From an uncultured Eubacteriales bacterium (lineage in GTDB: Bacteria; Acidobacteriota; Aminicenantia; Aminicenantales; Aminicenantaceae): a stretch of 64,000 bases of DNA. Below, one piece after another: positions 1 through 64,000 of the stretch (positions are counted from its first letter, which is position 1; the number at the start of each line of letters is the position of its first letter). Below the pieces are notes generated by a model. That model saw only the letters and a list, made by a program, of their open reading frames with translations. It was not told where the DNA came from and did not search any database. The position numbers and the translations under genes were made by a program. The DNA lies in NCBI GenBank assembly GCA_964505785.1, contig CAZDJZ010000007.1, positions 35,629 to 99,628 of the forward strand, written 5' to 3'.

Positions 1-11
1 CGCTGAGCAAT

Positions 12-632
12 ATGTACTTTTATCTTCCTGACGTTTTGCCGTCTTTTTTAAAAATCAACAACCTGGGCTGGTGGCCCAATTATATCTGGCTAACAGGAAT
101 TCTGGCCTTGGCTGCTGCCTATGCGGTCAAAAAGGATATCAGGCTTAATATTGGCTTCCCGGCCGTCACCGGAGGCGTTTTAACCCTGACTTTCCTGGCT
201 TCTTTTTGGCTGAGCTTTTACCCCCGCCAGGTGCTGCTGTCGCCGGCGCGCGCGGATTTCGGCGGGGCATACCGGGCCGGCATTTACGGTATCAGCCGCG
301 ACGCTAAGATGAAAAACCCGGGAGAAATCCGTTTAAGCCGCGCCCCGTATACATACCGCTTTTTTATCACCTCTTGGCGGCCTTTCACACATATCCGGTT
401 CCGTTTCGGTTCGGAAGAGGGATATTACCGGGTCAAGATAAAATACTTTGACGAAATCTTATTCTCCGGCGAAGTCCGTCATGAAGTGAAGGACCTGATC
501 TTCACCCCGGAGGAGGCATACCGGTTAAAAAACACCAATATGTATCAGATCACGGTTGAGCTCGATCACCTGGGCGGCAAAACTCCGCCGGAAGCCCCGT
601 TTGTTTTCAATTTTCATCCGGAACAAGATTAG
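12..632 (+). CDS. hypothetical membrane protein (N-terminal TM helices plus soluble C-terminal domain); possibly 5'-truncated by the window edge
   Basis: Long ORF with hydrophobic stretches WWPNYIWLTGILALAAAYAV and VTGGVLTLTFLASFWLSF. There is no in-frame stop between nt 3 and the ATG at 12. No family motif recognised. Confidence 0.5.
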   Translation: MYFYLPDVLPSFLKINNLGWWPNYIWLTGILALAAAYAVKKDIRLNIGFPAVTGGVLTLTFLASFWLSFYPRQVLLSPARADFGGAYRAGIYGISRDAKMKNPGEIRLSRAPYTYRFFITSWRPFTHIRFRFGSEEGYYRVKIKYFDEILFSGEVRHEVKDLIFTPEEAYRLKNTNMYQITVELDHLGGKTPPEAPFVFNFHPEQD

Positions 633-882
633 CCTGCCATATTCATAAAAAAATTGCGGTGTTTTTATAATTTTTCCTTTCTAGCGATATTCATGGTTTC
701 TATTAATATTCACCACAAACGTTTATTCTTTTCCCAACTTTCATTTTAACCGCAATTTTTTTACCCTTCGGGCGGGCCGAATCTCACCACATCTGCTTCG
801 TTACTCCTCCTCGGCATGAAGGACCACGCCTTCGTCGGAGTGCCTCGCATCTGCGGCAATATCGGCCCGTGAATAAGGCAGG
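633..882. repeat. A-type interspersed element (MITE-like, non-coding), full copy
   Basis: Terminal inverted repeats cctgccatattca (633-645) and tgaataaggcagg (870-882). Internal stem aaaaaaattgcgg (647-659) pairs with ccgcaattttttt (750-762) around an AT-rich loop. Colinear with the copies at 2133, 14079 and 33445. Starts immediately after the TAG stop at 630-632. Confidence 0.75.
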
Positions 883-891
883 CTCTTACAT

Positions 892-1120
892 GTGTCATCC
901 CGGGTGCCCGCTCGGCCTCCATATGGGATGGCGGAGACATAATCCGTATCCATTGCAACTGTTCACTTTAAGACTTTCATCGGACAAGGTTTCAAATAAA
1001 TAGGACTGAACAGACCGAATAGACCGAATAGACATAGATGGACTTAGATGGACTAGATAAACGCGAGCGAGCTTGCCGAAGCCGTCTAAGATTCCCGTCG
1101 CTTCGCTCCGGGGATGACAC
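892..1120. repeat. B-type interspersed mosaic element
   Basis: Bounded by gtgtcatcccgg (892-903) and its inverse ccggggatgacac (1108-1120). The interior carries the word modules gaacagaccgaatagaccgaatagac, agatggacttagatggactagat and aacgcgagcgagc, then ccgtctaagattcccgtcgcttcgctcc. These are shared with the elements at 39936, 51992 and 53753. Confidence 0.65.
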
Positions 1121-1127
1121 TTGGATC

Positions 1128-2129
1128 TCAGCTTCTGGCATAGGCGTTCAAGCGCAGATCCAATTCTCCGGTTTCGCCCTGGCGGATTTTTTGCAGGGCC
1201 AGGCCGGCCGCCATGGCGGCGTTATCCGTGCAGAAAGCGGGAGATGGCAGGAATGCCTGTATGCCTGAACGTTTGCCCAGTTCTTTGAATTGACGGCGCA
1301 GGCGCGAATTGCGCGCCACTCCTCCGGAAAGAATCAGGGAGCGAGCCTCCGTATCAGCCAGGGCCCGTTCGATATTATTGAGCAGCGACGTGACCACTGC
1401 CTGCTCGAATGAAGCCAAAAAATCCCTTAGCTGCGGATGGTCCGCATACAGCTTGTGCCGGCGGATGTGACGTAAGGCTGCGGTTTTGAATCCGCTGAAG
1501 CTGTAATCTAAACTGCCGTCCGACATTTTCGGCTGACTAAAAGCAAAGCTTTCCGGATCACCGTCTTTGGCCAGACGCTCAATCACCGGGCCTCCGGGAT
1601 ATCCCAGGTCTAAAAATTTTGAAATTTTATCCAGAGCCTCACCGGCGGCATCGTCCCGAGTGCGGCCCAAAATCTGATACCGCAGCTTTTTCTCCAAGAC
1701 CATAAGCGAGGTGTGGCCGCCTGAGACGAGCAAAGCCAGGGCTGGAAAGGGAACGTCCGGCTCTTCCAGGAACACGGAATGGACATGTGCTTCCAGGTGG
1801 TCGATGGGAATAAGCGGCTTTTTTTGTGCATAAGCCAGGCCCTTAGCGAATGACAGGCCAACCAGCAGCGATCCGATCAGTCCCGGCCCCTGGGTGACGG
1901 CAAATACGTCTATATCCCCCAGGGTCAGCCCGGCGCGGTGCAGGCTTTCATCCACGATATAGGTGATGGATAAAATATGCTGGCGTGAGGCCAGCTCCGG
2001 GACAATGCCGCCATAAGGCGTGTGGATTTCGTCCTGGGACAGCACAATATTGCTGAGAACCTCTCCATCTCCGGTCACAACCGCCGCCGCGGTTTCGTCA
2101 CATGATGTCTCAATCCCTAAAATATTCAT
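1128..2129 (-). CDS. tsaD: tRNA N6-adenosine threonylcarbamoyltransferase TsaD (Kae1/Gcp family)
   Basis: N-terminus MNILGIETSCDETAAAVV, HLEAHV and SGGHTSL motifs, SGGVARN near the C-terminus; length 333 aa is typical. Confidence 0.95.
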   Translation of the reverse strand: MNILGIETSCDETAAAVVTGDGEVLSNIVLSQDEIHTPYGGIVPELASRQHILSITYIVDESLHRAGLTLGDIDVFAVTQGPGLIGSLLVGLSFAKGLAYAQKKPLIPIDHLEAHVHSVFLEEPDVPFPALALLVSGGHTSLMVLEKKLRYQILGRTRDDAAGEALDKISKFLDLGYPGGPVIERLAKDGDPESFAFSQPKMSDGSLDYSFSGFKTAALRHIRRHKLYADHPQLRDFLASFEQAVVTSLLNNIERALADTEARSLILSGGVARNSRLRRQFKELGKRSGIQAFLPSPAFCTDNAAMAAGLALQKIRQGETGELDLRLNAYARS

Positions 2130-2132
2130 TTT

Positions 2133-2387
2133 CCTGAATCATTCATGAAAAAATTGGCGCTGCCATTTTTTCTTTTCCTTGTGACTATATTCATTGTTAA
2201 TTTAAAAACATAAATCACTACGTTCACGTTTCCTTTTTTGATCTAATTTTAATCGCCAATTTTTTCACCCTTCGGGCGGGCCGAATATCACCGCATCTTC
2301 CGGCTTGCGGCTCGTCGCAGTGAAGGGCCACGGCTTCCTCACCGCAATCCAAAATCTGCGTCAATCTCGGCCCGTGAATGATCCAGG
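2133..2387. repeat. A-type interspersed element, full copy
   Basis: Termini cctgaatcattca (2133-2145) and tgaatgatccagg (2375-2387). Internal stem gaaaaaattggcg (2147-2159) pairs with cgccaattttttc (2254-2266). Shares the cacccttcgggcgggccgaat core with the other copies. Begins 4 nt from the tsaD start codon. Confidence 0.75.
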
Positions 2388-2998
2388 ATGAGTATTCACA
2401 AAATTGGCGATGCCGTACCTTATTATACCTGACTTGAGGAATATATGAATTATTCACGCGCCATCATCCGCAAAGCGTTAATCGCAAAACGCCTAAGAAG
2501 TGAATCGTAAACCGTTAATCGTGAATGGACTGGGAATGCGTATACAATTGTTGGATACTCTGTAAAATCAACATTTTTAATTAGATAACTTTTTACTTTT
2601 CACTTTTTACTTTTCACTAGACGATGCATCATAAGATCCTTACGTCGCTTCGCTCCTCAGGACGACAATAAATAAAAAATTGTCGTCGTCTCGGCCCGTG
2701 AATGATCCAGGATGAGTATTCACAAAATTGGCGATGCCGTACCTTATTATACCTGACTTGAGGAATATATGAATTATTCACGCGCCATCATCCGCAAAGC
2801 GTTAATCGCAAAACGCCTAAGAAGTGAATCGTAAACCGTTAATCGTGAATGGACTGGGAATGCGTATACAATTGCTGGATACTCTGTAAAATCAACATTT
2901 TTAATTAGATAACTTTTCACTTTTCACTTTTCACTTTTTACTTTTCACTAGACGAGGCACCATAAGATCCTTACGTCGCTTCGCTCCTCAGGATGACA
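2365..2998. repeat. tandem duplication, two units with about 324-bp period
   Basis: The unit tctcggcccgtgaatgatccagg...cttacgtcgcttcgctcctcaggacgaca at 2365-2667 recurs at 2689-2998. The two units are near-identical. They differ by a few substitutions and by one extra cttttca unit in the second copy. Confidence 0.85.
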
Positions 2999-3101
2999 GC
3001 TCCGCTGTCACTTTTTACTAATTTACTCTTCACTCTTTACTCTTTTCTTAAAAATCATTAAAATAAAGAATAATGTTTATTTACAAAAAAGGATTTTTCT
3101 T

Positions 3102-4892
3102 ATGAAAAAAGATACATTCTCCCGCCGAAATTTTATTAAAAACATCACCGCCGGAGGGGCGGCTTTATCTCTTGCCGGACCTTTCCGTTTGTTGGGACAA
3201 AAGTCCGGGGCGGATGCCATTGAGAAAAGCAACCTCTTTCATATAGACACTATTCCTGCCCAGCCGTTTTTTTCCTCTGAAAACCCGCATTATCATGCCG
3301 GCGTGGAATCGCTGATTCACCTAATGGGGACCAAGGAATTGAAACTATACCGCTCTCCGGATGAATCCCTGCTCTGCGGTCCGGATGGTATGATTGAGCC
3401 CCATGACGTTGTTTTAATCAAAGTCAATGCCCAGTGGAAATACCGCGGTGCCACCAACAGCGACCTTATCCGCGGATTGATCCAAAGAATCCTGGACCAT
3501 CCGGATGGATTCAGCGGAGAGGTGGTGATCGTGGAAAACGGCCAGGGGCGAGGCAGCCTGGCCTGTGATACGTCCACCTATAAAAATTATCCGGATGCCA
3601 AAACCCATGCCAATGCGGTCAATGAAAAACACAGTTTTCTCTATCTTGTAAACTCCATTTTTCAAGACCCTCGAGTGTCAGCTTTTCTCCTGGACCCGGT
3701 ACGGGAAACCTTTATCAGCGATCAGGACCACGTAACCAACGGCTACCGCAGCTTTGAACGGGTTTCCTACCCTTGTTTTACAACCGCCGGCGGCAACCGG
3801 GTGGAACTCAAAGAAGGCCTGTGGACCGGCAGCGGTTATACACAGAATCTCAAGCTGATCAATGTGCCCGTCCTCAAGCATCATGACCAGGGCGGGTCGG
3901 AAATAACCGGCGCTCTTAAGCATTTTTACGGCCTGGTCAGCATGCGCGACGGCCGCGTCCGCTTCCGCCATTATCTGGGGCTGGGATATACCACCGGCAC
4001 CATGATCGCTAAAGTCAGAACCCCGGTCCTGAATATTATGGACGCCATCTGGGTCTCGCATCGAACCCTGGCAGGATATCCAGAGCATACCACCTTTAAC
4101 ACCAATCAGATCACCGCGTCCCAGGACCCGGTGGCCCTGGATTACTGGACAGCCAAACACGTGCTCTATCCCATCGATCACAATGAACGCCACCACCCGG
4201 ATTTCCCTCTCATTGACCGCTGGCTGACAGACGCCCAAACCACCATCAACCAGGCAGGCGGATTGTTCCATCCGGAACACGGCATTATGGTTAAGAATGT
4301 GACGAAGAATGAAGCCCGGATGCAGGTTCACCGGGAGAACACAGAATCTCTTTCCATGTCAGGACAAGTTGTCTTAGGCGAAGACAGCGATATCCCAGGT
4401 CTGGGAGCCGTGGTTCTGTCCGGATTGCCAGGAAACCCTGAAACCAATGCCCAGGGGCATTATTCCGCAGACCTGTCTCCTGGATGGAGCGGGACGGTTA
4501 CCCCCAGAAAACCGGGGTTTTTGTTCAAACCCCAGAACCGCACTTACGACAAACTGCAGTCCGGTCTTTCCGGGCAGAATTACACCGCTTTACGGCGCAT
4601 TTACGCTCCCGCCAATTTTCAAGGTGAAAAAATCATCAACCGGGGACTGTTCCTGCAGGAAACCTTCCATAAACTAACCTGGGAAACCAATCCGGACAAC
4701 AGTCCAGCCCGTATCCGGCACTACCGGATCTACCGGCGAACCGGCGGGGTTTGGCAATTACTGCAGGAAGTGAATGCCGCGGTCACTGAATATATCCACA
4801 AACCGCAAAGCCAGGACATTTCCATGGAATATTCTCTTGCCGCCGTTAATGATTACGGCCGGGAAGGGAAAGCCGCGGTCATCACTCTGTAA
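3102..4892 (+). CDS. Tat-signal exported DUF362-like protein with C-terminal beta-sandwich (CarboxypepD_reg/Fn3-like) extension
   Basis: Twin-arginine leader FSRRNFIKNITAGGAALSLAG. DUF362-like blocks VVLIKVNAQW...VVIVENGQG and VPVLKHHDQGGSEITGALKHFYG. Ends in a roughly 180-aa extra domain. RBS-like aaaggat lies upstream. Confidence 0.6.
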   Translation: MKKDTFSRRNFIKNITAGGAALSLAGPFRLLGQKSGADAIEKSNLFHIDTIPAQPFFSSENPHYHAGVESLIHLMGTKELKLYRSPDESLLCGPDGMIEPHDVVLIKVNAQWKYRGATNSDLIRGLIQRILDHPDGFSGEVVIVENGQGRGSLACDTSTYKNYPDAKTHANAVNEKHSFLYLVNSIFQDPRVSAFLLDPVRETFISDQDHVTNGYRSFERVSYPCFTTAGGNRVELKEGLWTGSGYTQNLKLINVPVLKHHDQGGSEITGALKHFYGLVSMRDGRVRFRHYLGLGYTTGTMIAKVRTPVLNIMDAIWVSHRTLAGYPEHTTFNTNQITASQDPVALDYWTAKHVLYPIDHNERHHPDFPLIDRWLTDAQTTINQAGGLFHPEHGIMVKNVTKNEARMQVHRENTESLSMSGQVVLGEDSDIPGLGAVVLSGLPGNPETNAQGHYSADLSPGWSGTVTPRKPGFLFKPQNRTYDKLQSGLSGQNYTALRRIYAPANFQGEKIINRGLFLQETFHKLTWETNPDNSPARIRHYRIYRRTGGVWQLLQEVNAAVTEYIHKPQSQDISMEYSLAAVNDYGREGKAAVITL

Positions 4893-5562
4893 TATATTTT
4901 TCAATCACGGATTTCCAGATCAAATAGCCGGGGCCGGTCAGGTGCAAGCCGTCATTGGTGTATTCCGGCTTCAGTTTCCCATCATCATCACTAAAAAATG
5001 AGTATAGGTCAATATTCACCAGCCCATAGGTTTGCGCCATTTTTTCCAAGCGGGCATTGACTTTGAGCACATCATCCGCCCGCGAGGTGTGGTCCGGAAA
5101 GTAAGGATAATCTCCGTTTACCGGCAGCAGACTTTGGAGATAAAGCTCTGTCTTTGGAGAGGCGTTTTTCACTTTCTTAACAATGGTTTGGATATTGTCC
5201 ACGATTTCCGTGACGGATTTGCCGCGGGCCAGGTCGTTGATACCGATCATCAGAAATATTTTATCCGGATTGGAACGAGTCACCTCTTCCAGCCGGAAAA
5301 TCACACCGGCAGTCACATCCCCACTGATACCGCGGTTGATTATCCTTGAATTTCCGAACAGCTCCGCCCAGGCCCCGCCGTCGGTTATGCTGTCGCCTAA
5401 AAAAACAATTTCATGGGACGAATCCGGCAGCTTCTCGAACAGGCTTTTTTTCTGATGGTAATAAAGGGAAAAATCATCCTCTCCGGCACATACCGAAAAA
5501 CTAAATCCGAGCATTATAAGAACGAGTGCAGCCAAGACTGCTTTTGTTGGATTATATCTCAT
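4882..5562 (-). CDS. SGNH/GDSL-family hydrolase (secreted or lipoprotein)
   Basis: All four SGNH blocks are present: [22 protein letters not shown] and [11 protein letters not shown]-terminal signal with Cys (FSFSVCAG). ATGA overlap with the mtnA stop. Confidence 0.85.
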
Positions 5563-6596
5563 GCCTTCCCCTCCTTGCGCAAATGCGCCAGACTGTCCCG
5601 GTACGGCGGACGCACAATGCCGAATTCGGTGATAATGCCTGTAATGTATTCTGCCGGCGTGACATCAAAAGCCGGATTTCGGACAGAAATACCCGGAGGT
5701 GCAATAAGCTGCCCACCGGCGGTCAGGACTTCTTGAGGATCTCTTTCTTCGATCGGAATGTCACGGCCGTCGTCCAAATTGAAATCAATCGTGCTTAAGG
5801 GGGCAGCTATATAAAACGGCAGGCCGTTCTCACGCGCCAGTACCGACAGGGAATATGTGCCGATTTTATTGGCGGTATCTCCATTGGCCGCTATCCGGTC
5901 GGCTCCGGTCACAATCACATCCACCTCTCCTTTATGCATGAGATAACCCGCCATATTATCGGTGATCAAATAAACCGGAATGTTATCCTGCTTCAGCTCC
6001 CAGCAGGTGAGCCGGGCGCCTTGCAGAAAAGGACGGGTTTCATCCGCATAGACTTTGATATTTCCTAAGGCTTCATGCGCAGCCCGAATAACTCCCAAAG
6101 CAGTGCCGTAACCGGCGGTAGCCAAAGCTCCGGCATTGCAGTGAGTCAGGATTGTCTGACCGGATGTGATCACTTCCCGGCCGTGCTCTCCGATACGCCG
6201 GCAGGTTGCCTCATCTTCCCGGTCCAGCTTTTCCGCTTCTTGTAAAAATATATCCCGGATCCGGCCCGGGTCCTCTTGCTTATGCTTATCGTAAAGCGCC
6301 CGCATCCACTCGAGAGCCCAAAAGAGATTGCGGGCTGTAGGCCGGGTCCTCTCCAGCCGCCGGTAAGCGGCATTGAATTCATCCAGAGAAGCCTTGTCCT
6401 TCATATTGCGCACAGCCAAAGCCATCCCGTAAGCGGCGGCGACGCCAATGGCAGGCGCTCCGCGTATGACCATGGTTTCAATCGCCTCAGCCACCTCTTC
6501 ATAATGGCGGCACTTGACATAAACTTCCTCCAATGGCAGGCGCCGCTGGTCAATCATGATCACTTGTTCGTCTTTCCATTCGATTGTCGGCTTCAT
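5559..6596 (-). CDS. mtnA: S-methyl-5-thioribose-1-phosphate isomerase
   Basis: [41 protein letters not shown] and [18 protein letters not shown] are typical MtnA/eIF-2B-family motifs. Confidence 0.9.
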
Positions 6597-6600
6597 ACGT

Positions 6601-7464
6601 TCACCTCATTGTCCAGTCCGGCTTTTCCGGCCCGGGCCATCCCCATTTTTGTATCCATAGCGTATACATTTCCTGAAAACGGATCCATGCGTCCGGCTCC
6701 AAACTCCGTTTTAATTCACGGTAGCAGAAAATGATCTGATTGTCATTATCCCTAAGAATTTTCATCCCCGGCAGCCCCAGCTCCCGCGCCATCACCGCCT
6801 CTTCCAGGCTGTCCCGGAAGAAACCAAGATGGCCCAGCACCTGGGATTTCACATAATGATAATATCCGCAGGCCAGATCGGTTTCAGTCAACCGGTCGAT
6901 TTTTTTTAACAAGTTTTCAAGTTGCCGGCGGCGTTCTTTTTCCGGTAAAGTCCGGGCATCCCGCAGGACATGGTCTGCATATTTCTGTGCGGCCAACCTG
7001 CGGATTTCATCGATCCGGGAACGGTCCAGCAAATAAGTATAGATTCGAAAGGCTGACTGTTCCAAACCCAGGTTTTGAAAGGAAGAAGCCAGGCCGAATA
7101 AGGCCAGCTCCCGGGCCCATTTTTCCCCATCTTCAAATCCCATAACAAAAGCGGCTGCGAAACTCTCCTGGGCTTCCTGCCAGAGCCGCAGTTTCATTTG
7201 AGACATCCCCTTGACCATATAGGCCTGGGCCGAGGGGCGGGCACCGGCTTCTTTTTCGGCGGCTTGCAGGGACCGTTTGTAGGCAGCCGCTGCCTGGTGC
7301 GTCCGGTAATCCGCAGCCAGCCGCTCAGCCTCCAGGTAGAACGATTTGGCGGTCTTGAGGTGAGACACACAGCCTGCAGCCGTCAAAACAGCAAGGCACA
7401 AAGCCGCGGGCTGCATCCAGCCGCAAAAGGAATTATTGATTTTGTTTCTTGACATGATTTTCAA
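6601..7464 (-). CDS. hypothetical TPR-like lipoprotein
   Basis: Lipobox LTAAGC near the N-terminus, helical repeat-like sequence. The start may be the internal Met at 7455 or 7416, either of which reduces or removes the overlap with the upstream gene. Confidence 0.6.
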
Positions 7465-8023
7465 TGATTTGCACTATACTTTTCTGGACTTCTGTTTCCG
7501 TCAAAACCTCTGACCCTAAAGATGCGGCATGCCGGTAAAGGCCTTCCATTGCCTGAAGCAGGCCGGGATGTCCTTGCAGAGCCCGTATCTCCTCCAAAGC
7601 GGATCGCGTCCGGTCTTTATATCCCGCCAGCAATCCGCGGTAATTGCTTGACTCCAGTTCATCTTCAAATAAAGCCTTGAGAAAAGGGTCTTCCAGGCCT
7701 ATGACCGGATATAATTTATCAAAATATTCTCTCAACCGGGGCAGGTTGCCTGCCTCCAGCTCCGGTTTAAACTCCGACGCCAGCTTCGGCCGGCAGCGAA
7801 AAAAATCGAGGATAAATTCATCCGGCTTTTCCCAAATAACAGCAGGAACCGGCCAAATCTCATATTCGAATATGCGTTCTTTCCAATCCCGGACCCGGTT
7901 GATTCCCCAGAAAAAAACAGCTGATACCAAGGGGAGATAAAGATGTGTTTTTTCAGGAATCAAATCATCCAAAAGCTTAATGACTTGATTCACCTCTTTT
8001 TTTAAGTCATTCCAGTCAGTCAT
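7433..8023 (-). CDS. hypothetical protein
   Basis: 196-aa ORF, first gene of a same-strand run ending at the SGNH hydrolase. No recognisable motif. Confidence 0.5.
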   Translation of the reverse strand: MTDWNDLKKEVNQVIKLLDDLIPEKTHLYLPLVSAVFFWGINRVRDWKERIFEYEIWPVPAVIWEKPDEFILDFFRCRPKLASEFKPELEAGNLPRLREYFDKLYPVIGLEDPFLKALFEDELESSNYRGLLAGYKDRTRSALEEIRALQGHPGLLQAMEGLYRHAASLGSEVLTETEVQKSIVQIIENHVKKQNQ

Positions 8024-8162
8024 TTAAGTCCGGCCTATTCATAATAAGGATTGTGCTCAATTAAAAAATATACAAAATTTGTCCAAAAAAATCACAAAAT
8101 ATTCACATTTATGTAACATTTTATAGTATATTTTTTATTATGCTGACGATAAGGGAGACGCT

Positions 8163-9104
8163 ATGAAGAAAACCATGAAGATAATCTATCCTTGGACCGG
8201 GCTGATTTTAGTGGTGGCTGCGTTAGTATCCTTGAACTCCGGCTGCGCCAGTTTCGCGGGACATCAGCTGCCTGAGGTGACCTCATCCCAATACCCTGAA
8301 GTCCGCACGAAACCTTCCGTTTATCTGGACATCATGTTTATAACTGATATCAATCAGCCGGTGGAAAATACGGAAAGCACCGTCCAGCTTAAGGAGCTTG
8401 TCAATCAACTGACAGCTGAATCCGGATTATTCAGCGATTACACGACAGATGAATCCCATGCGGATGAAATGGAATATCACATTCAGCTGGATGTGGTTAA
8501 TTTCGGCAATCAAACGGCCGCTATGCTGGCTGGAATCATTTCGGGTGTGACCTTAGGCCTCATTCCCACCTGGATCAAGGATCACTACCGCCTGGAAACA
8601 GCAGTCGTGGATGAGCGGGGCAACGAACTGAGGCTGTATACCTATGAAGACCATGTCACGACCTGGTTCCATCTTATATTTATTCCCATGACAAAATCAG
8701 CCGGAAAGGTCCCCTGGAACGTTATTGCCAACATGATCAGAAATTTTTATTTCGACCTGGCTGGAGAACCGTTTTTCACCGAACCCTCCCGCACCGGCTC
8801 CTTCAGCGCTGCGCAAACTCAATTAGAACCAACCGAACCCAGGAAAATTCCCTTAAGCGGTGATATTGAGATTGAGGTTACAGCTGATAACGCGGTCCTG
8901 CACTTGGATCCGGATGAACAGAGCGCTGAAATCACAACTGTTTCAGCCGGGACTGTCCTGAAGGGGATAGAAATCGCCGGGAATTGGTACCGGGTGGCCT
9001 TGCCCCCGGATGAGGACGGTTATATAGTCGAAGGATATATACACAGGAGCCGGGCAAAAAAGAAAATCCCTAGGCCCTCCTCAGCGAATGTCCAGCAGGG
9101 CTAA
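8163..9104 (+). CDS. hypothetical lipoprotein with C-terminal SH3b-like segment
   Basis: Signal plus lipobox LNSGC. C-terminal [22 protein letters not shown] resembles a bacterial SH3 domain. RBS gggagacgctATG. Confidence 0.6.
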
Positions 9105-10871
9105 AAAGGCTTCCTGGGGAATATCAATCCGGCCGACCCGTTTCATCCGTTTTTTCCCAGATTTCTGCTTTTCCAGCAGCTTCATTTTGCGGGTATAGTC
9201 ACCGCCGTAAAGCTTGGCCAGCACATCCTTGCGGTAAGCCTTGATAGTCTCGCGGGCGATAACCCTTTTTCCCAAAGCCGCCTGCAGCGCAACGTCATAC
9301 TGCTGCCGGGGAATAAGCTCCTTCATCTTGGTGATCAGCATCCTTCCCATTTGATAGGCTTTTTCACGGTGCACGATCATGGACAGGGCATCCACCGGTT
9401 CCTGATTGACCAGTATATCCAGCCTCACCAGGTCCGCCTCCCTGTAACCGGACAATTCATAATCCATGGACGCATATCCCCGGGAGACTGATTTAAGCCG
9501 GTTATAAAAATCGTAGACCACTTCATTCAGGGGCAGAAGATAAGTCAGGAAAATTTTCTGCGCACTGATAAATTCCATTTTCTTTTGTTCGCCGCGCCGG
9601 CCTTCCAGAAGCTTGAGCACACCGCCTAAATATTCCTCCGGCGTCAAGACCAAGGCTTCAATCACCGGCTCTTCAATGGTTTGAACTTCATGCGGTTCCG
9701 GAAGCTGTGAGGGTGTCTGGACTTGAAACACTTCGCCGTCCGAACCGGTCACCCGGAAATCCACACTTGGTGCGGTTGTGATCAAATTCAAATCGAATTC
9801 CCGCTCCAGCCGTTCCTGAATGATCTCACGGTGAAGCAAACCCAAGAACCCGCAGCGGAATCCCAGGCCTAAAGCAGGAGAATTTTCCGGTTCGTAAAAA
9901 AAAGAAAAATCATTAAGCTGCAGCTTTTCCAGTGCCTTTCTCAGTTCCGCCACATTGCTTTCTCCGGTTGGGTACATGCCGCAAAAAACCATAGGCTTGG
10001 CCTCTTTAAATCCAGGGAGGGGTGCAGCGGTTTTCCGCCCGGATTCGGTTATTGTATCTCCCACCCGGGCTTTGCGTATATCCTTAATGCCGGCGATAAT
10101 ATAACCCACCTCTCCTGCCCGGAGGGTACCGGTCCTGACCATTTTCGGAGTGAGATAACCCACTTCCTCCACTGTATACAGGGAGCCGTTGGACATCAGT
10201 TCAACCGGCGTCCCGGTTTTGACTTCCCCGTCATAAACCCTGACCAGCACGATAACGCCCCTGTAAACATCAAACCAGGAATCATACAGCAGTGCTTTTA
10301 AAGGAGCATCCGGTTCTCCCGCCGGCGGAGGAATGTCCTTAATCATCCTTTCCAGAACGTCTTTAATGCCGGTCCCGTTTTTGGCGCTGGTCAGGATGGC
10401 CTCTTCCGGCTTCAATCCGATAATACTGTCCAACTGTCCCAGCACCAAATCGGGCACAGCCTGAGGAAGATCGATCTTGTTGACCACCGGAATCAGGTTA
10501 AGGTCATGCTGAAGCGCCAGGTAGGTGTTGGCCATGGTCTGGGCTTCAATCCCCTGGGATGCATCCACCACCAGCAGGGCGCCTTCGCATGCGGCCAGGC
10601 TGCGGGAAACTTCATAGGAAAAATCCACGTGTCCCGGCGTGTCGATCAAATTGAGGATGTATTCCTGTCCGTCTTCAGCTTTATACATGAGCCTGGCGGA
10701 ATGAGCCTTGATGGTAATGCCCCGTTCCCGTTCCAGGTCCATGGTATCAAGCACTTGTTCCTTTAATTCCCGTACCGTCAGAGCTCCGGTCTTTTCCAAG
10801 AGGCGGTCGGCCAGCGTAGACTTGCCATGGTCAATATGCGCGATGATGGAGAAGTTACGTATATTTTTCAT
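9081..10871 (-). CDS. lepA: translation elongation factor 4 (LepA)
   Basis: [38 protein letters not shown] and the LepA C-terminal domain; 596 aa. Confidence 0.97.
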
Positions 10872-11090
10872 GTGTTAATATTGGGATTTCAGTGAATTAT
10901 TTAAAATGAAAGCCGTTATCTATTCACTATCCAGATCACTATTATACTGGAAATCATTGGTATCCGTCTACTTGTCAGTCATGTGTTTTTCACGCTTCAC
11001 TCGCCTTTATTTTATTCATCGCCCTCTCAATCCCGATCCGCCATGGCATTGAATAAGGGCCATATCTTGCCCCCATGGGGGTCTCAAATA

Positions 11091-11190
11091 TTTGACAGCA
11101 GGGTTTGTCAGCAGCGATTGGATTCTCTCCGAAGCCAATGGTGGTGGGTGGAAAGGAAGGAACTTGGCGAGGAGAGAATCCAATCGCTGC
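11091..11190. repeat. C-type palindromic element (20-bp perfect arms, 40-nt loop)
   Basis: gcagcgattggattctctcc (11111-11130) is the exact reverse complement of ggagagaatccaatcgctgc (11171-11190). A single-arm homolog lies at 17206-17249. Confidence 0.7.
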
Positions 11191-11269
11191 TTCACAGCCG
11201 TCGTGTGACGGTAAAACCTAAGCGAAGCAGATGAGGTGAGATCGCCCCCCTCTGATATGCCGCATTTTT

Positions 11270-12187
11270 TTATGCTTCATCCAACCTTGAGCGGGCATAG
11301 GCGGCGCAGCCAATAAATCCGGCCTGATTGCCAAGCCGGGCTTCCCGGATTTTAGTGCATTTAAAGGAAGCAGTGAATGCCCGCTTCTCCGCTTCCTCAA
11401 GGGCAGGATCGAGCAGAAACCGGCCGGCTTTCATCACCCCTCCGCCCAAAACAATGGCTTCCGGATTCAGTATATTGATTAAAATAGAGAGGGCCAAGCC
11501 CAGGTAGCGTCCAGCTTTCTCAAATGCTTTGACAGCGTCGCTGTCGCCTGCTTCCGCTTGTTCAAACACTTCACGCGAAGTCCGGACCCGCGTATCCGGT
11601 TTCAGTTCCCGGTAATTTCGCACAATTTTTTCTCCGGACACCTCCCGCTCCAGACATCCCCAGCTGCCGCAGCTGCATTTGTCGCCTTCAGGATTGACCA
11701 CTATATGCCCCACTTCCCCGGCAAAACCGCATTCTCCCCGCCAAAGCCGGTTGCTGAGGATCACCCCGCCGCCGACTCCGGTCCCTATAGTGAGCAGGAC
11801 CATACTCTCACAATCTTCCCCGCCTCCAGCCGCAAATTCACCATATGCTGCCAGATTGGCATCATTATTCATAAAAAAAGGAACCGGAATAAACGATGAG
11901 AGGGCCGAGGACAAGTCATAGTTGTTAAGCGCAGGGTAATTGGGGGATTCAAGGATCTGTTTTTTCTTCAGGCTGAAAATTCCGGGAAAACCGAATCCGG
12001 CTGCCCGTATGGGTTTGGACGTCTCCCGCGGCAATTTTCCCCAAAGCTGACGCAGTAACCTCATTAAATCATCAATATCTTCCGGAGTATCCACCTTGTC
12101 GTGTAATATGACACTATTAGTCTGATCGATAATCCCATATTTCAACTGGGTTCCGCCTAAATCAAATCCGGCATATAAGGTCATCAT
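11270..12187 (-). CDS. ROK-family sugar kinase (glucokinase-like)
   Basis: FDLGGTQLKYG ATP-binding N-terminus, GTGVGGG and the ROK zinc motif CSCGSWGCLE. Start set at MMTLYAGFDLGG (12187) rather than the longest ORF (12244). Confidence 0.85.
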   Translation of the reverse strand: MMTLYAGFDLGGTQLKYGIIDQTNSVILHDKVDTPEDIDDLMRLLRQLWGKLPRETSKPIRAAGFGFPGIFSLKKKQILESPNYPALNNYDLSSALSSFIPVPFFMNNDANLAAYGEFAAGGGEDCESMVLLTIGTGVGGGVILSNRLWRGECGFAGEVGHIVVNPEGDKCSCGSWGCLEREVSGEKIVRNYRELKPDTRVRTSREVFEQAEAGDSDAVKAFEKAGRYLGLALSILINILNPEAIVLGGGVMKAGRFLLDPALEEAEKRAFTASFKCTKIREARLGNQAGFIGCAAYARSRLDEA

Positions 12188-12265
12188 AACTCCTTGAAAT
12201 GGGTCTCTTGAATTTATAATAAAATAATCCCTGCTGCATGGCAATTCAGATGTCGAGTAAAGCTT

Positions 12266-13510
12266 TCAGGATTTCACTGCGATTGCAGCGTAATTGGAGG
12301 GTGCAAACAGCAGCCTGTTGAGCTTGTCGATATTCTCATTGATCGCAAGGTCCCGGTCCGTATTCCCGGGCAAAGGCCGCAAACGTTCTTCTTCCAGAGG
12401 AATACTGTATTCGATTTTAACCTCTTTGAATCCGCTGCTTTCCAGCAGAAACCGGAGAGTTTGAGGGTGGACGGGATTTTTATGAGATAAATCCAGAAAA
12501 TATATTTCCACCAGGGAAAACACCGAAGCCGGGTTTATGGTTTCCAAAATAATGCACCCGGACGGGGCAAGCTTGAAATAACTGAGCTCCACCAGCCGCT
12601 TGAGATAAGACGGGCTCAGGTGTTCAATCACCTGGGAAGAAAATATCCCTCCCAGGGAATTATCCTCATGCGCATAAAGAGTTTCAATAATATCCGCTTT
12701 GCGGCAGTCCAGCCCTTTGTCCCGGCAGATATCCACCATCTGTTCATTGACATCAATTCCGCCGGCCGGAATGCCGTTATCGCGGAGCATCTGAACAAAT
12801 TCCCCCCGCCCGCAGCCCAAGTCCAGCACGGGAAGGCGGGTATTGAAATACGGCAGATAATCCCGCTGCTGCTGTTTAACCTTTTCTTCCCAGCCCCTAA
12901 ACCGGTTTTCAAAACCGGCGTATTTAAAATCTTCAAGCGGTCCGGCCAAAGCGCGCACTTGTTCCGGCGAAGGCGATTCTTTCTTCTCTAAAACCGCCAG
13001 CAGGCAATCCAGGTCTTCTTTGACACGGAGGAACTTTTTCATCAGCAGATTGGCGTCTTCATAGCTGTCGGAGAGCTTCTCCACTTTCCATTCCAGGCTT
13101 TTGAAAATCATGCCCACATGATTGCTGCTTAAGGCATCCCACTCTTTGTCTTTCACATCCATAAGCTGGGCTGCGGTTTCCACCAGATGAACACAATCGG
13201 CACACCACTGTCGGGTATCCTGGTTCTGGCGGGCAAGCGCCCGGGAGATCTGCTTTAGAGCAAAGATAATGTTTTTATCAAAAGTGTCTTTTTGGGACAG
13301 CCGGGTCCTGGATTTATTAAACAGGCCCTTCCCGGCCGAAGCCTCTTTTCCCCGGAATAGTTGTTCTTCAAGAGAAACAAGAGATGCCTGAATTTGGTCA
13401 AAATCCCCGCGACTGCATTCAATCCTTTTTTTTATATCTTGCAACTGCCGGGAAAGACGTTTTTCCTTTTCCTGCCGGTCACGGTTGAGCTTTTCCAGGG
13501 TTCGTTTCAT
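12266..13510 (-). CDS. class I SAM-dependent methyltransferase with N-terminal coiled-coil region
   Basis: SAM motif I VLDLGCGRGEF, followed by DVNEQM and IFSSQVIEHL. About 200 aa of a charged helical N-terminal region. Confidence 0.8.
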   Translation of the reverse strand: MKRTLEKLNRDRQEKEKRLSRQLQDIKKRIECSRGDFDQIQASLVSLEEQLFRGKEASAGKGLFNKSRTRLSQKDTFDKNIIFALKQISRALARQNQDTRQWCADCVHLVETAAQLMDVKDKEWDALSSNHVGMIFKSLEWKVEKLSDSYEDANLLMKKFLRVKEDLDCLLAVLEKKESPSPEQVRALAGPLEDFKYAGFENRFRGWEEKVKQQQRDYLPYFNTRLPVLDLGCGRGEFVQMLRDNGIPAGGIDVNEQMVDICRDKGLDCRKADIIETLYAHEDNSLGGIFSSQVIEHLSPSYLKRLVELSYFKLAPSGCIILETINPASVFSLVEIYFLDLSHKNPVHPQTLRFLLESSGFKEVKIEYSIPLEEERLRPLPGNTDRDLAINENIDKLNRLLFAPSNYAAIAVKS

Positions 13511-13541
13511 GATCTCTTAGCCTGGCCTAAATGACTCGAGA

Positions 13542-13667
13542 GTGTCATTCCGAGAAGCGCAGTGACGAAAGATTTCAGGCTGCCTCGTGTAATGAGCCGG
13601 TCCTGTCTCACCTGCCGAAGCAGCATAAAATCCTTACGGCCTGCTGCCGCAGGCCCCAGGATGACAT
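13542..13667. repeat. B-type element, short copy
   Basis: gtgtcattccgagaagcgcagtgacgaaagat...gctgcctcg on the left and ccccaggatgacat on the right, in inverted orientation. Confidence 0.55.
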
Positions 13668-13727
13668 ATGGAGCCATTTTCTTCATTCACAGAGTGGCAT
13701 AGGTACATGATTCCTTCAAAAAAGCGA

Positions 13728-13925
13728 TTAAGTATCGGAATCATTTTTCTTTTCAGGTCCGGATTTCTCCTCTTCTTCAGGATTGCTGACAGATTTTTTA
13801 AAATTTTTGATTCCCTGTCCCAGGGATTTCCCCAGTTCCGGCAGTCGCCGGGCGCCGAAAATAATGACAATAATAAAAACGATAAGAAGCAGTTCCATCG
13901 GGCCGACCGGTCCAAATACAAACAT
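13728..13925 (-). CDS. tatA: twin-arginine translocase subunit TatA/E
   Basis: [36 protein letters not shown] is the canonical TatA TM helix plus amphipathic helix. The other ORFs overlapping this locus are frame shadows. Confidence 0.85.
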
Positions 13926-14078
13926 TGAAACCTCCAGGAGGATTTATTTTCTTCCGTCTTTTGACCATTTCAAAATACCTTTTATCCCAATGAAAAGTCA
14001 AGACAAAGCAGCCGTTTGCTCCACCCGGCCGGCAGGTTGTTGCAAAAATATTTCAGATATTATATTTTTGTTGATTCC

Positions 14079-14397
14079 CCTGAATTATTCACGGGCCGAG
14101 ATTGCCGCAGACGTGAGGCGCAGGGCGTGAAGCTGTGGTCCTTCACCGCGAATGCCCTGCAGCAAAGTTTTATTGCAAGGCCTGCGAAGCAGGCCGTGGC
14201 AACCTTAGACGGACAGATTCTTAACAGCAAAGCCGTCTAAGGTCCTCACGTCGCTTCGCTCCTCCGGACCCCGCCTAAAAGGGTGAAAAATTGCGAAAAA
14301 ATAAAAATTTATTAATGAAAAACTTTCCCATGGATCTTTCTCTAAAAACCCCTCAAAAATATGCAAAAATACCGCAATTTTTTTTGAATAATCCAGG
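14079..14397. repeat. A-type element, full copy carrying a nested B-type fragment
   Basis: Termini cctgaattattca (14079-14091) and tgaataatccagg (14385-14397). Internal stem at 14284-14294 and 14373-14383. It has about 100 extra bp (14167-14268), including ccgtctaaggtcctcacgtcgcttcgctcctcc. Confidence 0.75.
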
Positions 14398-14412
14398 TTC
14401 ATTAAATTCAGG

Positions 14413-17082
14413 ATGATTATTATGTCAAAATCTATTGTCTGTCTTATCTTTTTGCTTTTGACCTCACTCGCCGGGCCGGTTTATGCCCCGGCTTCTCTTC
14501 CGCAAAATCATGACCGCACCGTTAAAGCAATCTCCCTGCATTCTCCGGTGCAAATCGATGGCCTCCTGCAAGAGCCGTGCTGGCAAAACCAAGGTTACTC
14601 AGGATTCATCCAAAGCGATCCGCTCGACGGAGAGCCAGCCACGGAAAAAACAGTAGTCTGGATTGCCTTTGACAGGGAAAATTTGTTTGTCGCCGCCCGC
14701 TTATATGACCGCTCCCCTGAAAACATCGTCAGCCGGTTGGGCCGCCGGGACGACCAGGTGGATTCGGACTGGTTTATTTTTGCCGTCGACCCATATTATG
14801 ACCGGAGAAGCGGATTTCAATTTGCGGTTAATCCAGCAGGTTCTATAATGGACAGCACTTTGTTTAATGACGAAGGCGTCGACCCAACTTGGGACGGTGT
14901 TTGGGAAAGCTCCGCCCGCAGAGATGACCAGGGATGGACAGTGGAAATGCGGATCCCTTACCATCAGCTGCGCTTTAAACCAAAAGCTGACTATATCTGG
15001 GGAGTCAATTTTTTTCGCACGATACAGCGCAAGAGTGAAAAGGATATGTATGCCTGGAAACCGAAAGAGGAAAGCGGATATGTCTCGCGGTTCGCCCCTC
15101 TGACCGGAATCCGCGATATCCATCCCGGACGCTTGATTGAACTGCAGCCGTTTTCCGTGGGTAAAGCCGGATTTCTCCGTCATGATGAAGGCGACCCCTT
15201 CAACAGCGGCCGGGAATTCACAGGAAACGCCGGCTTTGACTTTAAAGCCGGTCTACAGAGTAATCTCACTTTAAATATGACAGTCAATCCTGATTTCGGT
15301 CAGGTTGAAGTGGACCCCGCGGTTATCAATATTAGCGACCAGGAAACATACTATCAGGAGAAACGCCCGTTCTTTATTGAAGGCGCGGATATTTTCCGGT
15401 TCGGATACGGCGGGGCCAACCAGGTCCGGAATCTGGGATGGAGGAATCCCAGCTTCTTTTACAGCCGCCGCATCGGCCGGGCCCCGCAAGGATTCCCTTC
15501 GACCTCCGGTTACGTGGATGCGCCGGAGTGGTCCACTATTCTAGGTGCTGCAAAAATAACCGGAAAAATCGGAAACGGTTGGAACATCGGTTTTATGGAT
15601 GCCTTGACTCAGCGGGAATTCGCGGCCATAGATGAAAGCGGACAGCGCGCACAGCAGGAGATCGAGCCTTTTACCCATTACGGTGTTTTTCGCGCTCAAA
15701 AGGATTTCAAGGAGGGGCACCAGGGTTTGGGCCTTATTGCAACCTCAGTCATTCGGGATCTAAAGAACAGCCCTTTGGAACTCACTCTCACCAGCAGTGC
15801 GCATAGCCTGGCTCTTGATGGATGGACATTTTTGGACCAGGACCGTACCTGGGTCGTAACCGGCTGGCTGGGCGGCACGCGGGTGACCGGAACATCCGAT
15901 GCGATGACCCGCCTGCAGAAATCTTTCCTCCATTATTTTCAAAGACCCGATGCCGGCCATGTTTCAGTGGATGAAAATGCCGCTTCCCTTAACGGCTGGG
16001 CCGGCCGGATTTTTATCAATAAGCAAAAGGGCCGCCTGGTCTTCAACACCGCACTGGGTGCCATCTCTCCCGGTTTTAATGCTATGGATATGGGATATCA
16101 TTCCCGGGGAGACCTGATCAACGGACATGCTGAAGCCGGATATCAATCCTTTCATCCCGGCAGCCTGTTCCGCGACTGGAAAATCACCATGTCCACACAC
16201 CGGGGATATGATTTCACGGGGCATAAAACCGACGAATACTATAATTTCAATGCTTTCGCAAGATTTTTAAATTATTGGAGCGTAAATTTCTATTTAAGCT
16301 ACGACCCGAACCGGTACAACCACAATTTAACCCGCGGGGGACCGATGAGTCTTTATCCATGGGGATTCAGCCGGAGTCTGAGCGTCAGCAGCGACAACCG
16401 GAAACACGTGGTCTTTTCCCTGTCCGCTTTCTACCGAACCCATCCCTACGGCGCCTATAATTATTCATTCCGCGGAGGAATTTTGTGGAAAGCCCGTTCA
16501 AATTTGAGCTTATCCGTCGGCCCCAGCTATACCTGGCGCCATTCCTGCGGACAATGGGTCACGCGAATTCAAGATCCTCTTAAAACAGAAACGTACGGAA
16601 CCCGCTATATTTTCTCAGATATCATCCAGGAAACTCTCCCCGTGGAAATCCGGATTAACTGGACTTTTACTCCCAAACTCAGCTTACAGGCCTATCTGCA
16701 GCCCTTTTTAGGGGCAGGAGACTTTTTCAGATTCAAAGAATTAAAGGCCCCGCGGACATTTGATTTTCTGTTTTTCGGTGAGGACAATGTGTCAACGATC
16801 GATAAAGAGGGAGGCTTGTACACGGTCGATCCTGACGGCCCGGGTCCGGCACAGGCTTTTTCCTTCCGGGATCCGGACTTTAACCTCAAATCCATGCGCG
16901 GGACCGTGGTTCTGCGCTGGGAATACAGCCCCGGGTCCACCATTTATGCGGTATGGACCCAAAACCGCTGGGACGCATCCAACCCCGGAGACTTCGACCT
17001 GGGCCGCGATTTGGCCGACCTGCTTCAGGCCGGCGGCGATCATGTCTTTTTGTTCAAGATGAACTACCGCTTCACTTTTTAG
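14413..17082 (+). CDS. outer-membrane protein, CBM9/DOMON-like N-terminal domain plus DUF5916-like beta-barrel
   Basis: Signal peptide. VWIAFDRENLFVAARLYD...WDGVWESSARRDDQGWTVEMRIPY is CBM9-like. Long beta-rich C-terminal region ending NYRFTF (OMP-type terminal Phe). The ATG at 14422 has better RBS spacing and may be the true start. Confidence 0.75.
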   Translation: MIIMSKSIVCLIFLLLTSLAGPVYAPASLPQNHDRTVKAISLHSPVQIDGLLQEPCWQNQGYSGFIQSDPLDGEPATEKTVVWIAFDRENLFVAARLYDRSPENIVSRLGRRDDQVDSDWFIFAVDPYYDRRSGFQFAVNPAGSIMDSTLFNDEGVDPTWDGVWESSARRDDQGWTVEMRIPYHQLRFKPKADYIWGVNFFRTIQRKSEKDMYAWKPKEESGYVSRFAPLTGIRDIHPGRLIELQPFSVGKAGFLRHDEGDPFNSGREFTGNAGFDFKAGLQSNLTLNMTVNPDFGQVEVDPAVINISDQETYYQEKRPFFIEGADIFRFGYGGANQVRNLGWRNPSFFYSRRIGRAPQGFPSTSGYVDAPEWSTILGAAKITGKIGNGWNIGFMDALTQREFAAIDESGQRAQQEIEPFTHYGVFRAQKDFKEGHQGLGLIATSVIRDLKNSPLELTLTSSAHSLALDGWTFLDQDRTWVVTGWLGGTRVTGTSDAMTRLQKSFLHYFQRPDAGHVSVDENAASLNGWAGRIFINKQKGRLVFNTALGAISPGFNAMDMGYHSRGDLINGHAEAGYQSFHPGSLFRDWKITMSTHRGYDFTGHKTDEYYNFNAFARFLNYWSVNFYLSYDPNRYNHNLTRGGPMSLYPWGFSRSLSVSSDNRKHVVFSLSAFYRTHPYGAYNYSFRGGILWKARSNLSLSVGPSYTWRHSCGQWVTRIQDPLKTETYGTRYIFSDIIQETLPVEIRINWTFTPKLSLQAYLQPFLGAGDFFRFKELKAPRTFDFLFFGEDNVSTIDKEGGLYTVDPDGPGPAQAFSFRDPDFNLKSMRGTVVLRWEYSPGSTIYAVWTQNRWDASNPGDFDLGRDLADLLQAGGDHVFLFKMNYRFTF

Positions 17083-17361
17083 CTTTAATTTAGTTCGAAA
17101 TGAGTAAAAAGTAAAAAGAGAAAAGTTATCTCAAATCTGAAATTTGAAATCTGAAAAACATATCGATGCAGATTGCAAAAATCGTGTTTTTTTTAAATTT
17201 CTCCGGGCGAGGAGAGAATTCAATCGCCGCTGATAAAACCTGCTGTCAATAACCCTGAAACATTCAGGTAACTATAGTTTCTCTTGAAAATATCTGTTAA
17301 TTTAATACAATACTTAAATAATTCCTACTTGGAAGCGGGATGAAACGATTCGACAAAATAC

Positions 17362-17373
17362 AGGTATAATAAG
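17362..17373 (+). promoter_or_regulatory. recurrent AGGTATAATAAG motif (candidate extended -10 box)
   Basis: The same 12-mer occurs at 24481-24492 (+) and at 2419-2430 and 2743-2754 (-), each time upstream of and pointing toward a gene. It contains a consensus TATAAT. Confidence 0.3.
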
Positions 17374-18374
17374 TGAAAATACGATTTATCATATACAGCT
17401 TTTTTTTGACTCTGGCCCTTGCGGGGATTTTGGAGACCGCAAGCCGGATCGGGTTTATCCAGAATCTCCTTCCTATGTCCAGCCGCGGGATCAATCACCA
17501 TTTTTTAGATATGAACTTTGCCCTTTCTCAGCGGCTTGCCCATGAGCAGGGCGGCATTGATGCTGTCATGATCGGAACATCCCAGGTTATGGTATCTTTT
17601 GACCCCGAGGTCTTCAGCCGGCGTTACAATGAAATAACCGAGCGAAAAATGACCGCCTATAATTTCGGGGTGGCCGGACTGACTCTTCCTGCGAAAATCG
17701 CTCTGATAAATATTCTTTGGGATGAGTATCATCCGGAATGGCTGCTTATTGGATTATCGGTCCCGATGCTGAGCGAAAAAATCCGCCCTTCTCAGGAACG
17801 CATTTTATCCAGCCCCTGGATCCGTTACCGGAACCAGGATTTTAATTTTCCAGGCTGGCTGACCGAACATTCCCGTTTTTTCCAGTATTTCCTGCGTTTC
17901 CGCCAGTGGCTTCAGTATCCGGACTTTTCCGCCCGCATTTCGCGAAAAGAATCACGTGTATCGCCATATGGATTCAGCAATTTTAAAAATCCGTCCTCAA
18001 CCCGGAGTTTGGTTTTGGATCCGAAACGAATCCAGCGATTTCGTGATAATCTTAAAGACTATTCCATTTCGAGAGAGCGGGTGAAAGATTTGGACCGCTT
18101 GCTCTCCTTTCGAGATAAAACCAATCTGATCGTGATTGAGATGCCGGTGCATCCATATTTTAATACCTTATACAAAAACGGAGAACAGGACCACAAAAGG
18201 ACTGTTAAAATCATCCGGGACCGCTGCGCGCAGTATCGGGTTCCCTTTGTCCCCGCAGACAACCCTGCATTTGAATGCGACAGGTTATGGATTCAGACCA
18301 ATCATATGAATGCTCTGGGGGCGGAAATGTTCAGTTCCTGGCTGTCAGAAAAGTTTGCGGAGACAGTCCAATGA
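17373..18374 (+). CDS. membrane-anchored DltD/SGNH-like accessory protein (putative) of the MBOAT acylation operon
   Basis: GTG start, N-terminal TM helix IIYSFFLTLALAGIL, MIGTSQV (GDS-like block) and a C-terminal TNHMNALG block. ATGA-coupled to the MBOAT gene. The fold assignment is tentative. Confidence 0.45.
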   Translation: MKIRFIIYSFFLTLALAGILETASRIGFIQNLLPMSSRGINHHFLDMNFALSQRLAHEQGGIDAVMIGTSQVMVSFDPEVFSRRYNEITERKMTAYNFGVAGLTLPAKIALINILWDEYHPEWLLIGLSVPMLSEKIRPSQERILSSPWIRYRNQDFNFPGWLTEHSRFFQYFLRFRQWLQYPDFSARISRKESRVSPYGFSNFKNPSSTRSLVLDPKRIQRFRDNLKDYSISRERVKDLDRLLSFRDKTNLIVIEMPVHPYFNTLYKNGEQDHKRTVKIIRDRCAQYRVPFVPADNPAFECDRLWIQTNHMNALGAEMFSSWLSEKFAETVQ

Positions 18375-19789
18375 ATATTTACACAGCTTCATTTTTCTTA
18401 TTCTGCGCCGGGGTTTATATTCTGTATTACCTAACTCCACGCAAACATCAAAATTTGATTCTGCTGCTGGCGTCTTATACTTTCTACTGCCTGCTTTCCT
18501 GGCATTTTGCATTCATCCTCTTGGTCATGACCGCAGTGAACTTTATTCTGGGACAAGTTATTCACCAATCCAGCCGGCCTGGACGCTGGCTGACCGCGGG
18601 CATTCTTTTTAATATTCTGTTTCTTTTGGCATTTAAGACTGCCGGTTTTTTTATTCCCGAGCTCAGCCGTTTGATCTCAAGGATTGGCATTTCCACCCAG
18701 ACGGAAGGCTTGAGTATCATTCTGCCGGTGGGAATGTCCTTTTATATCCTGCAGGCTGTATCCTACCTGGTGGATATCCGCCGCCGGCAAATATCTCCTG
18801 CAGCCGACCCGGTCAAATTCGGACTCTTTCTGGCTTATTTTCCCAAACTGACCGCCGGTCCGATTGAAAATGCCCGAAAATTTCTCCCCCAATTGAAAAA
18901 ACCGCGCCAAATTGAAAAAGATAATATCACCCAGGGCATAACCCTTATTATTCTCGGGCTGATCCGAAAACTGGTGATTGCGGATACCATTATAACATCG
19001 GCTCCCCCTCAGCTTTTCTCCTCCCTTTTGCAGCATCCCGCCGGACATATTTTCTTTTGGGTCTTGCTGTATGGAATCGGCATTTATTTTGATTTCAGCG
19101 GTTACACCAATATCGCCCGAGGCGTCAGCCGTTTTTTCGGAATCACGCTGAGCAGAAATTTCCTGTATCCTTTATATTCGCAAAACTTTTCCGACTTCTG
19201 GAGCCGCTGGCATATCTCCCTCTCCCAATGGCTGCGTGAGTATATTTTCTTTCCCGTGACCCGAACGCTGATGCGAAAAAAACAAAATCCCGCACATTAT
19301 CTGGTGATATTGATGCCCCCGGTTTTAACCATGCTGGCGAGCGGACTTTGGCACGGGGTACGCTGGAATTTCATTGCCTGGGGATTCCTCATGGGACTCA
19401 TGCTGGCGGGCGAACGGTTATGGAGTATAAACAAGCCGGTTCAAATCCCCAGTAAAAAATCGGGCGTTTTCCGGATTCTTTCTTCACTGGGAATTCTATT
19501 TCTGTTGACAGCTGGATTCATCGTCTTTGTCATGGATTTTCCTTTGGGGCGAGCGCTGTCGACAGGACTGATCCCCGGCTTTTCCTGGTCTCCTCCCAAC
19601 TATCGGCTCGCGCTGATCATCATCCCGGGATTCATGATTGATTTTTTTCAATACCGAAAGAACAGTGAAACATTCTTTTCCAGCTGGTCCCTTTGGTCAA
19701 AAAGTTTTATGCTGGCGGCGGCCCTGGTTTTAATTGTGCTCTTTTCACAATCCCGGTTGGCCACGCCGTTTATTTATCAGGGATTTTAA
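18371..19789 (+). CDS. MBOAT-family membrane O-acyltransferase (DltB/AlgI-like)
   Basis: FWSRWHISLSQWLREYIFFP and ASGLWHG are signature MBOAT histidine motifs; multi-pass membrane protein. Start taken at MNIYTASFF (ATGA overlap with the upstream stop), not the 18275 ORF start. Confidence 0.9.
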   Translation: MNIYTASFFLFCAGVYILYYLTPRKHQNLILLLASYTFYCLLSWHFAFILLVMTAVNFILGQVIHQSSRPGRWLTAGILFNILFLLAFKTAGFFIPELSRLISRIGISTQTEGLSIILPVGMSFYILQAVSYLVDIRRRQISPAADPVKFGLFLAYFPKLTAGPIENARKFLPQLKKPRQIEKDNITQGITLIILGLIRKLVIADTIITSAPPQLFSSLLQHPAGHIFFWVLLYGIGIYFDFSGYTNIARGVSRFFGITLSRNFLYPLYSQNFSDFWSRWHISLSQWLREYIFFPVTRTLMRKKQNPAHYLVILMPPVLTMLASGLWHGVRWNFIAWGFLMGLMLAGERLWSINKPVQIPSKKSGVFRILSSLGILFLLTAGFIVFVMDFPLGRALSTGLIPGFSWSPPNYRLALIIIPGFMIDFFQYRKNSETFFSSWSLWSKSFMLAAALVLIVLFSQSRLATPFIYQGF

Positions 19790-19840
19790 CCTGATGTAGA
19801 ATCAAGGTCCTGTGACTATATGAAGAATGGGAAATTAAGA

Positions 19841-20098
19841 ATGGAAAGAAATGAATTGAAAAACAGGCTTCGGTCTTATATCCGCAAAGAAATTATTAAA
19901 AATGAAAATTACCCCCTTAAAGATGATGAACCCATGATCACCGCGGGTTTAATAAATTCCTTCTCTCTGGTTCAAATTGCAGTTTTTATTGAAGATGAAT
20001 TTAAGGTCAAGATTCCAGATACCGACTTAACCGTGGAGAACATGGATACCTTAAATGATATGGCCGCCAGGATTGAGCAGGAAATGGAATCAAAATGA
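19841..20098 (+). CDS. acyl/peptidyl carrier protein (DltC-like)
   Basis: About 85 aa and acidic, with the phosphopantetheine-site context GLINSFSLVQIAVFIEDEF. The ATG at 19841 has a GGGA RBS; the longest ORF starts at 19820. Confidence 0.75.
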   Translation: MERNELKNRLRSYIRKEIIKNENYPLKDDEPMITAGLINSFSLVQIAVFIEDEFKVKIPDTDLTVENMDTLNDMAARIEQEMESK

Positions 20099-21807
20099 CA
20101 TCACCGCGCCTGAATGTTTCTCTGACAGCGGCGCTGTTTCAGCAATTACAGACCTCCCTGGAAAAAACTGCCGTTGTATTCCGGGACACCCGCGGAGAAG
20201 AAATTTTTATTTCCCGCAGGTCTCTTCTCCAAAAAACGAAAAGATATGCTTCCGCTCTCAAAAAGCAGGGTGTCTTACCGGGACAGATGGTGATTATCGC
20301 CCTCCGCCATACACCGGAACTGATTTTTACCCTGCTCGGAACCTGGTTCGCAGGGGCCGTCCCTTCACTGTTTCCATACAAGGATTTTTTATTCAGCGGA
20401 GACGCGTATCATACCCAACTGTCCCAACGGTTAATAAAATCCAAGGCACCCTGGCTTATCACTTTGGATGAATCAGCCGAAACGATACGGAAAATGACCG
20501 GAAAAATTCAATCCTGCATCATCCCGGAAAGCGCATTAAATAAAGAGGATTTCATTCCCGGTTTTTTTAATCCTGAAACAAACCATACCGGAGAAGAAAC
20601 CGCATATGTCCAATATACAAGCGGAACCACCGGTCATAATAAGGGTGTTTTACTTAGCCATCGCGCCGTGACCGGCATGCTGGATATCTTAAAAATAAAA
20701 GTTCACCATTGCAAAAATGATGTGATCGTCAACTGGCTGCCGCTTTATCATGATTTCGGACTATTCGCCGGCTTTTTACTTCCGCTTTACGCAGGTTTGA
20801 CCCTGGTTCTCATTTCTCCTTTTGCCTGGCTTAGGAATCCGGAAATATGGCTTGATGCGATTCACCGTTATAAGGGAACGATCACATATACTCCTAATTC
20901 AGGGCTGGAACATACATTGAAATATTTCCGGCCGGAAATATATCAAGGAATAAAACTCGATTCGATCAAGATACTGGGCATCGGATCCGAACCAATCCTG
21001 CCCGGAAGCGTGGATAAATTTTGTCAATTTTTTAAGCGGCTGGGGCTGGATCCATCCACGCTGCGTCCAGGATACGGTTTGGCGGAAAATACTTTGGGTG
21101 TCTCCCTTGACACCGATCCCGGAGGGCCCCATGTCGATTCGGTAAGAATGATCTGCGCCGGCGGAAAGGAACGGGCCGAGCCGGCTCCCCAGAATGATAG
21201 TAAAGCTCATAAATATGTAAGCTCCGGGTATCCCTTGGAGAACGTCAACCTGAAAATCCTGGACCAAAAAGGGGACGCCCTTCCGGAACGCTGCATAGGC
21301 GAAATCGTCTTTAACAGCCCTTACATGTTCAAAGGTTATCTTGATGGGAAATTATCCTGTTCTTCGCCTCAAGCCGGCGCCAACGGATATTTCAGAACCG
21401 GAGACATGGGTTATATTGCAAATGGAAAATTATATGTCTGCGGCCGCAGCAAGGATTTGATCATCATGGGGGGGGGAAATTTTTTCGCGGAGGATCTTGA
21501 AGCAGCCCTGGATTCCATCTCCGGTGTTTCGCCCCGCAGCAGTGTCATCCTCGGCATTTCCGATCCAAAAAGCGGCACGGAAAACGTGATTGTCCTGGCT
21601 GGAATATATCCGGGCTTAAATAATGATACCCGGCACGAAATCGACAGGTCTATCCGCCGGATTCTCTTCCAATCTTTTGGAATTACCGCTCAAGAAGTTC
21701 ACCTGGTTAAACCCAATTGGATCACAAAAACCCATAACGGCAAGGTATCCCGCGCCGCCGCCCGTTTTAAATACGCACAGTGGAAAAAAGAGGGCCGCTT
21801 AAAATGA
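20095..21807 (+). CDS. fatty acyl-AMP ligase (FAAL-type adenylating enzyme)
   Basis: AMP-binding motifs YTSGTTGHNKG and FRTGDMGY, plus the FAAL-like GRSKDLIIMGGGNFFAEDLE. ATGA overlaps at both ends. Confidence 0.85.
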   Translation: MTSPRLNVSLTAALFQQLQTSLEKTAVVFRDTRGEEIFISRRSLLQKTKRYASALKKQGVLPGQMVIIALRHTPELIFTLLGTWFAGAVPSLFPYKDFLFSGDAYHTQLSQRLIKSKAPWLITLDESAETIRKMTGKIQSCIIPESALNKEDFIPGFFNPETNHTGEETAYVQYTSGTTGHNKGVLLSHRAVTGMLDILKIKVHHCKNDVIVNWLPLYHDFGLFAGFLLPLYAGLTLVLISPFAWLRNPEIWLDAIHRYKGTITYTPNSGLEHTLKYFRPEIYQGIKLDSIKILGIGSEPILPGSVDKFCQFFKRLGLDPSTLRPGYGLAENTLGVSLDTDPGGPHVDSVRMICAGGKERAEPAPQNDSKAHKYVSSGYPLENVNLKILDQKGDALPERCIGEIVFNSPYMFKGYLDGKLSCSSPQAGANGYFRTGDMGYIANGKLYVCGRSKDLIIMGGGNFFAEDLEAALDSISGVSPRSSVILGISDPKSGTENVIVLAGIYPGLNNDTRHEIDRSIRRILFQSFGITAQEVHLVKPNWITKTHNGKVSRAAARFKYAQWKKEGRLK

Positions 21808-23102
21808 AAATTGCGCTGATTCAACCCAAATTTACTTTCCCCGGATTATGCTGCAGCCCCATAATCACCTCCGCTCTGTCGGATATCCATACGTATTTCC
21901 TGCGCTGGAATACCCCTAACCTCGGATTATTAACGATAGCCGCATATATTCCGGAAGACTGGGATATAAGCTATATTCATAAAGAGGCCAAGGAAATTGA
22001 CTGCTTCGAAGATTTTGACCTGGTCGCCCTCAGCTGCATGACCCGCGAAGCGGAAACTGTATATGAAATTTCCAGCCGTTTCCGCAAAAAGGGAATATAT
22101 ACTGTCGTCGGGGGCATCCACGCTTCTGTTTTCCCCGAGGAAGCCCACCGCTATGCAGATACGGTTTTCGTCGGCGAAGCTGAAGAAACATTCCCGCGTT
22201 TCCTGCAGGACTTCCGGGCCGGACAGGCCGCTGAAATCTATCAATCCCCGGACCCGGTTGACCTGACCTTGTCTCCCAAGCCCCGTTTCAGCATCCTGCC
22301 TCACCGGTATCCCGGCTACCCTATTCAAACAACACGCGGATGTCCGCATGGATGTGAATTCTGCGCCGCCAGTCTTTACGGCCGAAAATACAGGTATAAA
22401 GAAATTGATCAAATCATCGATGAAATTTCTTATTTAAAATCATTGGTGTCCAATCCTTTTATTGTATTTTCCGATGACAACTTATTTGTAAATAAACCCC
22501 GTTCCCTAAAGCTCCTTGAAAAATTAATTCCATTAAAGGTCGAATGGCAGGCTATTACAGATGTCTCCACAGCGGATGATCCAGAATTGCTCCGCCTGCT
22601 TTACAGGGCGGGCTGCCGGGAAATCTTTTTAGGCCTTGAGAGCCTGAATCCTGATCACATCCGCAATATAGATCCCAATGGTTGGAAGTCGAGGAGGGTT
22701 AAGCATTACCAGGCCTGCATTCAAAAAATAAAACACGAGGGCATCCGGGTATTGGGGGCCTTCATCCTCGGTTTTGATGATCAAACTCCGGAAGATTTCC
22801 AGGCCGTCAAGCAGTTTGTTCTGGATAATCACATCATGCCTCAATATTCAATTCTAACACCAGTCCCCGGATCAAAACTTTATTCCAAGTATAAAAAAGC
22901 GGGACGCCTTCTGAAAGACAAATCCTGGAGGTATTATAATTTCCTGGATTGCGTCTTTAAGCATCCTATTATGACGGCCGAGGAATTGGAAACAGCGATA
23001 GCGGACCTTTATAAATCCACCTTTACAAGAGAGCATATGTCTCTGATTATAAAAGACATGATCCAGGCGAAAAAACGCAACCGCATGCGGAAATTATCAT
23101 GA
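21804..23102 (+). CDS. B12-binding-domain radical SAM protein
   Basis: The N-terminal MKIALIQPKF...DLVALSCMT...VVGGIHAS region is a cobalamin-binding-like Rossmann segment. Radical SAM cluster motif TTRGCPHGCEFCAAS. Start at 21804 gives an ATGA overlap with the FAAL stop. Confidence 0.85.
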   Translation: MKIALIQPKFTFPGLCCSPIITSALSDIHTYFLRWNTPNLGLLTIAAYIPEDWDISYIHKEAKEIDCFEDFDLVALSCMTREAETVYEISSRFRKKGIYTVVGGIHASVFPEEAHRYADTVFVGEAEETFPRFLQDFRAGQAAEIYQSPDPVDLTLSPKPRFSILPHRYPGYPIQTTRGCPHGCEFCAASLYGRKYRYKEIDQIIDEISYLKSLVSNPFIVFSDDNLFVNKPRSLKLLEKLIPLKVEWQAITDVSTADDPELLRLLYRAGCREIFLGLESLNPDHIRNIDPNGWKSRRVKHYQACIQKIKHEGIRVLGAFILGFDDQTPEDFQAVKQFVLDNHIMPQYSILTPVPGSKLYSKYKKAGRLLKDKSWRYYNFLDCVFKHPIMTAEELETAIADLYKSTFTREHMSLIIKDMIQAKKRNRMRKLS

Positions 23103-24362
23103 ATGAACCGGATCTCCCGTATAATGCGGAACCACGGAAATGCCATAGGGCATAACCCAAACCAAGGCGCCGGGGCCCTTAATTTCCATTGCCTGGTCCA
23201 GGGCGGACTGGACTGAGCAGAACTGGGGGAAGAAAAGCTTATTGCGAATTTGATTCGGCAATTCTGAAACAAGATAAATGGGCGTCCGCAAGTGAATAGC
23301 GGCCATACGGGAAGCAATATGGCGGCCCTGCACAAAATGAGACTCTAATTCAGCCGCCAGGTCTTCCGGACGAGGATTGTCCTCAAACACACCGGCAAAA
23401 ACCGGCACCCCAAGCCCTTCCTTACATTCTCCTGCCGCAATCATAATGCCGTCTTTTTTAAGGGCGGGCAAAGCATGTTCCATGGCTTTATGGGTTTGAT
23501 AAAGATCACAGTCTTTGGGGTCGCCTCCCGGGGTAACGACCACAATATCCGCCCGGTGGTCTATCTTGAGTCGCGCAGTCCGGTCTAGAAACCGGGCCCC
23601 TTCCCGGTGAGCAGCCCGGACATCGCCGGCCACAATCCGCAAGAGTTCTTTCTTTCCGTTTAATACCGCATTAACGATAAAATCCACACCAGCCATGTCC
23701 GCGATTTCCTCCAGCTCGCTGCGCAAGGGATTTCCTTCCAGATTTCCCGGCCTGCACCCGGAGCTGGTGAAGCGGCTGTGATTGGCCGATGCCGTCTCAC
23801 GGCTGCATAACCCCGGAGCCACAGCCTTGGCTCCGCCGCTGTACCCGGCAAAATAATGAAATTCAATATTCCCGGTGGCAATGATAAAATCCGCCTTCAT
23901 GGCTTCCCGGAATATCTCCGCCCGGGTGCCGAGAGAGGTGGTGCCGGCATAAATACAATCCCCGGGATTGTGTTCGATGCAGCGGTAATTCCTGTAAATT
24001 TCTTCGCCGATCAAATGGATTTTCTCCTCTTCCGTCTGCGGCCGGTGGATACCCAGAGCAAACACAATAGTTATATCGCCGGATGATACGCCTCCTATAT
24101 GCAGCTCCTCCAGAATCGGGGGAAGCAGAACGTGACTTGGAGACGGCCGGGTAATATCGCTGACAACAATTAAAATTGTCTTATTCGGCCTGACGCGGTC
24201 CCGCAAACAGGAGCTGGAAATGGGATCCGCCAGCGCTCGGCGGACTTCGGCTTCCGGATCCGGGATCGGGGGAACTTTTTCCGGCTGCAGCAAACCTAAA
24301 TAATTTTTATCCGGAAGCCTGAGCGTTATCGTTTTTTTTCCGTAAGGCAATTTAATTTTCAT
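23097..24362 (-). CDS. LarA-like (DUF2088) nickel-pincer-dependent 2-hydroxyacid racemase/epimerase family protein
   Basis: N-terminus MKIKLPYGKKTITLRLPDKNYLGLLQP and overall 421-aa architecture typical of the lactate racemase N-terminal domain family. Substrate unknown. Confidence 0.65.
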   Translation of the reverse strand: MKIKLPYGKKTITLRLPDKNYLGLLQPEKVPPIPDPEAEVRRALADPISSSCLRDRVRPNKTILIVVSDITRPSPSHVLLPPILEELHIGGVSSGDITIVFALGIHRPQTEEEKIHLIGEEIYRNYRCIEHNPGDCIYAGTTSLGTRAEIFREAMKADFIIATGNIEFHYFAGYSGGAKAVAPGLCSRETASANHSRFTSSGCRPGNLEGNPLRSELEEIADMAGVDFIVNAVLNGKKELLRIVAGDVRAAHREGARFLDRTARLKIDHRADIVVVTPGGDPKDCDLYQTHKAMEHALPALKKDGIMIAAGECKEGLGVPVFAGVFEDNPRPEDLAAELESHFVQGRHIASRMAAIHLRTPIYLVSELPNQIRNKLFFPQFCSVQSALDQAMEIKGPGALVWVMPYGISVVPHYTGDPVHS

Positions 24363-24370
24363 TTTTTTGA

Positions 24371-24480
24371 CCTGGATTATCCAGCCTGGCTTATTTCATA
24401 GCCTTAACTATTCATCAAAAAATTGTGATATTTTTGCAATCTTTTTGTTATCATCGATAAACATGCTTTTAGAAAAGGAT
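24371..24480. repeat. A-type element, degenerate half copy (AT-rich arm)
   Basis: cctggattatcc...ttcatcaaaaaattgtgatatttttgcaatctttttgttatcatcgataaacatgcttttagaaaagga is colinear with 47451-47530. Confidence 0.5.
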
Positions 24481-24492
24481 AGGTATAATAAG
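24481..24492 (+). promoter_or_regulatory. AGGTATAATAAG motif (candidate -10) upstream of the alkaline phosphatase gene
   Basis: Exact copy of the 17362 motif, located about 90 nt upstream of the 24584 start in the same orientation. Confidence 0.3.
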
Positions 24493-24583
24493 CTCGATAA
24501 ATAAAATAACATCATGAACAGTAAAAATTAATTTAGTCTTAACATATTTTCATTATACAATACATACTTATTTAAAATTCCAA

Positions 24584-26131
24584 ATGGAGTTATTCATGGA
24601 AACACACGCAAGCAAACTTATATGGGCAAAGATCATCATTCTTTCTGTTATTTTGGCGTTATTCCTTTCAGGATGCGGACCGCTGCAGGAGGACCGGCCG
24701 GCAGCGCCAAAATATATTTTCTTATTCATCGGGGATGGTATGGGCCGGTCCCAAATCACGGCGGCCGAAATTTACACTTACGCCTTGAAACACCGGGATA
24801 CCGGATTTGAAAGTCTAAGCTTCAGTGATTTCCCCAGTCTCGGTGAGATAACCACATTTTCTTCTAATTCCTACTTCACGGATTCTGCCGCATCCGGCAC
24901 CGCCTTGGCATCCGGTTATAAAACCAAAAATGGAAAAATCAATATCAATGAAGACGGAACACTTTCCTTTGTCACTCTGGCTGAATCCGCACAAGCAGCG
25001 GGACGAAAGATCGGTATTCTTTCCAGTGTTCCCTTGGATCACGCCACTCCCGCCGGTTTTTACGCCCGGGTTCCTTACCGCTGGCACTACTATGATATAT
25101 CTATTCAAATGGCGGAATGCGGATTTGATTTTTTCGGCGGCGGCGGGCTGAATTATCCCACTGGAAGGCTGGGGCAGCAAAAAGATGCCCGGGAATATGC
25201 CCGGGAGCGAGGATATACCATCACGAATACCAACGAGGATTTCGAAAACTTGAAACCCGGAGCCGGAAAAACCTGGGCCATCAGCCAAATCCTAACCCGG
25301 AAAAACGCCCTGCCTTATGAAATCGACCGCCCTTTAGAATGTCTCACCCTCGCAGATTTCACCAGGAAAGCGATTTCCCTCCTCGAAAATGAAAACGGGT
25401 TTTTTATAATGGCTGAAGGGGGAAAAATCGATTGGGCCTGTCACGATAATGACGCAGCTTCAACCATTCATGAAGTGCTGGCCTTTGCTGACGCCGTGCA
25501 GGAAGCAGTTGATTTTTATCACCGGCACCCAGACGAGACTTTGATTGTGGTCACGGCCGATCATGAAACGGGGGGAATGATGCTCGGATCGGAAAAAGCA
25601 GGGGGAAATTTACATCTGAATATCCTGTCCCATCAAAACATGTCCCTGGATCAATTCAACAAACAGGTCATCAAGCCCTATCTGGCTCTGACCGATGAGG
25701 AAAACCGCAACCTGGAAGATCTCTATCCTGAAATCCAAGAAAAATTTGGATTGATAAAACTCGATAATGCAGCCCGCAAAGCCTTAAAGAAGAAGGCCCT
25801 CGATGGAAACCGGAGGGCAGAGGAAAAAATACGGCTGGCTTTATCCCCAATGGAATGGAAAGAAATGGAAGAAGCCCTGGCGGATCCGCGCACATCCACA
25901 CTGGGGTTTTCTATTGTCAGAATATTGAATGAAAAGGCCGGCATTTCCTGGGGGTCCTATAACCATTCCGGATCCCGGGTGCCGGTTTTTGCGCTTGGAG
26001 CCGGAGCGGATCAATTTGAAGGATCCTATGATAATACCGGCATTGCCAAAAAATTATTCCATATATTAGATCTGCCATGGCCGCAGCCGGTTGAAACACC
26101 CCAGGATTCGGCGGCAATCAATCCCCATTAA
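24584..26131 (+). CDS. alkaline phosphatase (PhoA family), lipoprotein
   Basis: FIGDGMG metal-site motif, nucleophile motif TDSAASGTALASGYKT, ADHETGG, and lipobox LSGC. Confidence 0.85.
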   Translation: MELFMETHASKLIWAKIIILSVILALFLSGCGPLQEDRPAAPKYIFLFIGDGMGRSQITAAEIYTYALKHRDTGFESLSFSDFPSLGEITTFSSNSYFTDSAASGTALASGYKTKNGKININEDGTLSFVTLAESAQAAGRKIGILSSVPLDHATPAGFYARVPYRWHYYDISIQMAECGFDFFGGGGLNYPTGRLGQQKDAREYARERGYTITNTNEDFENLKPGAGKTWAISQILTRKNALPYEIDRPLECLTLADFTRKAISLLENENGFFIMAEGGKIDWACHDNDAASTIHEVLAFADAVQEAVDFYHRHPDETLIVVTADHETGGMMLGSEKAGGNLHLNILSHQNMSLDQFNKQVIKPYLALTDEENRNLEDLYPEIQEKFGLIKLDNAARKALKKKALDGNRRAEEKIRLALSPMEWKEMEEALADPRTSTLGFSIVRILNEKAGISWGSYNHSGSRVPVFALGAGADQFEGSYDNTGIAKKLFHILDLPWPQPVETPQDSAAINPH

Positions 26132-26213
26132 CATATCCACATAGACAAGAACCGCATTTATGAGTATACTCTGAAACTAATTCAAAAATCCTGTTTGCCG
26201 CATGGAGTGAAAC

Positions 26214-26366
26214 ATGGATGCTGTTCTGGGAATAATTTTTCTTTTTGTGTCTCTGGCCCTGCTTATATCCATCACTGTCTGGAGCCGAAGAATTATTAAA
26301 TTCATCCATGAAAACGATCTCAAATCTGCAAGGGAAATTTTAAAGGCCTGGTATGAAAGAAAATAG
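26214..26366 (+). CDS. candidate 50-aa single-pass membrane peptide overlapping the permease start
   Basis: My own translation gives MDAVLGIIFLFVSLALLISITVWSRRIIKFIHENDLKSAREILKAWYERK. That is one TM helix plus a basic tail. It ends 14 nt into the downstream permease ORF. It falls below the ORF-track length cutoff. Confidence 0.35.
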   Translation: MDAVLGIIFLFVSLALLISITVWSRRIIKFIHENDLKSAREILKAWYERK

Positions 26367-28623
26367 CAGCCATTCAATTATCTCAACAGAACTGTCCCGA
26401 GACTTGAAGCTCTTCCATATCACGATGATGGGGCTGGGAATGATGATCGGTGCCGGCGTTTTCCTGGGAATAGGCAACGCTGTCGGCGTAGCCGGCCCCG
26501 GCGGAGTCCTCCTTACTTTTGCATTCAACGGGGTTATTGCGATTTTCACAGCCCTTTCTTATGCAGAGCTGAGTTCAGCTGTTCCTAATGCCGGCGGCGC
26601 TTATAATTTTGCCAGACTGGCATTTGGGCGTGCCACAAGTTTTTCCGGCGGCTGGATGGAATGGTTTGCTTCCAGTGTCGCCGGCAGTCTCTACGCCGTC
26701 ACCTTTGCGATTTATACCGTTCGCTACCTTGAAGGTTTGGGTTTTATCGATTGGGTCCCTTTTTCGATCTATGCGACAGAAAAAATCATGGCGTTTTTAA
26801 TCGCTGTTTTTTTCCTCTTCATCAATTACAGAGGAGCCGCGGAAACCGGTAAGATCGGGGCTCTTTTCACTTTGGGACAGACACTTTTTCTGTTATTTAT
26901 CGGCGTTATCGGAATCGTCGTCGTAGCCGCCGACCCTTCCCGCCTGGAAAATTTCACTCCCTTTCTCCCCTTAGGGTGGGACAAACTGCTGGTAACTATG
27001 GGATTTACTTATGTAGCGTTCGAAGGATATGAAGTTATCGCCCAAGCCGGGGATGAGACTATCAATCCTAAAAGGAATCTTCCCAAAGCCATGATATATT
27101 CCGTCACTCTGGTGACAATTACTTATGTAGCCGTAGCTTTTGCTTCCATCATAGCTGTCAAGGCCGGCTCCCCGGGAGTGGAAGGTGCCCCCTGGCAATG
27201 GATCGGGAGTTTTCAAGAAAGGGGCTTCGGAGAAGCTGTTTCCCGGCTGCTGCCCATGGGTAATTTTTTGCTAACCCTGGCGGTCATATTTGCTTCCGTT
27301 TCCGCCCTCAATGCCACTATTTTTTCCGCCACCCGTGCCTCTTATGCACTCGGCCGGGACCGGATGCTGCCTGCATTTTTCGCCCGCATTTCAAAAAAAC
27401 AAAAAACACCTTGGGTTGCATTGGTATTCACCGGCTGCATTGTGATTTGTGTGGCGGTCCTCCTGCCCACCAAAGACGTCGCCTCAAGTGCGAGCATCAT
27501 GTTTCTCTTTCTCTTTTTTCTGGTTAACCTCAGTGTTATCCGTATTCGGCTGAATATGGGGGATGAACTCAATTACGGCTTCATTATGCCCTTTTTTCCC
27601 TGGCCGCCCATTATCGCCGTCATTTTACAGGGTATTCTCGCCGTTTGGCTGGTCCATATGAGCATGATCGCCTGGATCATTGCTCCTCTGTGGATTTTAA
27701 GCGGAATGGCTATCTATGCTTTATATTCCCGTTCACATGCGGTTTCCACCCCGGATGAGATTCGGGTGATTGAAGAAGAAAAGGCACCGCCTTCAGACCA
27801 GTATCAAATCATGGTCTCTGTCGCCAATCCGGACAATGCGCTTTCCATGGTGAAAACCACCTATGTGCTGGGGGAAGCCAAAAACGCCCAAATCAATTTA
27901 CTGCATATGGTTCCGGTTCCTGAGGAAGTACCGCTCTCCGACGCTGAAAAATTTATGATGGAGGGCAAGGAAGCCATTGTCGAAGCCATGTTGTCTCTCA
28001 TTCTGAAATTTCCCATCACCACTACCATCCGGTATTGCCGGAACATCGCCCGCGGAATATTAAGTGCGCTCAAAGAAAAGAAGGTCAATCTGCTGATTAT
28101 GGGATGGCATGGAAAACCCCGCAGTTCCGCCTTCAGGCTGGGCCGCACAATCGATTATATTATGGAACGTGCTCATTCCAATGTCCTGATTCTCAAGGGC
28201 TGCAGCTATAAGGCATATAAAAGGATTTTAGTACCTGTCGCCGGAGGTCCCAACAGCGCTTTTGCTCTGGAAGTCGCAAGTATTCTAGCCGAAAGAGACA
28301 ACAGCTCCGTTACCGCTCTAATGGTTAATGCCGATAAAAAAGATGGTGGCCTTCATAATCTTCCCGAACTGCATAAAAATCATCGTCAGATCAATTTCAA
28401 CCAGATAAAATCCAAGCACATAGAAGCACCGGAAGTCAGCCAGGCCATCCTTAATGAATCCGAAGATTATGATCTAGTTGTAATCGGGGCCACTCAAGAT
28501 CCGCTGCTTCGTCAGGTCACCAAAGAGTCTATTTCGCATACCATCGCAAAAAAATGCCGTAAACCTTTGATTATGGCTAAAGCTCCGACAAGAATTCGTT
28601 CCTGGATCAGCCGCTGGATTTAA
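26353..28623 (+). CDS. APC-superfamily amino-acid permease fused to tandem C-terminal universal stress protein (USP) domains
   Basis: About 12 TM segments with GAGVFLGIGNAVG and FEGYEVIAQAGDE. The C-terminal roughly 270 aa contains two USP-like repeats (ILVPVAGGPNS...DLVVIGA). Confidence 0.85.
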   Translation: MKENSSHSIISTELSRDLKLFHITMMGLGMMIGAGVFLGIGNAVGVAGPGGVLLTFAFNGVIAIFTALSYAELSSAVPNAGGAYNFARLAFGRATSFSGGWMEWFASSVAGSLYAVTFAIYTVRYLEGLGFIDWVPFSIYATEKIMAFLIAVFFLFINYRGAAETGKIGALFTLGQTLFLLFIGVIGIVVVAADPSRLENFTPFLPLGWDKLLVTMGFTYVAFEGYEVIAQAGDETINPKRNLPKAMIYSVTLVTITYVAVAFASIIAVKAGSPGVEGAPWQWIGSFQERGFGEAVSRLLPMGNFLLTLAVIFASVSALNATIFSATRASYALGRDRMLPAFFARISKKQKTPWVALVFTGCIVICVAVLLPTKDVASSASIMFLFLFFLVNLSVIRIRLNMGDELNYGFIMPFFPWPPIIAVILQGILAVWLVHMSMIAWIIAPLWILSGMAIYALYSRSHAVSTPDEIRVIEEEKAPPSDQYQIMVSVANPDNALSMVKTTYVLGEAKNAQINLLHMVPVPEEVPLSDAEKFMMEGKEAIVEAMLSLILKFPITTTIRYCRNIARGILSALKEKKVNLLIMGWHGKPRSSAFRLGRTIDYIMERAHSNVLILKGCSYKAYKRILVPVAGGPNSAFALEVASILAERDNSSVTALMVNADKKDGGLHNLPELHKNHRQINFNQIKSKHIEAPEVSQAILNESEDYDLVVIGATQDPLLRQVTKESISHTIAKKCRKPLIMAKAPTRIRSWISRWI

Positions 28624-28642
28624 ACGAGCTGGATAAATCAAC

Positions 28643-29368
28643 ATGCCGGTATATGGAAAAGATTTCGCGTTCATATACAACCGGGAATGGAATGATTTTA
28701 CCGAAAGAACATGGCCGTTTCTGATAAGGATGGTCCGCCTGCATTCCCCCAAGGCGCTGACCTGGCTTGATATCTGCTGCGGAACCGGAGCCTTGCTTAA
28801 ACGGGCTGAAGCCGCCGGGTACTCCATGACCGGCCTTGATTCATCTATTCATCAGCTTCGCTTCGCACAGAAAAATGCACTGCAGGCACAGCTTATCTGT
28901 GAAGATGTCCGCTCCCTGGCTTTCCGCCGCCGTTTTGACGTCATCACCTGCATGTACGACAGCCTGAATTATCTGCTTGAAGAGAAAGAGCTGAAGCAGG
29001 CTTTTTCCCGGATCAGACAGACCGCACATGACCGCAGTCTGTTTATTTTCGACATGAATACCTATGAGGGCCTGGAAGATCACTGGAACCGGACATTTTC
29101 CATCAAGCTTAACCGGGGCGTAGTATTAGTCGATTCATATTTTAATACGGAAACGGCCCTGGGGACCTGCCGCATAAGCGGAGTTCTTCAAAAAGGGCGG
29201 AGGCTGCACCGCTTCCGTGAAAAACACCTTGAACGCGGTTATTCCGCAGAGGAAATACAAAAAGTTCTGGACAAAGCCGGCTTCACTTATATCGCTTATG
29301 ACGGAGACCGGCTCTCACAGCCCGGCATGCGGCCTTCACGACTGCTTTATATCTGCCGGCCCGTATGA
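28643..29368 (+). CDS. class I SAM-dependent methyltransferase
   Basis: Motif I WLDICCGTGAL and post-I GLDSS. Confidence 0.8.
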   Translation: MPVYGKDFAFIYNREWNDFTERTWPFLIRMVRLHSPKALTWLDICCGTGALLKRAEAAGYSMTGLDSSIHQLRFAQKNALQAQLICEDVRSLAFRRRFDVITCMYDSLNYLLEEKELKQAFSRIRQTAHDRSLFIFDMNTYEGLEDHWNRTFSIKLNRGVVLVDSYFNTETALGTCRISGVLQKGRRLHRFREKHLERGYSAEEIQKVLDKAGFTYIAYDGDRLSQPGMRPSRLLYICRPV

Positions 29369-29416
29369 ATTAAACAGGCTCCGGGTTCCGGGTTCCAGGT
29401 TGTGGGTTGTGAGATT

Positions 29417-29440
29417 TGACAGCTCCGCTGTCACTTTTCA
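29417..29440 (+). terminator. hairpin plus T-rich tail (candidate intrinsic terminator; also a repeat module)
   Basis: tgacagc-tcc-gctgtca (7-bp stem) followed by cttttcacttaatttt, about 50 nt after the 29368 stop. An identical hairpin lies at 2994-3010. Confidence 0.45.
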
Positions 29441-29479
29441 CTTAATTTTGACACATACATAGGTCTGTGTTATTTATAT

Positions 29480-30652
29480 TTGCCTATGACTTCCATAATC
29501 TCAGACCGGATTCCTTATTCCCAAATCCGGGTGATGTTCGATGCCGCCCGGGAATTGGAAAAGTCCGGCCGCACCATCATTCATTTGGAAATCGGCCGGC
29601 CGGATTATGATACTCCTGATCATATCGTATCATCCGCCATAGCGGCACTCAAATCCGGCCAGCACCATTACGCTCCCAACGCGGGGATTATTGAATTGAG
29701 GCAGGCCATTGCGGAAAAATATCGGCAGGAATACAATCTGACTTATCACCCTGAATCAGAAATTCTGGTTACAAACGGGGTGACTGAAGGCATTTTTTTG
29801 GCCGTAAACGCATTGCTTAATCCAGGAGACCAGGTCCTGATACCCGATCCCCGCTGGGTCAGCTATGAGCCGGCCGCATTGGCCAATCTGGTCGAGCCGG
29901 TCAGTTACCGGCTGTTTCCAGGCGAAAACTTCCAGCCGGATCCTGATGAAATCAAAGACATCATCACCCACCGGACCCGGATGCTTATTCTTTCCAGCCC
30001 GTCCAACCCTACGGGAGGAATGATCAGTAAAGAACGATTAAAAAAAATTTGCGACCTGGCCCTGCAGCATCAAATCATCATTTTGAGCGACGAAGTGTAT
30101 GAAAAAATCATCTATCCGCCGGCCCGGCATTTCTCACCTGCCTCCATTACCGCGATGAAAGACTCAACCGTTATTCTCAACGGATTCTCTAAATTTTATT
30201 CTATGACCGGATGGCGGTTGGGTTACGCTCTTGGCCCAGAAAAGCTGATAAACGCCATGCTGCGCTATCATCAATATATGATCACATCCACCAATACATT
30301 CGCTCAATGGGGCGCTGTCAAAGCTCTCACCGGGGAACAAGGCCCTTCCCTGGCGATGCGGGATGAATTTGAAAAAAGAAGGGATTTTATCTATAAGGCT
30401 GCTTGCTCTTGGCCGGGTTTTTCCTGCCATAAACCTGACGGAGCTTTTTTTCTTTTCCCTTCCATCGCAGATACCGGATTAAGCGGTTTCCAAATGGCGC
30501 GGCTGCTGCTGGAAAAAGCCGGCGTTGCCACTGTCGCCGGCGAATGTTTCGGCCGGAGCGGGGCGGGCCATATCCGGATTTCATATGCCAATTCTATGGA
30601 TAATTTAAAAAAAGCCGCTGAACAAATCAAACACACGGTTCAAAAGCTTTAA
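29480..30652 (+). CDS. pyridoxal-phosphate-dependent aminotransferase, class I (aspartate/aromatic type)
   Basis: NGFSKFYSMTGWRLGY (PLP-lysine motif), SNPTGG and HIRISYA. TTG at 29480 or ATG at 29486 as start. Confidence 0.9.
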   Translation: MPMTSIISDRIPYSQIRVMFDAARELEKSGRTIIHLEIGRPDYDTPDHIVSSAIAALKSGQHHYAPNAGIIELRQAIAEKYRQEYNLTYHPESEILVTNGVTEGIFLAVNALLNPGDQVLIPDPRWVSYEPAALANLVEPVSYRLFPGENFQPDPDEIKDIITHRTRMLILSSPSNPTGGMISKERLKKICDLALQHQIIILSDEVYEKIIYPPARHFSPASITAMKDSTVILNGFSKFYSMTGWRLGYALGPEKLINAMLRYHQYMITSTNTFAQWGAVKALTGEQGPSLAMRDEFEKRRDFIYKAACSWPGFSCHKPDGAFFLFPSIADTGLSGFQMARLLLEKAGVATVAGECFGRSGAGHIRISYANSMDNLKKAAEQIKHTVQKL

Positions 30653-30669
30653 TAACGGAGGAAACAACA

Positions 30670-33444
30670 TTGAACAGAAATCACCGCATTATCGCCAGCA
30701 CTTATGTCATTATCTTTTTTCTTTTATTAGGTACGATCTTGCCCCTTTCCGGGCAGACCATTACCGCGCCTAAGCATCATTTCGGCCATGATATTGGAGA
30801 TGATTATTGGCTGGCTACTTATTCCCAATTAATGGAGTACTGGGAAATTTTAGCCCGGGAATCGGACCGTATGATCCTGGAAGAAATCGGAACCACTGAG
30901 GAAGGCCGTCCCATGCTGATGGCGGTCATCACCTCTCCCGAAAATCACGCCCGGCTGGCCGACTACAAAACCATCGCCCGCCGCCTGGCTCTGGCTGAAG
31001 ACTTGGAAGAGGAAGAAGCTCGGAAACTGGTCCAAACCGGCAAGGCCGTAGTTTGGATAGACGGCGGCCTTCACGCAACCGAAGTGGTGGGCGCCCAGCA
31101 GGAACTGGAGCTTGTTTATCAAATGGTCAGCCGCAGCGACCGGGAAACTCTCCGCATTCTGGATAATGTAATTCTGCTGACACTTATCACTAATCCGGAT
31201 GGAATGGATCTTGTCGGCGAATGGTACATGCGGACGCCCCAGCCGGAAGAACGGTCGACCAGTAATCTCCCCCGGCTTTACCAGAAATATATCGGGCATG
31301 ACAATAACCGCGATTTTTATATGGTAACCCAAAAAGAAACCGAAGCCATCAACCGGATCTTATACCGGGAATGGTTTCCACAAATCGTATACAATCATCA
31401 TCAAACCGGCCCGGCGGGCTGTGTTTTGTTTGCTCCGCCGTTCCGTGATCCGCACAGTTATAATTATGATCCGCTGCTGGTCACCGGCATCACCACCGTC
31501 GGCAATGCCATGCACACCCGGTTTGCAGCGGAAGGAAAGCCGGGGGCCACTATGCGCGAAGGAGCCTGGTATCAAACCTGGTGGAACGGCTGCCTTCGAT
31601 GCACTCCCTATTTTCATAATATGATCGGAATTCTGACCGAAATAATCGGCAACCCCACGCCGATCGAGATTCCATTTATTCCGGAAAAACTGCTCCCGGA
31701 CAGCGATTATCCCTTTCCCATTGCCCCGCAAAAATGGCATATGCGGCAGTCTATCGATTATTCGATTACCGCTGACCGGGCTATTTTAGACCTGGCCGCC
31801 AAGCGCAAGGAAGATTTTCTCTACAATATTTTCCGCATGGCAAAAAATTCCATTGAACGGGGGAGCCGGGATCACTGGACTCTCAACCCCCGCCGGATTG
31901 AAGCGGTACAGAAGGCTATTAAAACGGATGAGGCCGAAATGGAAGGCTCAGGACGTTCCAGGGGATATCCACCCGAGTATTATGAGAAGGTCCTTCATGA
32001 CCCTGCTCATCGCGACCCCAGAGGATTTATCCTTTCCGCCGACCAGCCGGATTTTCTCACCGCGGTTAAATTCGTCAACACTCTCATTAAAAACGGAGTC
32101 AAGGTGCACCGGGCGATTGAGGATTTTGAAGCTGCCGGGAAAACTTATCCGGCCGGTTCGCTGGTGGTTAAATGCAATCAGGCTTTCCGGCCCCATATAA
32201 TGGATATGTTTGAACCTCAGTTTTATCCCGACGATATCCAATACCCGGGCGGGCCTCCCCGGCCTCCTTATGACAGCGCAGGATACACTCTGGCTTATCA
32301 GATGGGTGTGGAATTCGACAGGATTTTAGATGGCTTTGGCGGGCCCTTCGAAGAAATAGCCGGAGTCATGGCTCCGCCTGCGGGGAAAATCATCCAGCCC
32401 GATGCGGAAGGATTTTTGCTCAATCCAAGGCTGAATGACACTGTCATCGCAATTAACCGGCTGCTGAAAAACGGCACCCCGGTTTTCCGGACCGTCCGGG
32501 ACATTGAGCATAATGGAATTTCCTATCCTCCGGGAACGATATATATTCCAACAACCGGAGCCACCCTGGATATCATCCGTTCTGCGGCCGAAGAAAAAGG
32601 GCTGGTCTTCGAAGGAGTCGATTTTAATACTCCTCCGGCCATGATGAATATTCATGCCGTCCGGGTGGGATTATGGGACCAATACGGAGGATCTATGGCT
32701 TCCGGCTGGGTTCGGTGGCTTTTAGAACAGTACGAATTTGATTTTGATGTGGTTTATCCCCCGCAGCTCGATGCCGGCGGATTGAAAGAGGATTTCGACG
32801 TTTTGATTTTTGTGGACCGGGCCATTCCAGGCACGGATGAAGATGAATCCCGCTATCGCCGCTATGCGCCCATTGAGCCGGAGGGAATTCCGGAGAAGTA
32901 CCGGGGGCGGCTCGGCCGCATCACAACAGAGACCACCATTCCCCAATTGCAGCGCTTTATGGAAGCCGGAGGAACCATTCTCACCATCGGCAGTTCAACC
33001 GGTCTGGCTTATCACCTCGGCCTTCCGGTAGAAAATGCACTGGGTGAAAAAACTGAAGAAGGCGAAGTTGAACCCTATCCTATGACGAAATTTTTCATAC
33101 CCGGTTCCGTTCTTAAAATCAAAGTGGATAACACACATCCGCTCGCGTTCGGCATGCCTGAACACATCGATGTGTATTTCAACCGCAGTCCGGTCTTCCG
33201 GCTGCTGCCGGAATCACACAACCGGGTGAATGCCGTGGCCTGGTTTGACAGTCCGGATCCGCTCCGCAGCGGATGGGCCATGGGCCGGCAATTTCTGGAG
33301 GGAGGAGCCGGAGTATGCGCAGCCGAAGTCGGAAAAGGCCGCCTGGTGATGTTCGGCCCGGAAATCACGTTCCGCGCCCAGCCGCATGGAACCTTTAAAT
33401 TCCTCTTTAACGGAATATATTTAGGCGGAATCAAGAATAACTAA
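30670..33444 (+). CDS. M14-family zinc carboxypeptidase-like protein, large secreted form
   Basis: TTG start with GGAGG RBS, signal peptide, Zn-binding IDGGLHATEVVG (HxxE) and NPDG, plus about 600 aa of additional C-terminal domains. Confidence 0.8.
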   Translation: MNRNHRIIASTYVIIFFLLLGTILPLSGQTITAPKHHFGHDIGDDYWLATYSQLMEYWEILARESDRMILEEIGTTEEGRPMLMAVITSPENHARLADYKTIARRLALAEDLEEEEARKLVQTGKAVVWIDGGLHATEVVGAQQELELVYQMVSRSDRETLRILDNVILLTLITNPDGMDLVGEWYMRTPQPEERSTSNLPRLYQKYIGHDNNRDFYMVTQKETEAINRILYREWFPQIVYNHHQTGPAGCVLFAPPFRDPHSYNYDPLLVTGITTVGNAMHTRFAAEGKPGATMREGAWYQTWWNGCLRCTPYFHNMIGILTEIIGNPTPIEIPFIPEKLLPDSDYPFPIAPQKWHMRQSIDYSITADRAILDLAAKRKEDFLYNIFRMAKNSIERGSRDHWTLNPRRIEAVQKAIKTDEAEMEGSGRSRGYPPEYYEKVLHDPAHRDPRGFILSADQPDFLTAVKFVNTLIKNGVKVHRAIEDFEAAGKTYPAGSLVVKCNQAFRPHIMDMFEPQFYPDDIQYPGGPPRPPYDSAGYTLAYQMGVEFDRILDGFGGPFEEIAGVMAPPAGKIIQPDAEGFLLNPRLNDTVIAINRLLKNGTPVFRTVRDIEHNGISYPPGTIYIPTTGATLDIIRSAAEEKGLVFEGVDFNTPPAMMNIHAVRVGLWDQYGGSMASGWVRWLLEQYEFDFDVVYPPQLDAGGLKEDFDVLIFVDRAIPGTDEDESRYRRYAPIEPEGIPEKYRGRLGRITTETTIPQLQRFMEAGGTILTIGSSTGLAYHLGLPVENALGEKTEEGEVEPYPMTKFFIPGSVLKIKVDNTHPLAFGMPEHIDVYFNRSPVFRLLPESHNRVNAVAWFDSPDPLRSGWAMGRQFLEGGAGVCAAEVGKGRLVMFGPEITFRAQPHGTFKFLFNGIYLGGIKNN

Positions 33445-33697
33445 CCTGAATTATTCACGGGTCGAGATTGCCGCAGATGCGAGGCGCAGGGTATGAAGCT
33501 GTGGCACTTCACCGCGAATGCCCTGCAACAAAGCAGATGCGGTGAGATTCGGCCCGCCCAAAAGGGTGAAAAATTGCGATTATAATATAAATATGAAAAT
33601 GAAAAACTTTCAATTTGAACTTTCAATAAAAACCATATTAATTGTTGATAAAAAAGGAATTACAAAAATATCGCAATTTTTTTATGAATAATTCAGG
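33445..33697. repeat. A-type element, best-preserved full copy
   Basis: Termini cctgaattattca (33445-33457) and tgaataattcagg (33685-33697). Internal stem aaaaattgcgat (33569-33580) pairs with atcgcaattttt (33670-33681). It fills nearly the whole spacer between the TAA at 33442-33444 and the ATG at 33705. Confidence 0.8.
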
Positions 33698-33704
33698 CTA
33701 AGCA

Positions 33705-35252
33705 ATGAAAAAACCAGGGGAAATAAACAGGCGGGAATTCGTCCGTAATGCCGCTGTTATGCTCGCAGCCGCTGAAGTCGGCCTCAGCGGAGCCGGCAGG
33801 CTGTGGGGGGAAAAAAGTAAACCGCCGCAGAACAAATCAGCGGGGACTGACCTCCCGCTGATCGGTATTCAAATGGGCCCGCATACCATGCTGGAGGAAG
33901 GGATCGAGCATGTCCTCGATCTGATTAAAAATACGGCCGCTGTCAATACGGTTTTAGTATACAGCCACACCTATCATTCTTATTTGGACAAACCGCTTTC
34001 CTGGCTGGTTCCGGATCACGGCACTCCTCTCAAAAAGCTAAAAGGACGGCGTTTCCCTTCGGTTTGGGTAAAGCATCACGATAAATATTTCAAGGACACA
34101 ATATTGCGGCATCAGGCAGTGGACCAAAGTCATGAATACGCCGGCCGTGATCTCCTGCACGAAATAACGGTGCCTGCCCGCGACCGGGACATGAAAGTCT
34201 ATGCCCGTATCCTGGAAGGCGCCGGCCCCCTGCCGGCGGAAAGAATCGAAAATTACTTAAAAACGGTCACCATTGATGTATATGGCCGCCCGACCCGGGT
34301 GTCTTGCTGGAATAACCCCGATTATATCAGCTTTTGGACCGCCACAATGGAAGATCTTTTTCGTAACTATGACCTGGATGGTATCCAATGGGGTGCCGAA
34401 CGGATGGGCCCGCTTATGAACGTTATTATGCCCTGGAATGATACGCCTCCCGCATGTTTTTGTGAGCACTGCCGCGCCCGCGGAAGAGAAAAAGGTATTG
34501 ATGTGGAAAAAGCCAGGGAAGGATTTGCAAAGCTCTATGAATATGTCCGCAGACTAATGGGGGGCAAACCCAAACCTCCAGAAGGCGTCTTCACTGTTTT
34601 CCTGCGCCACCTCCTGCAGTATCCGGAGATTCTGGCCTGGGAATACCAATACCGTCTCTCACGGGAAGAAATCATGCAAGCCATGTACGGAACGATAAAG
34701 GCCATCAAACCGGATGCTGAAGTAGGCTGGCATGTGGACCACCAGCCTTCAAGCTGGGACATTGTGTACCGCGCCGAACTCAGCTATGCGGACATGGCTC
34801 CCTATTCCGATTTTATCAAATTTATTGCTTATCATGACGTTCTTGGGCCACGCATAAGATGGTGGTATCTGGAGCGATTAAAAAACACCGTCCTCAGCGA
34901 GTTATCCCTGAAACAGTCACTGGACCTCTATTACGATTTATTCGGGTATGACAAAAAAAATGAGCCCGGTGTGGACGAACTTGAAGAAAAAGGATTTTCT
35001 CCGGATTATGTTTTCCGCGAAACTAAACGGAGTGTGGCTTCCGCCGCCGGAAAAACAAAAATTTACCCCGGTATCGGTTTTGATGTGCCCTGGGCTGCAG
35101 AACATATTCCAGCTGACCCCGATGAAGTGTATTCAGCTGTGATTAAAGCCTTTGAGGCCGGAGCGGACGGGATTGTCATATCCAGAGAATATGAGGAAAT
35201 GCGGATTCCGAACCTCAAGGCCGTGGGCCGGGCCGTACGGGATAAATTTTAG
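33705..35252 (+). CDS. Tat-signal exported hypothetical protein (possibly TIM-barrel glycoside-hydrolase-like)
   Basis: Twin-arginine leader INRREFVRNAAVMLAAA. Contains a CFCEHC cysteine motif. The fold call is a guess. Confidence 0.55.
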   Translation: MKKPGEINRREFVRNAAVMLAAAEVGLSGAGRLWGEKSKPPQNKSAGTDLPLIGIQMGPHTMLEEGIEHVLDLIKNTAAVNTVLVYSHTYHSYLDKPLSWLVPDHGTPLKKLKGRRFPSVWVKHHDKYFKDTILRHQAVDQSHEYAGRDLLHEITVPARDRDMKVYARILEGAGPLPAERIENYLKTVTIDVYGRPTRVSCWNNPDYISFWTATMEDLFRNYDLDGIQWGAERMGPLMNVIMPWNDTPPACFCEHCRARGREKGIDVEKAREGFAKLYEYVRRLMGGKPKPPEGVFTVFLRHLLQYPEILAWEYQYRLSREEIMQAMYGTIKAIKPDAEVGWHVDHQPSSWDIVYRAELSYADMAPYSDFIKFIAYHDVLGPRIRWWYLERLKNTVLSELSLKQSLDLYYDLFGYDKKNEPGVDELEEKGFSPDYVFRETKRSVASAAGKTKIYPGIGFDVPWAAEHIPADPDEVYSAVIKAFEAGADGIVISREYEEMRIPNLKAVGRAVRDKF

Positions 35253-35456
35253 TATTTCAATTCCAGATCCAATGCTTTATTTGCGTTGAGACTGACGTTG
35301 CGCGTTTCGCCGGGGTTACAAACTCCACCTGCTGACCTATCGCTGAAGTCACTGCTGCCTGAATAACTCTGTTTTCCCAATGCAGATATTCAATTTCAAT
35401 CTGCCTCCGGCAAAGAACGCCCTCGATCGTTCCGGAAGGACAGAGAGTTTTGCCTT

Positions 35457-36488
35457 CTAATAATATTCAGCCAGGCCCTCCGGAATATATTCGAACCGTT
35501 TGAGTTCATCCGGAATAACAGCCGGAAAATTTGATTCAATTGGCTTTTCCTGCAATACCGGAATTTTTTCAATATACACTGGCTCATGACCTTTTAAATG
35601 CATTTTCCGAAAGGGATAGCGGTAAGATAAGTGCGGCCGAACTGATGTTCCAAAGTAGCTGACAAATTTTGGATATTCCAAAATCGCTGCCCCCGTCATT
35701 TTTGAGGGATGAATATACAACCGGCCCAAATTTGTATCTAAGTCTCCAAATTTTTGCATTTTTTCCCAGTTTCCCGGCCTTACTTTTAAAAAATGACTTC
35801 GGATTAAACCGCTTTCGGTTAGGGTTTCACGTGGAGTCATTATAAGCGGCGCCACTCTTTTCCGGTTTCCAACTGTCTGGAAACGGTTTTTATATACAAA
35901 AGAGCAATAATTTATCGGCAAGTCAATCTCATGTGCCACTGCTTCTCGAATGACGGCCAGAGCCGTCAGTTCCGATTCCATAACCGTGACTTTGGGGCCA
36001 TGGAGATAAGTATAATGGAGACGCTGTTCATCCTCAGGAACAGCAGGGATCTCCACAGTCACTCTGTCGATTATTTCAGCTGCCGTTTTGACACCGAGAA
36101 GACGATAATCATCGGCTGCAATATTAAACCTTATTTCATTCAGGCCGGCTTCCTTCAGCAGAATCAGCTTCTCCCTGGATACTAGACGGCCGTTGGTATA
36201 AAGCCAAAAATAGACCTTGTCACGAAAATGGCTCTTAATTTCCTGCAAAAACACCAGGCTTCTCTCTAGAGAGGCCAAGGGTTCGCCGCCGCTTAGGCTG
36301 ACTCCCTGAATATTGAATTTTTCAATATAGTCTGTATGAATTGAATCGCCGCATTGACGGATTAATTCCTCTCGTTTTTCCGCTGCTGCAGCACCCTGTT
36401 CCGGTTCAACCCATTTTAACTGGGGATAGTACTTTCCGTATTCCTGCTCGTTCTTGGTTATATAATAATTTTTTTCATTCATGTCCAT
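35457..36488 (-). CDS. radical-SAM-like protein lacking the CX3CX2C cluster motif
   Basis: Core radical-SAM blocks VSLSGGEPL, WLYTNG and LKEAGLNEIRFNI are present. Only one Cys occurs in the first 70 aa. The upstream sequence has stops in frame (taa taa). Confidence 0.6.
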   Translation of the reverse strand: MDMNEKNYYITKNEQEYGKYYPQLKWVEPEQGAAAAEKREELIRQCGDSIHTDYIEKFNIQGVSLSGGEPLASLERSLVFLQEIKSHFRDKVYFWLYTNGRLVSREKLILLKEAGLNEIRFNIAADDYRLLGVKTAAEIIDRVTVEIPAVPEDEQRLHYTYLHGPKVTVMESELTALAVIREAVAHEIDLPINYCSFVYKNRFQTVGNRKRVAPLIMTPRETLTESGLIRSHFLKVRPGNWEKMQKFGDLDTNLGRLYIHPSKMTGAAILEYPKFVSYFGTSVRPHLSYRYPFRKMHLKGHEPVYIEKIPVLQEKPIESNFPAVIPDELKRFEYIPEGLAEYY

Positions 36489-36602
36489 TTTTTTCGATTA
36501 TTAATCAGAAAGAGTAAAGAGGGAAGAGGGAAAAAACCGAATTGCCATTTGCGAACTCAAGTGATAGAATTTCCCCAATTCAGGACAAAAAGGAGCAGGG
36601 GC

Positions 36603-37529
36603 ATGCTCGAGATTTCTCACTTATCTAAATCTTTCGGAGATATTCATGCCGTCAATGACATCTCACTCGAAGTGGGAGAAGGTCAAATTTTCGGCCTCCT
36701 CGGACCTAATGGAGCAGGCAAAACCACCATCATTTCTATGATTGCGGGCCTGCTGACTCCAGATTCGGGTAAAATCCTGATCAATTCCATGGACATTCGC
36801 CGGTCCCCACGGCAGATCCGCAGGATAATGGGCGTGGTTCCTCAGGATATGGCTTTTTATGAAGAGTTGACAGCCCGGGAAAACCTTCATTTCTGGGGCC
36901 GTCTCCAGGGTATATCCGGACCGGAACTGGATAGTCGTCTTCAGTATTACTTGGACAAAGCCGGTTTGACCGGCCGGGAAGATGATGCTTTGAAGAAATA
37001 TTCCGGCGGAATGAAAAGGCGGATCAACCTCATCCTTGGGCTGATTCATAAGCCCCGTCTTCTTTTACTGGATGAACCCACCATCGGTATAGACGTGCAG
37101 ACAAAAATGAATATTTTAAATCTCATCCGGGAAGCGGCGCAGGAAGGGACCACTGTTATATATACCACGCATAACTTAAACGAAGCCGAAGATCTGTGCG
37201 ACCGGATCGCCATAATCGATAAGGGGAAAATACTGGCAGAGGGGACTTTGCCGGATCTAATCAAAATCGTTGGAGAAAAAGATATTGCCGTCATCCAGGG
37301 CCGATTTTCTCTGGAAGCAGGCCAGAAAATCATCTCCGAAGAGAAAGGCATCGATGTTATCACCCTCAAACAGGATTACCTGGCGGTCTCATTGGAGGCT
37401 TCACAAAAAATTCCAGGATTGATGGAGCGTTTTTTTAATTCAGGCTTGAAAGTTGATGATATTTCACTTAAACAGCCTAATCTTGAAAGCGTTTTTCTCA
37501 AATTGACCGGAAAGGAACTGCGGGAATGA
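36603..37529 (+). CDS. ABC transporter ATP-binding protein (ABC-2 exporter type)
   Basis: Walker A GPNGAGKTT, signature YSGGMKRR and Walker B LLLLDEPT. Start at the ATG at 36603 with an aaaggag RBS rather than the 36549 ORF start. Confidence 0.9.
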   Translation: MLEISHLSKSFGDIHAVNDISLEVGEGQIFGLLGPNGAGKTTIISMIAGLLTPDSGKILINSMDIRRSPRQIRRIMGVVPQDMAFYEELTARENLHFWGRLQGISGPELDSRLQYYLDKAGLTGREDDALKKYSGGMKRRINLILGLIHKPRLLLLDEPTIGIDVQTKMNILNLIREAAQEGTTVIYTTHNLNEAEDLCDRIAIIDKGKILAEGTLPDLIKIVGEKDIAVIQGRFSLEAGQKIISEEKGIDVITLKQDYLAVSLEASQKIPGLMERFFNSGLKVDDISLKQPNLESVFLKLTGKELRE

Positions 37530-38785
37530 GACGCATCTGGCTTCTAACCTTGAAGGATTTTAAGCGCAAATGGAAGAATCCGGTGGTTATCGTTGGATTC
37601 CTGATGATTCCGCTGCTTTTCACTTTTCTATTTGGATTTATCTTCGGCTCCTCCGGAGAGGAGACTCTGCCCTCCATCAAGGTCCTGGCTGTGGATAATG
37701 ACGACAGCCTATTGTCCCGGCTTTATCTGGGTGCATTTACGCAGGGTGAATTAAAAGAGATGCTCAATCTCGAGACAGCGGCTTCTGAAGAAAAAGCCAG
37801 GCATAGCCTCGATCAAGGAAAGGCATCCGCTTTGATCATCATTCCGGATGGATTCGGCGATGCTGTTTGGAAAGGAGAAGAAACAGAAATCACATTGATT
37901 AAAAATCCATCTGAGGAATTCCTGCCCCAAGTGGCGGAGGAAATCAGCAGCACAACCGCTTTGATTTTTTCCGGCCTATTGCAGGTTTTTTCCGATGAAT
38001 TGGATCAAATCCGGCAATTCACCGAGATGAACGAGAATATTCCCGACCGGGTCATTTCCTCCATTTCTATACAAATGAAAGAACGCATGGAAGGGATTGA
38101 AAAATATATTTTCCCTCCCGTTATCTCTATAAAGCAAACAGCGAGAGGTGACACTGACGAAAACCAATCTTCCGGATTTTCCATTCACAGTTATATCCTT
38201 CCGGCTATATCCATTATGTTTGTTTTATTCATCTGCAATATCGTATTCGAGGATTTGCTGCGGGAGAAAGAAAAGGGGACTCTCCTGAGGATGTCCATTT
38301 CCCCCATGCAGATCAGTGAATTTGTATGGAGTAAAATACTAACCTCCTTGGGAATCGGCATCATCTGTACTCTCCTTTTAGTGGGATTAGGGAGCTTGAT
38401 CTTTTCCATTTATTGGGGCAACCTGGGTTTTCTCATTTCAATCATATTAAGCCTGAATATTCTTATTGCCGGATTCATTGCTTTTCTATACATCTTTATC
38501 CGGACAGAACGTCAGGCCGGCGCTCTAATGTCCTCCGTCATAGTGGTCATGGCGCTTTTAGGGGGCAGTATGACGCCGGTGCAAAATTTTCCTCCTTTCG
38601 TTCAAAAAATATCCCAGTTCACGATCAATTACTGGGGCCTGGAAGCTTTTCATAGAAATATCCTGGGCGAATCGCCGGGAGAAATCTGGACAATCATCAT
38701 AGGTATGCTAACCATCGGAATCGTTCTCGCTGTATTAAGCTCAACCATATTGAAGACAAGATTGAAGAAGGGGTTATATCGATGA
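37526..38785 (+). CDS. ABC-2 type transporter permease
   Basis: N-terminal TM helix, large extracytoplasmic loop, then five or six C-terminal TM helices. ATGA overlap with the ATPase gene. Confidence 0.8.
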   Translation: MRRIWLLTLKDFKRKWKNPVVIVGFLMIPLLFTFLFGFIFGSSGEETLPSIKVLAVDNDDSLLSRLYLGAFTQGELKEMLNLETAASEEKARHSLDQGKASALIIIPDGFGDAVWKGEETEITLIKNPSEEFLPQVAEEISSTTALIFSGLLQVFSDELDQIRQFTEMNENIPDRVISSISIQMKERMEGIEKYIFPPVISIKQTARGDTDENQSSGFSIHSYILPAISIMFVLFICNIVFEDLLREKEKGTLLRMSISPMQISEFVWSKILTSLGIGIICTLLLVGLGSLIFSIYWGNLGFLISIILSLNILIAGFIAFLYIFIRTERQAGALMSSVIVVMALLGGSMTPVQNFPPFVQKISQFTINYWGLEAFHRNILGESPGEIWTIIIGMLTIGIVLAVLSSTILKTRLKKGLYR

Positions 38786-39906
38786 CATTCTGGACGATTG
38801 TCTGGACGGATTTAAAAATCGCATTCAAAGACAAGATGTTTTTCTTCTGGCTTCTTTTATTTCCTCTGCTGTTCGCCTTCCTTTTCGGTATGGCCTTCCG
38901 CACCGGCTCTCCCGCTGACGTAAAGGCGGAAATCAATATTCTGAATAAGGATCAAGGCATTCTTTCAGAAGCCCTTCTTGCTGAGCTGGAAGAGGACAAA
39001 TACACCGTAAATCTATTAGAAAACAAGCAAGAAGTCGAAACTCGTATCCTGATCATACCGGAAAAATTCACGGAAAAAATCATGCAGGGCGAAAGAGTGG
39101 AATTGATATTAGAAAAAATCCCCGAAAGCAGCATGGAAGCAGGTCAGGCAGCCTATGCTCATATTCTGCGGGCGGTCATAAAAATTCTTGCGCGTTTAGT
39201 CAGTTTATCGCCCGAAAGTATGAACATTTTGGAAGACCGGTTTTCGGAAACGGAGCTGAGGGAAATCATATCACTTAAAGTCGAACAAGCTGGACGGCTC
39301 AGAATCATTCCCGCGGGATTTAATCATTCCGTTCCTGCCATCACCATTATGTTTCTCCTGTTCACCGTATTGATGTATGGCGGGATTAACCTTCTCGAAG
39401 AGCGCCGGCATGGACAGCTGGAAAGGATTATTCTGACTCCGGCCACGTACACCTCCCTCATCGGGGGAAAATGGCTGACCCGCGTTATAATCGGCATGCT
39501 GCAGATTATCCTGATGTTCGCTGCCGGCAAGCTGTTGTTCGGCATATATTTAGGCGAATCTATCCCGGCTTTGATTTTCATTTCCTTCTTTTTCGCAGCA
39601 ACCATTGCGGGCCTCAGCATACTTTACGGCAGCTTGATCCGCAAAGAAGAAGTCCTGGTTCTTCTGAATATCCTGACAGCCAACCTCATGGCCGCTTTAG
39701 GCGGATGCTGGTGGCCTTTGGAACTCGTCCCAAGAGGCCTTCGTATCACCGCTTTTATCTTTCCCACGGGATGGACCATGGATGCCATGCATAAGCTGAT
39801 TTTTTTCGGATACGGCTTTCGGGAAGTGCTCCCTCATATCGGCGCTTTGGCGTTATTCAGCCTGGTTTTTCTTTTTTTGGCGGTAAAATTCTTCAAAATC
39901 CGCTAG
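38782..39906 (+). CDS. ABC-2 type transporter permease (paralog)
   Basis: Same architecture as the upstream permease, with an ATGA overlap. Confidence 0.8.
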   Translation: MTFWTIVWTDLKIAFKDKMFFFWLLLFPLLFAFLFGMAFRTGSPADVKAEINILNKDQGILSEALLAELEEDKYTVNLLENKQEVETRILIIPEKFTEKIMQGERVELILEKIPESSMEAGQAAYAHILRAVIKILARLVSLSPESMNILEDRFSETELREIISLKVEQAGRLRIIPAGFNHSVPAITIMFLLFTVLMYGGINLLEERRHGQLERIILTPATYTSLIGGKWLTRVIIGMLQIILMFAAGKLLFGIYLGESIPALIFISFFFAATIAGLSILYGSLIRKEEVLVLLNILTANLMAALGGCWWPLELVPRGLRITAFIFPTGWTMDAMHKLIFFGYGFREVLPHIGALALFSLVFLFLAVKFFKIR

Positions 39907-39935
39907 CCTGGCTATTCATAAAACGACCTGTCAAG

Positions 39936-40199
39936 GTCGTCCTGAGCGAAGCGACGGATCTCATGCTGCCTCGTTTTGAAAGAGCAAAGAGTGAAGAGTA
40001 AGAAGTTATCTTATTAAATCAAAAATCAAATATCAAAAATCAAAAATAAACCAAAGCCGAATAGGAAATCGGGGAATTTATTTAAATTGAATGCACCGAA
40101 CAGACTGAATAGACCGAATAGACTAAAAGAACGCGATGAACGCGCGCGCAGCTAACGCAGCCGTCTAAGATTCCCGTCGCTCTGCTCCGGGAATGACAT
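39936..40199. repeat. B-type interspersed mosaic element, full copy
   Basis: Left end gtcgtcctgagcgaagcgacggatctcatgctgcctcg; right end ccgtctaagattcccgtcgctctgctccgggaatgacat (inverted). Block-by-block colinear with 53753-54022. Preceded by an isolated A-type terminus cctggctattcat (39907-39919) directly after the TAG stop. Confidence 0.75.
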
Positions 40200-40299
40200 G
40201 GGGAGACGAGCGAAGCGAGCATGACCTGGACAGACGCAGATGGACTAGATGCAAACAGCACTTTAAAAGCCGTCAAATTTCCTATAAAATGAACGGCAT

Positions 40300-41544
40300 A
40301 TGAAAAAATCATCGCCCTTTAAGTGGTGGGCCGGACTTCCCCTTTACACTCAAATCTTTGCCGGAATCGCGGTTGGAATTCTGTTGGGCCTTTTACTCGG
40401 CGAAAATGCCGCGGTTTTAAAACCTATCGGGGATATTTTCATCCGCCTGCTGATGATGCTTATCGTGCCCCTGACTTTTTTTACCCTTGTCAGCGGATTG
40501 ACCAAGCTGGAAGATCTCCGCTCCTTCCGCTCCCTGGGCGGCATGATTGTCCTTTATTATGCCGTTTCGTCCTTTATCGCCGGAGGCATCGGAGCGGCCT
40601 CCGCATTGATTTTCAATCCCGGCAAAGAAGCCGTCGGCCTTCTCGATGCCGGAGCTGAAGTGAATATAACTCGGTTCGATCCGGTTGAAAATTTGGTATC
40701 TTGGGTTCCTAAAAATCCTATAGAAGCTCTGGCTGAAGGCAATATGCTGCAGGTTATTGTTTTTTCCATTATTGTAGGGACAGGACTTTTAGCTTTAGGA
40801 AAAAAAGGTGACCGACTGACCCGTTTAATCAATGACGGCGCCGATTTAATGATTGTCATCACCGGTTTCGTCATGAAAACAGCCCCTTATGGAATCCTGG
40901 CACTGGTTGCGAATATGGTGGCAACTCTTGGAACCGCAATGCTGGCTGAAGTCGGGCGCTTTATTCTCGCTGATTACAGTGCCCTGCTGTTCTTGCTGGT
41001 GATTTTCTATCCACTCGTTCTGCGTTGGCTGGGCCGGCAACCGGTATGGCGTTTTTACCGGGCCATAGCCCCGGCAATGCTGGTTGCAGGCAGCACAACC
41101 TCTTCCGGAGCCACTCTGCCGGTTTCGATGCGCGTTGCCGAAGAAAACCTCGGCGTATCCGAAAAGGTTTGGGGATTCACTCTTCCTCTGGGAGCAACCG
41201 TTAACATGAACGGCATGGCTGCGGCCATCGGAGCCATTGCCGTCTTTGCCGCTAATCTTTATGACATAACGATCACAGCCGGGCTGCTGGCACAGTTCCT
41301 GTTTCTCGGATTAGCCCTCTCAATCGGGACAGCCGGAGTTAAAGGGGCTGGGATTGTGATGTCCACGATTCTGCTGCAGACCCTTAATCTTCCCCTCACC
41401 CTGATTCCAATTCTTGCTTCCCTCTGGCCTCTGCTGGATATCGGACATACAACATGCAATGTCACAGGGGATTTGGTCGGAACCGCAGTGGTGGCCGCAC
41501 GGATGAAAATGATTGACAAAGAAAATCATATTAGAAAAAATTAA
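40300..41544 (+). CDS. dicarboxylate/amino acid:cation symporter (DAACS family, GltP/SstT-like)
   Basis: LIRLLMMLIVPLTFFTLVSG, GSTTSSGATLP and CNVTGD are hallmark DAACS motifs. Confidence 0.9.
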   Translation: MKKSSPFKWWAGLPLYTQIFAGIAVGILLGLLLGENAAVLKPIGDIFIRLLMMLIVPLTFFTLVSGLTKLEDLRSFRSLGGMIVLYYAVSSFIAGGIGAASALIFNPGKEAVGLLDAGAEVNITRFDPVENLVSWVPKNPIEALAEGNMLQVIVFSIIVGTGLLALGKKGDRLTRLINDGADLMIVITGFVMKTAPYGILALVANMVATLGTAMLAEVGRFILADYSALLFLLVIFYPLVLRWLGRQPVWRFYRAIAPAMLVAGSTTSSGATLPVSMRVAEENLGVSEKVWGFTLPLGATVNMNGMAAAIGAIAVFAANLYDITITAGLLAQFLFLGLALSIGTAGVKGAGIVMSTILLQTLNLPLTLIPILASLWPLLDIGHTTCNVTGDLVGTAVVAARMKMIDKENHIRKN

Positions 41545-41571
41545 TAAAATCTCATCAAAAGGAGAAATCGC

Positions 41572-44118
41572 ATGCATTCGGTCCATACTTTAAGAAAATC
41601 GTTAGTCGCCGCTTTATTTTTATTTGTCTTTATATCCAACCTGCCTGCGGCACAAGACAACCAAACCGACATATATAAGGAATCTTACCTGGAGCCGGAT
41701 AAATTTATTCAAAACATTCTTACGCGGAACCGGCATTATGATACTCTGGATAATCTCAGCCCGGACGGCATCCATTTCTTAATTCCCGTTGACCGTTATT
41801 TTTCAAATCTGGAACTTATGTCCCAAAAAACTTACCGGTTGGGAATGCTGGAACTCTGTCCTGGAGTCAACCGGGAATGGAACCTTTCCACGCATGGGAC
41901 AAAGGGATTGAAAATCTATTCCCTGGCACGGAAAAAAAGCAGGATGATCGACCTCCCGGATGACATATTCGTCAGTGATATGACCTGGTCTCCCAACGGA
42001 ACTAAAATTGCATTTTTAGCTCATTTTTCCGACGGCACTCAGGTTTGGACAGCTGATGTCGAAACAGGTCAATCACGTTCCTTGAGCCGGGCTCCTGTGA
42101 TGGCAACACTCAGCGGAGTGCGCAGCCGGAGGGGGAGAGGCGGCAGCGCCTCCAGAATGCTTCAGTGGACGCAAAACGGCTCAGTGGTCACCTTGCTGGT
42201 TCCCCCCGGACGCGGGGCGGAGCCGGAAAAAGCCGCCATTCCGGAGACTCCCATTATCCGGCATACCCGTGAAAAGGCCTCCCAGACCCCGACCTATCCG
42301 TTCTTATTGAGAACCCCCCACGAAAAAGACTTGTTTGAGTACTACACCACCTCCCAGCTGTCCATTCTGGCTCCCGGACAAGAGATCAAAATGATCGGAG
42401 AACCGGCCATGTACGAAAGCATTTCCATCAGTCCAGACGGACTCTATATCCTGGCTGAACGAGTGACCAGGCCGTTTTCCTGCATAGTCAGCTACCGCAG
42501 TTTTCCACGCGAGCTCGTGGTTATGGATATGGAAGGCAATCTGTTGTCCACGATTCGAAAAATCCCGCTTCAAGAAGGAATGAGCCGGAATGGAGGGCCG
42601 GAACGGGATCTCCCGCGGGATGTGGCCTGGCGTCCGGATGGAAAAGGCTTGTATTTTCTCTGGCGGGAGAAGGGAGAAAAAGGCGAGGACACGGCTGAAG
42701 AGGAAGAAGATGCGGAAAAAAACAAACGCAAAGACCGGTTAATGACACTAGCGTCTCCCTTTAACCTGGAGGATGCCGAAATCTTAGTGGAAAGCGAAGG
42801 AACCTTGAGCGATGTCTCCTTTTCCGCCAATGGCCGATATGCCTTCGCCGGCCGCAGTAAAGAGGGCAAACGGGAAATCCTTGCCTTTGATTTGAGTGGA
42901 GAAAAAATCAAAACCCATACATTGCTGAAAGACATCGACCCGGACAATCCATTGGACCTGCCGGGAGATATTATCACACAAACAACCGGAAACGGCACTC
43001 CATTCACCCTCCTTTCCAGGAACGGAAAATCCGTTTATTTCCAGGGACCGGGATACAATAAAGATTTTAAACCACGGCCCTTTATCGACCGGATGGTGAT
43101 TGAAACCGGCATAAAAGAAAGAATTTTCGAAAGCAGCCATGATATGTACGAGCGGCCCCTGGCTTTTTTGGACAGCGACATGAACCGGATAGTGGTCAGC
43201 CGGGAATCTTTATCCATGTTTCCTGATTCGTTTTTACGGAAAACGGATGGAACATATACACAATTGACCGGGAACACCGATCCTTTCCCTGAATTTGCTG
43301 AGGCGCAAAGGATCTTTTTCGAATTCGAACGCCGGGATGGCCTCACCGCCTATGGACGGCTGATGCTTCCCGCCGGCACAGATCCAGGCGCCGAACTTCC
43401 CGCCGTTTTCTGGACCTATCCCCGCGAATACAAATCCTTTAAAGACTATAAAAAAAGTGCCTGGCAAAGCTATAATACAAATTCATTCCAACATCTAAAT
43501 TACCGTAATGCTTCTGAAATCTGGCTGGCTCAGGGCTACGCCGTTGTGGTGCCGGATATCCCTATCATAGGAAAAGGCAGCACGTACAACAATAATTATA
43601 TCGCGCATCTGGTCGATTCTATGTATGCGGCCATTCGAAAAGTCGATCAAATGAATTACATCGATGTTGACCGGCTGGGGCACGGAGGACATAGCTACGG
43701 CGCCTTTGCCACAGCTAATATTTTGGCCCATACACCCTTTTTTAAAGCCGGGATTGCAGGCGACGGCGCCTATAACCGGACCCTGACACCCCAGACTTTC
43801 CAGCGGGAACGACGGCTGCTTTGGGAAGCCCAGGATATTTATATCGAAATGTCGCCTTTCTTTGAAGCGGATCATTTGGAAACACCGCTTCTGATGTATC
43901 ATGGTGCTCAGGACAACAACACCGGAACGTTCCTGATCCAGTCTGAACGCATGATGCACGCCCTGACCGGATTGGGAAAAAATGCGGTATTGTATATTTA
44001 CCCTTTTGAATCGCACGGACCCCGATGCATTGAAACATATTTGGACTTGTGGAAACGCTGGACCGATTGGTTTGCAAAATATGTAAAAAGCCCTGAGATA
44101 AACAAAAACAAAGAATAA
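41572..44118 (+). CDS. S9-family serine peptidase (prolyl oligopeptidase/dipeptidyl peptidase-like) with N-terminal beta-propeller
   Basis: Signal peptide, TolB/WD40-like repeats (SPNGTKIAFLA, SPDGLYIL). Catalytic GGHSYGAF (GxSxG), then HGAQDNN and FESHG. Confidence 0.85.
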   Translation: MHSVHTLRKSLVAALFLFVFISNLPAAQDNQTDIYKESYLEPDKFIQNILTRNRHYDTLDNLSPDGIHFLIPVDRYFSNLELMSQKTYRLGMLELCPGVNREWNLSTHGTKGLKIYSLARKKSRMIDLPDDIFVSDMTWSPNGTKIAFLAHFSDGTQVWTADVETGQSRSLSRAPVMATLSGVRSRRGRGGSASRMLQWTQNGSVVTLLVPPGRGAEPEKAAIPETPIIRHTREKASQTPTYPFLLRTPHEKDLFEYYTTSQLSILAPGQEIKMIGEPAMYESISISPDGLYILAERVTRPFSCIVSYRSFPRELVVMDMEGNLLSTIRKIPLQEGMSRNGGPERDLPRDVAWRPDGKGLYFLWREKGEKGEDTAEEEEDAEKNKRKDRLMTLASPFNLEDAEILVESEGTLSDVSFSANGRYAFAGRSKEGKREILAFDLSGEKIKTHTLLKDIDPDNPLDLPGDIITQTTGNGTPFTLLSRNGKSVYFQGPGYNKDFKPRPFIDRMVIETGIKERIFESSHDMYERPLAFLDSDMNRIVVSRESLSMFPDSFLRKTDGTYTQLTGNTDPFPEFAEAQRIFFEFERRDGLTAYGRLMLPAGTDPGAELPAVFWTYPREYKSFKDYKKSAWQSYNTNSFQHLNYRNASEIWLAQGYAVVVPDIPIIGKGSTYNNNYIAHLVDSMYAAIRKVDQMNYIDVDRLGHGGHSYGAFATANILAHTPFFKAGIAGDGAYNRTLTPQTFQRERRLLWEAQDIYIEMSPFFEADHLETPLLMYHGAQDNNTGTFLIQSERMMHALTGLGKNAVLYIYPFESHGPRCIETYLDLWKRWTDWFAKYVKSPEINKNKE

Positions 44119-44292
44119 AGCCGGGTGAAGGTCTCAAGCTCATTGGGATCCGCAGGCCTGTTATCGCAGGCCTCGGAATGAAATGTGTTTTTTCGCTGTC
44201 AAGCAACGTTTATCAGCTATGCAGCGTTTGTATTAATCCGGGCAGTTGATTTATTACGGCTTACCCAATAAACTATGTAAAGATTTGCCCGG

Positions 44293-44398
44293 CCTGAATT
44301 ATTCACAGGCCGGGATTGCCGCCAAATGTGAGGCGCAGGGCAGGATGCATTCGTTCTTCAGGACAAATGCCCGGCAAAAAAGCAGATGCGGCGAGAGA
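44293..44398. repeat. A-type element, GC-rich half copy
   Basis: cctgaattattcacaggccgggattgccgc...agcagatgcggcgagagata is colinear with 33445-33550. The second terminus is missing. Confidence 0.6.
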
Positions 44399-44411
44399 TA
44401 AGGAGTTCACA

Positions 44412-47400
44412 TTGAAAAAGAATGCAACGCATGTTTTTTCTGCAGTGCTGTTATTTATATGCTTATCCGGATTGTCATTTCCGCAGCCTTCGCTGAACGG
44501 GTCTTTGTCCGGAAAAGTTTTGGATTCAGACGGGAATCCGTTGTCTGATGCCACAATCATGATAAAAGGTCCGGCCATGCAGGGACTTCAGATTTATGTA
44601 ACCGATGATTCCGGTGCTTTTTATTTTTCTTCACTACCTCCCGGAATTGATTACACCATCCGGATTGAAAAACCGGAATATACAACCATGATATATCCCG
44701 GTATTTCCCTGGATATGGGACACCGCCTTCATTTGAAGGTCACCCTGAAAGCTTCAAGTATGGAACAGGAAGCAGTTGTTCATGATCCCCCTGTCTGGAC
44801 GGATACCCAAAGCAGCAAAACTTCTTTTTCCATAGCCCGGAGCTTTCTTGAGCATATTCCCCTTTCCCGTGATCTTCAGGACATGCGGAAGACCGCTCCC
44901 GGATCGGTTCCCTCCGGTCCTGTATACCGGGGGCACACTTTGTTCGCCGGATCATCTGTTCATAATATCATCTATTCGGTTGACGGGATTGTCCTTAACG
45001 ACCCTTTGGATATGCATCCGATGACTCCGGTCAATCCGGATGTTTTTGAAGAAATCGAATTCGGTTCGGCCGGACTTCCTCCTTCCATGAATGCTGCCGG
45101 CGGCGGCTATATAAACGTCCGGTCCCGCAGCGGAGATAATACAGTCACAGGAAACCTCCACGCAGAATATATGGATAAACAACTCCAGCAGGTTTTGCTT
45201 GATACCAAAGAACTAAAGGCCGCAGGTTTGGAACGTCCGTCTGATTTGATACGAAGGATGGATCTTTCTTTCACTTTCGGAGCACCGATTCTGCAGGACT
45301 TTGCCTGGCTTTTCGTTAATACCCGGTATTTAACATGGAAACAAAATTTTAATCACGTCGATTGGGAGTCTACCCAGTCGACCGGAAAAAATGTTTTCAC
45401 AGGAGACTCCGCACCTCACAAACAGTTTACTGTTTTCGGGAAACTAACCATGCGTCCGGTTTCTTACGGCCGCGGCAGCATTACCTATAATCTGGCATCC
45501 ATAACCGAAGATTTTTATATCCCTGCAATTCAGCATAATTCAGATCTGTCCGCACTGAGCCGCTGGAACGGAGAGATCGATCAAACGTTCGGAGTCAACG
45601 GAGAATGGATTCAGTCACAAAACTTTTCTCTCAGTGGGCAAGTGTCGTATTCGTACCGCAATTTTCCATTATCCTACAGTGATTCTTCGCTGCCCAATGA
45701 ACCTCGCATATATGACCGCTATTATCAAATATACACCAATAACGCTGAATTTGAACAAATTTTCAGGCGGCAGCGGCTTAATCCTTCTGTCTTTCTTTCT
45801 TTGTTCGTGGACCGATTTATGGGCGGCCGCCACCAAATTATTTTGGGAGCGGACTATGAATGGGCCGCCAATAATTGGAATTATTGGCGGACAAACCCTT
45901 TCATGATCCATTACTATCAAGGCAGTCTCTACGCTTACCCCACGGATAACGAACCCTTCCGGACCAAGCTGTTCGCATACACATCCGGGCAATTCAGTAA
46001 AAGTACAATTCAGAAAAATGAAAAAAACGCTGTCGGCGCTTTTATTCAAGACAGCATTACATTCGCCGGCCGAATAACATTTAATTTAGGATTGAGGTTA
46101 AACTTCAGCAGCGGGTTTCATCCCGATCAATTCCATGGCCAGGCTTATGATCAGTACGAAATTTTTGAAGTTCTTCCCGGGCTGGAGTCCCAATATGATT
46201 ATTACAAAGTCAACAGCCGCAATGTTTTGACCTGGTTTAATTTATCTCCCCGGCTGGGATTCGCTTTTGATATCTTCGGTAACGGCCGAACCGTTCTTAA
46301 AGGAAACTATGCCCGTTACCATGATTATATGCACCTCGGCTACCTCAGCAATGTCAATCCATTTGCTCCTCAGCTTAGTTCCTGGTACTGGGTCGATGAT
46401 AACGAAAACAAAGTCCCTGATAAAGAAGACCGCTTCGACCTTATTGACGCCGCCGACGATCCGGAAACTTTATCCCTGGAGGATAACCTTGATACGGAAG
46501 CCTATTCTCCGCATACAGAAGAATTTTCAGCAGGAATAGAACACGAGCTTTTCAGGGATTTTAACTTGGGCCTGTCCTTCATTTATAAGCATCAAAAAAA
46601 CCTTCTGGAAGACGTTAATGATTACGGATTGGGACAAGAGGAAGCCTGGAAAGGATACCGTTCAGACAGTCCCTTCTGGGAAGAATTCGCTTTCACCGAC
46701 CCGGGTGAAGATGGTGAGTTCGGAACCTCCGACGATTCCACAGCAGTGTGCTTTGCGGAGACCGCCGCCTCACCCGGAGGCAGGCATTGGTATTTTATGA
46801 ATATTGAGGATGCCTACCGTAAATATACGGCTGTCGAGCTGGTCTTGAATAAACGCATGTCTCATAATTGGCAGCTGCTGGCCTCATTTGTATGGAGCCG
46901 GGCTTGGGGTAACGTGGATGGAGGCTCCTACGCTTCATCCGGTTTTTCAAATGCGTTCAACACGCCTAATCAAACTCTTTTCTCAGGAGGCCGGCTGGAT
47001 TATGACCGCCCGATAAATATTAAAATAATGGGATCGGTCATTCTTCCGTATGATTTTATCGCCAGTGCTTTTTACCAATACTATTCCGGTATTCCTTGGA
47101 ACCGGACAATCACGGTCACTATTCCTGAAGATGACAAATATTTCGATCCCGGAGCCGTTTACACCGTGGCAACGGAAGAAAAAGGTTCCCGGAGAACATC
47201 GCCCTTTTCCATGCTCGATTTCCGGCTGGAAAAATCATTTCAGGTTTCCGGAGATCTGGCGATCGGAGGATATGTAGACGTGCTGAATGTATTAGGGCAG
47301 AGCCGCCTGCATGTAGAATCAAGTGCCGGAGGGTTTCTGGATTACAGCGATCCCGGCAACCCGGTCTTTCAGCCTTATGGAAATTCCGGAGACATCTTTG

Positions 47401-47450
47401 ACGCCACCGGCGTTCGGACGGTTCGGTTCAGTCTCCGCCTCTCTTTCTAA
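44412..47450 (+). CDS. TonB-dependent-receptor-like outer-membrane beta-barrel with N-terminal CarboxypepD_reg domain
   Basis: TTG start 6 nt after the AAGGAG at 44400-44405. Signal peptide LLFICLSGLSFPQ, then GKVLDSDGNPLSDATIMIKG (CarboxypepD_reg). About 900 aa of beta-rich sequence ending FSLRLSF. The longest ORF (from 44316) would read through the repeat. Confidence 0.75.
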   Translation: MKKNATHVFSAVLLFICLSGLSFPQPSLNGSLSGKVLDSDGNPLSDATIMIKGPAMQGLQIYVTDDSGAFYFSSLPPGIDYTIRIEKPEYTTMIYPGISLDMGHRLHLKVTLKASSMEQEAVVHDPPVWTDTQSSKTSFSIARSFLEHIPLSRDLQDMRKTAPGSVPSGPVYRGHTLFAGSSVHNIIYSVDGIVLNDPLDMHPMTPVNPDVFEEIEFGSAGLPPSMNAAGGGYINVRSRSGDNTVTGNLHAEYMDKQLQQVLLDTKELKAAGLERPSDLIRRMDLSFTFGAPILQDFAWLFVNTRYLTWKQNFNHVDWESTQSTGKNVFTGDSAPHKQFTVFGKLTMRPVSYGRGSITYNLASITEDFYIPAIQHNSDLSALSRWNGEIDQTFGVNGEWIQSQNFSLSGQVSYSYRNFPLSYSDSSLPNEPRIYDRYYQIYTNNAEFEQIFRRQRLNPSVFLSLFVDRFMGGRHQIILGADYEWAANNWNYWRTNPFMIHYYQGSLYAYPTDNEPFRTKLFAYTSGQFSKSTIQKNEKNAVGAFIQDSITFAGRITFNLGLRLNFSSGFHPDQFHGQAYDQYEIFEVLPGLESQYDYYKVNSRNVLTWFNLSPRLGFAFDIFGNGRTVLKGNYARYHDYMHLGYLSNVNPFAPQLSSWYWVDDNENKVPDKEDRFDLIDAADDPETLSLEDNLDTEAYSPHTEEFSAGIEHELFRDFNLGLSFIYKHQKNLLEDVNDYGLGQEEAWKGYRSDSPFWEEFAFTDPGEDGEFGTSDDSTAVCFAETAASPGGRHWYFMNIEDAYRKYTAVELVLNKRMSHNWQLLASFVWSRAWGNVDGGSYASSGFSNAFNTPNQTLFSGGRLDYDRPINIKIMGSVILPYDFIASAFYQYYSGIPWNRTITVTIPEDDKYFDPGAVYTVATEEKGSRRTSPFSMLDFRLEKSFQVSGDLAIGGYVDVLNVLGQSRLHVESSAGGFLDYSDPGNPVFQPYGNSGDIFDATGVRTVRFSLRLSF

Positions 47451-47596
47451 CCTGAATTATTCATAAAAAAATTGCGATATTTGCAATTTCTTTTTTATCA
47501 GCGATTAACATGTTTTTTAGAGAAGGACCCATGGGACAGTTTTTCATTAATAACTTTTTATTTTTTCGCAACTTTCCACCCCTCCGGGCGGGGGGC
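47451..47596. repeat. A-type element, AT-rich half copy
   Basis: cctgaattattcataaaaaaattgcgat...ttcgcaactttccacccctccgggcgggggg. Starts directly after the TAA stop at 47448-47450. Confidence 0.6.
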
Positions 47597-47625
47597 CTGA
47601 GAAGCGAATCGAGTTCCCCGAAGTG

Positions 47626-48606
47626 TTATTTAATCAGCTCACGAAGCTGCGGGATCAGGTTCTCGATAATTGGGACCTGAGGATCATCATCCGGAGCCAC
47701 TTCCAGATACTTTTCAAAGCTCTCGATAGCAACGGCATAATCTCCTAAGTTAAGCAGCGCATATCCTTTCTGGCGGTAAGGAGGCTCCCACTCAGGTTTA
47801 ATTTCTATAGCGATGTTATAATATTGCACTGCCTCTGCGGGTTTACCTTGTTTGAAATAGATTTCACCGACATTAAACGCCATAGTCTCATCTTTGGGAA
47901 AAACATCTACAGCTTCCCGCAAGTAATCTCCGGCTTTGTCCAATTGATCCATGGAGATATATGCTTCTCCTATCCCGGCTAAAGCGCGGGCAGCCGCTTC
48001 CTCGCCCTCCAAAGATCCTTTTTCTTCCCGGACTTTTTCCAAGACTGTCTCGTAGGCGGCAATAGCCTCCTCATATTCACCCGCTTCCTTTAACGCGTTT
48101 CCGATATTGATATTAACCTGGTAAATGGTCGGCTGTTTTTCCAAGAACTCCCGATACTTCGCAACAGCCTCTTGAAATTTTCCTTCTTCGAACAACTGGT
48201 TGCCTTCTTCGAACAAGGCAAGCGTTTCCTGGTTTCCCAGATCGGAGATGCCGGTGTCTTGAATTTTCTGAAGGGTCATATCTACAGGAGGGTTATTGCT
48301 TGAAAACTGGCTGACATTCATCCGGTCCTTCACCGGGATATAGCCTTCTTTTGTTGCCGTAATAATAAATACGCCGGTTCCCAGGCCGGCAATGGCCCAG
48401 TTCCCTTTACTATCTGACTTCGCGGAAAACGTAGTCCCGAATTCAGCGTGCTCCGCTGTAATTTCTACTCCTTTAACGGGTTTTCCTTCGCTGTCAAAAA
48501 CAGTGCCGTGAATACGGCCCCGGCCTCTTCCCTGCTGCGCTATAAGAAAATTGGAGCCTAAAAAAAGGACTAGAGCTATTATGATACCAATTTTATTTTT
48601 ATTCAT
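47626..48606 (-). CDS. secreted CarboxypepD_reg-domain plus TPR-repeat protein
   Basis: Start at MNKNKIGIIIALVLFLG (48606). GTVFDSEGKPVKGVEITA is a CarboxypepD_reg motif. This is followed by five or more TPR-like repeats (AIAAYETVLE, AVQYYNIAIEIKP). Confidence 0.75.
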   Translation of the reverse strand: MNKNKIGIIIALVLFLGSNFLIAQQGRGRGRIHGTVFDSEGKPVKGVEITAEHAEFGTTFSAKSDSKGNWAIAGLGTGVFIITATKEGYIPVKDRMNVSQFSSNNPPVDMTLQKIQDTGISDLGNQETLALFEEGNQLFEEGKFQEAVAKYREFLEKQPTIYQVNINIGNALKEAGEYEEAIAAYETVLEKVREEKGSLEGEEAAARALAGIGEAYISMDQLDKAGDYLREAVDVFPKDETMAFNVGEIYFKQGKPAEAVQYYNIAIEIKPEWEPPYRQKGYALLNLGDYAVAIESFEKYLEVAPDDDPQVPIIENLIPQLRELIK

Positions 48607-48715
48607 CACTTCCTCCTCGCCCGGGCCGCATACGCCGGCTGAAAGACCCAAGCGCGTAACATATTTCTTTATTCAGTCTCATTTTAATTTAATCAAAGCG
48701 AAAATTCAACTTTTC

Positions 48716-49720
48716 CTACTTATTAAAGGAAAACCGGATAACCTTTCTTAATCTGGTTTCGCCGGTTTGGTTTATCAAAGTTGCGAAAAAGCTGTTTTTC
48801 CCCTGTTTTAGTTTCCGGATGGACTCCGCATCATCTATGACAAACGGAATTTCCATTTTGTAGCTTTCCTTCTTGTTTTTTTTCAATTGTTCTTCCGGAA
48901 TCCGGACTTCAAATGATTCTTTATAGTCCCAGATCAGATCCCCTTTAACATCATTGAGTTCAAGCTGAAGAGACAAGGTCGTCGCTAAATCTTCGCCTTC
49001 TTCGGTGAACCACATATTGGCATAGGGAATTCCAAAATCCAATGTTCCGCTGAGCCGCTCGTCATTTCCTTCAATGTCCTGAATCGACCAATTAAAACTA
49101 AAAAAACCTTCCCTGCCGGTAATGGTCTGCTGGGCATCCGCCTGGGCACGGCTGAGGTGGTGCATATACATTAAATTGATTTCTCTTAGCCCGGTCAGAT
49201 CATATGTGACCAGATTATATGAACCAGTACAAGTCCGGTCAACAAAGACAACCGGGAAATTGCCGTAATACCAGGTTTCCTGGCACCTGCCTGAATAGCT
49301 TTGAGGATAGGTGATTCTATCCATAGGCGGCCCGAATAGAATATAAATCCGGCCCCGGTCTGTCAGCCAGCCCGGACGCCCTTCGCTGATAAATATGTCA
49401 TTAGCCCGTTCAATCCGGTTATAATATTCCATTCGAAATTCATTTTCCTCGGTTGTTGGGTCCGGATCCCGTTTTTCCCAGAATTCACGGATAAATTCAT
49501 CTTTGTCTTCGTCCGGAAGCTCCAGGAAAAGACGTTTTTCTTTATTTGAAATGATATACCGGACCTTGTTGATAAAGTCTTCATGATCGGGAGACAACTG
49601 CTTTTCCAGATTATAATAATGACAGGATACCGTCATCCAAACCGCTGCGGCGATTCCCAAGAATAAAACCCAGCGGAGAACCCGATGCCTTGCTAATTTA
49701 TTTTTTATATGCTGATTCAT
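48716..49720 (-). CDS. GWxTD-domain protein
   Basis: FIREFWEKRDP...YYNRIERANDIF...GRPGWLTDRGRIYILFGPP matches the GWxTD domain signature. ATGA-coupled to the upstream paralog. Confidence 0.8.
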   Translation of the reverse strand: MNQHIKNKLARHRVLRWVLFLGIAAAVWMTVSCHYYNLEKQLSPDHEDFINKVRYIISNKEKRLFLELPDEDKDEFIREFWEKRDPDPTTEENEFRMEYYNRIERANDIFISEGRPGWLTDRGRIYILFGPPMDRITYPQSYSGRCQETWYYGNFPVVFVDRTCTGSYNLVTYDLTGLREINLMYMHHLSRAQADAQQTITGREGFFSFNWSIQDIEGNDERLSGTLDFGIPYANMWFTEEGEDLATTLSLQLELNDVKGDLIWDYKESFEVRIPEEQLKKNKKESYKMEIPFVIDDAESIRKLKQGKNSFFATLINQTGETRLRKVIRFSFNK

Positions 49721-51789
49721 CTTTTTTTCTCCTTCAGGATTTCCAGGTTCTTTTTGATTTCAGGTTGATTGGTGTTGATCTCCAATGATTTCTCCCAGGC
49801 GGCCTGGGCTTCCACTAAATTTCCCGCCTGAAAATAACATTCCCCGATAACATTGAGAAGCGCGGCATTCAATCCATGCTCAGATATCGCCTCATTAAAA
49901 ACCTTGATTGCTTTGTTCATTTCTCCCCGGTATTGATAGGATTTACCCAGAATGAAATAAACTTCATAAGCAGGATTTTCTTCTCTTTCCATGACAGGTG
50001 TAAGCAGCGGTTCTACTTCAGCATATTCCTTGCGATTCATATATACCCGCGCCAAGCTAAGTGATATGGTATTCGAGTCCGGCTCTTTTTGGTAAGCAGC
50101 CTGCATGTATTGCATCGCTTTATCCATATCACCTTTATTAAAATACTGGGTGCCTAAGACATAATCGTACATCGGATCTTCCGTCCCAGCCAGAAGCTGG
50201 TTGTAAATCCAGGGACGGGGAATATTTTCAACATGAGTGAGATCAAACTCATCCCTTCCTGAAAAAACTTTTTGGTCATTTAATTGGAAATCCACTTCCA
50301 CGACATAATGGGCCGGGGTGAAATCCTGAAGAGAAAGCTGTTCGATTATAAGGGGAAGATTTTCATATCCACTGACATTCCGGGTAAAAGACTGAAATTC
50401 TTCGTCGTTCTTCAATAAGGTATATTTGAGTATTCCTTGCTCCTTTTGTAACGGAGACAGCCCATGAAGCTGAAAAATTATGACCAATTTATCCGTCCTT
50501 AGAAAAATGCGATTGGCCTGAAAGTGAATCTGATATTCACCGGCTTGAAAGGGACGTATCCGGTTTTCCCGGGTCGGTTTGTCCGCAAGATCATAACCCA
50601 GCAGCAGAGAGGTCATCTGCAGCTTATCGTCTTCATCAGGAATAATCAATTTCCTTTCCAAGGTCGTAAATTCCTTGGAAATCTCATTCTTCAGCATAAT
50701 CGTCAGATCATATTTCCCGGGAATCAGAGGAAACATGTCCCGGATGCTAATGGGACGGTGACTGACCTGTTTGATCTGTTCTTCAGAAAATTCAAGAGGA
50801 ATCGTTCTGTCAAATTGATAAATAATCGTATCTTCCTCATCTTTAACCGTTCCATTCAGCTGAAGGGTCGTATAATATTTATTTTCGTACATATTAACGG
50901 AAAGTCTTTCCGGTTCCAGAGCATAATTCACTAAGTATAGATTTTCGGATTCTTTTGATATGGAAACAAAACCGTCGCTGTCCATATAATTGGCTGTGTA
51001 TTCAACCTCCACGCTATCCTTGTATTCAAGAAACTTTTCGGCATAACGGTCCTTAATTTCCCGGACCGGAGTGGATTCTACACGGTTGACCAGCATATCC
51101 GAGGACATGCTGGGCCGGCCCATTGACAAATTCCGCTCGCCCGGAATTAAGGTCAAAGACACTTCCGCAAGGGCAGGATCCACATTCATGAGCTGCTCAT
51201 AGGCGGCCATATAATTGGATTGGTCCCCGTCGTAAGATGTCAATAAACCCTGAGGTCCATCCGTAAGCGGACTGTAGAGCTTGTATTCCCCGACTCCGCC
51301 GTCCTGAAAAAAAACCAAATTGAACCCCGGAGGGAGACCCTTATCGGTCATTCCCTGATAAAACCAGACTTCGGTAGGGTATACCTGATTTTTTCCCTCA
51401 AACCTTTGTATATCATTGGGTTCACCCAAGATGATATACATTCGGCCCCTATCTGTCCGCCATCCCTCTTTAGGAGCACTTCGTCCAAAAAAATGGTTTA
51501 CGTAGTTTATCCGGCGGAAATGTTCTTCACGGAATTCATTCTTTTCGGTATTCATCGTCGGATCTCTTTGTTTCCAAAAAGCTTCGATGAACAAATCCCG
51601 TTCCCTGTCGCTGCTCAGTTTTAAAAACACTTCCTTTTCCAAGGGAGAAATAATATAAACGACTTCTTTTTCCAGCCACTCCCGGTGGCGTTGGGAAAGT
51701 TCTTTTACCGAATCTGAATAAACAGATAAACATAAAGCAGATGCAAGCAATAGCAATGCAATGCTTTTTTTTATTATTCGAACAGCCAT
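49717..51789 (-). CDS. GWxTD-domain protein with C-terminal TPR repeats
   Basis: FIEAFWKQRDP...HFRRINYVNHFF...PKEGWRTDRGRMYIILGEPN, with C-terminal TPR-like repeats and a signal peptide. Confidence 0.8.
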   Translation of the reverse strand: MAVRIIKKSIALLLLASALCLSVYSDSVKELSQRHREWLEKEVVYIISPLEKEVFLKLSSDRERDLFIEAFWKQRDPTMNTEKNEFREEHFRRINYVNHFFGRSAPKEGWRTDRGRMYIILGEPNDIQRFEGKNQVYPTEVWFYQGMTDKGLPPGFNLVFFQDGGVGEYKLYSPLTDGPQGLLTSYDGDQSNYMAAYEQLMNVDPALAEVSLTLIPGERNLSMGRPSMSSDMLVNRVESTPVREIKDRYAEKFLEYKDSVEVEYTANYMDSDGFVSISKESENLYLVNYALEPERLSVNMYENKYYTTLQLNGTVKDEEDTIIYQFDRTIPLEFSEEQIKQVSHRPISIRDMFPLIPGKYDLTIMLKNEISKEFTTLERKLIIPDEDDKLQMTSLLLGYDLADKPTRENRIRPFQAGEYQIHFQANRIFLRTDKLVIIFQLHGLSPLQKEQGILKYTLLKNDEEFQSFTRNVSGYENLPLIIEQLSLQDFTPAHYVVEVDFQLNDQKVFSGRDEFDLTHVENIPRPWIYNQLLAGTEDPMYDYVLGTQYFNKGDMDKAMQYMQAAYQKEPDSNTISLSLARVYMNRKEYAEVEPLLTPVMEREENPAYEVYFILGKSYQYRGEMNKAIKVFNEAISEHGLNAALLNVIGECYFQAGNLVEAQAAWEKSLEINTNQPEIKKNLEILKEKKR

Positions 51790-51991
51790 ATTTAATTGCT
51801 CCCTGTTTATTAAAATTTCACATACCCAGGCTGATTAAACCAGGTTAGTGAATTAATTGTTATTATACCAAACCTTCCTCAGGGCAGTAAGGAAGGTTCA
51901 CATATATAAACAATTATTTATTCACTTTCGTTACATAAAGCCGCATGTTGGGCGGTTTCCGGTCACCGCGAGCGAGAAAAATGATCCCATA

Positions 51992-52228
51992 TGTCATTCC
52001 CCGGGCAGAACGACGCAGAAATCTTAGACTGCATTGTTATGCTCGCTGCGCTCACGTTCATCGCGTTCTTCGCGTTCCTTAAGTCTATTCGGTCTGTTCC
52101 GTCGGCTCGCTTCGTTCGCATGTTCATTGCAGTCTGCCTTGATATGATTTGCAGATTTGAGCTTTAAGATTTGAGATATTCAGAGCAGAATGAGATCTTT
52201 CTGGTGATTACACGCTCCTCCGGATGAC
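51992..52228. repeat. B-type interspersed mosaic element (opposite orientation)
   Basis: tgtcattccccgggcagaacgacgcagaaatcttagac...cgttcatcgcgttcttcgcgttcc...gtctattcggtctgttc...gatttgagctttaagatttgag...ctcctccggatgac. This is the reverse-complement order of the modules seen at 39936 and 53753. Confidence 0.65.
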
Positions 52229-52263
52229 CCTGGCGGGTTATTTTTGAACAAATGGTTCAGGTG

Positions 52264-52352
52264 TGGTGCGGAAGGTGGGACTCGAACCCACACGGCCTTT
52301 TGGGCCATAAACTCCTGAGGCTTACGCGTCTACCAGATTCCGCCACTTCCGC
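52264..52352 (-). tRNA. tRNA-Leu (anticodon CAG), CCA encoded
   Basis: The reverse complement reads GCGGAAGTGGCGGAATCTGGTAGACGCGTAAGCCTCAGGAGTTTATGGCCCAAAAGGCCGTGTGGGTTCGAGTCCCACCTTCCGCACCA. It has a 7-bp acceptor stem, an anticodon loop CTCAGGA, a long variable arm and a GTTCGAGTC T-loop. It is very similar to the E. coli tRNA-Leu(CAG) layout. Confidence 0.9.
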
Positions 52353-52585
52353 ACAAAAGCTTCGCGATTTGACATTATAGCGATATATGCAGATGCTGTA
52401 AAGTGAAAAGATACTTGACAAATATTACATCCGGCGTATCTTTAAAATGCGTGAGCAATTCCCCAAAATTATTCCCAGTAATGAACATCTGTCTTTTTTC
52501 CGGACAATACAATTCTCTGCTTTTATTTTTCCACTCGGCGGGCAACCTAAGTCTAATAAGGTCCCAGCCTTTTTTAGGAGGACAT

Positions 52586-53737
52586 ATGAAATTATTAAAC
52601 CAGGGACAACTCGAATCTCTCTCAAGATTCCGCAGCCGGAAACTTCCCATGATTTCCTTATTTCTCGATACCAGCCGCAACCGTCTTTCCAAGAAAGAGA
52701 TTCAAATTTCCCTCAAAAATTTGCTTCAGCATGGAAGGTCGAGGCTGAATCAAATGGATTTTTCCAAATCAGAAAAGGAATTCTTATCAAAGGAACTTGA
52801 TAAAATCGGCGCATACTGTTCACGCCGTCTTCCCGGTTATAAGTATGTTGGGATGGCGGTTTTCAGCTCTACAAAAGATGATTTCTGGCAAGATTTCGAA
52901 TTGGTAAAATCCCCGCGGAATATGATTATTTTTGACCAATCTCCATATGTGCGTCCCCTTTCTGCTGTTCTGGATGAATACCACCGGATTTGTGTTGTTA
53001 CATCCGATAAAAAATCCGCAGCTTGGTATGGCGTGTACATGGGAGAAATCACCCGGCTTGAAACTCTTTCCGGGAAAGATGAGCCCCAGCCGCGGGAATC
53101 AGGCCGGGAAGAATATAGTTCCAAGCGGATTGAACGCCATATAAATTCGATTCAGCACAGTCATTTTAAAAAAGCGGCGAAAACCACCTTTGATTTATGG
53201 AAACAGCATAAATTCGAGTGGCTTTTCATGGGAATTCCTGATAAATATGTCCCTGAATTTGAATCCCTTCTGCATCCATATATTAAAAAGAGCATTAAGG
53301 CCCGCATTAAAATAAAGCCCCAAGACTCTATGTCAAAAATCCTATCCAAAACTTTAGAGTTGAAACAAAAATTAAAAGAAGATGAGAGGAATGAAATTGT
53401 TAAGCGTTTTATAAAGGAATCCCATAAAGACGGTCTGGCGGTTGCCGGATTGGAACCAACCCTGAATAAACTGAACCGGGGTGAAATACAAACAATGCTT
53501 GTTACCCGATTTTTTTCTCAGCCGGGGATGCAATGCCCGGAATGCGGTTTTCTTTATCTTACCCGGAAAACCTGTTCCGTCTGCCATAAACCGACAGAAA
53601 AAGTTATGGACATCGTTGACCATGCGGTGGAAAACGCTTTGAACTCAAGCTGCCGGGTCAAGCACATCAGTCCGCCCTCTGATCTGGATGCTTACGGGAA
53701 AATCGGCGGTTTTCTCCGCTATAAAACGACGACCTGA
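52586..53737 (+). CDS. bacterial archaeo-eukaryotic release-factor-like protein (aeRF1/Pelota/Vms1-like, baeRF family) with C-terminal zinc ribbon insert
   Basis: Start at the ATG at 52586 after a taggagg RBS. ISLFLDT, SPYVRPL and VVTSDKKSAAWYGVY blocks. DGLAVAGLEPTLNKLNRGEIQTMLV resembles eRF1 domain 3. CPECG...CSVCH is a Zn ribbon. The C-terminal end is GKIGGFLRY. Confidence 0.55.
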   Translation: MKLLNQGQLESLSRFRSRKLPMISLFLDTSRNRLSKKEIQISLKNLLQHGRSRLNQMDFSKSEKEFLSKELDKIGAYCSRRLPGYKYVGMAVFSSTKDDFWQDFELVKSPRNMIIFDQSPYVRPLSAVLDEYHRICVVTSDKKSAAWYGVYMGEITRLETLSGKDEPQPRESGREEYSSKRIERHINSIQHSHFKKAAKTTFDLWKQHKFEWLFMGIPDKYVPEFESLLHPYIKKSIKARIKIKPQDSMSKILSKTLELKQKLKEDERNEIVKRFIKESHKDGLAVAGLEPTLNKLNRGEIQTMLVTRFFSQPGMQCPECGFLYLTRKTCSVCHKPTEKVMDIVDHAVENALNSSCRVKHISPPSDLDAYGKIGGFLRYKTTT

Positions 53738-53752
53738 ACTATTGACACACTG

Positions 53753-54022
53753 TGTCATCCTGAGGGCTGCGAAGCAGACCGCAAGGATCTTGTGCTGCCT
53801 CGCCTTAAAGAAGTGAAGAGTAAATCAAAGATCAAAAAAAATCCAAAGCCGAATAGGAGATCGGGGTCTTTATTTAAATTGAATGGACCGAACAGACTGA
53901 ATAGACAAAGACAAACCTGGAAAGACCCAGATGGACTAATATAAGCTAAAAGAACGCGAAGAACGCGAGCGAAGCGAGCAAGACCGCCTAAGATTCCCGT
54001 CGCTGCGCTCCGGGAATGACAT
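53753..54022. repeat. B-type interspersed mosaic element, full copy
   Basis: gtgtcatcctgagggctgcgaagcagaccgcaaggatcttgtgctgcctcg...ccaaagccgaataggagatcgggg...tttatttaaattgaatggaccgaacagactgaatagac...aaaagaacgcgaagaacgcgagcgaagcgagc...cgcctaagattcccgtcgctgcgctccgggaatgacat. Confidence 0.75.
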
Positions 54023-54072
54023 GGGGTCAACCGCAAGCGCGCAGCCAGCCGGGTGAACAGATCGAATTGCGG

Positions 54073-57000
54073 TTATTCCTCTTTAAATGAAACTCTATCA
54101 AACAAACTGTAGAGAATCGGGATAACAAACAGCGTCAGCAGGGTTGTTGCGACAAGGCCGCCGATAACCGCCACAGCCATGGGAGACCGCATCTCCGATC
54201 CGGCCGAAGTGGATATGGCCATGGGAACCATTCCCATGATGGTTGTCAATGCCGTAATCAGAACCGGACGCAATCGAACGGTACAGCCTTCAAGAATAGC
54301 TTCTTTCTTGTCCAATCCCCGGTTTTTCAGCTGATTGATATAATCGATCATAACAATACCGTTATTGACCGCGATTCCAGCCAGGATAATAAAACCTATA
54401 AGCGAAATTAAACTCAGAGTATTTCCGCTAATCAACAAAGCCAGCATCACTCCGACAAGGGCCAAGGGAATAGTAAACATGATGACAAACGGATGCAGAA
54501 ATGATTCAAATTGAGACGCCATTATCATATAAACCAGCAGCGTCGCCATCAAGAAAACCAAGATCATCGTCCTGAATGCCTCCTGCATATCTTCATATTG
54601 GCCACCGTATTCAATAAAATATCCTGTAGGGAGACCGGCATCAATCTCCGTTGTCCGGCTGATGACATCCTCCATAATGCTGCCGAGATCCCGTCCGGCG
54701 ATATTAGCCGAAACAGTCACAACTCTGGCTTGATTTTCCCGGTCGATCTGAACCGGACCTTCGCCTTCGGACACCTCGGCTATCTGATCAAGGCGCACCA
54801 TGGTGTTCATGGGCGTGACGACCGGAATATTTTTTATATCCCTTAATTCATCCCGGAATTCCTCCTGCAGCCGCACGCGCACATCGAATTCATCATTACC
54901 TTCACGGTAATGAGTGGCTACCGTTCCGAGAGAAGCCGTTTGAACCGTATTAGCCACCTGCGCAAGTGACAGCCCCATCCGCGAAGCTTTATCCCGGTCA
55001 ATATTGATTTGATATTCCGGCCTGCCTTCCGCCAGGGAATGCGTTACATCACGCAGGCCTTCAACGTCCTGAATCCGCGCGACCACATTATCCGCAATGG
55101 ACCTCAATCGTTCAATTTCATCGCCAAATATCTTCAATTCAACCGGGGCCATGGCACCGCCCATCATCATTTGGCTCATATCAATGGCTTCAAATTTCAC
55201 ATTTTGCAATCGGGGAAGTTTGAATCTGATTTTTTCCAAAATTTGCAAATCCGACAATTCACGCTCAGACTGATTAACCAAGCCCACCCAAAGCAGCGCC
55301 TCATGCGGGCCGGATGGAGAAAATCCGCTTCCCGTATCTGCCGGGTCATCCTCTGCTTGGGAGCCGATTTGCGCGGATACGATATCCACTCCAGGCTCTT
55401 CCAGCATCAATTTTTCAACCATGCCAGTAACACGGTTGGTCTCTTCCAAAGCGGTTCCGACCGGCATCTTCACTTGAAGCAGAATCATATCCCGGTCGGA
55501 TGCAGGCATAAATTCCGTCCCGACAAACGGAATGATGACAAAAGAGATTAAAAATATTCCCAGTGCTCCGGCTAAAACCCAACCCCGGTGCTTAAGTGCC
55601 GTGTGCAGGAGGCTGCGGTACCGTCCCCTGAATCGTTCAAATTGAACCTTTTTTTTCTTGTGGTTATTTGGACCGTTTTTGTTATTGGCCTTGAAAATCA
55701 ATGACGCAACCAAGGGAATAATCGTCAGGGCGACAAACAGCGAGGCAATCAGGGAAAAAGCAATGGCCAATGCTAACCCCCGGGTTAATTTCCCGGTGAT
55801 CCCGGACGCAAACATCATGGGGAAAAAGACGGCGATTGTGGTCAGTGTGGAAGCAGTGATAGCCATACCCACTTCGGAAGCACCTTTTTTTGCGGCATTA
55901 TCCCGCTTTTGGCCTTCCTCCAAATGGCGGAATATATTCTCGATCACAACAACCGCGTTATCCACCAGCATGCCGATCCCCAAGGCTAATCCGCCCAGTG
56001 TCAGTAAATTAATCGTATATCCAGCGGCATAAAACGCAATAAATGTCGTGATAATCGACAGGGGAATCGCCAATGCAATGGTGATTGTGGGACGCCAGTT
56101 GCGCAGAAAAAGCAGGATAAAAAAAACGGCCAGAATTCCACCGACCAAGGCATTATTTCCGGTCTGCCTGATCACTTGCTGAATCATATCCGATTGGTCC
56201 ATGGCCACATAAAAATTGATATCTTCAGGAAGATTCTTTTTGATTCTCTTCAGCTCTTCCTTGGCGGCTTCCGCGGTAATAACCGTGTTGGCTCCAGACC
56301 GCTTACTAACCATAAGATAAACTCCGCTTTCCTGCTGAATACGAGCCAAATACCGGGTTTCCTTCAGCGTATCTTCAACAACCGCCACATCGCTTAAATA
56401 AATCGGCTGATTGGATTCCGTGGAACCCACAACAATACCGCGAATATCATTCAGGGAATCGTACTCACCTTTAGTGCGGATTAAAAATTCCTTATGCCTC
56501 TCGACCAAATGGCCTGCAGGAAGATTCAAATTCTCCATCCGGAGTACTTGTATCACCTGCTGCAGGGACAATTTACGTGACTCCAAAGCCGGCATATCTA
56601 TATTAACCTGAATTTCACGGGTTTCGGGAGCAAAAACCTGGGACGATGCCACACCCTCGATTCTTTCAATCCGCATGGCGACTTCTTCTTCGATGATTTC
56701 CTTTAGTTCATCGACTGGCCGGTCACCGGTCACACCCCAAAAAACGATCGGCATCTGCGAGATATCAAATTTAACCACCATGGGATCGGACGCATCTTCA
56801 GGGAGATAACCGGCATAAATTCCGATCTGGTCCCGTATATCCTGCGCGGCAAAATCCAGATTGGTCCCCCATTCCAATTCAACCATGATAACTGAAACAC
56901 CTTCAGACGAAGTCGAATTAACATTTTTTACACCCGACACTGTATTGACTACCTGTTCCAGAGGCCGGGTTATGGTGTTTTCAATATCTTCCGGGGACAC

Positions 57001-57159
57001 CCCTTGATAGCTCGTGATAACTGAAACAGTCGGGAATTCCAGTTCAGGGAAAAAATCCAAGCCCAGCTGGGTATAGGCCAAAATTCCCAGCACAACCACG
57101 ATCATAACCAGCATGGAAGTCGTAACTTTACGGTTAACGGAAAATTCAGGCAGTTTCAT
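54073..57159 (-). CDS. RND efflux transporter permease (AcrB/HAE1-like)
   Basis: 1028 aa with a 12-TM, two-large-loop architecture. MKLPEFSVNRKVTTSMLVMIVVVLG, GMLVDNAVVVIENI and GIAVNNGIVMIDY. Confidence 0.95.
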   Translation of the reverse strand: MKLPEFSVNRKVTTSMLVMIVVVLGILAYTQLGLDFFPELEFPTVSVITSYQGVSPEDIENTITRPLEQVVNTVSGVKNVNSTSSEGVSVIMVELEWGTNLDFAAQDIRDQIGIYAGYLPEDASDPMVVKFDISQMPIVFWGVTGDRPVDELKEIIEEEVAMRIERIEGVASSQVFAPETREIQVNIDMPALESRKLSLQQVIQVLRMENLNLPAGHLVERHKEFLIRTKGEYDSLNDIRGIVVGSTESNQPIYLSDVAVVEDTLKETRYLARIQQESGVYLMVSKRSGANTVITAEAAKEELKRIKKNLPEDINFYVAMDQSDMIQQVIRQTGNNALVGGILAVFFILLFLRNWRPTITIALAIPLSIITTFIAFYAAGYTINLLTLGGLALGIGMLVDNAVVVIENIFRHLEEGQKRDNAAKKGASEVGMAITASTLTTIAVFFPMMFASGITGKLTRGLALAIAFSLIASLFVALTIIPLVASLIFKANNKNGPNNHKKKKVQFERFRGRYRSLLHTALKHRGWVLAGALGIFLISFVIIPFVGTEFMPASDRDMILLQVKMPVGTALEETNRVTGMVEKLMLEEPGVDIVSAQIGSQAEDDPADTGSGFSPSGPHEALLWVGLVNQSERELSDLQILEKIRFKLPRLQNVKFEAIDMSQMMMGGAMAPVELKIFGDEIERLRSIADNVVARIQDVEGLRDVTHSLAEGRPEYQINIDRDKASRMGLSLAQVANTVQTASLGTVATHYREGNDEFDVRVRLQEEFRDELRDIKNIPVVTPMNTMVRLDQIAEVSEGEGPVQIDRENQARVVTVSANIAGRDLGSIMEDVISRTTEIDAGLPTGYFIEYGGQYEDMQEAFRTMILVFLMATLLVYMIMASQFESFLHPFVIMFTIPLALVGVMLALLISGNTLSLISLIGFIILAGIAVNNGIVMIDYINQLKNRGLDKKEAILEGCTVRLRPVLITALTTIMGMVPMAISTSAGSEMRSPMAVAVIGGLVATTLLTLFVIPILYSLFDRVSFKEE

Positions 57160-58295
57160 TGGACCACCTCTGTCACATCCACGGGTGCACCTGCTTCTAA
57201 TCCATAATTACCTTCTATGACTACCAGCTCGCCTTCCAACAATCCTGAAAGAATTTCCACCATGGTCTCGTTTTGCAAACCGATCTCAACATTCCGCCGT
57301 TCAACTTTGTTTTCTTTGATCACAAAAACATAGCTGTTGTCCAGAATCGCCTTTTGAGGGACAGCTATAACATCTTTCCGTGAACTGATTTCCAGCCTGA
57401 TTTTGCCGAATGTATTCGGACGCAGAAGGTATTCGGGATTATCCGCCTGGATTTCCACCTTAAATTTCTTGCTGACCGGGTCAGCCGCAAGATTCACAAC
57501 CGATACCCGTCCTTCAAACATGCGGCCGGGGTAAGCGGAGACAGACAACGCAGCCGTTTGGCCTTTTTGGATAAGCACGACATCTTCATGGGCTGCTTCA
57601 ACTTCAATTTTGACTTTGCTGTAATCCATCAGGGTTAGAACACCGCTGTCAGGAGAAAATCCCCCCATCATGGGATTAATCACATCGCCTTCTTCTGCAT
57701 TTTTTGATGCCACAATCCCGGAAAAAGGTGCCCGCATGATGGAAACCTCCAGATTATATCGGGCAAGATTAACAGCCGCCCTGGCTTGCTTCAATTGCGC
57801 TTGAGCGGATTCATAGGCCAGGGACACCTTTTCCAGCTGCTGTTGAGAAACGGCGTTTTCTTCCCGCAGCCTTTCCATTCTTTTTAAATTTTTCTCCGTA
57901 TCTTCGGCATTGGCTTCAGCGGCTGACAGGGAGGCTTGGGCCTGCTCCAGTTGAAGCTTAATCGAACGGGTATCCAGTTCCGCCAGTAATTGTCCTTGAC
58001 TGACCTGGACACCTTCCTCTACATGGATTTTTGCGATTTTTCCTCCGACTTCCGGAGTAATGATCATTTTGCGCCTCGGTTCTATGGTTCCGGTATAAGT
58101 AAGCTGATCCGATATTCTGTCCCGGCTGACTTTATAGGCTTTGACCGGAGCCGCGCCGAAACTTTCCTGTGGTTGTGCCTCTTCCGGCTGATCCGGGGGA
58201 GACTGGCAGACCGTCATGGCAGCGGCAGCGGCAATGACAAGAATGATTTGACCCAACCATTTTGAATTTGTTTTCACTTTTTTTAATTGACTCAT
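57156..58295 (-). CDS. RND efflux periplasmic adaptor (membrane fusion protein, HlyD/AcrA family)
   Basis: Signal anchor, coiled-coil hairpin (LEQAQASLSAAEANAED...LKQARAAVNLARYNLE), and beta-barrel and MP domains. 4-nt overlap with the RND gene. Confidence 0.9.
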   Translation of the reverse strand: MSQLKKVKTNSKWLGQIILVIAAAAAMTVCQSPPDQPEEAQPQESFGAAPVKAYKVSRDRISDQLTYTGTIEPRRKMIITPEVGGKIAKIHVEEGVQVSQGQLLAELDTRSIKLQLEQAQASLSAAEANAEDTEKNLKRMERLREENAVSQQQLEKVSLAYESAQAQLKQARAAVNLARYNLEVSIMRAPFSGIVASKNAEEGDVINPMMGGFSPDSGVLTLMDYSKVKIEVEAAHEDVVLIQKGQTAALSVSAYPGRMFEGRVSVVNLAADPVSKKFKVEIQADNPEYLLRPNTFGKIRLEISSRKDVIAVPQKAILDNSYVFVIKENKVERRNVEIGLQNETMVEILSGLLEGELVVIEGNYGLEAGAPVDVTEVVQ

Positions 58296-58305
58296 TGTTC
58301 CTTCC

Positions 58306-59625
58306 TTACTCTATTCCCATCGCTCTATTCAACTCCGCCTGCGCGACAACATAATCGTACAAGGCCTGTGAATAATTGGTTTTTGCCTGGGCGAGTGCTG
58401 TTTGAGCCTGCTGCACATCCAGTACTGTCACCATTCCCTCTTTGAAATTCAATTCAGCAATCCTCAAGCTTTCACGGGCTTGATCAACATTTTTTTCCTG
58501 GGATATCATCGTTTGCCTGGCTCCCTCCAAATTTAGGACCGCTTGCCTGACTTCAAGCCTGATTTGATCCATCAATCCTTTTTGATTTAATTCCAGTTCC
58601 TTGACGGCGGTCTTTGCCTGTGCGACCTTGGCATGAGTCGCCAAACCGTTAAAAAGGGGGATATTGACTAATAAATTAAGGGAATAAAAATTCTGCCAGG
58701 TATCCGCCTTAAGATTGAACTGGTCCGACCAGTAATTATACTGCCCCGAAATTGAGACCGACGGCAACCCGGATGCCGCAGCCATATTAACGGCTTCTCC
58801 AGCCATTCTTTTTTGGAAACGGAACTGCTTAAGTTCCGGCCGTTTTTCCACAGCCGTATTTAAACATTCTTCCAAAACCGGCTCCACCGGCTCATACTTG
58901 AGCTCCCCTTTTACTTCAATAGGATGAGACTGGTCCATTCCGAGAATATTTTTCAGGCTTAGTTTTGCAACCTCAAGATTATTCCGGGCCCTGATCAGCT
59001 GCGGCTTCAAATTCGCGACTTGAACTTCAGATCGTAATAAATCGAACTTGGATGCCAAGCCGACTTCATATTGAATTTGAATATTATTATGCAGCTTTTC
59101 CGCAACATCTACGGCTTCCTGGGCCACATCAATAAATTCCCTGGCCAACAGAATGCCGTAAAATGCTCTTTTTGTATTGAAAATTATATTCTGCTGTGAT
59201 TGACGCAAACCTTCCCGTGATGATTTCACTTGATAATTCGCTTGTTTATAACCGGAAATCAACTGCCCTCCCGTAAATACCGGAATATTCAGGGCAAGCG
59301 TCAATTGATAATCACGAGTGAAGTCCACTTCCACTCTTTGCGGCGGATCCCCCGGAACCATGGAAGGAAATTCCAATTCCATGACTTTTTCAGATAAATT
59401 TTTAGTTCCCTGGGCATTGAGCGAGGGGAAAAACGCAGCGGCGGCTTGCCTAACCTGGCTTTGAGCTGAAGCCACCTTTTTTTCCGCGGCCAAATGAAAG
59501 GGATTTTGCTCCAGAGCCAGCCTTAGGCTGTCCTCAAGAGTCAATGTTATCTTTTCTTGAGACTGGAGCGGGATTCCTGTGCAAGTATAGCCGCACATCA
59601 ACAAAATCAGCATCATTTTCTTCAT
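58306..59625 (-). CDS. TolC-family outer membrane efflux protein
   Basis: Two TolC repeats with characteristic coiled-coil segments (LTLEDSLRLALEQNP..., YDYVVAQAELNRAMG). Confidence 0.9.
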   Translation of the reverse strand: MKKMMLILLMCGYTCTGIPLQSQEKITLTLEDSLRLALEQNPFHLAAEKKVASAQSQVRQAAAAFFPSLNAQGTKNLSEKVMELEFPSMVPGDPPQRVEVDFTRDYQLTLALNIPVFTGGQLISGYKQANYQVKSSREGLRQSQQNIIFNTKRAFYGILLAREFIDVAQEAVDVAEKLHNNIQIQYEVGLASKFDLLRSEVQVANLKPQLIRARNNLEVAKLSLKNILGMDQSHPIEVKGELKYEPVEPVLEECLNTAVEKRPELKQFRFQKRMAGEAVNMAAASGLPSVSISGQYNYWSDQFNLKADTWQNFYSLNLLVNIPLFNGLATHAKVAQAKTAVKELELNQKGLMDQIRLEVRQAVLNLEGARQTMISQEKNVDQARESLRIAELNFKEGMVTVLDVQQAQTALAQAKTNYSQALYDYVVAQAELNRAMGIE

Positions 59626-59628
59626 GAT

Positions 59629-60297
59629 TTACTCCTTTTTGCTCCTTATACCGTTGAGAAAATAATCATGCAGGAGATCCGCACTTTGCTCTACGGAATA
59701 ATTTTTTTCCCGCATGGGCCCTCTAAAATGGAACCCCCTCAGCATGGCGCCGAATATATAGGCGGCTTCTTCAACATCCACATTGCGAAATTCTCCGGCG
59801 GAAACACCCTCCCGGATAATTTCGCAGGAAGATTGAAACATATACTGCACCATCTGCCGGAAATCATCGGGAATATGCTCCTTCGCTTCACAAAGCATTA
59901 TGTGACTTTTCATATCCATCCCCATAATTTTTTTCATCACTTCCGGTTCGAAAAAAAATATCCTGGCTATATTCTGTTTCTGCTGGTAATAATGAAGAAT
60001 AAATAAAACCATATGTTTGATTTTAGATTCTGCAGAATCGGCAGCCTGCCGGATTTTTTCGATCTCATCCCGTGCTTCCCGGAAGGAATTCAAGACAATT
60101 TCTGAAAAAATCTCCAGCTTACTGTTAAAATACCGGTAAATCGTCGCCTTGGAAAACTGAGCTTCCTCCGCGATATCATCGACGGACGTCTGAGTAAAAC
60201 CATTTCGAGCGAAAATATCTTCCGCCGCCTCCAATATAAACTGCCGATTTTCCAGTCTGCGCTTTTCCTTTCTCTGATCTCTTAAGTTTTTTTTCAT
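59629..60297 (-). CDS. TetR/AcrR-family transcriptional regulator
   Basis: HTH region FTQTSVDDIAEEAQFSKATIYRYFNSK. Start at MKKNLRD (60297). First gene of the efflux operon. Confidence 0.9.
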   Translation of the reverse strand: MKKNLRDQRKEKRRLENRQFILEAAEDIFARNGFTQTSVDDIAEEAQFSKATIYRYFNSKLEIFSEIVLNSFREARDEIEKIRQAADSAESKIKHMVLFILHYYQQKQNIARIFFFEPEVMKKIMGMDMKSHIMLCEAKEHIPDDFRQMVQYMFQSSCEIIREGVSAGEFRNVDVEEAAYIFGAMLRGFHFRGPMREKNYSVEQSADLLHDYFLNGIRSKKE

Positions 60298-60320
60298 AAT
60301 AAACTCACCAGTTCTTAACA

Positions 60321-60336
60321 TAAACTTAACAGTTTA
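60321..60336. promoter_or_regulatory. candidate TetR operator (short inverted repeat)
   Basis: taaact-taac-agttta, with 6-bp arms, lies 24-39 nt upstream of the TetR start. The support is weak and positional only. Confidence 0.25.
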
Positions 60337-60681
60337 CTTCTAAAACTTTTTGGTTTAAAGTAGCAAAAATCCCCCTCCATTGTCAAGCGCCCGGAATAGA
60401 TTTATACGACTTTTTGCTCCTAAGGTTTAAGTCCATTGAGATTTGTCTTGACTAGCCCGCTGCGCTCGCGTTCATCGCGTTCAATATAAAATGAAGAGAA
60501 TCATATTTACAATCATTCTATTACAGCGTATTAATACAGCGAATAGTCTGATGCAATCCATTCACCATTTACCATTCACCGGTTTTCCGATTCACGATTC
60601 ACGCCTTCTAGGCGTTTCGCTTGGTGCGTTAACGATGCATAGATTGTTCACGGGCCAGACGACGAACATTCTTTAATTCAT

Positions 60682-60799
60682 TGTCGTCTCGAGGAGCGGA
60701 GCGACGAGGGATCTCATAGTGCCCCGTATGGACAAAATGGAGATACTGTCCTGCAGAAACGATGCAGCCTGAGATCCTGCGCTTCGCTCAGGATGACAT
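60682..60799. repeat. B-type element, short copy
   Basis: tgtcgtctcgaggagcggagcgacgagggatctcatagtgccccg on the left and gagatcctgcgcttcgctcaggatgacat on the right, in inverted orientation. Confidence 0.6.
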
Positions 60800-60910
60800 T
60801 AGATGCGGTAAGATCCACCCCGCCCAAAGGGTTAAAAATGGCGATTAAAATATGAATAAAAAAGGAAAAAGATTAATAAATCGGCATCGCCATTTTTTAT
60901 TATGAACAAT
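60800..60910. repeat. A-type element, partial copy with shortened loop
   Basis: agatgcggtaagatccaccccgcccaaagggtt core. Stem aaaaatggcgat (60834-60845) pairs with atcgccattttt (60886-60897). Terminus-like tatgaacaatc abuts the xerD stop codon. Confidence 0.55.
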
Positions 60911-61813
60911 CTATGCCCGGGGGTGGAACTTGTCATAGACCTGCCGCATACGGCGACGGGAAACATGGGTATAAATCTGAGTGGTGGTAATCTGACTGTG
61001 ACCCAGCATCATCTGGACAGAGCGTAAATCGGCACCCCGCTCTAAAAGATGGGTGGCAAAAGAATGGCGCAAAACATGCGGGCTTATACCTGGATCCAAT
61101 CCTGCCCGGTTCGCATACTTTTTCAGCATCTTCCAAAATCCCTGGCGTGTGAAATAACTTCCCCTGGATGTCAAAAAAAGAAAATCCGTCTCTTGCTTCA
61201 ACAGCACGGGCCTCGCTGATTCCAAATACGATCTGACTGCCTTGGATGCGGATTTACCCAAGGGAACCACCCTTTCTTTACTGCCTTTTCCCCGGCAGAT
61301 GAGAAATCCATCCTGAAAATTGATGTCCTTGGTCCTCAGTTTGATCAATTCGGACACCCGCAGGCCGGTGGCATACATCAATTCCAGCATGGCAACATCA
61401 CGGCATCCCCGGGTTTCCCGGCTATCCGGCTGGTTGAGCAGCTTTTCCACTTCTTCAAACTTCAAAAATTTCGGCAGATTGAGCCATAATTTGGGAGCGC
61501 CAAGGTTCTCCGCCGGATTTTTTTTCAGAGTTCCGTCCAGAATCAGAAAACGGTAAAAGGCCCGAATGGCGGAAACAGCGCGGGCAACAGAACGGGCGGA
61601 CAGGCCGGCTTTGCGCTGGTCATGGATAAATTTGACCAGATGAGACTCCTCCACTTTTTCCCAGGTAATCTTTTCCTTGCGCAGGAAATAAAACAGCTTC
61701 ATAAGGTCCAGAGAATAGGACTGCAGTGAATTGGAAGATAAACCCTTTTCAACGGATAAATAATCCAGAAATATCCTCAAGATTTCTTCATCCGGAGAAG
61801 AAAGCGCGTTCAT
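60911..61813 (-). CDS. xerD: tyrosine site-specific recombinase XerD
   Basis: N-terminal FLDYLSVEKGLSSNSLQSYSLDL. Catalytic region HVLRHSFATHLLERGADLRSVQMMLGHSQITTTQIYTHV; 300 aa. Confidence 0.8.
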   Translation of the reverse strand: MNALSSPDEEILRIFLDYLSVEKGLSSNSLQSYSLDLMKLFYFLRKEKITWEKVEESHLVKFIHDQRKAGLSARSVARAVSAIRAFYRFLILDGTLKKNPAENLGAPKLWLNLPKFLKFEEVEKLLNQPDSRETRGCRDVAMLELMYATGLRVSELIKLRTKDINFQDGFLICRGKGSKERVVPLGKSASKAVRSYLESARPVLLKQETDFLFLTSRGSYFTRQGFWKMLKKYANRAGLDPGISPHVLRHSFATHLLERGADLRSVQMMLGHSQITTTQIYTHVSRRRMRQVYDKFHPRA

Positions 61814-62433
61814 TGAATAAATGGATTGCTGTTTTTTTCCTGACCCACGGTTGTAGGCGGCCCATGCCCCGGAAAAACCCTCAAGTCCTCATCCAGGGTA
61901 AAAATTTTTGTTTTTATGGAGGCCATCAATTGGTCCCAACTCCCTCCGGGCAAATCGGTGCGCCCCACTCCCTGATTGAACAGAGTGTCCCCGGACAAGA
62001 TGAACCAATCTCCAACCAGGGTGATTCCGCCCGGCGAATGCCCGGGGGTGTGTATGACTTTTAATCCGGAAACCGCACCGATATCCACCATATCCCCATC
62101 TTCCAAAAATTTATCCGGTAAAGGAGACTTCTTGGCCCCCAGCATCAAGGCAAACGCGGATTGCAGGGCATTTGACAAAAGCTTCCCGTCCCCGGAATGG
62201 ATCAGCAAAGGAACGGAATACATTTCTATGATATCTTTATTAGCCCCGATATGATCAACATGTCCGTGGGTATTAATCAGCATCACCGGTTTAAGATCAA
62301 ATTGATCAATAGAGGCAATAATCTTTTTCGGTTCAGCTCCGGGGTCCACTACCGCCGCCTCCCTCGTCTTTTCATCATAGACAAGATAACAATTCGCCTC
62401 TAAAGCGCCGACGACAACCGTTTCTACTTTCAT
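61810..62433 (-). CDS. MBL-fold metallo-hydrolase (glyoxalase II-like)
   Basis: NTHGHVDHIG (HxHxDH), HTPGHSPG and GHGPPTT. 4-nt overlap with xerD. Confidence 0.85.
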   Translation of the reverse strand: MKVETVVVGALEANCYLVYDEKTREAAVVDPGAEPKKIIASIDQFDLKPVMLINTHGHVDHIGANKDIIEMYSVPLLIHSGDGKLLSNALQSAFALMLGAKKSPLPDKFLEDGDMVDIGAVSGLKVIHTPGHSPGGITLVGDWFILSGDTLFNQGVGRTDLPGGSWDQLMASIKTKIFTLDEDLRVFPGHGPPTTVGQEKNSNPFIQ

Positions 62434-62552
62434 TATGAATTCATAATAGTATTTTCCTCAGGGATGAGTCAAGCTCTGCCTGAAAGGTCCGTTACAAGTC
62501 AAAATCGAACAGGGCTTGACTCGTCCTGGCATATGAATATAATGCCTCCATA

Positions 62553-63350
62553 ATGCCCGGCACACATTGGCAGCTGCAAATTGCGGAAAAATCCTTAAAA
62601 AAAAGAGAAAAACTCAACCTGCTGAAAAAATATCTGCACACATCTACATCCGAGAAGATTCTCGACCTGGGCTGCGCCCAAGGAATCATCAGTTATTACC
62701 TTAGAAAAAACCCGGGGTACTGGATAAGCGCGGACCTGGATTTATCTAATCTCAGCTCCGCCCGGGAACTCATCTCCGGCGGAATGGTTCAGCTGGGGGA
62801 TACTTCGCTCCCTTTCATTTCAGGCAGCCTTGATCAGGTTATCAGCCTGGATTTTCTCGAACATCTTGATGACGACAATAAATGCCTTCAGGAAATCCAT
62901 AGGATCCTCAAGCCCGGAAGCCGGTTTCTGTTGGCTGTGCCCCGGACCGGAAATATATTTTTTCTGCACCGGATTAGACCCCGGCTTGGAATGCCGCTGG
63001 CAGTCTACGGCCATAAACGGGAAGGATATACTTTAAATAACATTAAGCAAAAATTGGAGAACTCCGGGTTTTCTTTCATCCGGCATAAGCGCTTTTCCGG
63101 CTTTTTGACCGAAGCCACAGAGCTTCTGCTTAACGTTATATACACCCGGTTTTTAGCTCCCAAAGAAAAAAAACAATTGCGTGACGGTCATATTCGCCCG
63201 GCCAATGCCGAAGAATTTCATAGCCGGAAAAACGCCATTAGGCTCTATGCCCTGATTCATCCACTAATCTGGCTGTTTACCCGCTTGGACCGGCTGTTTT
63301 TTTTCCAGCGCGGATACGCCCTTATGATCTGGGCCCAAAAAATCCCGTGA
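62553..63350 (+). CDS. class I SAM-dependent methyltransferase
   Basis: Motif I ILDLGCAQG, then DQVISLDFLEHL and LKPGSRFL. Confidence 0.75.
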   Translation: MPGTHWQLQIAEKSLKKREKLNLLKKYLHTSTSEKILDLGCAQGIISYYLRKNPGYWISADLDLSNLSSARELISGGMVQLGDTSLPFISGSLDQVISLDFLEHLDDDNKCLQEIHRILKPGSRFLLAVPRTGNIFFLHRIRPRLGMPLAVYGHKREGYTLNNIKQKLENSGFSFIRHKRFSGFLTEATELLLNVIYTRFLAPKEKKQLRDGHIRPANAEEFHSRKNAIRLYALIHPLIWLFTRLDRLFFFQRGYALMIWAQKIP

Positions 63351-63431
63351 ATAATTCACATCTCATCCGGCACCGTAATTGCATAGATTTTGAGATTTGA
63401 GATTTAAGTATTATCAAATTATAATTACATT

Positions 63432-63812
63432 ATGGATGTCTTTTTAACACGCACGGCGCTGCGTCAAATTGAGGGCCTCTTTTTAGGGAAGTCCCTATCC
63501 AGCGGATTGATGATGGGGCATAGACGCGGGAACCGTTTTGTGGTTGAATCCATTTTTCCTCTTCCTGACGTTCTGTCTTTTCCATTGGATAAACACATTC
63601 GGCTCACCCGGATTTTCGGCCCGGATTTTATCGGATATTTCACCACTGTTCCAGGGGATAAGCCGCCTGAACAGATCATGGCGCCCTTTGCATCAGGAAT
63701 GTTATTCAGCCGCTTGGGAAACCAAACATCGGAAATGAATTTTTTCCAAATTGAATATAATGGAAAATTCTGCCTTCAAAAATTGAATTATACCAGTCAG
63801 GAGCCATCATGA
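63432..63812 (+). CDS. hypothetical protein, translationally coupled to the AMMECR1 gene
   Basis: 126-aa ORF whose TGA overlaps the downstream ATG (ATGA at 63809-63812). No motif recognised. Confidence 0.45.
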   Translation: MDVFLTRTALRQIEGLFLGKSLSSGLMMGHRRGNRFVVESIFPLPDVLSFPLDKHIRLTRIFGPDFIGYFTTVPGDKPPEQIMAPFASGMLFSRLGNQTSEMNFFQIEYNGKFCLQKLNYTSQEPS

Positions 63813-64000
63813 GTGAATTACTCAATATTGATCAAAAAAGATTTTTATTAAAACTGGCCCGCGACTCCATTATCCATTATTTGGACACTGGAACCTATTT
63901 GAAAATCAATATATCCGACGGCATTCTGAAAGAAAAGCGGGGAGCGTTTGTAACCCTTAAACAAGACAGCAGGCTCAAGGGATGTATCGGTTTTCCAATA
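63809..64000 (+). CDS. AMMECR1-domain protein (AmmeMemoRadiSam system protein A-like), 3'-truncated by the window
   Basis: My own translation gives MSELLNIDQKRFLLKLARDSIIHYLDTG...KRGAFVTLKQDSRLKGCIGFP. This contains the AMMECR1 RGAFVTL...L(R/K)GCIG signature. It is absent from the ORF track because no stop lies within the window. Confidence 0.85.
   Translation, partial: MSELLNIDQKRFLLKLARDSIIHYLDTGTYLKINISDGILKEKRGAFVTLKQDSRLKGCIGFPI

Follow-up and report, generated by a model that had tools for sequence, protein, structure and literature searches.

A mobile 250-bp repeat of uncultured Aminicenantes, with compensatory changes in a predicted three-way fold probably maintained on one strand

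The window, by which the whole analysed stretch of 64 kb is meant, contains ordinary genes: GDSL lipase, LepA, peptidases, an RND efflux operon, a XerC/D-type recombinase and others. Of its 41 longest ORFs, 40 were scanned against Pfam, and the remaining one is TsaD by homology; no transposase, RAYT, TnpB or reverse transcriptase was recognized among the 41, and, specifically, no Y1_Tnp/RAYT gene among the 40 scanned. Dispersed between these genes is a repeat, here called the A-element, of which eight copies or fragments were found. A 17-base core pattern of the repeat is matched five times in the window, while no match was found in 100 shuffles. Four copies belong to the full-length class (c1 to c4), with c3 and c4 inverted relative to c1 and c2.

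Copy c1 (633..882, "-" strand) is full length, 250 bp, with termini at 633-645 and 870-882. Its internal A/T stem is formed by 647-659 with 750-762, enclosing an AU-rich loop (660-749), and a small CCC..GGG hairpin together with a GC-rich rod occupies about 763-869. Read on the "-" strand, which is the better-folding one and is indicated as "sense", c1 runs from a GC-rich end (882) to an AT-rich one (633). The terminus strings, cctgccatattca at 633 and tgaataaggcagg at 870, are complementary except for one T/T mismatch. Copy c2 (2133..2387, "-" strand; full length, 255 bp) features termini cctgaatcattca at 2133 and tgaatgatccagg at 2375, with one G.T, and an internal stem (2147-2159 / 2254-2266) with an extra G/C pair. 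Its AT end is 3 nt from the tsaD start codon: the terminal CAGGA, 4 nt before the ATG, is positioned as a ribosome-binding site would be. The last 23 nt of the GC end of c2 are found again at 2689..2711 ("-" strand), within a 324-bp tandem duplication (2365-2618 / 2689-2942).

Copy c3 (14079..14397, "+" strand) is a composite of 319 bp, in which the 3' arm of the GC-rich rod has given way to about 95 nt from another hairpin repeat (..GTCGCTTCGCTCC..); ORF 14413..17082 starts 16 nt past its AT end. Copy c4 (33445..33697, "+" strand; full length, 253 bp) lies between ORF 30670..33444, whose stop codon it directly follows, and ORF 33705..35252, which is 8 nt further on, with a CTAA flank on either side; its internal stem pairs 33569 with 33670. 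The left ends of c3 and c4 (14079 and 33445) are the same, cctgaattattca, while the right ends are tgaataatccagg (to 14397) and tgaataattcagg (to 33697): one A.C mismatch is present in c3, and the c4 termini are perfectly complementary.

The other copies are partial. Only the 5' half is present in c5 (44293..44396, "+" strand), with the left terminus and a degenerate GC-rich rod, just upstream of a TonB-dependent-receptor-like gene. Copy c6 (60801..60905, "+" strand), found where the XerC/D-type recombinase gene has its 3' end, is a 3' half; its loop is short, its terminus has decayed, and its internal stem is of a G-C variant (60834-60845 / 60886-60897). Copy c7 (47451..47592, "-" strand) is also a 3' half only, with the small hairpin, the A/T stem, the loop and the right terminus, which starts immediately past the stop codon of ORF 44316..47450. 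A terminal fragment at 24402..24470 ("-" strand) retains about 70 nt of the AT end, and is followed by more terminus-like 11-13-mers up to 24371. All the strings and coordinates on which the original prediction was built, for the termini of c1 to c4 and for the internal stems of c1, c2, c4 and c6, proved correct. Between c3 and the next copies, a perfect 15-bp palindrome, CCTGAAACATTCAGG, is found at 17254..17268, with TAA on either side: it resembles two joined terminal half-sites, and may be a minimal derivative of the element or an excision remnant. A dif/Xer site was considered and rejected: the centre of the terminal palindrome measures 1 nt, and the recombinase gene is of the conserved XerC/D type.

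The ends of the A-element, analyzed in 29 full copies, are imperfect terminal inverted repeats of 13 bp, CCTGnnnTATTCA, of the form CCTG-nnn-TATTCA. Positions 1-4 and 9-10 are conserved in 28-29 of the 29 copies, positions 8 and 11-13 in 23-24. Identical 4-nt flanks are present in 7 of 27 full copies, where 2.6 are expected from permuted flanks (p = 0.004); for four of them the flank departs from the consensus (TTAT, TTAA, CTTC, CTAT), and for such identical, non-consensus flanks only 0.55 are expected (p = 0.0005). One further copy is bordered by a 5-nt duplication, ATGAA. A perfect duplication is thus kept in just about a quarter of the full copies. CTAA is the most frequent flank, with TTAA and TTAG next, which indicates a YTAR-like target; the target is frequently a stop codon or a gene edge, and a stop codon is used, for example, by c4, c1 and c7.

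Copies are always intergenic, in either orientation, and range in size from 157 to 449 bp, with a canonical form of 250-255 bp. Nested and mosaic forms are found, and other hairpin repeats nest inside copies. In three composite copies of 383 bp (L005, L014, L102a), the second hairpin repeat is nested at the apex, and the duplications are intact, which indicates that these composites moved recently. Deletion derivatives are also present, either without the GC-rich rod (L106b/L113b) or without the AT loop (L070 2317, L188). No ORF of at least 80 aa is contained in the canonical copies c1, c2 and c4, and neither the window nor some 250 kb of related loci revealed an autonomous partner (inverted termini 0.7-3 kb apart, or repeats of at least 450 bp).

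About 45 copies were gathered: 8 from the window, about 30 from MAG JAWODN01 ("Candidatus Aminicenantes bacterium BLK5-2.bin.174"), which contains at least 25 A-element loci, 5 from MAG CAYRTV01 and 4 from metagenome Ga0207797. In a pattern scan of one genome per species, true copies, among the matches listed, come almost solely from JAWODN01, CAYRTV01 and two stray contigs (L106 and L019). The scan of 241 million metagenome records by the specific core pattern gave 70 matches: four are true copies, all from one sample, and the others were chance matches. Viral contigs, scanned for the terminus plus TAA, gave 35 matches, close to the chance expectation for a 16-mer, and the interior of the element was absent from the few loci inspected. 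On the sequences scanned, then, the A-element does not extend beyond a narrow clade of uncultured Aminicenantes (Acidobacteriota), and the window itself is from an Aminicenantes-type bacterium.

Comparison of the tsaD region among relatives reveals insertion polymorphism. No record identical to the TsaD of the window was returned by an exact-protein look-up, and homologues were used in its place; the nearest TsaD proteins (97-81% identity) lie, except for P0003 and P0005, on contigs of 1.1-1.6 kb (P0001, P0002, P0004, P0006, P0007). In DNA sequence, genes of the window share 74-79% identity with JAWODN01 and with two contigs carrying tsaD orthologues, L188 and L189. The convergent junction between tsaD and a gene for an 810-aa protein measures 4 nt in L188, 495 nt in the window, where it contains c1, and 414 nt in L189, where it contains an oppositely oriented copy. 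At the other end of tsaD, the orthologue of c2 is present in a relative with a 97% identical tsaD (L227) and absent in a 91% identical one (L228), while in L229 the c2 position has shrunk to a terminal stub. The ends of these last three fetched contigs (L227-L229) fall within or next to A-element repeats. An outgroup contig of 70% identity (L191) has no A-element at either tsaD end.

Folding was evaluated both for single copies and for their alignment. Single copies fold, on one strand, with z scores from -8.6 to -10.6; the "sense" strand is the one carrying the GC-rich half at the 5' side. When both strands of c1 were folded by RNAfold, -97.4 kcal/mol (z -9.6) was obtained for the "-" strand and -70.8 kcal/mol (z -4.9) for the "+" strand. 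A consensus of 58 pairs was obtained by RNAalifold from 11 uninterrupted copies. It includes a closing stem, P1, made of both termini; a GC-rich rod of about 100 nt, P2, where some U·G and G·U pairs are invariant, an internal loop consists of a tandem G·A, and a hairpin forms the apex; a tiny 3-bp CCC/GGG hairpin, P3; and P4, the A/U-rich stem of 13-15 bp already noted in the original prediction, which closes an AU-rich loop of about 95 nt. P1 to P4, on one strand, are predicted to form a junction with a three-way architecture. Pairwise identity between copies is 90-96% in P2, P3 and P4 and 82% in P1; it is lower in the apical part (72%) and in the loop (63%). A search of Rfam at gathering thresholds gave a tRNA as its sole match, and a permissive scan of c4 gave chance-level matches alone (E about 8-10).

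Covariation is real for the structure as a whole. In the 11 uninterrupted copies, 96.7% of 637 cells are occupied by standard pairs, as compared to 93.2±0.5% in shuffles, and 10 pairs show double-sided changes, as compared to 4.8±1.2 (0 of 500 shuffles as high). As a control, partners were slid by 1-3 columns: pairing drops to 40-47% of cells. Arms were extracted by anchored pattern matching; MAFFT, run on 30 full copies, misaligned the left arm of the insertion-bearing ones. The best single pair is in P2, where A-U and G-C alternate in 17 distinct arm pairs (9 and 7, with one exception): its mutual information (MI) is the highest among 300 polymorphic column pairs. The two columns involved, 21 and 106, track each other at a distance of 85-300 nt, while the adjacent column 105 segregates independently. 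The ranks of structural pairs among the 300 are 1, 7, 9, 47, 58, 163 and 284 (Mann-Whitney p = 0.016). With more copies, then, paired positions do not vary independently: double changes exceed the shuffled expectation and the top MI pair is a structural one.

Two regions are re-coded more extensively. The apical stem occurs in three unrelated, all-pairing sequences (GCAGGGCAU/AUGCCCUGC, GGGUUGCGGC/GCCGCAACCC, ACUCC…GGAGU). In the divergent relative L019, P4 is kept as GAAAAATTTTATC / GATAAAATTTTTC, as compared to …TTGCGAT / ATCGCAA…, with five positions altered on both sides. Copies are related by descent and recombine, so that independent compensatory events are few.

The two specific observations of the original prediction, that the termini change in a matched way and that in the internal stem a t-to-g change on the left is accompanied by a-to-c on the right, hold to a different extent. 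For terminus positions 5-8, in 29 copies, 96 cells are paired, while 87.1±3.2 are expected on arm permutation (29 of 10000 as high). Matched variants are AAT/ATT, ACC/GGT, GAT/ATC, GCT/AGC and GCC/GGC; many copies have nonetheless non-matching ends, besides the single imperfections of c1, c2 and c3, and terminus covariation, which holds up to a moderate extent, is significant but leaky. At the internal P4 position, raw copies include, by our own count, about 23 T-A, 9 G-C, 5 G-A and 2 T-C; over 15 distinct arm pairs the figures are 7/3/4/1, with p = 0.04 by whole-arm permutation. The MI of this pair, 0.471, equals that of its column with an unrelated one of the rod (P2 column 21 vs P4R column 87), and is no stronger than background linkage: subfamily linkage, or descent alone, could be enough to explain the internal change. 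The orthologous positions of c6 in the window and in JAWODN01 (L003) are occupied by a G-C and a T-A stem variant, respectively.

Covariation of the termini had also been taken to argue against recognition by a transposase. The premise is weak: since a single protein recognizes both ends, a joint change between subfamilies is expected.

More information comes from the pairs that depart from Watson-Crick rules. In the whole structure, 59 cells are G·U (16 columns, 3 of them invariant) and only 5 are A·C (5 columns); in the termini of 29 copies, G·U are 28 and A·C 4. Strands were also folded independently: the sense strand is the more stable one in 10 of the 11 uninterrupted copies, by 3-28 kcal/mol. 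When all 28 copies are considered, sense is more stable in 18 and antisense in 10, the exceptions being mostly composites with nested repeats, and composite copies show no strand asymmetry; part of the asymmetry is inherited from a single ancestor. The excess of G·U over A·C is not what a protein reading two symmetric duplex sites would produce, nor is it expected of a cruciform, where both strands must fold. The asymmetry fits a single-stranded fold, either of RNA or of one DNA strand. Constraint on a folded single strand is likely. Compensatory changes and the strong G·U excess, taken together, show that the fold is maintained on that strand. Since target duplications imply a staggered double-strand cut, RNA read through from neighbouring genes is favoured as the folded molecule, and selection on a single-stranded fold, in the model proposed here, would most likely act on such a transcript.

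With few exceptions, no more than 60 nt separate the AT end from a gene boundary. It faces a gene 5' end in 23 of 38 cases and a 3' end in 15; between co-directional genes, 11 copies are sense and 6 antisense, by our own reading of the table. An RNA-level role predicts an orientation bias, and the bias relative to neighbouring genes is not significant (23:15 and 17:11), which counts against it. A scan of c4 revealed no outward sigma-70 consensus and no intrinsic terminator; the only promoter-like site is in the loop, in antisense orientation.

The alternative that keeps most of its force is that the fold is under no selection at all. The A-element would pair simply because it is built of inverted repeats, and covariation would come from amplified subfamilies, from mosaic recombination and, perhaps, from arm-to-arm repair in fold-back DNA. 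Background linkage is indeed high, as seen for the P2 and P4R columns which reach the MI of the P4 structural pair; mismatched recombinants, G-A in five copies and T-C in two, are common; P4 permutation among distinct arm pairs reaches only p = 0.04; and loop-defined lineages are common to different stem variants. Several results are left unexplained: the G·U excess both in the whole structure (59:5) and in the termini (28:4), the one-strand energy advantage in 10 of 11 canonical copies, the three unrelated apical stems, all of them pairing, and the fully re-coded P4 stem of L019. Nor is linkage expected to join P2 column 21 to its distant partner while the column adjacent to the latter segregates independently. 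Absence of selection is thus considered unlikely, with a residual probability that deserves to be taken seriously.

According to a second alternative, the repeat is only transposon-like, and is a dispersed family of functional ncRNA genes, or a cis-regulatory leader, whose AT-rich part provides a promoter or ribosome-binding site for the downstream gene. Conservation of the fold on one strand, closeness of the AT end to gene boundaries, with a 5' end faced in most cases, and the position of CAGGA before tsaD are in its favour. Mobility is documented, in contrast, by target duplications, insertion polymorphism and the presence of both orientations; flanking genes are unrelated in function, and 15 copies face gene 3' ends. 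Furthermore, c4 lacks an outward-reading consensus promoter, and no Rfam family is matched above chance level, even at E <= 10. This reading appears doubtful.

Even less probable is the mechanism to which the original prediction pointed, a REP/BIME-like or hairpin-recognising system, where stems would be the substrate, on one DNA strand, of ssDNA transposition by RAYT (REP/BIME-REPIN) or by an enzyme of the IS200/IS605 type (Y1). Strand-specific tolerance of G.T is also compatible with folded ssDNA, and the mosaic and nested organization of the repeats recalls BIMEs. To our knowledge, elements mobilised by Y1 transposases (IS200/IS605, RAYT) have neither target duplication nor terminal inverted repeats; the A-element features true 4-bp duplications and 13-bp terminal inverted repeats, the hallmarks of a staggered double-strand cut. 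In addition, the unit is 250 bp long, rather than a palindrome of 20-40 nt, and no Y1_Tnp/RAYT gene is among the 40 ORFs of the window scanned. In favour of this mechanism, compensatory changes are frequent across REPIN hairpins as well, as reported by Bertels and Rainey (PMC3116915).

Finally, the possibility that the 13-15-bp internal inverted repeats are recombinase sites around an invertible promoter segment of about 95 bp, with arms kept identical by recombination, is suggested by their length and spacing, typical of invertons, and by the tyrosine recombinase gene adjoining c6, yet it is highly improbable. All the AT loops aligned (30 copies) have the same orientation relative to their asymmetric flanks, and no loop appears inverted among the remaining copies; the recombinase gene, of the conserved XerC/D type, has its orthologue in L003; and the arms tolerate G-A and T-C mismatches.

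On balance, the A-element is probably best described as a structured MITE of a narrow Aminicenantes clade, whose fold is maintained on one strand. In the proposed mechanism, a DDE-type transposase, encoded elsewhere in the genome, would move the element in trans. Transcription of neighbouring genes would then read through the inserted copies, and those whose transcript collapses into a compact structure would persist best; the compact structure, in turn, may provide the flanking mRNAs with a signal for processing or stability. A role of this kind, exerted through read-through transcripts, has been described for the bcr1, ERIC and Correia elements.

The family of the mobilising enzyme is a guess, since no autonomous element with the same termini was found in the window or in the related loci. 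IS5-group and IS1380/piggyBac-like elements produce 4-bp duplications (4-5 bp for IS1380) at YTAR/TTAA-like targets; ends start with CC in IS1380 and piggyBac, with GG or GA in IS5. The CC ends of the A-element, along with its 4-bp duplications and YTAR-like target, recall IS1380/piggyBac, while IS5 differs in its ends; from target and CC.. ends alone, an enzyme of either the IS5 group or the IS1380/piggyBac-like group might be guessed.

Other known repeats were compared. In elements derived from IS200/IS605 (PATE-like), hairpins are subterminal and insertion occurs 3' of a fixed tetranucleotide; the A-element does not belong with them, having terminal inverted repeats and duplications of varying sequence. 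With REP/BIME/REPIN sequences it shares the intergenic location, the ability to form hairpins and a mosaic, clustered organization. REPINs, however, are tied to RAYT and are devoid of transposon-type terminal inverted repeats and of duplications, both of which are present here; also in view of its 250-bp unit with distinct modules, the A-element is not assigned to this group.

The closest analogues appear to be bcr1, ERIC and the Correia elements. ERIC/IRU from enterobacteria and Correia/NEMIS from Neisseria are MITEs with terminal inverted repeats that pair with each other once read through into mRNA; they are found near gene ends, in both orientations, and can carry promoter- or ribosome-binding-site-like ends. 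Both are essentially a single long hairpin of 100-150 nt, and Correia duplicates TA. The A-element differs by its 4-bp, YTAR-like target and by its separate internal stems, and no Rfam or sequence match relates it to them.

For bcr1, from the Bacillus cereus group, a size of about 155 bp, 5-bp direct repeats, transcription and a cruciform-like RNA structure kept by compensatory changes are reported in the review by Delihas (PMC3184786). The likeness is considerable: both are small, non-coding interspersed repeats with short flanking direct repeats, whose distribution is not conserved between relatives (PMC3184786), and in both a fold involving the whole element is maintained through compensatory base changes. 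The A-element is, on the other hand, unrelated in sequence, longer (250 bp), flanked by 4-bp rather than 5-bp duplications, and found in another phylum; it features a three-way architecture with a large AU-rich loop. Transcription has been shown for bcr1. The phenomenon is already known, and is here found in a new lineage and phylum, with its own sequence, three-way architecture and large AU-rich loop.

A further reading, to which only a small probability is given, would see the fold itself as the functional product, spread across intergenic DNA by transposition. The A-element would then act as a mobile gene, whose product, a structured RNA of about 250 nt, would fold as a three-way junction that the termini themselves close. 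Such an RNA could work either in trans or in cis, and might, for instance, regulate the transposase or be its cofactor. In another version, the A-element would be a punctuation module domesticated by the host, which would end the upstream message and set up expression of the downstream gene.

The A-element accounts for much of the intergenic DNA of the window and, by extension, of this poorly known, uncultured lineage. At its sites, public assemblies of these genomes are broken into contigs of about 1 kb, which the repeat explains. Since copies directly adjoin start and stop codons, an influence on how ordinary housekeeping genes are expressed is probable. On a more general level, complementary changes at transposon ends do not, alone, separate RNA structure from protein recognition: the informative signals are the imbalance of G·U over A·C and the difference in folding energy between strands. 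A new principle would emerge only if the RNA of the A-element proves to have a function of its own. If transcription is confirmed, the family would offer a clean natural data set, with hundreds of copies and several re-coded stems, on how selfish DNA is kept structurally harmless or co-opted.

At the 3' end of a gene for a XerC/D-type tyrosine recombinase (60911-61813) lies the 3' half of an A-element, the ~250 bp mobile repeat (copy c6, 60801-60905). The orthologous region of the Aminicenantes MAG JAWODN01 (L003, 889-1047, about 76% identical) likewise features an A-element 3' half at the recombinase 3' end; there the internal stem carries the T-A variant, while the G-C variant is found in the window. 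Either an old insertion underwent compensatory change in place, or the same site was used repeatedly.

A perfect 15 bp palindrome, CCTGAAACATTCAGG (17254-17268), with TAA on either side, looks like a joined pair of terminal half-sites, and may therefore be a minimal A-element derivative or an excision remnant. Terminus-like 11-13-mers (…ATAGGTCAGG…, …CCTGACTTATTCC…) recur every 13-17 nt in runs at 14385-14420 and 24371-24414 in the window and at three further loci (L098, 3937-3990; L063, 5390-5440; L064, 3230-3271). These runs are located immediately outside A-element ends, often shortly upstream of start codons; they may be seen either as stacked solo ends or as binding sites, both being possible. 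Within each A-element terminus, a small palindrome, TGAAT-n-ATTCA, is present (sites at 633-645, 14079-14091, 33445-33457, 63346-63358 and 2444-2456), which also occurs isolated, away from A-elements, as in CGTGAATAATTCACA at 63346. Its shape fits a dimeric protein-binding site.

A second family of hairpin-forming repeats, distinct from the A-element, is characterized by the core GTCGCTTCGCTCC / GGAGCGAAGCGAC, with 10 matches in the window versus 1.2 expected. Its members, at 1039-1124, 2620-2667, 2950-2998, 14240-14270, 39943-40219, 53941-54026 and 60690-60800, form inverted pairs of their own, such as GTGTCATCCCCGG…CCGGGATGACAC between tsaD and the A-element copy c1; the family also occurs nested within A-elements (the composite copy c3, L005 and L031), in the apex or in the 3' arm. 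A 9 nt unit, GACCGAATA / GACTGAATA, is found in short arrays (991-1033, 40072-40132, 53864-53915), each adjoining a repeat of this second family; array flanks are conserved (40032-40114 versus 53824-53906, 92% identical). A tRNA-Leu(CAG) gene (52264-52352, - strand) neighbours a gene (52403-53737, + strand) whose 444 aa product carries a domain of the bacterial archaeo-eukaryotic release-factor family 10 (baeRF).

A 324 bp tandem duplication (2365-2618 and 2689-2942, 98% identical) starts within the GC end of the A-element copy c2, and includes a degenerate second AT end (…ATTCACAAAATTGGCGATGCC…) as well as ACTTTTC/ACTTTTT heptamer runs. A gene for a 596 aa DUF362-domain protein (3102-4892) separates the GDSL-lipase gene from tsaD in the window, whereas in the related contig L188 the two are adjacent, with only repeats between them: gene order has therefore been rearranged beside the repeat cluster. 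In short-read assemblies of relatives, public tsaD contigs (L227, L228, L229, L190) are 1.1-1.3 kb long, and both tsaD flanks break inside or beside A-element-type repeats. Such elements are probably a major cause of MAG fragmentation in this clade.

Follow-up and report, generated by a model that had tools for sequence, protein, structure and literature searches.

Export of an acyl group by way of an adenylase, a carrier protein fed by it and an MBOAT has been described only for the Gram-positive D-alanine (Dlt) pathway. The tyrosine of an FxYxxF motif forms an acyl-Tyr intermediate in both DltX and PatA; this shuttle is carried by the microprotein DltX in the Dlt system and forms part of the MBOAT itself in the PatA/AlgI-type enzymes, which use acetyl-CoA (PMC12148441). 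According to the same 2025 mechanistic paper, the MBOAT/SGNH pathways other than Dlt have no carrier protein and use acyl-CoA (PMC12148441). No description of an MBOAT-SGNH system supplied by a fatty-acyl-AMP ligase (FAAL) and a carrier protein was found in the searchable literature. The operon described here is a hybrid, a fused-shuttle MBOAT supplied by a carrier protein, because its FIYQGF shuttle is fused to the MBOAT, a PatA/AlgI-type trait, while a carrier protein is present.

Organization of the operon

The 64,000-nucleotide stretch of DNA that was analysed (the window) includes five co-directional ORFs on the + strand between positions 17373 and 23102, all of which were confirmed, as was the location of every motif quoted in an earlier, sequence-only reading of the locus, from MIGTSQVM in the first gene, g1, to CPHGCEFC in the radical SAM gene (Table 1). 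That reading had described packed genes with ATGA overlaps, and ATGA was indeed read at 18371, 20095 and 21804 as start/stop overlaps that link g1 to the MBOAT gene, the carrier-protein gene to the FAAL gene, and the FAAL gene to the radical SAM gene. The Pfam families proposed for the proteins were recovered for the MBOAT, PP-binding, AMP-binding, B12-binding and Radical_SAM domains, but g1 gave a single, sub-threshold match to Lipase_GDSL_2 (0.0045). The host had been thought to be diderm, which agrees with the presence in the window of genes for an AcrB-type RND protein, a membrane-fusion protein and an OEP/TolC-like protein at 54.1-59.6 kb, and, at 44.3-47.5 kb, for an outer-membrane barrel resembling a TonB receptor.

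Table 1. Genes and predicted functional motifs of the operon (positions in the window)
Feature	Positions	Strand	Details
g1, N-terminally membrane-anchored SGNH/DltD-like acyltransferase (predicted)	17373..18374	+	GTG start, 333 aa
g1 predicted catalytic Ser70 in MIGTSQVM	17568-17591	+	
g1 block II NFG	17661-17669	+	
g1 invariant EMPVHP	18138-18155	+	
g1 predicted catalytic His311 in QTNHMNAL	18294-18317	+	
MBOAT	18371..19789	+	472 aa; Pfam MBOAT 8.5e-23
MBOAT conserved His281 in WSRWHISLS	19199-19225	+	
MBOAT conserved His328 in GLWHG	19343-19357	+	
MBOAT C-terminal acyl-shuttle motif FIYQGF with Tyr469	19769-19786	+	
Stand-alone acyl/peptidyl-type carrier protein	19841..20098	+	85 aa; Pfam PP-binding 1.2e-5
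Carrier protein, alternative start	19820	+	92 aa
Carrier protein predicted phosphopantetheine Ser40 in GLINSFSLV	19946-19972	+	
FAAL-type adenylase	20095..21807	+	570 aa; Pfam AMP-binding 1.3e-58
Adenylase A3 YTSGTTGHNK	20614-20643	+	
Adenylase A7 FRTGD	21391-21405	+	
Adenylase A10 Lys in KTHNGKVS	21727-21750	+	
Radical SAM enzyme, N-terminal B12-binding domain	21804..23102	+	432 aa; Pfam B12-binding 2.6e-13, Radical_SAM 1.2e-18
Radical SAM CxxxCxxC cluster motif CPHGCEFC	22341-22364	+	

The MBOAT and its SGNH partner

The best NCBIfam model for the MBOAT was DltB (184 bits, under the cutoff of 375), and DltB structures (6bug, 2.9e-31, and 8jem) were its only sequence relatives in the PDB, with both His motifs aligned. 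Judged by its sequence, the protein is nevertheless not of the DltB type, as it has its own C-terminal FxYxxF shuttle. This motif is found in the last 40 residues of 86 of the 88 related MBOAT reading frames, and H281, H328, F467, Y469 and F472 each reach 95% conservation or more among 30 g1-linked MBOATs. The carrier-linked MBOATs appeared as a subclade inside the g1-linked ones in a rough NJ tree.

No Pfam model exists for the g1 family and no match to the Pfam SGNH partner families was found; the SGNH/DltD-like nature proposed earlier for the g1 protein rests on structure prediction and not on Pfam. Foldseek comparison of its AF2 model (pLDDT 77, pTM 0.77) with the PDB gave matches to TesA-type SGNH hydrolases at 1e-4 and to the DltD structures 3bma, 7dxm and 6pfx (TMq 0.46-0.49), the latter with the largest query coverage among the matches, and DltD was the sole PDB sequence match of the family profile (E 0.27, block V region). 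The protein has a single hydrophobic helix at residues 3-21. Across 40 members of the family, Ser70, Gly99, Glu256 and His311 show full or at least 90% conservation. At E<=1e-30 the family comprises 387 clusters (50% identity). The window clade departs from the SGNH block V DxxH, with Gln308 in place of the Asp. Pairing of g1 and MBOAT genes is near universal across 38 metagenomic loci, and therefore g1 is the dedicated SGNH partner of the MBOAT.

The carrier protein and the FAAL-type adenylase

The closest solved relatives of the carrier protein are the type II carrier PltL (4.8e-10) and AcpM, whereas DltC reached only 0.011 and the DltC NCBIfam equivalog 19.5 bits for a cutoff of 52. The protein belongs to a distinct and highly conserved subfamily of 30 clusters (90% identity) among 5.8 billion, whose genes adjoin an MBOAT gene in seven of the eight lineages with readable context. 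It is the best conserved component of the system (57-63% identity, versus 43-49% for the MBOAT and 30-34% for g1); within its (D/N)SF(S/A) motif only the first Ser is kept across lineages.

The adenylase, translationally coupled to the carrier-protein gene through the ATGA at 20095, scored best with the NCBIfam fatty-acyl-AMP/long-chain ligases PRK07768 and PRK09192 (294 and 286 bits) and was also matched by the FadD32, FadD21, FadD28 and MbtM FAAL models, all FAAL scores being well under their cutoffs. The 18 best-scoring relatives of known structure are either FAALs or loading domains of the FAAL type (3kxw at 2.9e-54, 3pbk, and FadD32, FadD23 and FadD28), the exceptions to fatty-acid or long-chain activation among them being McyG and an "amino acid adenylation domain" protein (6ulx/6ulw), and no DltA was present among the solved relatives at E<=1e-20. 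A grouping with D-alanine or amino-acid ligases, which would have contradicted the sequence-only reading, was thus not seen. Residues 338-372, between A5 and A6, which we take to be the site of the FAAL-specific insertion, align without gaps to the Legionella FAAL, and the distance from A5 to A7 is 107 residues. The description of this enzyme as fatty-acid specific holds as far as FAAL family membership; specificity remains an inference at the family level, the actual acid being unidentified, and FAAL-family enzymes can activate non-fatty acids.

The radical SAM enzyme

No NCBIfam model was above its cutoff for the radical SAM enzyme, the best being HpnJ (106 bits, cutoff 577). AprD4 was by a wide margin the best fold match of its AF2 model (pLDDT 93.5; E 2.5e-23, TM 0.73-0.75), followed by TsrM, MgmA, CysS, OxsB and TokK, and AprD4 led the sequence matches as well (6.1e-10). 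Of the homologues whose context is known, the nearest three (71%, 52% and 47% identity) all lie in MBOAT-carrier protein clusters. The gene is joined to the adenylase gene by an ATGA overlap and is present in four lineages, but it is absent from the L082/L084, L092 and L096 clusters, and a relative 69% identical has the cluster without it. Within the cluster this gene is accessory and no pillar of the operon. The Dlt-like reading is supported with this amendment and with two more, the fused FxYxxF shuttle that sets the MBOAT apart from DltB and the (sulfated) glycan acceptor suggested by gene neighbourhoods in relatives.

Conservation of the cluster in relatives

The conserved core consists of four genes, g1 and those for the MBOAT, the carrier protein and the adenylase, and recurs across six or more divergent uncultured lineages, in one of them with the order rearranged. 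Besides the window clade (g1 83, 70 and 69% identical), the four genes are found together in L092 and the P0006 contig (44-46%), in L129 (34%), in L096 (30%) and, as g1-carrier protein-FAAL-MBOAT, in L132/L133 (32%). The P0143 contig has the g1-like, MBOAT and carrier-protein genes and ends inside the next gene, and in L130 g1, the MBOAT and the carrier protein are accompanied by a radical SAM gene, the FAAL gene not being adjacent. This recurrence of four or five genes together in divergent relatives shows that the arrangement is not due to chance, and it bears out the co-conservation that had been expected. The proposal would have been refuted by an adenylase grouping with D-alanine or amino-acid ligases, a g1 protein without SGNH/DltD-like fold or a lack of co-conservation; all three were tested and none of them held.

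The surroundings of these clusters bear on the acceptor. In L092, the P0006 contig, L129, L132/L133 and the P0143 contig the cluster has sulfotransferase genes on its flanks, in most cases together with glycosyltransferase genes, and in L096 it neighbours a sulfatase gene; because relatives' clusters sit among such genes, the acceptor is probably a (sulfated) glycan. No glycan-synthesis genes adjoin the operon in the window itself, where a DUF5916 outer-membrane-type gene lies directly upstream, in synteny with L082 and L088.

Proposed pathway and alternative explanations

Domain identities and catalytic motifs were observed, as were the coupling and the co-conservation of the genes; on this basis we consider, with a probability of about 0.6, that the operon specifies an MBOAT-SGNH pathway dependent on a carrier protein, by which an acyl group goes from the cytoplasm to an extracytoplasmic acceptor of a diderm bacterium. 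Every chemical step of it, as well as the identities of acid and acceptor, is inferred, with no biochemical evidence at all. Several observations also speak against it: the Gln308 substitution in block V, the lack of an adjacent FAAL gene in L130 and of glycan-synthesis genes beside the operon, the ability of FAAL-family enzymes to activate other acids, and the occurrence of g1-MBOAT pairs, and of one carrier protein-FAAL pair, without the other module. The FAAL-type enzyme would adenylate a carboxylic acid, of which a medium-chain, long-chain or other aliphatic acid is the most likely kind; going by family properties and gene coupling, this acid would be loaded as a thioester on the phosphopantetheine arm of carrier Ser40. 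Where present, the radical SAM enzyme might tailor either the acyl group on the carrier or the acceptor sugar, a step that is speculative. The acyl-carrier protein would then dock at the cytoplasmic face of the MBOAT, whose His328 and His281, by homology with DltB/DltX and PatA, would move the acyl group to Tyr469 of its own FIYQGF tail on the periplasmic side. From there it would pass to Ser70 of the membrane-anchored g1 protein, which would complete the pathway by esterifying an acceptor that is probably a surface-glycan hydroxyl; in relatives this glycan would be made by the adjacent glycosyltransferases and sulfotransferases.

The operon could instead combine two independent modules, g1 and the MBOAT being an acetyl-CoA O-acetyltransferase pair like PatA/PatB or AlgI/AlgJ, and the carrier protein, FAAL and radical SAM enzyme making an unrelated lipid or small metabolite. 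The fused-shuttle architecture is that of known acetyl-CoA users, and neither a carrier protein nor an adenylase is encoded near the majority of g1-MBOAT pairs (about 30 of the 38 metagenomic loci, as well as the Leptolinea loci); such pairs presumably use acyl-CoA, and the MBOAT architecture is therefore workable without a carrier. The same carrier protein-FAAL pair occurs in L134 with no MBOAT within 7 kb and can therefore serve other partners, and more distant radical SAM relatives (41%) are found in L131 in a lipid-like cluster with a carrier protein, a thiolase and multiple radical SAM genes but no MBOAT. We regard this explanation as quite improbable, however, given that the four genes stay linked at g1 divergence down to 30%, even after the L132 rearrangement, that the carrier subfamily is so small and so regularly beside an MBOAT, that carrier-linked MBOATs cluster phylogenetically and that the coding is tight and overlapping. 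It also seems rather unlikely that the same architecture handles a non-fatty group, such as a short, hydroxylated, aromatic or amino-type acid, producing a change of charge or decoration like D-alanylation and not the addition of a lipid: apart from McyG and the 6ulx/6ulw protein, the adenylase's top 18 solved relatives activate fatty or long-chain acids, and its alignment to the Legionella FAAL is gap-free at residues 338-372. Yet loading enzymes of the FAAL clade are not confined to fatty acids, McyG being one of the PDB matches, the FAAL models all scored under their cutoffs, and PltL, the carrier's closest solved relative, is of the peptidyl type; moreover, MBOATs are paired with a non-FAAL adenylase in L045 and with an amino acid:carrier-protein ligase in L046, and therefore the donor chemistry of such systems varies.

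Within the carrier-dependent pathway, the radical SAM enzyme may have the sugar acceptor, and not the carrier-bound acyl chain, as its substrate, working for instance as a diol dehydratase or deoxygenase resembling AprD4 and not as a methyltransferase. This remains a real possibility, though not the one we favour: AprD4, the best match in both fold and sequence, is a sugar 1,2-diol dehydratase and the relatives' clusters are glycan loci, but in L130 the gene is directly 3' of the carrier-protein gene in an MBOAT-carrier protein-radical SAM unit, the next structural relatives CysS and TokK use pantetheine-tethered substrates, and distant family members adjoin carrier proteins in lipid-like clusters. 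An acceptor other than a polysaccharide (lipid A/LPS core, a lipoprotein, peptidoglycan or an outer-membrane protein such as the upstream DUF5916 protein) would fit the lack of glycan genes near the operon and the syntenic DUF5916 gene, but is doubtful, as the DUF5916 linkage is limited to close relatives with fully conserved flanks and is absent from L092, L096, L129, L130 and L132, four of which have sulfotransferases and glycosyltransferases (L092, L129, L132) or a sulfatase (L096).

Comparison with known systems

As in the Dlt system (DltA-DltC-DltB-DltX-DltD), responsible for teichoic-acid D-alanylation in Firmicutes, an adenylase would load a small stand-alone carrier protein, an MBOAT would take the acyl group from the carrier thioester by means of an FxYxxF Tyr shuttle, and a membrane-anchored DltD-fold SGNH protein would perform the final transfer; the sole solved sequence relative of the MBOAT is DltB, and g1 counts DltD among its best fold matches. 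On the other hand, the adenylase is FAAL-type and not DltA, the carrier is no DltC equivalog, and the MBOAT, far under the DltB cutoff, extends about 60 residues further beyond the catalytic His and has the shuttle motif in its own chain, and therefore there is no DltX gene. The host is also diderm, and a radical SAM gene is attached. With the O-acetylation pairs that depend on acetyl-CoA, PatA/PatB (peptidoglycan), AlgI/AlgJ/AlgX (alginate) and WssH/WssI (cellulose), the operon shares an MBOAT of about 470 aa with FxYxxF fused at the extreme C-terminus, a separate adjacent SGNH gene, a diderm periplasm and a likely polysaccharide acceptor. These systems are reported to lack a carrier and to use an acyl-CoA donor (PMC12148441), whereas the operon has a dedicated carrier and FAAL, and its g1 is outside all Pfam SGNH partner families.

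The FAAL-carrier loading modules of lipid and lipopeptide pathways, those of mycobacteria (FadD32/FadD28, MbtM) and the Legionella and E. coli FAALs, have in common with the operon the adenylase clade and a gene directly beside that of the carrier, which the FAAL presumably loads instead of CoA. Known modules of this kind deliver to PKS, NRPS or soluble acyltransferases, and none delivering to an MBOAT was found in the searchable literature. The eukaryotic HHAT, PORCN and GOAT use acyl-CoA and act directly on proteins, and neither a Tyr shuttle nor an SGNH partner takes part. Should the transferred group be a fatty acid, the MBOAT of this operon, like these enzymes, would move a fatty acyl group across the membrane onto a secreted or extracytoplasmic substrate.

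Organization of the operon and its flanks

Four of the five genes of the operon have recognizable domains: Pfam searches confirmed MBOAT, PP-binding, AMP-binding, and B12-binding plus Radical_SAM, and only the product of the first gene, named g1, was left without a significant family. Direct reading of the DNA at nucleotides 18371, 20095, and 21804 identified ATGA start/stop overlaps at three of the four junctions, as the sequence-only reading had claimed, and all the peptide motifs quoted in that reading were found at the coordinates checked. The carrier protein gene has an alternative ATG at nucleotide 19820, which would render a 92-amino acids protein; in relatives the gene calls correspond to 85 amino acids. 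Scanning for promoters and terminators produced counts not above those of shuffled sequence and no convincing internal terminator. This result is neutral as evidence, as is the single promoter-like site (10/12) at nucleotides 17284-17311, inside the 290-nt gap that precedes g1.

Genes of the operon and of its immediate flanks
Gene	Coordinates	Strand	Size and start
DUF5916 protein	14413-17082		889 aa
g1 (SGNH/DltD-like protein)	17373-18374	+	333 aa, GTG start
MBOAT	18371-19789	+	472 aa
Carrier protein	19841-20098	+	85 aa
Adenylase (FAAL-type)	20095-21807	+	570 aa
Radical SAM protein	21804-23102	+	432 aa
LarA-family racemase	23097-24362	-	

The DUF5916 protein, encoded directly upstream of the operon, ends in NYRFTF and thus has an aromatic last residue, a frequent feature of outer-membrane proteins. 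Its gene was considered as a core part of the cluster and rejected because synteny is found only in close relatives with wholly conserved flanks and none of the divergent clusters has it. The nickel-pincer racemase gene at the other end is convergent to the radical SAM gene, with a 6-nt overlap of their ends, and scores highest with the malate racemase LarAH6 model (478.6 bits, just below the cutoff of 500). It was also discarded as part of the operon, being convergent and having synteny likewise confined to close relatives. Elsewhere, the regions 47626-51789 and 52403-53737 include two GWxTD-domain proteins (one with TPR repeats) and a further TPR/CarboxypepD_reg protein, followed by a baeRF_family10 (release-factor-like) protein. 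The host is a diderm, as proposed; an AcrB/membrane-fusion/OEP efflux set, a TonB-receptor-like barrel, and the OMP-like DUF5916 protein are all encoded in the window.

The MBOAT and its SGNH partner

The sole solved sequence relatives of the MBOAT are DltB proteins (6bug, 2.9e-31), and residues His281 (WSRWHISLS) and His328 (GLWHG) align to the DltB WH motifs; its score with the DltB equivalog model TIGR04091 is 184 bits for a cutoff of 375. No protein with more than 42% identity was found when GTDB species representatives were scanned with it. The last six residues are FIYQGF, a version of the C-terminal motif FxYxxF, which occurs within the last 40 residues in 86 of 88 genomic reading frames of related MBOATs. 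Among 30 close relatives Y469, F467, F472, and both histidines (281 and 328) are at least 95% conserved. This motif has been described as an "acyl shuttle" whose Tyr takes the acyl group from the MBOAT and hands it over to the SGNH partner, at the catalytic Ser; Dlt systems carry the motif in the microprotein DltX, and PatA, AlgI, and WssH have it as part of the MBOAT itself, on two additional helices (PMC12148441). The operon MBOAT includes about 143 residues after His328, with extra hydrophobic segments at 369-387 and 440-465. DltB has roughly 60 fewer residues after its catalytic His. The FIYQGF end, the longer region after His328, and the extra hydrophobic segments define a fused-shuttle architecture. 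Neither the ORFs identified nor their coordinates allow for a DltX-like gene anywhere between the five operon genes. MBOATs linked to carrier proteins also have group-specific R24, R138, R179, R302, and several Tyr, which have no membrane face assigned and were left out of the argument.

The protein g1 includes a single N-terminal hydrophobic helix. A family assignment by sequence had to be abandoned: Pfam and NCBIfam models gave nothing significant for g1 and ten other members of its family, Pfam DltD did not match g1, and DUF1574 was merely marginal and only in the partner found in the Bacteroidales locus L050. The g1 family has no Pfam model and comprises 387 clusters (50% identity) at E<=1e-30 in a full HMMER scan; the sole sequence match of its profile in the PDB, aligned over block V, was DltD, and it was not significant (E 0.27). 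At the level of fold, the AF2 model (pLDDT 77, only moderate confidence) matched SGNH hydrolases and three DltD structures (TMq 0.46-0.49, E ~2e-4), the latter covering more of the query than the other matches, which lends support to the earlier description of the 333-amino acids protein as SGNH/DltD-like. Complete or nearly complete conservation in 40 family members was seen for Ser70 (GxS, block I), Gly99 (NFG, block II), Glu256 (EMPVHP), and His311 (block V); the family consensus of block V is the classical DxxH, with Gln at the Asp position in the window and its close relatives. The g1 gene overlaps the start of the MBOAT gene, and a gene of this family is almost always immediately upstream of the MBOAT (38 metagenomic loci and Leptolinea genomes). 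Because of this near-constant adjacency, g1 is the dedicated SGNH partner of this MBOAT clade. Two Leptolinea MAGs (L003 and L005) include tandem duplicated MBOAT and g1-like pairs, two per locus, without carrier protein or adenylase.

The carrier protein and the adenylase

The carrier protein is a stand-alone type II carrier. Its nearest solved relatives are PltL (4.8e-10) and AcpM, DltC being a far weaker PDB match (E 0.011). The PP-binding domain is present and the conserved Ser40 sits in (D/N)SF, and the scores with two DltC models were 28.1 bits (cutoff 68) and 19.5 bits (cutoff 52.35). The subfamily is small and sharply conserved, with 30 clusters (90% identity) among 5.8 billion. A link to ornithine lipids was rejected since "ACP_for_OlsHI", the best NCBIfam match, reached only 42.7 bits (cutoff 130) and the OlsH/OlsI pathway consists of a GH3-like enzyme and an alpha/beta hydrolase, with no MBOAT or FAAL (PMC12493201).

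The best NCBIfam models for the adenylase are fatty-acyl-AMP/long-chain ligase subfamilies and mycobacterial FAAL models, and FAALs or loading domains of the FAAL type make up its 18 best solved relatives (Legionella 3kxw, 2.9e-54; E. coli 3pbk; FadD32/23/28). DltA was found neither in the best 25 NCBIfam models nor in the PDB at E<=1e-20, and these matches bear out the earlier claim of a FAAL-like enzyme rather than a D-alanine ligase. The ANL core motifs A3, A5, A7, and A8 and the A10 Lys are all present. Residues 338-372, between A5 and A6, align without gaps to the Legionella FAAL 3kxw, and it is there that the FAAL-specific N-terminal-domain insertion, the defining feature of FAALs, lies. 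The A5-to-A7 spacing is 107 residues, about 20 more than in ordinary ANL enzymes. Judging from models, structures, alignment, and spacing, the adenylase is FAAL-type and not DltA-like. Since no curated FAAL model reaches its cutoff, it is a divergent member of the group, and a fatty-acid substrate is not established. That it loads the carrier protein (not CoA), and that it does so with a fatty acid, is inferred; what is seen is only the adjacency and translational coupling of the genes.

The radical SAM enzyme

The radical SAM enzyme has a class B architecture in which the B12-binding and Radical_SAM Pfam domains both pass their cutoffs; none of the NCBIfam equivalogs reached cutoff. Residues C180, C184, and C187 of the CxxxCxxC core are invariant in 44 homologues. 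The closest fold to its model (pLDDT 93.5) is AprD4 (TM 0.73-0.75), followed by TsrM, MgmA, CysS, OxsB, and TokK. AprD4, a radical SAM (sugar) diol dehydratase and not a methyltransferase, has a B12-binding domain yet reportedly does not need cobalamin. By analogy, the enzyme probably tailors either the tethered acyl chain, as supported by CysS and TokK and by the position of its gene next to that of the carrier protein in L130, or a sugar, as supported by its closeness to AprD4, and we cannot decide between the two.

The coupling of this enzyme to the operon, as originally proposed, holds for the ATGA overlap at 21804, but the gene is an accessory to the cluster. The window, L086/87, L129, and L130 have it, and L082/84, L092, the P0006 contig, and L096 lack it. 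In L082/84 the FAAL gene is followed after 72 nt by a convergent LarA gene, and in the 83% relative L088 similarity is lost directly after the FAAL stop codon, 50 nt before the end of the contig. Each of the three nearest homologues whose context is known (71%, 52%, and 47% identity) belongs to an MBOAT-carrier protein cluster, and a homologue with 50% identity bears the label "Candidatus Aminicenantes". In L131 (3072-17311) a 41%-identical homologue shares its cluster with at least four further radical SAM genes, three of which encode a B12-binding domain. Genes for a carrier protein, a thiolase, and a PEP-utilising enzyme are also included, and the cluster resembles an unusual lipid or polyketide-like pathway.

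Conservation of the cluster in other lineages

Loci with members of the carrier-protein subfamily for which gene context was available
Locus	g1 identity to window	Genes
L088, L086/87, L082/84 (close relatives)	83/70/69%	g1-MBOAT-carrier protein-FAAL, same flanks
L092 and P0006 contig	44-46%	g1-MBOAT-carrier protein-FAAL, then sulfotransferase and GT4
L096	30%	g1-MBOAT-carrier protein-FAAL
L129	34%	all five genes including B12-radical SAM; locus with DegT, two GT2, two sulfotransferases, methyltransferase
L130	30%	g1 (divergent strand), MBOAT-carrier protein-B12-radical SAM; no adjacent FAAL
L132/L133	32%	four sulfotransferases-GT4-g1-carrier protein-FAAL-MBOAT-SPASM-radical SAM, then two sulfotransferases and GT2
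P0143 contig		sulfotransferases, then g1-like-MBOAT-carrier protein; contig cut in next gene; g1 identity not computed
L134	no g1 gene	carrier protein-FAAL only

The genes had been expected to be co-conserved in relatives, and the four core genes (g1, MBOAT, carrier protein, and FAAL) indeed recur in divergent lineages. In L132 they are kept together despite a changed gene order. The carrier protein shows 57-63% identity versus 43-49% for the MBOAT and 30-34% for g1, and carrier-linked MBOATs group together inside the g1-linked clade in a rough NJ tree, generated quickly and without bootstrap or other support values. The survival of the reordering, the higher conservation of the carrier protein, and the grouping of the carrier-linked MBOATs argue that the four core genes work as one unit. 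Most g1-MBOAT pairs have no carrier protein or adenylase nearby, and the carrier-protein HMM finds none in those loci.

Three loci deserve further mention. The metagenome contigs L132 (1-15888) and L133 include a SPASM/twitch-type radical SAM gene in place of the B12 type, and six sulfotransferases in the locus. The carrier protein and FAAL genes of L134 (7204-9152), a pair that belongs to the same subfamily, lie close to a TMEM260_N (GT-C-like) gene and have no MBOAT within about 7 kb, and therefore the pair can exist apart from the MBOAT. L050 (4986-14527, Bacteroidales UBA6248) has two divergently transcribed gene groups, one for a FAAL, a sulfotransferase, and a PMT_2/TPR protein and the other for an MBOAT, a DUF1574-like protein, and a DegT aminotransferase; a carrier protein of the window's subfamily was not detected in this locus.

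Proposed pathway and acceptor

Like all functional statements made here, the pathway is an inference from homology and gene linkage. The FAAL would adenylate an acid and load it onto the phosphopantetheine at Ser40 of the carrier protein, and the MBOAT, via His328 and His281, would shift the acyl group to Tyr469 in its own periplasmic C-terminal tail. The tail would then pass it to Ser70 of g1, which would esterify the acceptor. The predicted intermediates are acyl-Tyr469, formed from the acyl-carrier protein, and then acyl-Ser70. The chemistry proposed is that of Dlt and PatAB (PMC12148441), and by analogy the inferred system may pair the Dlt type of donor with the PatA type of shuttle. The window itself gives no clue about the acceptor, which is most likely a glycan because in five other lineages sulfotransferases and glycosyltransferases are encoded nearby. 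The sulfotransferase-rich glycan loci of the relatives suggest that sulfated glycans are acylated in anaerobic lineages about which little is known.

Other clusters combining a carrier protein and an MBOAT

A cluster found in Bacillales (Pseudoneobacillus rhizosphaerae L045, 8106-12453, and also L048, L049, L066, L076, L077, and L078) includes, in this order, a carrier protein (85 aa), a non-FAAL adenylase (464 aa), an MBOAT (483 aa) that ends in FVYGGF, a fused shuttle motif, and a 323-amino acids protein without Pfam match. The best NCBIfam match of the adenylase is exosortase-associated acyl-CoA ligase, and DltA models score about 100-110 bits. This cluster appears to be a second MBOAT system that is fed by a carrier protein and has a fused shuttle, independent of the first and different from classical Dlt. 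In a Magnetococcales MAG (L046, 6939-12867) a carrier protein, a methyltransferase/PIG-L fusion, a 298-amino acids unknown protein, and a 475-amino acids MBOAT are found together. A convergent class II aaRS-like gene of this locus matches "amino acid--[acyl-carrier-protein] ligase" (170 bits, cutoff 357), and an aminoacyl-carrier-fed MBOAT is possible. As both clusters pair a fused-shuttle MBOAT with a carrier-protein gene, the theme seems to be broader than the operon.

Comparison with known MBOAT/SGNH systems

Two types of bacterial MBOAT/SGNH systems have been described: Dlt, with a carrier-protein donor, a separate DltX, and D-alanine, and the others, with acyl-CoA, a fused shuttle, and acetate (PMC12148441). 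With DltD the comparison goes no further than the fold: g1 has an N-terminal helix, Ser70, and His311, and DltD structures are among its top fold matches, with no Pfam DltD match and a non-significant profile score. Dlt requires a DltA-type ligase and the operon has a FAAL-type adenylase, its carrier protein and MBOAT miss the DltC and DltB equivalog cutoffs, and in place of the DltX microprotein FIYQGF is fused to the MBOAT. Failing on all these components, the operon is not a Dlt system. The conserved His, the fused C-terminal FxYxxF, and the adjoining SGNH-fold partner are shared with PatAB/AlgIJ-type pathways. These have been reported without a carrier protein and with acyl-CoA as the donor (PMC12148441), whereas the MBOAT-SGNH pair of the operon is conserved together with a carrier protein and an adenylase dedicated to it, the donor itself being inferred.

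No papers were found in full-text searches that combined MBOAT with acyl carrier protein and FAAL, or MBOAT with sulfotransferase. The combination of a fused shuttle, a carrier protein, and a fatty-acid-type adenylase leads us to predict a third MBOAT/SGNH type, which would imply a new envelope modification, the addition of a long or unusual acyl group outside the cytoplasmic membrane. Surface modifications of this kind usually affect charge, hydrophobicity, susceptibility to phages and antimicrobials, and biofilm properties. We put at roughly one in three the probability that the operon stands for a class of MBOAT-SGNH machines not recognised so far, with a fused shuttle and fed by a carrier protein, which in uncultured diderms attach to a (sulfated) surface glycan a fatty acyl group that a radical SAM enzyme has in some cases tailored. 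If so, it would be a bacterial counterpart of eukaryotic MBOAT lipidation and, taken with the Bacillales and Magnetococcales systems, would make the swapping of donor modules on MBOAT-SGNH pairs a general route to diversify envelope acylation beyond acetate and D-alanine.

Follow-up and report, generated by a model that had tools for sequence, protein, structure and literature searches.

Non-autonomous cut-and-paste transposons (MITEs) are well known from cultured bacteria; the Aminicenantes are known from metagenomes only. In enterobacteria, the hairpins formed by transcripts of the ERIC/IRU and REP/BIME repeats can affect the fate of the neighbouring mRNA in an orientation-dependent way (overview in PMC3184786). 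Promoters of sigma-70-like type are carried by the Correia elements of Neisseria (CREE/NEMIS) and by other MITEs, most of which sit directly 5' of genes, and Correia transcripts are folded (PMC10969869). The repeat family described here, identified in a 64-kb stretch of DNA (the window), is a genuine, previously undescribed MITE family of an Aminicenantes-like lineage; a full-text literature search returned no paper combining Aminicenantes with MITEs. Judged by its likenesses, the Correia element is the closest functional analogue: both are small and non-coding, with terminal inverted repeats and many intergenic copies, both are frequently placed immediately upstream of genes, and both occur as subtypes and internal deletion forms. 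Their sequences are unrelated, however, and Correia elements duplicate TA, whereas 4 bp are duplicated at YTAR here; they are also nearly symmetric, while the present element is strongly asymmetric, with a GC hairpin interrupting one of its repeats. Promoter activity has been demonstrated for the Correia elements and is only predicted here. With ERIC/IRU and REP/BIME the family shares the character of an intergenic repeat with a stable hairpin transcript, the hairpin here being predicted from sequence, though there is no sequence similarity to either, and REP differs further in having no terminal inverted repeats or duplications and in being tied to RAYT enzymes.

A BLASTN search with positions 33445-33697 as the query and an nhmmer search with a profile built from three of the full copies identified nine copies in the window: four full, four partial and one 24-nt stub. 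The original prediction of an element family with four full and at least four partial copies, in both orientations, has thus been borne out, with copies recovered on the plus and the minus strand; the stub had not been listed, and the coordinates, mostly right, were slightly off for two of the fragments. The full copies lie at 33445-33697 on the plus strand (GC-arm subtype a), at 633-882 on the minus strand (subtype c), at 2133-2387 on the minus strand (subtype b) and, in interrupted form, at 14079-14397 on the plus strand. This last copy was matched as 14079-14167 plus 14270-14397, an unrelated GC-rich repeat of 102 nt (14168-14269) being inserted at the 3' side of its GC arm. The neighbours of the copy at 33445-33697 are an M14 peptidase gene, with its stop codon at 33444, and a 515-aa gene, with its ATG at 33705; the copy is 91-92% identical to copies of the MAG JAWODN01. 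Among the partial copies, a right-end fragment of about 70 nt is found at 24402-24469 on the minus strand (previously given as 24371-24480), with an additional terminus-like 13-mer nearby at 24371-24383; a left terminus with only a degenerate GC arm lies at 44293-44396 on the plus strand (62.7 bits with the covariance model), immediately 5' of the ribosome-binding site that precedes a gene for a TonB-dependent receptor; the right half of an element is seen at 47451-47592 on the minus strand; and an internal fragment without termini, covering profile positions 62-194, was detected by nhmmer at 60776-60913 on the plus strand (previously 60800-60910). The stub, also found by nhmmer, is a left terminus at 2688-2711 on the minus strand, fused to another repeat type.

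The terminus CCTGRATTATTCA, with at most one mismatch, occurs 10 times in the window, as against 0.33 occurrences expected from shuffles. All of the window copies are intergenic and both strands are occupied; the full copies have at least two stop codons in each reading frame, in agreement with the earlier statement that no reading frame is conserved. The pairwise identity of the three uninterrupted full copies is only 61-71%, because they fall into three subtypes, and a search of the window with the GC-arm covariance model brought up no additional diverged copies. In a Pfam scan of 48 window ORFs the genes recognised were ordinary chromosomal ones, such as tsaD, lepA, those of an RND efflux operon, ABC transporter and peptidase genes and, as the only recombinase, a XerC/D-like gene; no DDE or HUH transposase was among them, in line with what had been noted from the start.

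The orientation of the element is defined here as running from the left terminus through the hairpin and the AT-rich body to the right terminus. The order of parts originally described -- terminus, GC-rich arm, AAAAATTGCG, an AT-rich stretch of about 100 nt, CGCAATTTTT and inverted terminus -- was confirmed, though the accompanying picture of a stem with an AT-rich loop overlooks a split 28-nt repeat and the functional asymmetry of the element. The 13-nt terminal inverted repeat CCTGRATTATTCA is present at both ends of all full copies. Read as its reverse complement, the right end runs CCTGAATTATTCA-T-AAAAAAATTGCGAT, whereas at the left end CCTGAATTATTCA is followed by a GC-rich module of about 111 nt and only then by T-AAAAAAATTGCGAT. 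With the GC module taken out, the two ends agree over 28 nt; the terminal repeat is therefore really about 28 nt long (extended pattern CCTGRATTATTCA(T)AAAAAAATTGCG) and is split at the left. By its sequence, then, the element is a composite: an AT-rich body within a 28-nt inverted repeat, the left repeat being split after base 13. In the copy at 33445-33697 the terminal inverted repeats CCTGAATTATTCA occupy 33445-33457 and 33685-33697, the GC-rich, strand-specific hairpin module (99 nt, 62% GC), which forms the core of the ~111-nt GC module, occupies 33458-33556, and the inner half of the extended repeat (AAAAATTGCGATTA) lies at 33569-33582 and pairs with 33670-33684 (ATCGCAATTTTTTTA), all on the plus strand.

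The AT-rich body between the inner repeat halves varies from copy to copy. The best-conserved block is the last ~70 nt at the right, CATGYTWATCGCTGATAAAAAAG-GATTGCAAAAACATCGCAATTTTTTTATGAATAATTCAGG, which is kept by short forms of 112-119 nt and by fragments; these short forms, which are without most of the hairpin, already have YTAR flanks. Overall the elements range from 112 to 466 nt in length. In many of the MAG copies another GC-rich repeat replaces the hairpin apex (GACGACGACAAT...ATTGTCGTCCTGAGGAGCGAAGCGAC...), giving lengths of 330-466 nt, and the repeat nested in the copy at 14079 differs from those in the MAG copies. A second family of GC-rich hairpin repeats (...GTCGTCCTGAGGAGCGAAGCGACGTAAGGATC...) is found in the window at 2632-2663, 2963-2994 and 14238-14269, and elsewhere in loci L001, L002, L030, L038, L041 and others; since this family replaces the apex of the GC arm in many MAG copies, the arm looks like a hotspot for nested insertion or recombination. 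Copies are also found head-to-tail or closely stacked, with one right end a few bases from the next left end (L057, about 60-150; L022, 1892-1913; L037, 7182-7290).

Beyond the window, an exact-pattern scan with 24 nt of the left end against one genome per species gave 54 loci, all in two MAGs, 'Candidatus Aminicenantes bacterium BLK5-2.bin.174' (JAWODN01) and one labelled 'uncultured Eubacteriales' (CAYRTV01). Over all loci nhmmer found at least 76 copies or fragments, 9 in the window and at least 67 elsewhere, of which 31 have both ends. In keeping with the original prediction, there are dozens of further copies in related genomes, and their similarity holds on alignment. The family explains the broken assemblies of these genomes, many contigs of the more fragmented MAG terminating in the element, and is a marker of strain-level variation. 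When metagenomes were scanned for a 20-mer of the right end, 14 loci matched, seven of them copies of the element and the remaining seven chance matches inside genes such as dnaA. No match was found in plasmids or phages by distant BLASTN, nor in viral contigs by pattern scan. Against Rfam, nothing in the window reached the gathering score except one tRNA, and a permissive E-value over the element gave chance-level matches only (E > 8).

A strongly preferred target is seen on both flanks of the element. The left flanking 4-mer is YTAR in 43 of 69 cases (CTAA 18, TTAG 10, CTAG 8, TTAA 7) and the right one in 25 of 40, where this class of 4-mers (4/256) would be expected in about 2%. The two flanking 4-mers are identical in 12 of the 33 complete copies and 2 more have an identical 5-mer, compared with a mean of 3.3 and a maximum of 9 when the flanks were randomly re-paired (2000 trials). 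The copy at 33445-33697, for example, is bordered by CTAA at 33441-33444 and 33698-33701 on the plus strand, the TAA of the left one being the stop codon of the upstream M14 peptidase gene. Element ends abut stop codons three times in the window, because the target contains TAA or TAG: here at 33444, at 632, where the right end of the 633-882 copy adjoins the stop codon (630-632) of the gene at 12-632, and at 47450, where the right end of the 47451-47592 copy adjoins that of the TonB-dependent receptor gene. The other 19 complete copies have no exact duplication; many have two different YTAR flanks, for which later mutation or recombination between copies is needed. The boundaries of the element are sharp at the termini, with unrelated flanks, and identities of up to 96-99% between copies in JAWODN01 point to recent activity.

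One orthologous locus, L048 of CAYRTV01, is collinear with window positions 31052-33421 and 36531-39919 at 87% identity; the window, itself in neither MAG, therefore stems from a third genome related to them. L048 is without the element beside the stop codon of the M14 gene, and its own left-half copy occupies a place taken up in the window (36467-36535) by unrelated AT-rich sequence; the difference looks like one of presence and absence, the regions not being cleanly collinear and offering no clean empty site. About 3 kb of the window, including the 515-aa gene and most of a radical-SAM-like gene, are absent from L048 (2397-2755 as compared with window 33445-36466). The window version of this stretch begins with the 33445 copy, and the left-half copy in L048 lies at the site matching its far end (window ~36467); a repeat-mediated deletion or insertion may account for the difference. 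L048 and the window were the sole orthologous pair in an all-against-all BLAST of the loci, and in exact-protein look-ups for empty sites the proteins at 33705, 1128 and 14413 were not on record, while LepA was found only on one 5-kb Logan contig, the protein occurring in run SRR7048220.

Terminal inverted repeats together with target duplication point to a DDE transposase acting in trans, and it is very probable that the members of this family are MITEs, moved by a DDE transposase encoded elsewhere, with YTAR as the target and a 4-bp duplication. Such a transposase would recognise the CCTGRATTATTCA termini, insert the element at YTAR and duplicate those 4 bp, the body of the element being modular and often rearranged. 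The original MITE reading agrees with the inverted repeats, the YTAR target, the 4-bp duplications in excess of the control, the dozens of copies in related genomes, the contig ends and the absence seen in L048.

The covarying, strand-specific hairpin is the sole feature of the family that goes beyond a routine MITE. Its core comes in three subtypes of 97, 98 and 99 nt, which differ in their middle helices (CAGGGCAT/ATGCCCTG, TTTGCGGC/GCTGCAAA and ACTCC/GGAGT) and have the long hairpin shape in common. The forward strand folds with -52 to -66 kcal/mol, the reverse complement with -35 to -45 and shuffled sequences with -33 +/- 3.5; for 33458-33556 the values are -55.1 kcal/mol and, for the complement, -36.8. 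The covariance model R1 scores this module at 114.8 bits on the plus strand and 14 bits on the minus strand, and intact copies in general at 93-115 bits forward and 14-20 bits on the other strand. In an alignment of 17 distinct arms, standard pairs were found in 95.4% of cells, as against 40-47% when the partners were slid by 1-3 columns; changes on both sides were seen at 8 of 28 pairs, compared with 4.4 +/- 1.1 in shuffles (1 of 500 as high), and the covariation score was 0.202 compared with 0.114 (0 of 500 as high). We counted 69 G.U cells, at 12 pair positions, and 4 A.C cells, at 3 positions, though the strand asymmetry goes back to a small number of ancestral substitutions that many copies have in common by descent. 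Single-stranded DNA tolerates G.T pairs too, and templated repair within palindromes can mimic compensatory change. From all this we infer, with not quite even confidence, that the hairpin is under selection on one strand, most simply as RNA made from left to right. Our best guess is that such an RNA may stabilise transcripts, be a site of processing or form a barrier; roles at the DNA level are possible.

Two other readings have been rejected. An intrinsic terminator would have a U-run, but the hairpin is followed by an A-run, with no U-run after it on either strand, and in the small AUUGC/GCAAU stem that precedes the T7 run no more than two pairs are G-C; a protein-coding function was dismissed given the stops in all frames and the subtype lengths of 97, 98 and 99 nt. 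The two arms of 33458-33556 share motifs in direct orientation and swapped order, GAGATT ... GCAGATGCG in the 5' arm and GCAGATGCG ... GAGATT in the 3' arm; they may be places where proteins bind the DNA duplex.

The two ends of the element differ markedly in their relation to genes. When ORFs of at least 100 aa starting within 60 nt were counted, on the same strand for right ends and divergent for left ends, 16 of 34 right ends but only 5 of 63 left ends had a gene start at this distance (Fisher p = 1.7e-5), and the median distance to a gene start, by a crude gene call, was 38 nt for the right end (co-directional) and 273 nt for the left (divergent; Mann-Whitney p = 6e-5). In the window, the right ends of the copies at 2133-2387, 33445-33697, 14079-14397 and 24402-24469 lie 3, 7, 15 and 39 nt, respectively, from the starts of tsaD (ATG at 2129), the 515-aa gene, a DUF5916 gene (14413) and a larA-like gene (ATG at 24362). 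Towards neighbouring genes the element shows just a mild bias in orientation (21:11 downstream, 39:25 upstream), and the genes around the copies may be arranged in tandem, convergently or divergently. Placed only a few bases 5' of a start codon, an insertion would displace the gene's own promoter region, and insertions right beside a start codon would survive with the right end facing the gene, the hairpin end being tolerated only further away. Since near-start insertions are retained almost only with the right end facing the gene, this end probably supplies a promoter and a short leader, or at least lets read-through and translation pass. More specifically, we infer, at close to an even chance, that the gene next to the element has its transcription and translation supplied, or at least allowed, by the right ~70 nt. 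Many genes probably have the element as their promoter or leader where one of its ends is 3-60 nt away from the start codon; in that case it would be a natural, testable case of mobile regulatory DNA in this lineage.

A candidate promoter reading out of the right end has been located at 33660-33688 on the plus strand, as a weak sigma-70-like match, TTACAA-17 nt-TATGAA. The corresponding family consensus, TTGCAA-17-TATGAA, lies in a block conserved in 41 right ends; it matches at 8 of 12 positions, without the final T of the -10 box, and the sigma-70 consensus may not be that of this phylum. Transcripts from this candidate would start in the last bases of the terminus. When three copies were scanned for promoters and terminators, the right end gave no sigma-70 promoter call, and nowhere in the element was an intrinsic terminator called. 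Working outward promoters borne by IS elements can match the consensus poorly, as with the 3/6 and 2/6 of ISAba1 (PMC9330008). A promoter-like site on the minus strand of the 33445 copy (33613-33584) was dropped, as it is not conserved in other copies. The right terminus also contains an ATG (in the stretch 33684-33701): together with a YTAR duplication it invariably gives ATG-AAT-AAT-TCA-GGY-TAR, a mini-ORF of five codons whose stop lies in the duplication. In the two copies of the window that lack a YTAR flank, at 2129-2150 on the minus strand and 14384-14416 on the plus strand, the mini-ORF continues and its TGA overlaps the ATG (as ATGA) of the tsaD and DUF5916 genes; this could be chance or translational coupling.

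Mobility by a DDE transposase has to be weighed against two other accounts of how the copies came to be spread. The first, in which they represent a conserved intergenic regulatory or RNA motif, itself immobile and spread by recombination or gene conversion, would fit the hairpin conserved with covariation, the position often just 5' of genes and the many mosaic or truncated copies. It is extremely improbable, however, in view of the target duplications and the defined insertion tetranucleotide, the termini forming sharp boundaries beside unrelated flanks, the use of both orientations and of every type of intergenic region, the unrelated downstream genes (tsaD, larA-like, DUF5916, TonB receptor) and the near-identical copies in one genome. 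Single-strand mobilisation by an HUH/Y1 enzyme, of the IS200/IS605-type PATE or REP/RAYT type, with the GC hairpin as the recognised DNA structure, we consider very improbable as well. The clear 13-nt (extended 28-nt) terminal inverted repeats argue against it, as do the presence of the same tetranucleotide on both flanks, with direct duplication in 14 of 33 copies, the restriction of the hairpin to one end and the lack of a Y1 gene among the window ORFs in the Pfam scan, even though the large subterminal hairpin is strand-specific, DNA hairpins tolerate G.T pairs, the apex is a nesting hotspot for other GC-rich hairpin repeats and the left flank shows a preferred tetranucleotide. The IS200/IS605-type PATEs and the REP/RAYT repeats have subterminal hairpins at both ends and a fixed tetra- or pentanucleotide on one side of the insertion. 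Because this class, to our knowledge, leaves neither terminal inverted repeats nor duplications, the Y1/HUH half of an earlier suggestion, that an IS or a Y1/HUH TnpA would be found as the partner of the element, is now unlikely; and no partner of any kind came to light in the loci or the metagenome scan. In some 360 kb of fetched loci no pair of termini lay 0.7-3 kb apart and no pair of orphan termini enclosed an ORF, and the metagenome scan with the right-end 20-mer gave no locus with two inverted matches.

The role of the hairpin and of the right end, given mobility in trans, is a separate matter. Both might serve transposition only, as DNA-level sites for the transposase or for host factors, the closeness to gene starts then reflecting target choice (YTAR within TAAGGAGG-like ribosome-binding regions) with no effect on expression. 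Several right flanks do read CTAAG.., TAAGGAG.. or CTAGGAAGG, beside Shine-Dalgarno-like sequence; the scan calls no consensus promoter or terminator; the direct-orientation motifs GAGATT and GCAGATGCG shared by the hairpin arms could be protein-binding sites; and the right 30 nt might be conserved for the binding of transposase and nothing else. Target choice alone, however, predicts that both ends lie equally near gene starts, against the 16/34 and 5/63 observed, and a binding site on duplex DNA would not predict the strand asymmetry of the hairpin, so that we hold this account to be rather unlikely. An effect of the right end on the adjacent gene can also be carried further, to a reading of the 99-nt hairpin as an undescribed structured RNA module on a transposon which, with the right-end block, makes up a portable directional expression cassette. 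This is speculative and, in our estimate, decidedly unlikely; if true, the element would combine a barrier or stabiliser at one end with a promoter and leader at the opposite end, and the upstream regions of dozens of unrelated genes would have been rewired in an uncultured Aminicenantes lineage. As to the origin of the composite, which is compatible with mobility by a DDE transposase, the GC module may once have been a separate hairpin repeat that inserted into the left repeat of an older AT-rich MITE, the composite then spreading. The match of the two ends over 28 nt after removal of the 111-nt module, the sharp contrast in GC content and the abundance in the same genomes of other GC-rich hairpin repeats nesting in this element all agree with such an insertion, but no copy with an uninterrupted left repeat and no module without the terminus were found, and the module is flanked by no duplication; the account is tentative, with somewhat less than an even chance of being right.

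The target and duplication of the element match those of IS5 and are compatible with IS701, which makes these candidate families only. IS5 duplicates YTAR (PMC5009759), as the present element does. The ends of IS5-family members are not known to begin with CC, as those of the present element do, but with GG or GA, and no parent IS came to light in the loci or the metagenome scan. Ends beginning with CC, along with duplications of 4-5 bp, are a feature of the IS1380 family, which makes it a possible lead; a YTAR target preference is not a known feature of that family. IS701-family members produce 4-bp nTAG direct repeats, and those of Deinococcus have a terminal repeat that starts with CTG and ends with ATTCA (CTGTACTTTGGGGATATTCA; PMC10017437). 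The length of the duplication is the same here, TTAG and CTAG are frequent among the flanks of the element and its termini show a slight similarity to the Deinococcus example, in CTG...ATTCA only; CTAA and TTAA, however, are as common as TTAG and CTAG. Members of the IS1380 family such as ISEcp1 and ISPme1 carry strong outward promoters near one end that activate adjacent genes (PMC9330008).

Several further features of the window deserve mention. The stub at 2688-2711 lies in a 324-nt tandem duplication, 98% identical (2365-2618 and 2689-2942), that sits in a repeat-filled region of roughly 970 nt upstream of tsaD. Both of its units carry the left end of the element, the second just the first 24 nt, fused to another repeat, and both contain arrays of the heptamer ACTTTTC (2588-2618 and 2912-2949). 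A gene at 60911-61813 on the minus strand encodes a tyrosine recombinase of 300 aa with the domains Phage_integrase and SAM-like N, XerC/D being the most likely identity. The gene begins with a start codon (61813) that overlaps the stop of a gene for a metallo-beta-lactamase-fold protein at 61810-62433, and its own stop (60911) lies right beside the terminus-less fragment at 60776-60913. A tRNA-Leu(CAG) gene at 52264-52352 on the minus strand adjoins the gene for a baeRF_family10 protein, with a release-factor-like domain, at 52403-53737 on the plus strand. A third intergenic repeat family is represented by three copies, 70-92% alike, at 991-1124, 40032-40250 and 53824-54026, built of 9-nt units like GACCGAATAGAC followed by a unit of about 85 nt with CCGTCTAAGATTCCCGTCGCTTCGCTCCGGGAATGACA.

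Follow-up and report, generated by a model that had tools for sequence, protein, structure and literature searches.

The closest known systems to the repeats described here are the SRM/NTS motifs with their nuclease Ssn, and the NIMEs of Neisseria. According to Chenal 2025 (PMC11893778), the Neisseria NTS reads CGTCATTCCCGCGMAVGCGGGAATCYRG and includes the dRS3 sequence ATTCCC-N8-GGGAAT. For SsnA, a 94-aa GIY-YIG protein, binding to the NTS required single-stranded DNA in one orientation, and the RNA form was not bound. The C after the palindrome was critical for binding and the three nucleotides before it for cleavage, and the cut fell a few nucleotides upstream. Genes for Ssn proteins typically have such motifs on their flanks, and ssn was present in 81% of the genomes rich in SRM. 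What the paper demonstrates for Ssn is cleavage and an effect on transformation only (PMC11893778); Ssn is not known to move DNA. NIMEs are composed of dRS3 inverted repeats around RS units, which comprise more than 100 families of 50-150 bp (Parkhill 2000; Bentley 2007, PMC1797815). They form variable arrays with G+C peaks at dRS3, and in 2007 such arrays were reported to be unseen outside Neisseria (PMC1797815).

We analysed a 64-kb stretch of DNA (the window) and the 3.13-Mb genome assembly to which it belongs. The original prediction had described two long colinear elements here, at 39936-40199 (copy A) and 53753-54022 (copy B), bounded by inverted copies of a motif and accompanied by related copies, short forms and single termini. 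The motif and its copies were recovered at these positions. With at most three mismatches the terminal motif occurred twice, compared with no occurrence in 100 shuffles, and a covariance model made from genome copies (R1) found 13 termini when applied to the window, eight of them in four inverted pairs and the other five as solos. The blocks common to the copies were also recovered when the window was scanned for repeats. Copies A and B are both intergenic and indeed colinear, with 189 of 227 aligned positions identical (83%) and three indels. The features are listed below, with bit scores and E values from R1.

1077-1121, minus strand: good right terminus of the related long copy 892-1124 (42.7 bits; four-way alignment)
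2622-2669, minus strand: solo terminus (38.2 bits) in the first unit of a local 324-bp tandem duplication (families D1 and D9)
2953-3000, minus strand: solo terminus (50 bits) in the second unit of the 324-bp tandem duplication (families D1 and D9)
13541-13668: canonical doublet of 128 bp, an inverted pair with a short middle (R1 matches 13541-13587, plus, and 13616-13668, minus)
14168-14269: degenerate doublet, from alignment A2, with a weak R1 match at 14228-14269 (minus)
39933-39973, plus strand: left terminus of copy A (19.6 bits, E 0.0033), a degenerate Ssn-type hairpin GTCGT...GGATCT
39974-40155: interior of copy A, with an (AAATCAA) array at 40016-40047, a small CCGA/TCGG hairpin block, a (ACCGAATAG) array at 40095-40123 and a GAACGCG repeat
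40156-40200, minus strand: right terminus of copy A (51.7 bits, E 1.6e-12), ATTCCCG stem subfamily
51990-52036, plus strand: terminus of the inverted related copy 51985-52235 (35 bits; alignment)
53751-53802, plus strand: left terminus of copy B (50.9 bits), ATCCT subfamily, with an extended inner hairpin GGCTGC-GAA-GCAGAC
53803-53978: interior of copy B, colinear with that of copy A except for the three indels
53979-54023, minus strand: right terminus of copy B (46.1 bits), ATTCCCG stem subfamily
60680-60800: canonical doublet of 121 bp (R1 matches 60680-60726, plus, and 60760-60800, minus)

The arrays in the interior of copy A have periods of 7 and 9 according to Tandem Repeats Finder, and single blocks of this copy were found separately at many other loci of the genome. 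The short forms (13542-13667 and 60682-60799) and single termini (2625-2667 and 2960-2998) of the original prediction were as described, and its related copies at 892-1120 and 51992-52228 stood in part. These copies, here delimited as 892-1124 and 51985-52235, share a 9-nt GACCGAATA array and the GAACGCG block as well as one good terminus, but the second terminus (the left end in 892-1124) is degenerate and gave no R1 match. A tRNA gene at 52267-52352 (minus strand) adjoins the inverted copy. The degenerate doublet sits within a copy of an 'A-type' repeat, other copies of which have 19 nt at that place.

When the whole assembly was searched with a profile, 595 termini were detected at E≤0.01 and 698 at E≤0.1. 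Inverted (convergent) pairs with GTCAT facing outward numbered 169, and 134 of these measure 100-135 bp (mode 117-122 bp); long pairs of 136-700 bp numbered 34. This makes the ~120-bp 'short form' the canonical element; the 264-270-bp copies, which the original prediction had highlighted, are a minority variant. The latter are the same element with an interior grown by 7-nt and 9-nt arrays and by nested or partial termini: tandem arrays occur in 26 of the 34 long interiors, with periods of 7 (45 arrays) and 9 (13 arrays) accounting for most of them, and 13 interiors contain further GTCAT or ATGAC words. The inverted bounding motifs of the original prediction do organise a dispersed non-coding family, but only ~48% of termini lie in inverted pairs within 1 kb. 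Outside crude gene calls, which cover 88% of the genome, lay 79% of the termini. Convergent spacers were occupied in 23% of cases, divergent spacers in 16% and co-directional spacers in 12%, and orientation was even with respect to transcription (119 on the same strand, 109 on the opposite one). Ends lying 0.4-8 kb apart were considered as the possible limits of a parent element and were rejected as such, since only ordinary genes occurred between them (among others an aldose epimerase, an antiporter, a lipoate ligase and a YihY-like gene).

This organisation resembles that of NIMEs in that hairpin or palindrome units bound variable 50-150-bp units of many families, set in clustered arrays whose length varies between related genomes. 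Clusters of termini no more than 400 bp apart contain up to 7 termini, with pairs of 100-700 bp, and as in NIME arrays G+C is high at the palindromes and low in the interiors (termini 56.5%, short interiors 48.9%, long interiors 41.8%, genome 46.8%). The mosaic element had been thought uncharacterised; hairpin-bounded mosaic units are, however, what Neisseria NIMEs consist of (PMC1797815). The present units differ from these in lacking the ATTCCC-N8-GGGAAT spacing of dRS3, with at least 13 nt between the arms and other arms commoner, and in the 7-nt and 9-nt tandem arrays that make up most long-form interiors. With a link to Ssn they would extend NIME-like mosaic repeats beyond Neisseria.

Each terminus is primarily a hairpin on itself. 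In the 3.13-Mb assembly its order is (T)GTCAT, a stem of 5-7 bp that starts with AT in every case, a G·A-bracketed inner part, the returning stem and ATC. The inner part is GAGCGAAGCGA or a longer hairpin such as GAGG-CCTGC-NNNN-GCAGG-CCGTG, and 3' of the ATC follows TTAGAC(T/G)GC(T/C)TCG or CCAAAC.... The stem subfamilies (ATCCT, ATTCCCG, ATTCT, ATTGC, ATTCCGA, ATCCCC and others) differ by compensated changes; the ATTCCCG subfamily, with 13 nt between ATTCCC and GGGAAT, has 88-100 copies. Across 456 model-defined copies the five outer stem pairs were 96% Watson-Crick, a figure that leans slightly towards pairing because only copies with a largely paired stem entered the tally. Two stem positions alternate between C-G and T-A (254/169 and 211/229), so that the covariation for which the original prediction proposed to test the ends is present in the stems of each terminus. 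Of 443 model hits, 98.6% retained GTC and 95.5% retained GTCAT, and the post-stem A-T-C, including its C, was invariant in an alignment of selected copies. Among stem mismatches G:T (42) did not exceed A:C (53), which gives no hint of selection on either particular strand.

Pairing between the two ends of an element, as opposed to within each end, appears to be secondary. Common to the elements are a subterminal TTAGACTGCTTCG and, in the middle, a small hairpin of the CCGATTCATTCGG type, and single-strand folding of whole elements returned ambiguous structures. The two ends of one element frequently come from different stem subfamilies, limiting end-to-end pairing to the common subterminal part. 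The earlier suggestion that the ends can pair thus stands for that part, but the co-varying hairpin within each end matters more.

The termini have the SRM layout, with GTC 5' of the arms and C 3' of them, and so the layout of the NTS and dRS3 in Chenal 2025 (PMC11893778), which again argues against an uncharacterised terminus. The likeness extends to AT-initiated arms (ATTCCC..GGGAAT in one subfamily) in the same orientation and to high copy number and intergenic location. A putative ssn-type gene with the motif on its flanks is seen in G001, a genome of the same genus, and the motif lies near most metagenomic relatives of that gene. Stems here are shorter than in SRM/NTS motifs (5-7 bp), the inner hairpin is G·A-bracketed within a loop region of 11-23 nt, and the elements carry a conserved 16-nt 3' extension (TTAGACTGCTTCG). 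They are further set apart by forming ~120-bp doublets, by an Aminicenantes-like host and by the lack of the nuclease in this genome. The published SRM pattern, HGTCWYN(0-2)YYVSBRHN(0-5)WNVSBRGN(0-2)RNCYNB, matched one of the 595 termini, and its 15 matches genome-wide are what chance would give (8-16 in simulated genomes). If the link to Ssn holds, the published pattern under-counts the Ssn-related family.

G001 encodes a 95-aa single-domain GIY-YIG protein (PF01541, E 5.6e-15) in which Y8, Y19 and E66 are spaced as are Y6, Y17 and E64, the residues mutated in Neisseria SsnA. From its domain, size, catalytic-residue spacing and context we class this protein as Ssn-like, of the putative cd10448 type. 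Its gene (contig L179, 2655-2939, minus strand) is flanked on both sides by 121-bp doublets and adjoined by a four-helix-bundle gene. Hairpins of the form GTC-stem-loop-stem-C lie within 500 nt of the gene in 27 of 38 metagenomic relatives of this protein, and hairpin density is 1.32 per kb near the gene versus 0.34 per kb further off. G·A brackets occur in most of these hairpins, as in GTC ATTGC GAGG..GTG GCAAT C, whose ATTGC stem subfamily also occurs in the present genome. As to the candidate mobilising enzymes that the original prediction had proposed to look for, an Ssn-like gene accompanies the hairpins in G001 and hairpins lie near 27 of its metagenomic relatives; no ssn gene was found in the present genome, and its Y1 transposase genes are not linked to the elements.

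Taken together, it is likely that the termini constitute a variant class of Ssn-related motifs, bound and cut as single-stranded DNA by Ssn-family nucleases, and that their pairs form a ~120-bp non-autonomous element. This bloomed element, with ~600-700 termini in 3.1 Mb, resembles NIMEs, REPINs and BIMEs. The family is accordingly not uncharacterised as a kind. What distinguishes it is a hairpin class outside the published pattern, ~120-bp doublets with array-filled long forms, an Aminicenantes-like host and persistence without the nuclease. A link to Ssn would explain much unexplained intergenic repeat DNA, and each hairpin subfamily is a candidate recognition site of a new single-strand-specific nuclease.

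The ssn gene is absent from the present assembly (90% complete) as judged by tblastn. A profile built from 22 relatives, run against all six frames of the assembly, gave a best E of 0.35, and a search with PF01541 returned UvrC only. In a related contig, L207, ssn (possibly frameshifted) and the four-helix-bundle gene lie between flanks that match positions 7749-9137 and 11532-12602 of contig C18 of the present assembly. The C18 interval 9137-10297 has no N bases and consists just of termini and 9-nt arrays, with the four-helix-bundle gene next to it. This gap-free, repeat-only interval, syntenic with the L207 ssn, suggests that ssn was lost at its ancestral locus. As the assembly is 90% complete, a copy elsewhere in the genome is unlikely, and the elements in this genome are probably relics. 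The gene was likewise not found in G002, a second related genome with the bloom (83% complete), where a copy may lie elsewhere.

The junctions between neighbouring units favour one spacing. Outward-facing ATGAC-N-GTCAT spacers were most often 8 nt long (n=45), with 14 of 7 nt, 20 of 9 nt and a minor peak at 18-19 nt, and their sequences mostly differ. For comparison, oligonucleotide lengths given in the text of Chenal 2025 (PMC11893778) led us to infer that the Neisseria cut lies 3 nt 5' of the 28-nt NTS, i.e. 4 nt 5' of GTCAT: a 37-mer starts 6 nt before the cut and a 28-mer 3 nt after it (37 = 6 + 3 + 28). One Ssn homologue is described there as cutting one base away. With a 4-nt offset two abutting units would meet exactly at the predicted cut sites (8 nt = twice 4). 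A further recurrent structure is the 5' half-hairpin (n=60), which ends near the apical loop. These half-hairpins lie 20-34 nt upstream of a following GTCAT; some match the adjacent full copy exactly and others fall in another subfamily.

Target duplications were not found in 103 intact pairs at lengths of 1-9 and offsets of 0-3, and at lengths of 3-8 and offsets of 0-15 counts were near those of shuffled flank pairs. The flanks show a weak symmetric consensus, with ccccaT before the left GTCAT (boundary between T and GTCAT) and Atgggg after the right ATGAC, and the two sides vary independently. Most occupied loci were also occupied in G002, some differing by extra partial units or whole doublets. 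A few were empty there. Filled-versus-empty comparisons were scarce and irregular, and the two clean ones gave indels 20-34 nt larger than the element. At copy A synteny was broken in both G001 and G002; the gene flanking this copy is ~85% identical to G002.

These observations suggest a mechanism in which single-strand cuts ~4 nt outside GTCAT would take part in spread and rearrangement. Such cuts would explain both the ~8-nt abutment and the absence of target duplication. Hairpin-provoked breaks, or template switches among the many similar copies, may have contributed, and would account for the stacked 5' half-hairpins as well as the mixed end subfamilies. Where a genome has retained the nuclease, the sites probably work as they do in Neisseria: single strands that come in or become exposed are cut alongside them, and recombination is modulated. 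The junction patterns fit outside cuts together with breaks or template switches; they do not prove movement of elements by the nuclease. Because the ends of an element would be cleavable on opposite strands, the patterns do not imply a simple cut-and-paste of one strand. The 8-nt spacing at the junctions and the stacked half-hairpins amount to a concrete prediction of the cut position, and both allow a test of element mobilisation by the nuclease, a question left by the 2025 paper.

A more far-reaching proposal, which we regard as possible although doubtful, is that the G·A-bracketed GTCAT hairpin represents a separate, pan-bacterial Ssn specificity class missed by the published motif, and that Ssn cuts delimit and spread the elements. 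If true, this would be the first genomic evidence for such a role of Ssn cuts, beyond restricting transformation, and would mean that blooms can outlive loss of the nuclease. The supporting signature is the combination of 8±1-nt outward abutment, lack of target duplication and 5' half-hairpins stacked upstream of complete hairpins.

Four other accounts of the family were weighed against an Ssn-related origin. Ordinary MITEs would be deletion derivatives of insertion sequences, mobilised in trans by a DDE transposase with ~50-nt inverted ends as its recognition sites. Like MITEs and Correia elements, the repeats are small, non-coding and intergenic, with inverted ends and hundreds of copies; their ends start with TG and finish with CA (TGTCAT...ATGACA), their ~120-bp size class is narrow, and their presence or absence varies among species of the genus. 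We consider this origin quite improbable. A TA or any other target-site duplication, sought over the lengths and offsets given above, was not detected, and there is no related insertion sequence: paired ends enclose no transposase or recurring coding insert, and a multi-copy coding repeat is absent from the genome, self-comparison of which yielded only a duplicated cation-efflux gene and gene paralogues. The ends, moreover, are self-folding hairpins of several co-varying subfamilies, and mixed ends with co-varying stems fit recognition of a structure, not one sequence-binding transposase. Spread by RAYT (IS200/IS605 Y1 class) of REP/BIME-type elements has an equally small probability in our estimate, despite a shared layout. 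The REP, REPIN and BIME elements of enterobacteria, Pseudomonas and Stenotrophomonas also combine a conserved 5' word with a following hairpin, have inverted doublets as their main form, and show mosaic clusters and no target duplication, as fits Y1 enzymes. Two Y1_Tnp genes are present in the genome, with the REP_Tyr_transpos model as best NCBIfam match, but both proteins score below its curated cut-off (59 and 72 bits versus 80), and the 5' word is GTCAT here versus GTAG in REP. Both genes are more than 2 kb away from the nearest terminus, and the one on contig C1 is flanked by a private, non-dispersed repeat, GACCCCATT. Y1_Tnp occurs in 31 of 41 related genomes irrespective of the bloom; in G002, a genome with the bloom, no such gene was detected. 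The RAYT link was rejected on these grounds, since the Y1 genes show no linkage to the elements and no correlation with the bloom.

It is somewhat less improbable, although still unlikely, that no dedicated enzyme was involved and that the termini are recombination or slippage hot spots, spread by gene conversion and template switching among copies. Mosaic elements with ends mixed between subfamilies, the 60 half-hairpin stacks with their apical-loop ends, termini within local tandem duplications, indels relative to G002 that exceed the element in size, and the retention of ~600-700 termini here without an ssn gene are all in keeping with this account. It leaves unexplained, however, the near-invariant GTC and post-stem C, the 8-nt abutment and the hairpins of the same type around Ssn-like genes in unrelated metagenomes, and initial dispersal to new loci would still need a means. 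A role as RNA, in structured non-coding transcripts, terminators or mRNA stabilisers, is very improbable. The hairpins are stable and convergent spacers are the most occupied class, which speaks for such a role, but divergent promoter spacers are occupied too and orientation is unbiased with respect to transcription. Two elements gave no relevant Rfam match even at E≤10, and in the window Rfam models matched only the tRNA. Mismatches of the G:U type are not in excess, and the related NTS was not bound as RNA (PMC11893778).

Within the family the bloom is confined to one genus. At least 136 model matches were present in each of its three genomes, compared with 0-1 in the family's other genera, and one genome of the order had 5. 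The core motif itself is widespread, as the original prediction had stated with regard to metagenome annotations. A degenerate core 25-mer, GTCATYCYGAGCGRAGCGARGRATC, was present in 120 or more stretches, which represent at least 15 phyla or candidate phyla, including Acidobacteriota, Chloroflexota, Nitrospirota, Planctomycetota, Bacteroidota, Bacillota, Gemmatimonadota, Verrucomicrobiota, Patescibacteria and others. The motif strings had no occurrence in the literature searched, and hairpins with the exact core are routinely mis-translated as small 'hypothetical proteins'. Clustering of open reading frames at 120 loci from other phyla revealed no recurrent neighbour protein near the motif, as is expected if one gene serves hundreds of sites. 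In these phyla the motif often takes the form of 75-85-bp inverted doublets, with partial 5' halves likewise stacked upstream.

Inverted pairs of the GTCAT termini (doublets) also lie inside other repeats of the source genome. One repeat family of about 400 bp has six copies, with between-copy identity of 83-93%, which include the following.

contig C2, 55987-56390: copy of the ~400-bp repeat family
contig C2, 368287-368687: copy of the ~400-bp repeat family
contig C3, 101630-102038: copy of the ~400-bp repeat family
contig C11, 62772-63180: copy of the ~400-bp repeat family
contig C12, 82214-82614: copy of the ~400-bp repeat family

All four inspected copies of the six contained a 123-bp doublet in mid-element, which apparently was duplicated together with its carrier. 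Within the window, the copy of the genome's A-type repeat family at 14079-14384 holds a degenerate doublet of 102 nt at a position occupied by 19 nt in other A-type copies; this is a replacement, not a clean insertion. Doublets at six loci from other phyla (Acidobacteriota and Saccharimonadales) are themselves nested within a larger palindrome, GGCTGCGGAAAAA...TTTTTCCGCAGCC.

loci L062, L065, L101, L107, L132 and L138: doublet nested in the GGCTGCGGAAAAA...TTTTTCCGCAGCC palindrome

The 9-nt GACCGAATA/GACTTAGAT array is common to the source genome (at C14:13791-13911) and a congeneric species (at locus L023), whereas an adjoining terminus is found only in the former. It follows that arrays and hairpins are separable modules. 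Other genera without the hairpin bloom also have these arrays.

Termini and 5' half-hairpins also accompany duplications. A local tandem duplication of 324 bp (254 nt, 98% identical) lies at window positions 2365-2942, and each of its units contains a solo terminus as well as an (ACTTTTC) array. On C1, a 1.3-kb inverted duplication (42913-44212 and 48821-50120; copies 98.8% identical), which includes a cation-efflux (CDF-type) gene, adjoins a stack of four 5' half-hairpins, after which comes a full terminus.

Outside the window, a RAYT-like Y1 transposase gene (C1:94050-95200, locus L002) is flanked on both sides by a local repeat, AATGGGGTC/GACCCCATT, with six copies within 2 kb. This repeat was not dispersed elsewhere in the source genome, and therefore looks like a private REP-like set of this gene.

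At the ancestral locus of ssn, the gene of a small GIY-YIG single-strand DNA nuclease, repeats fill the site in the source genome (C18:9137-10733), and the sole gene retained is the ssn neighbour encoding a four-helix bundle (TIGR02436). The gene itself is carried by a related metagenome contig.

contig L207, 1390-2340: ssn region

The ssn reading frame on this contig seems to be interrupted: tblastn matches it over 277 nt, and an in-frame TAA is present.
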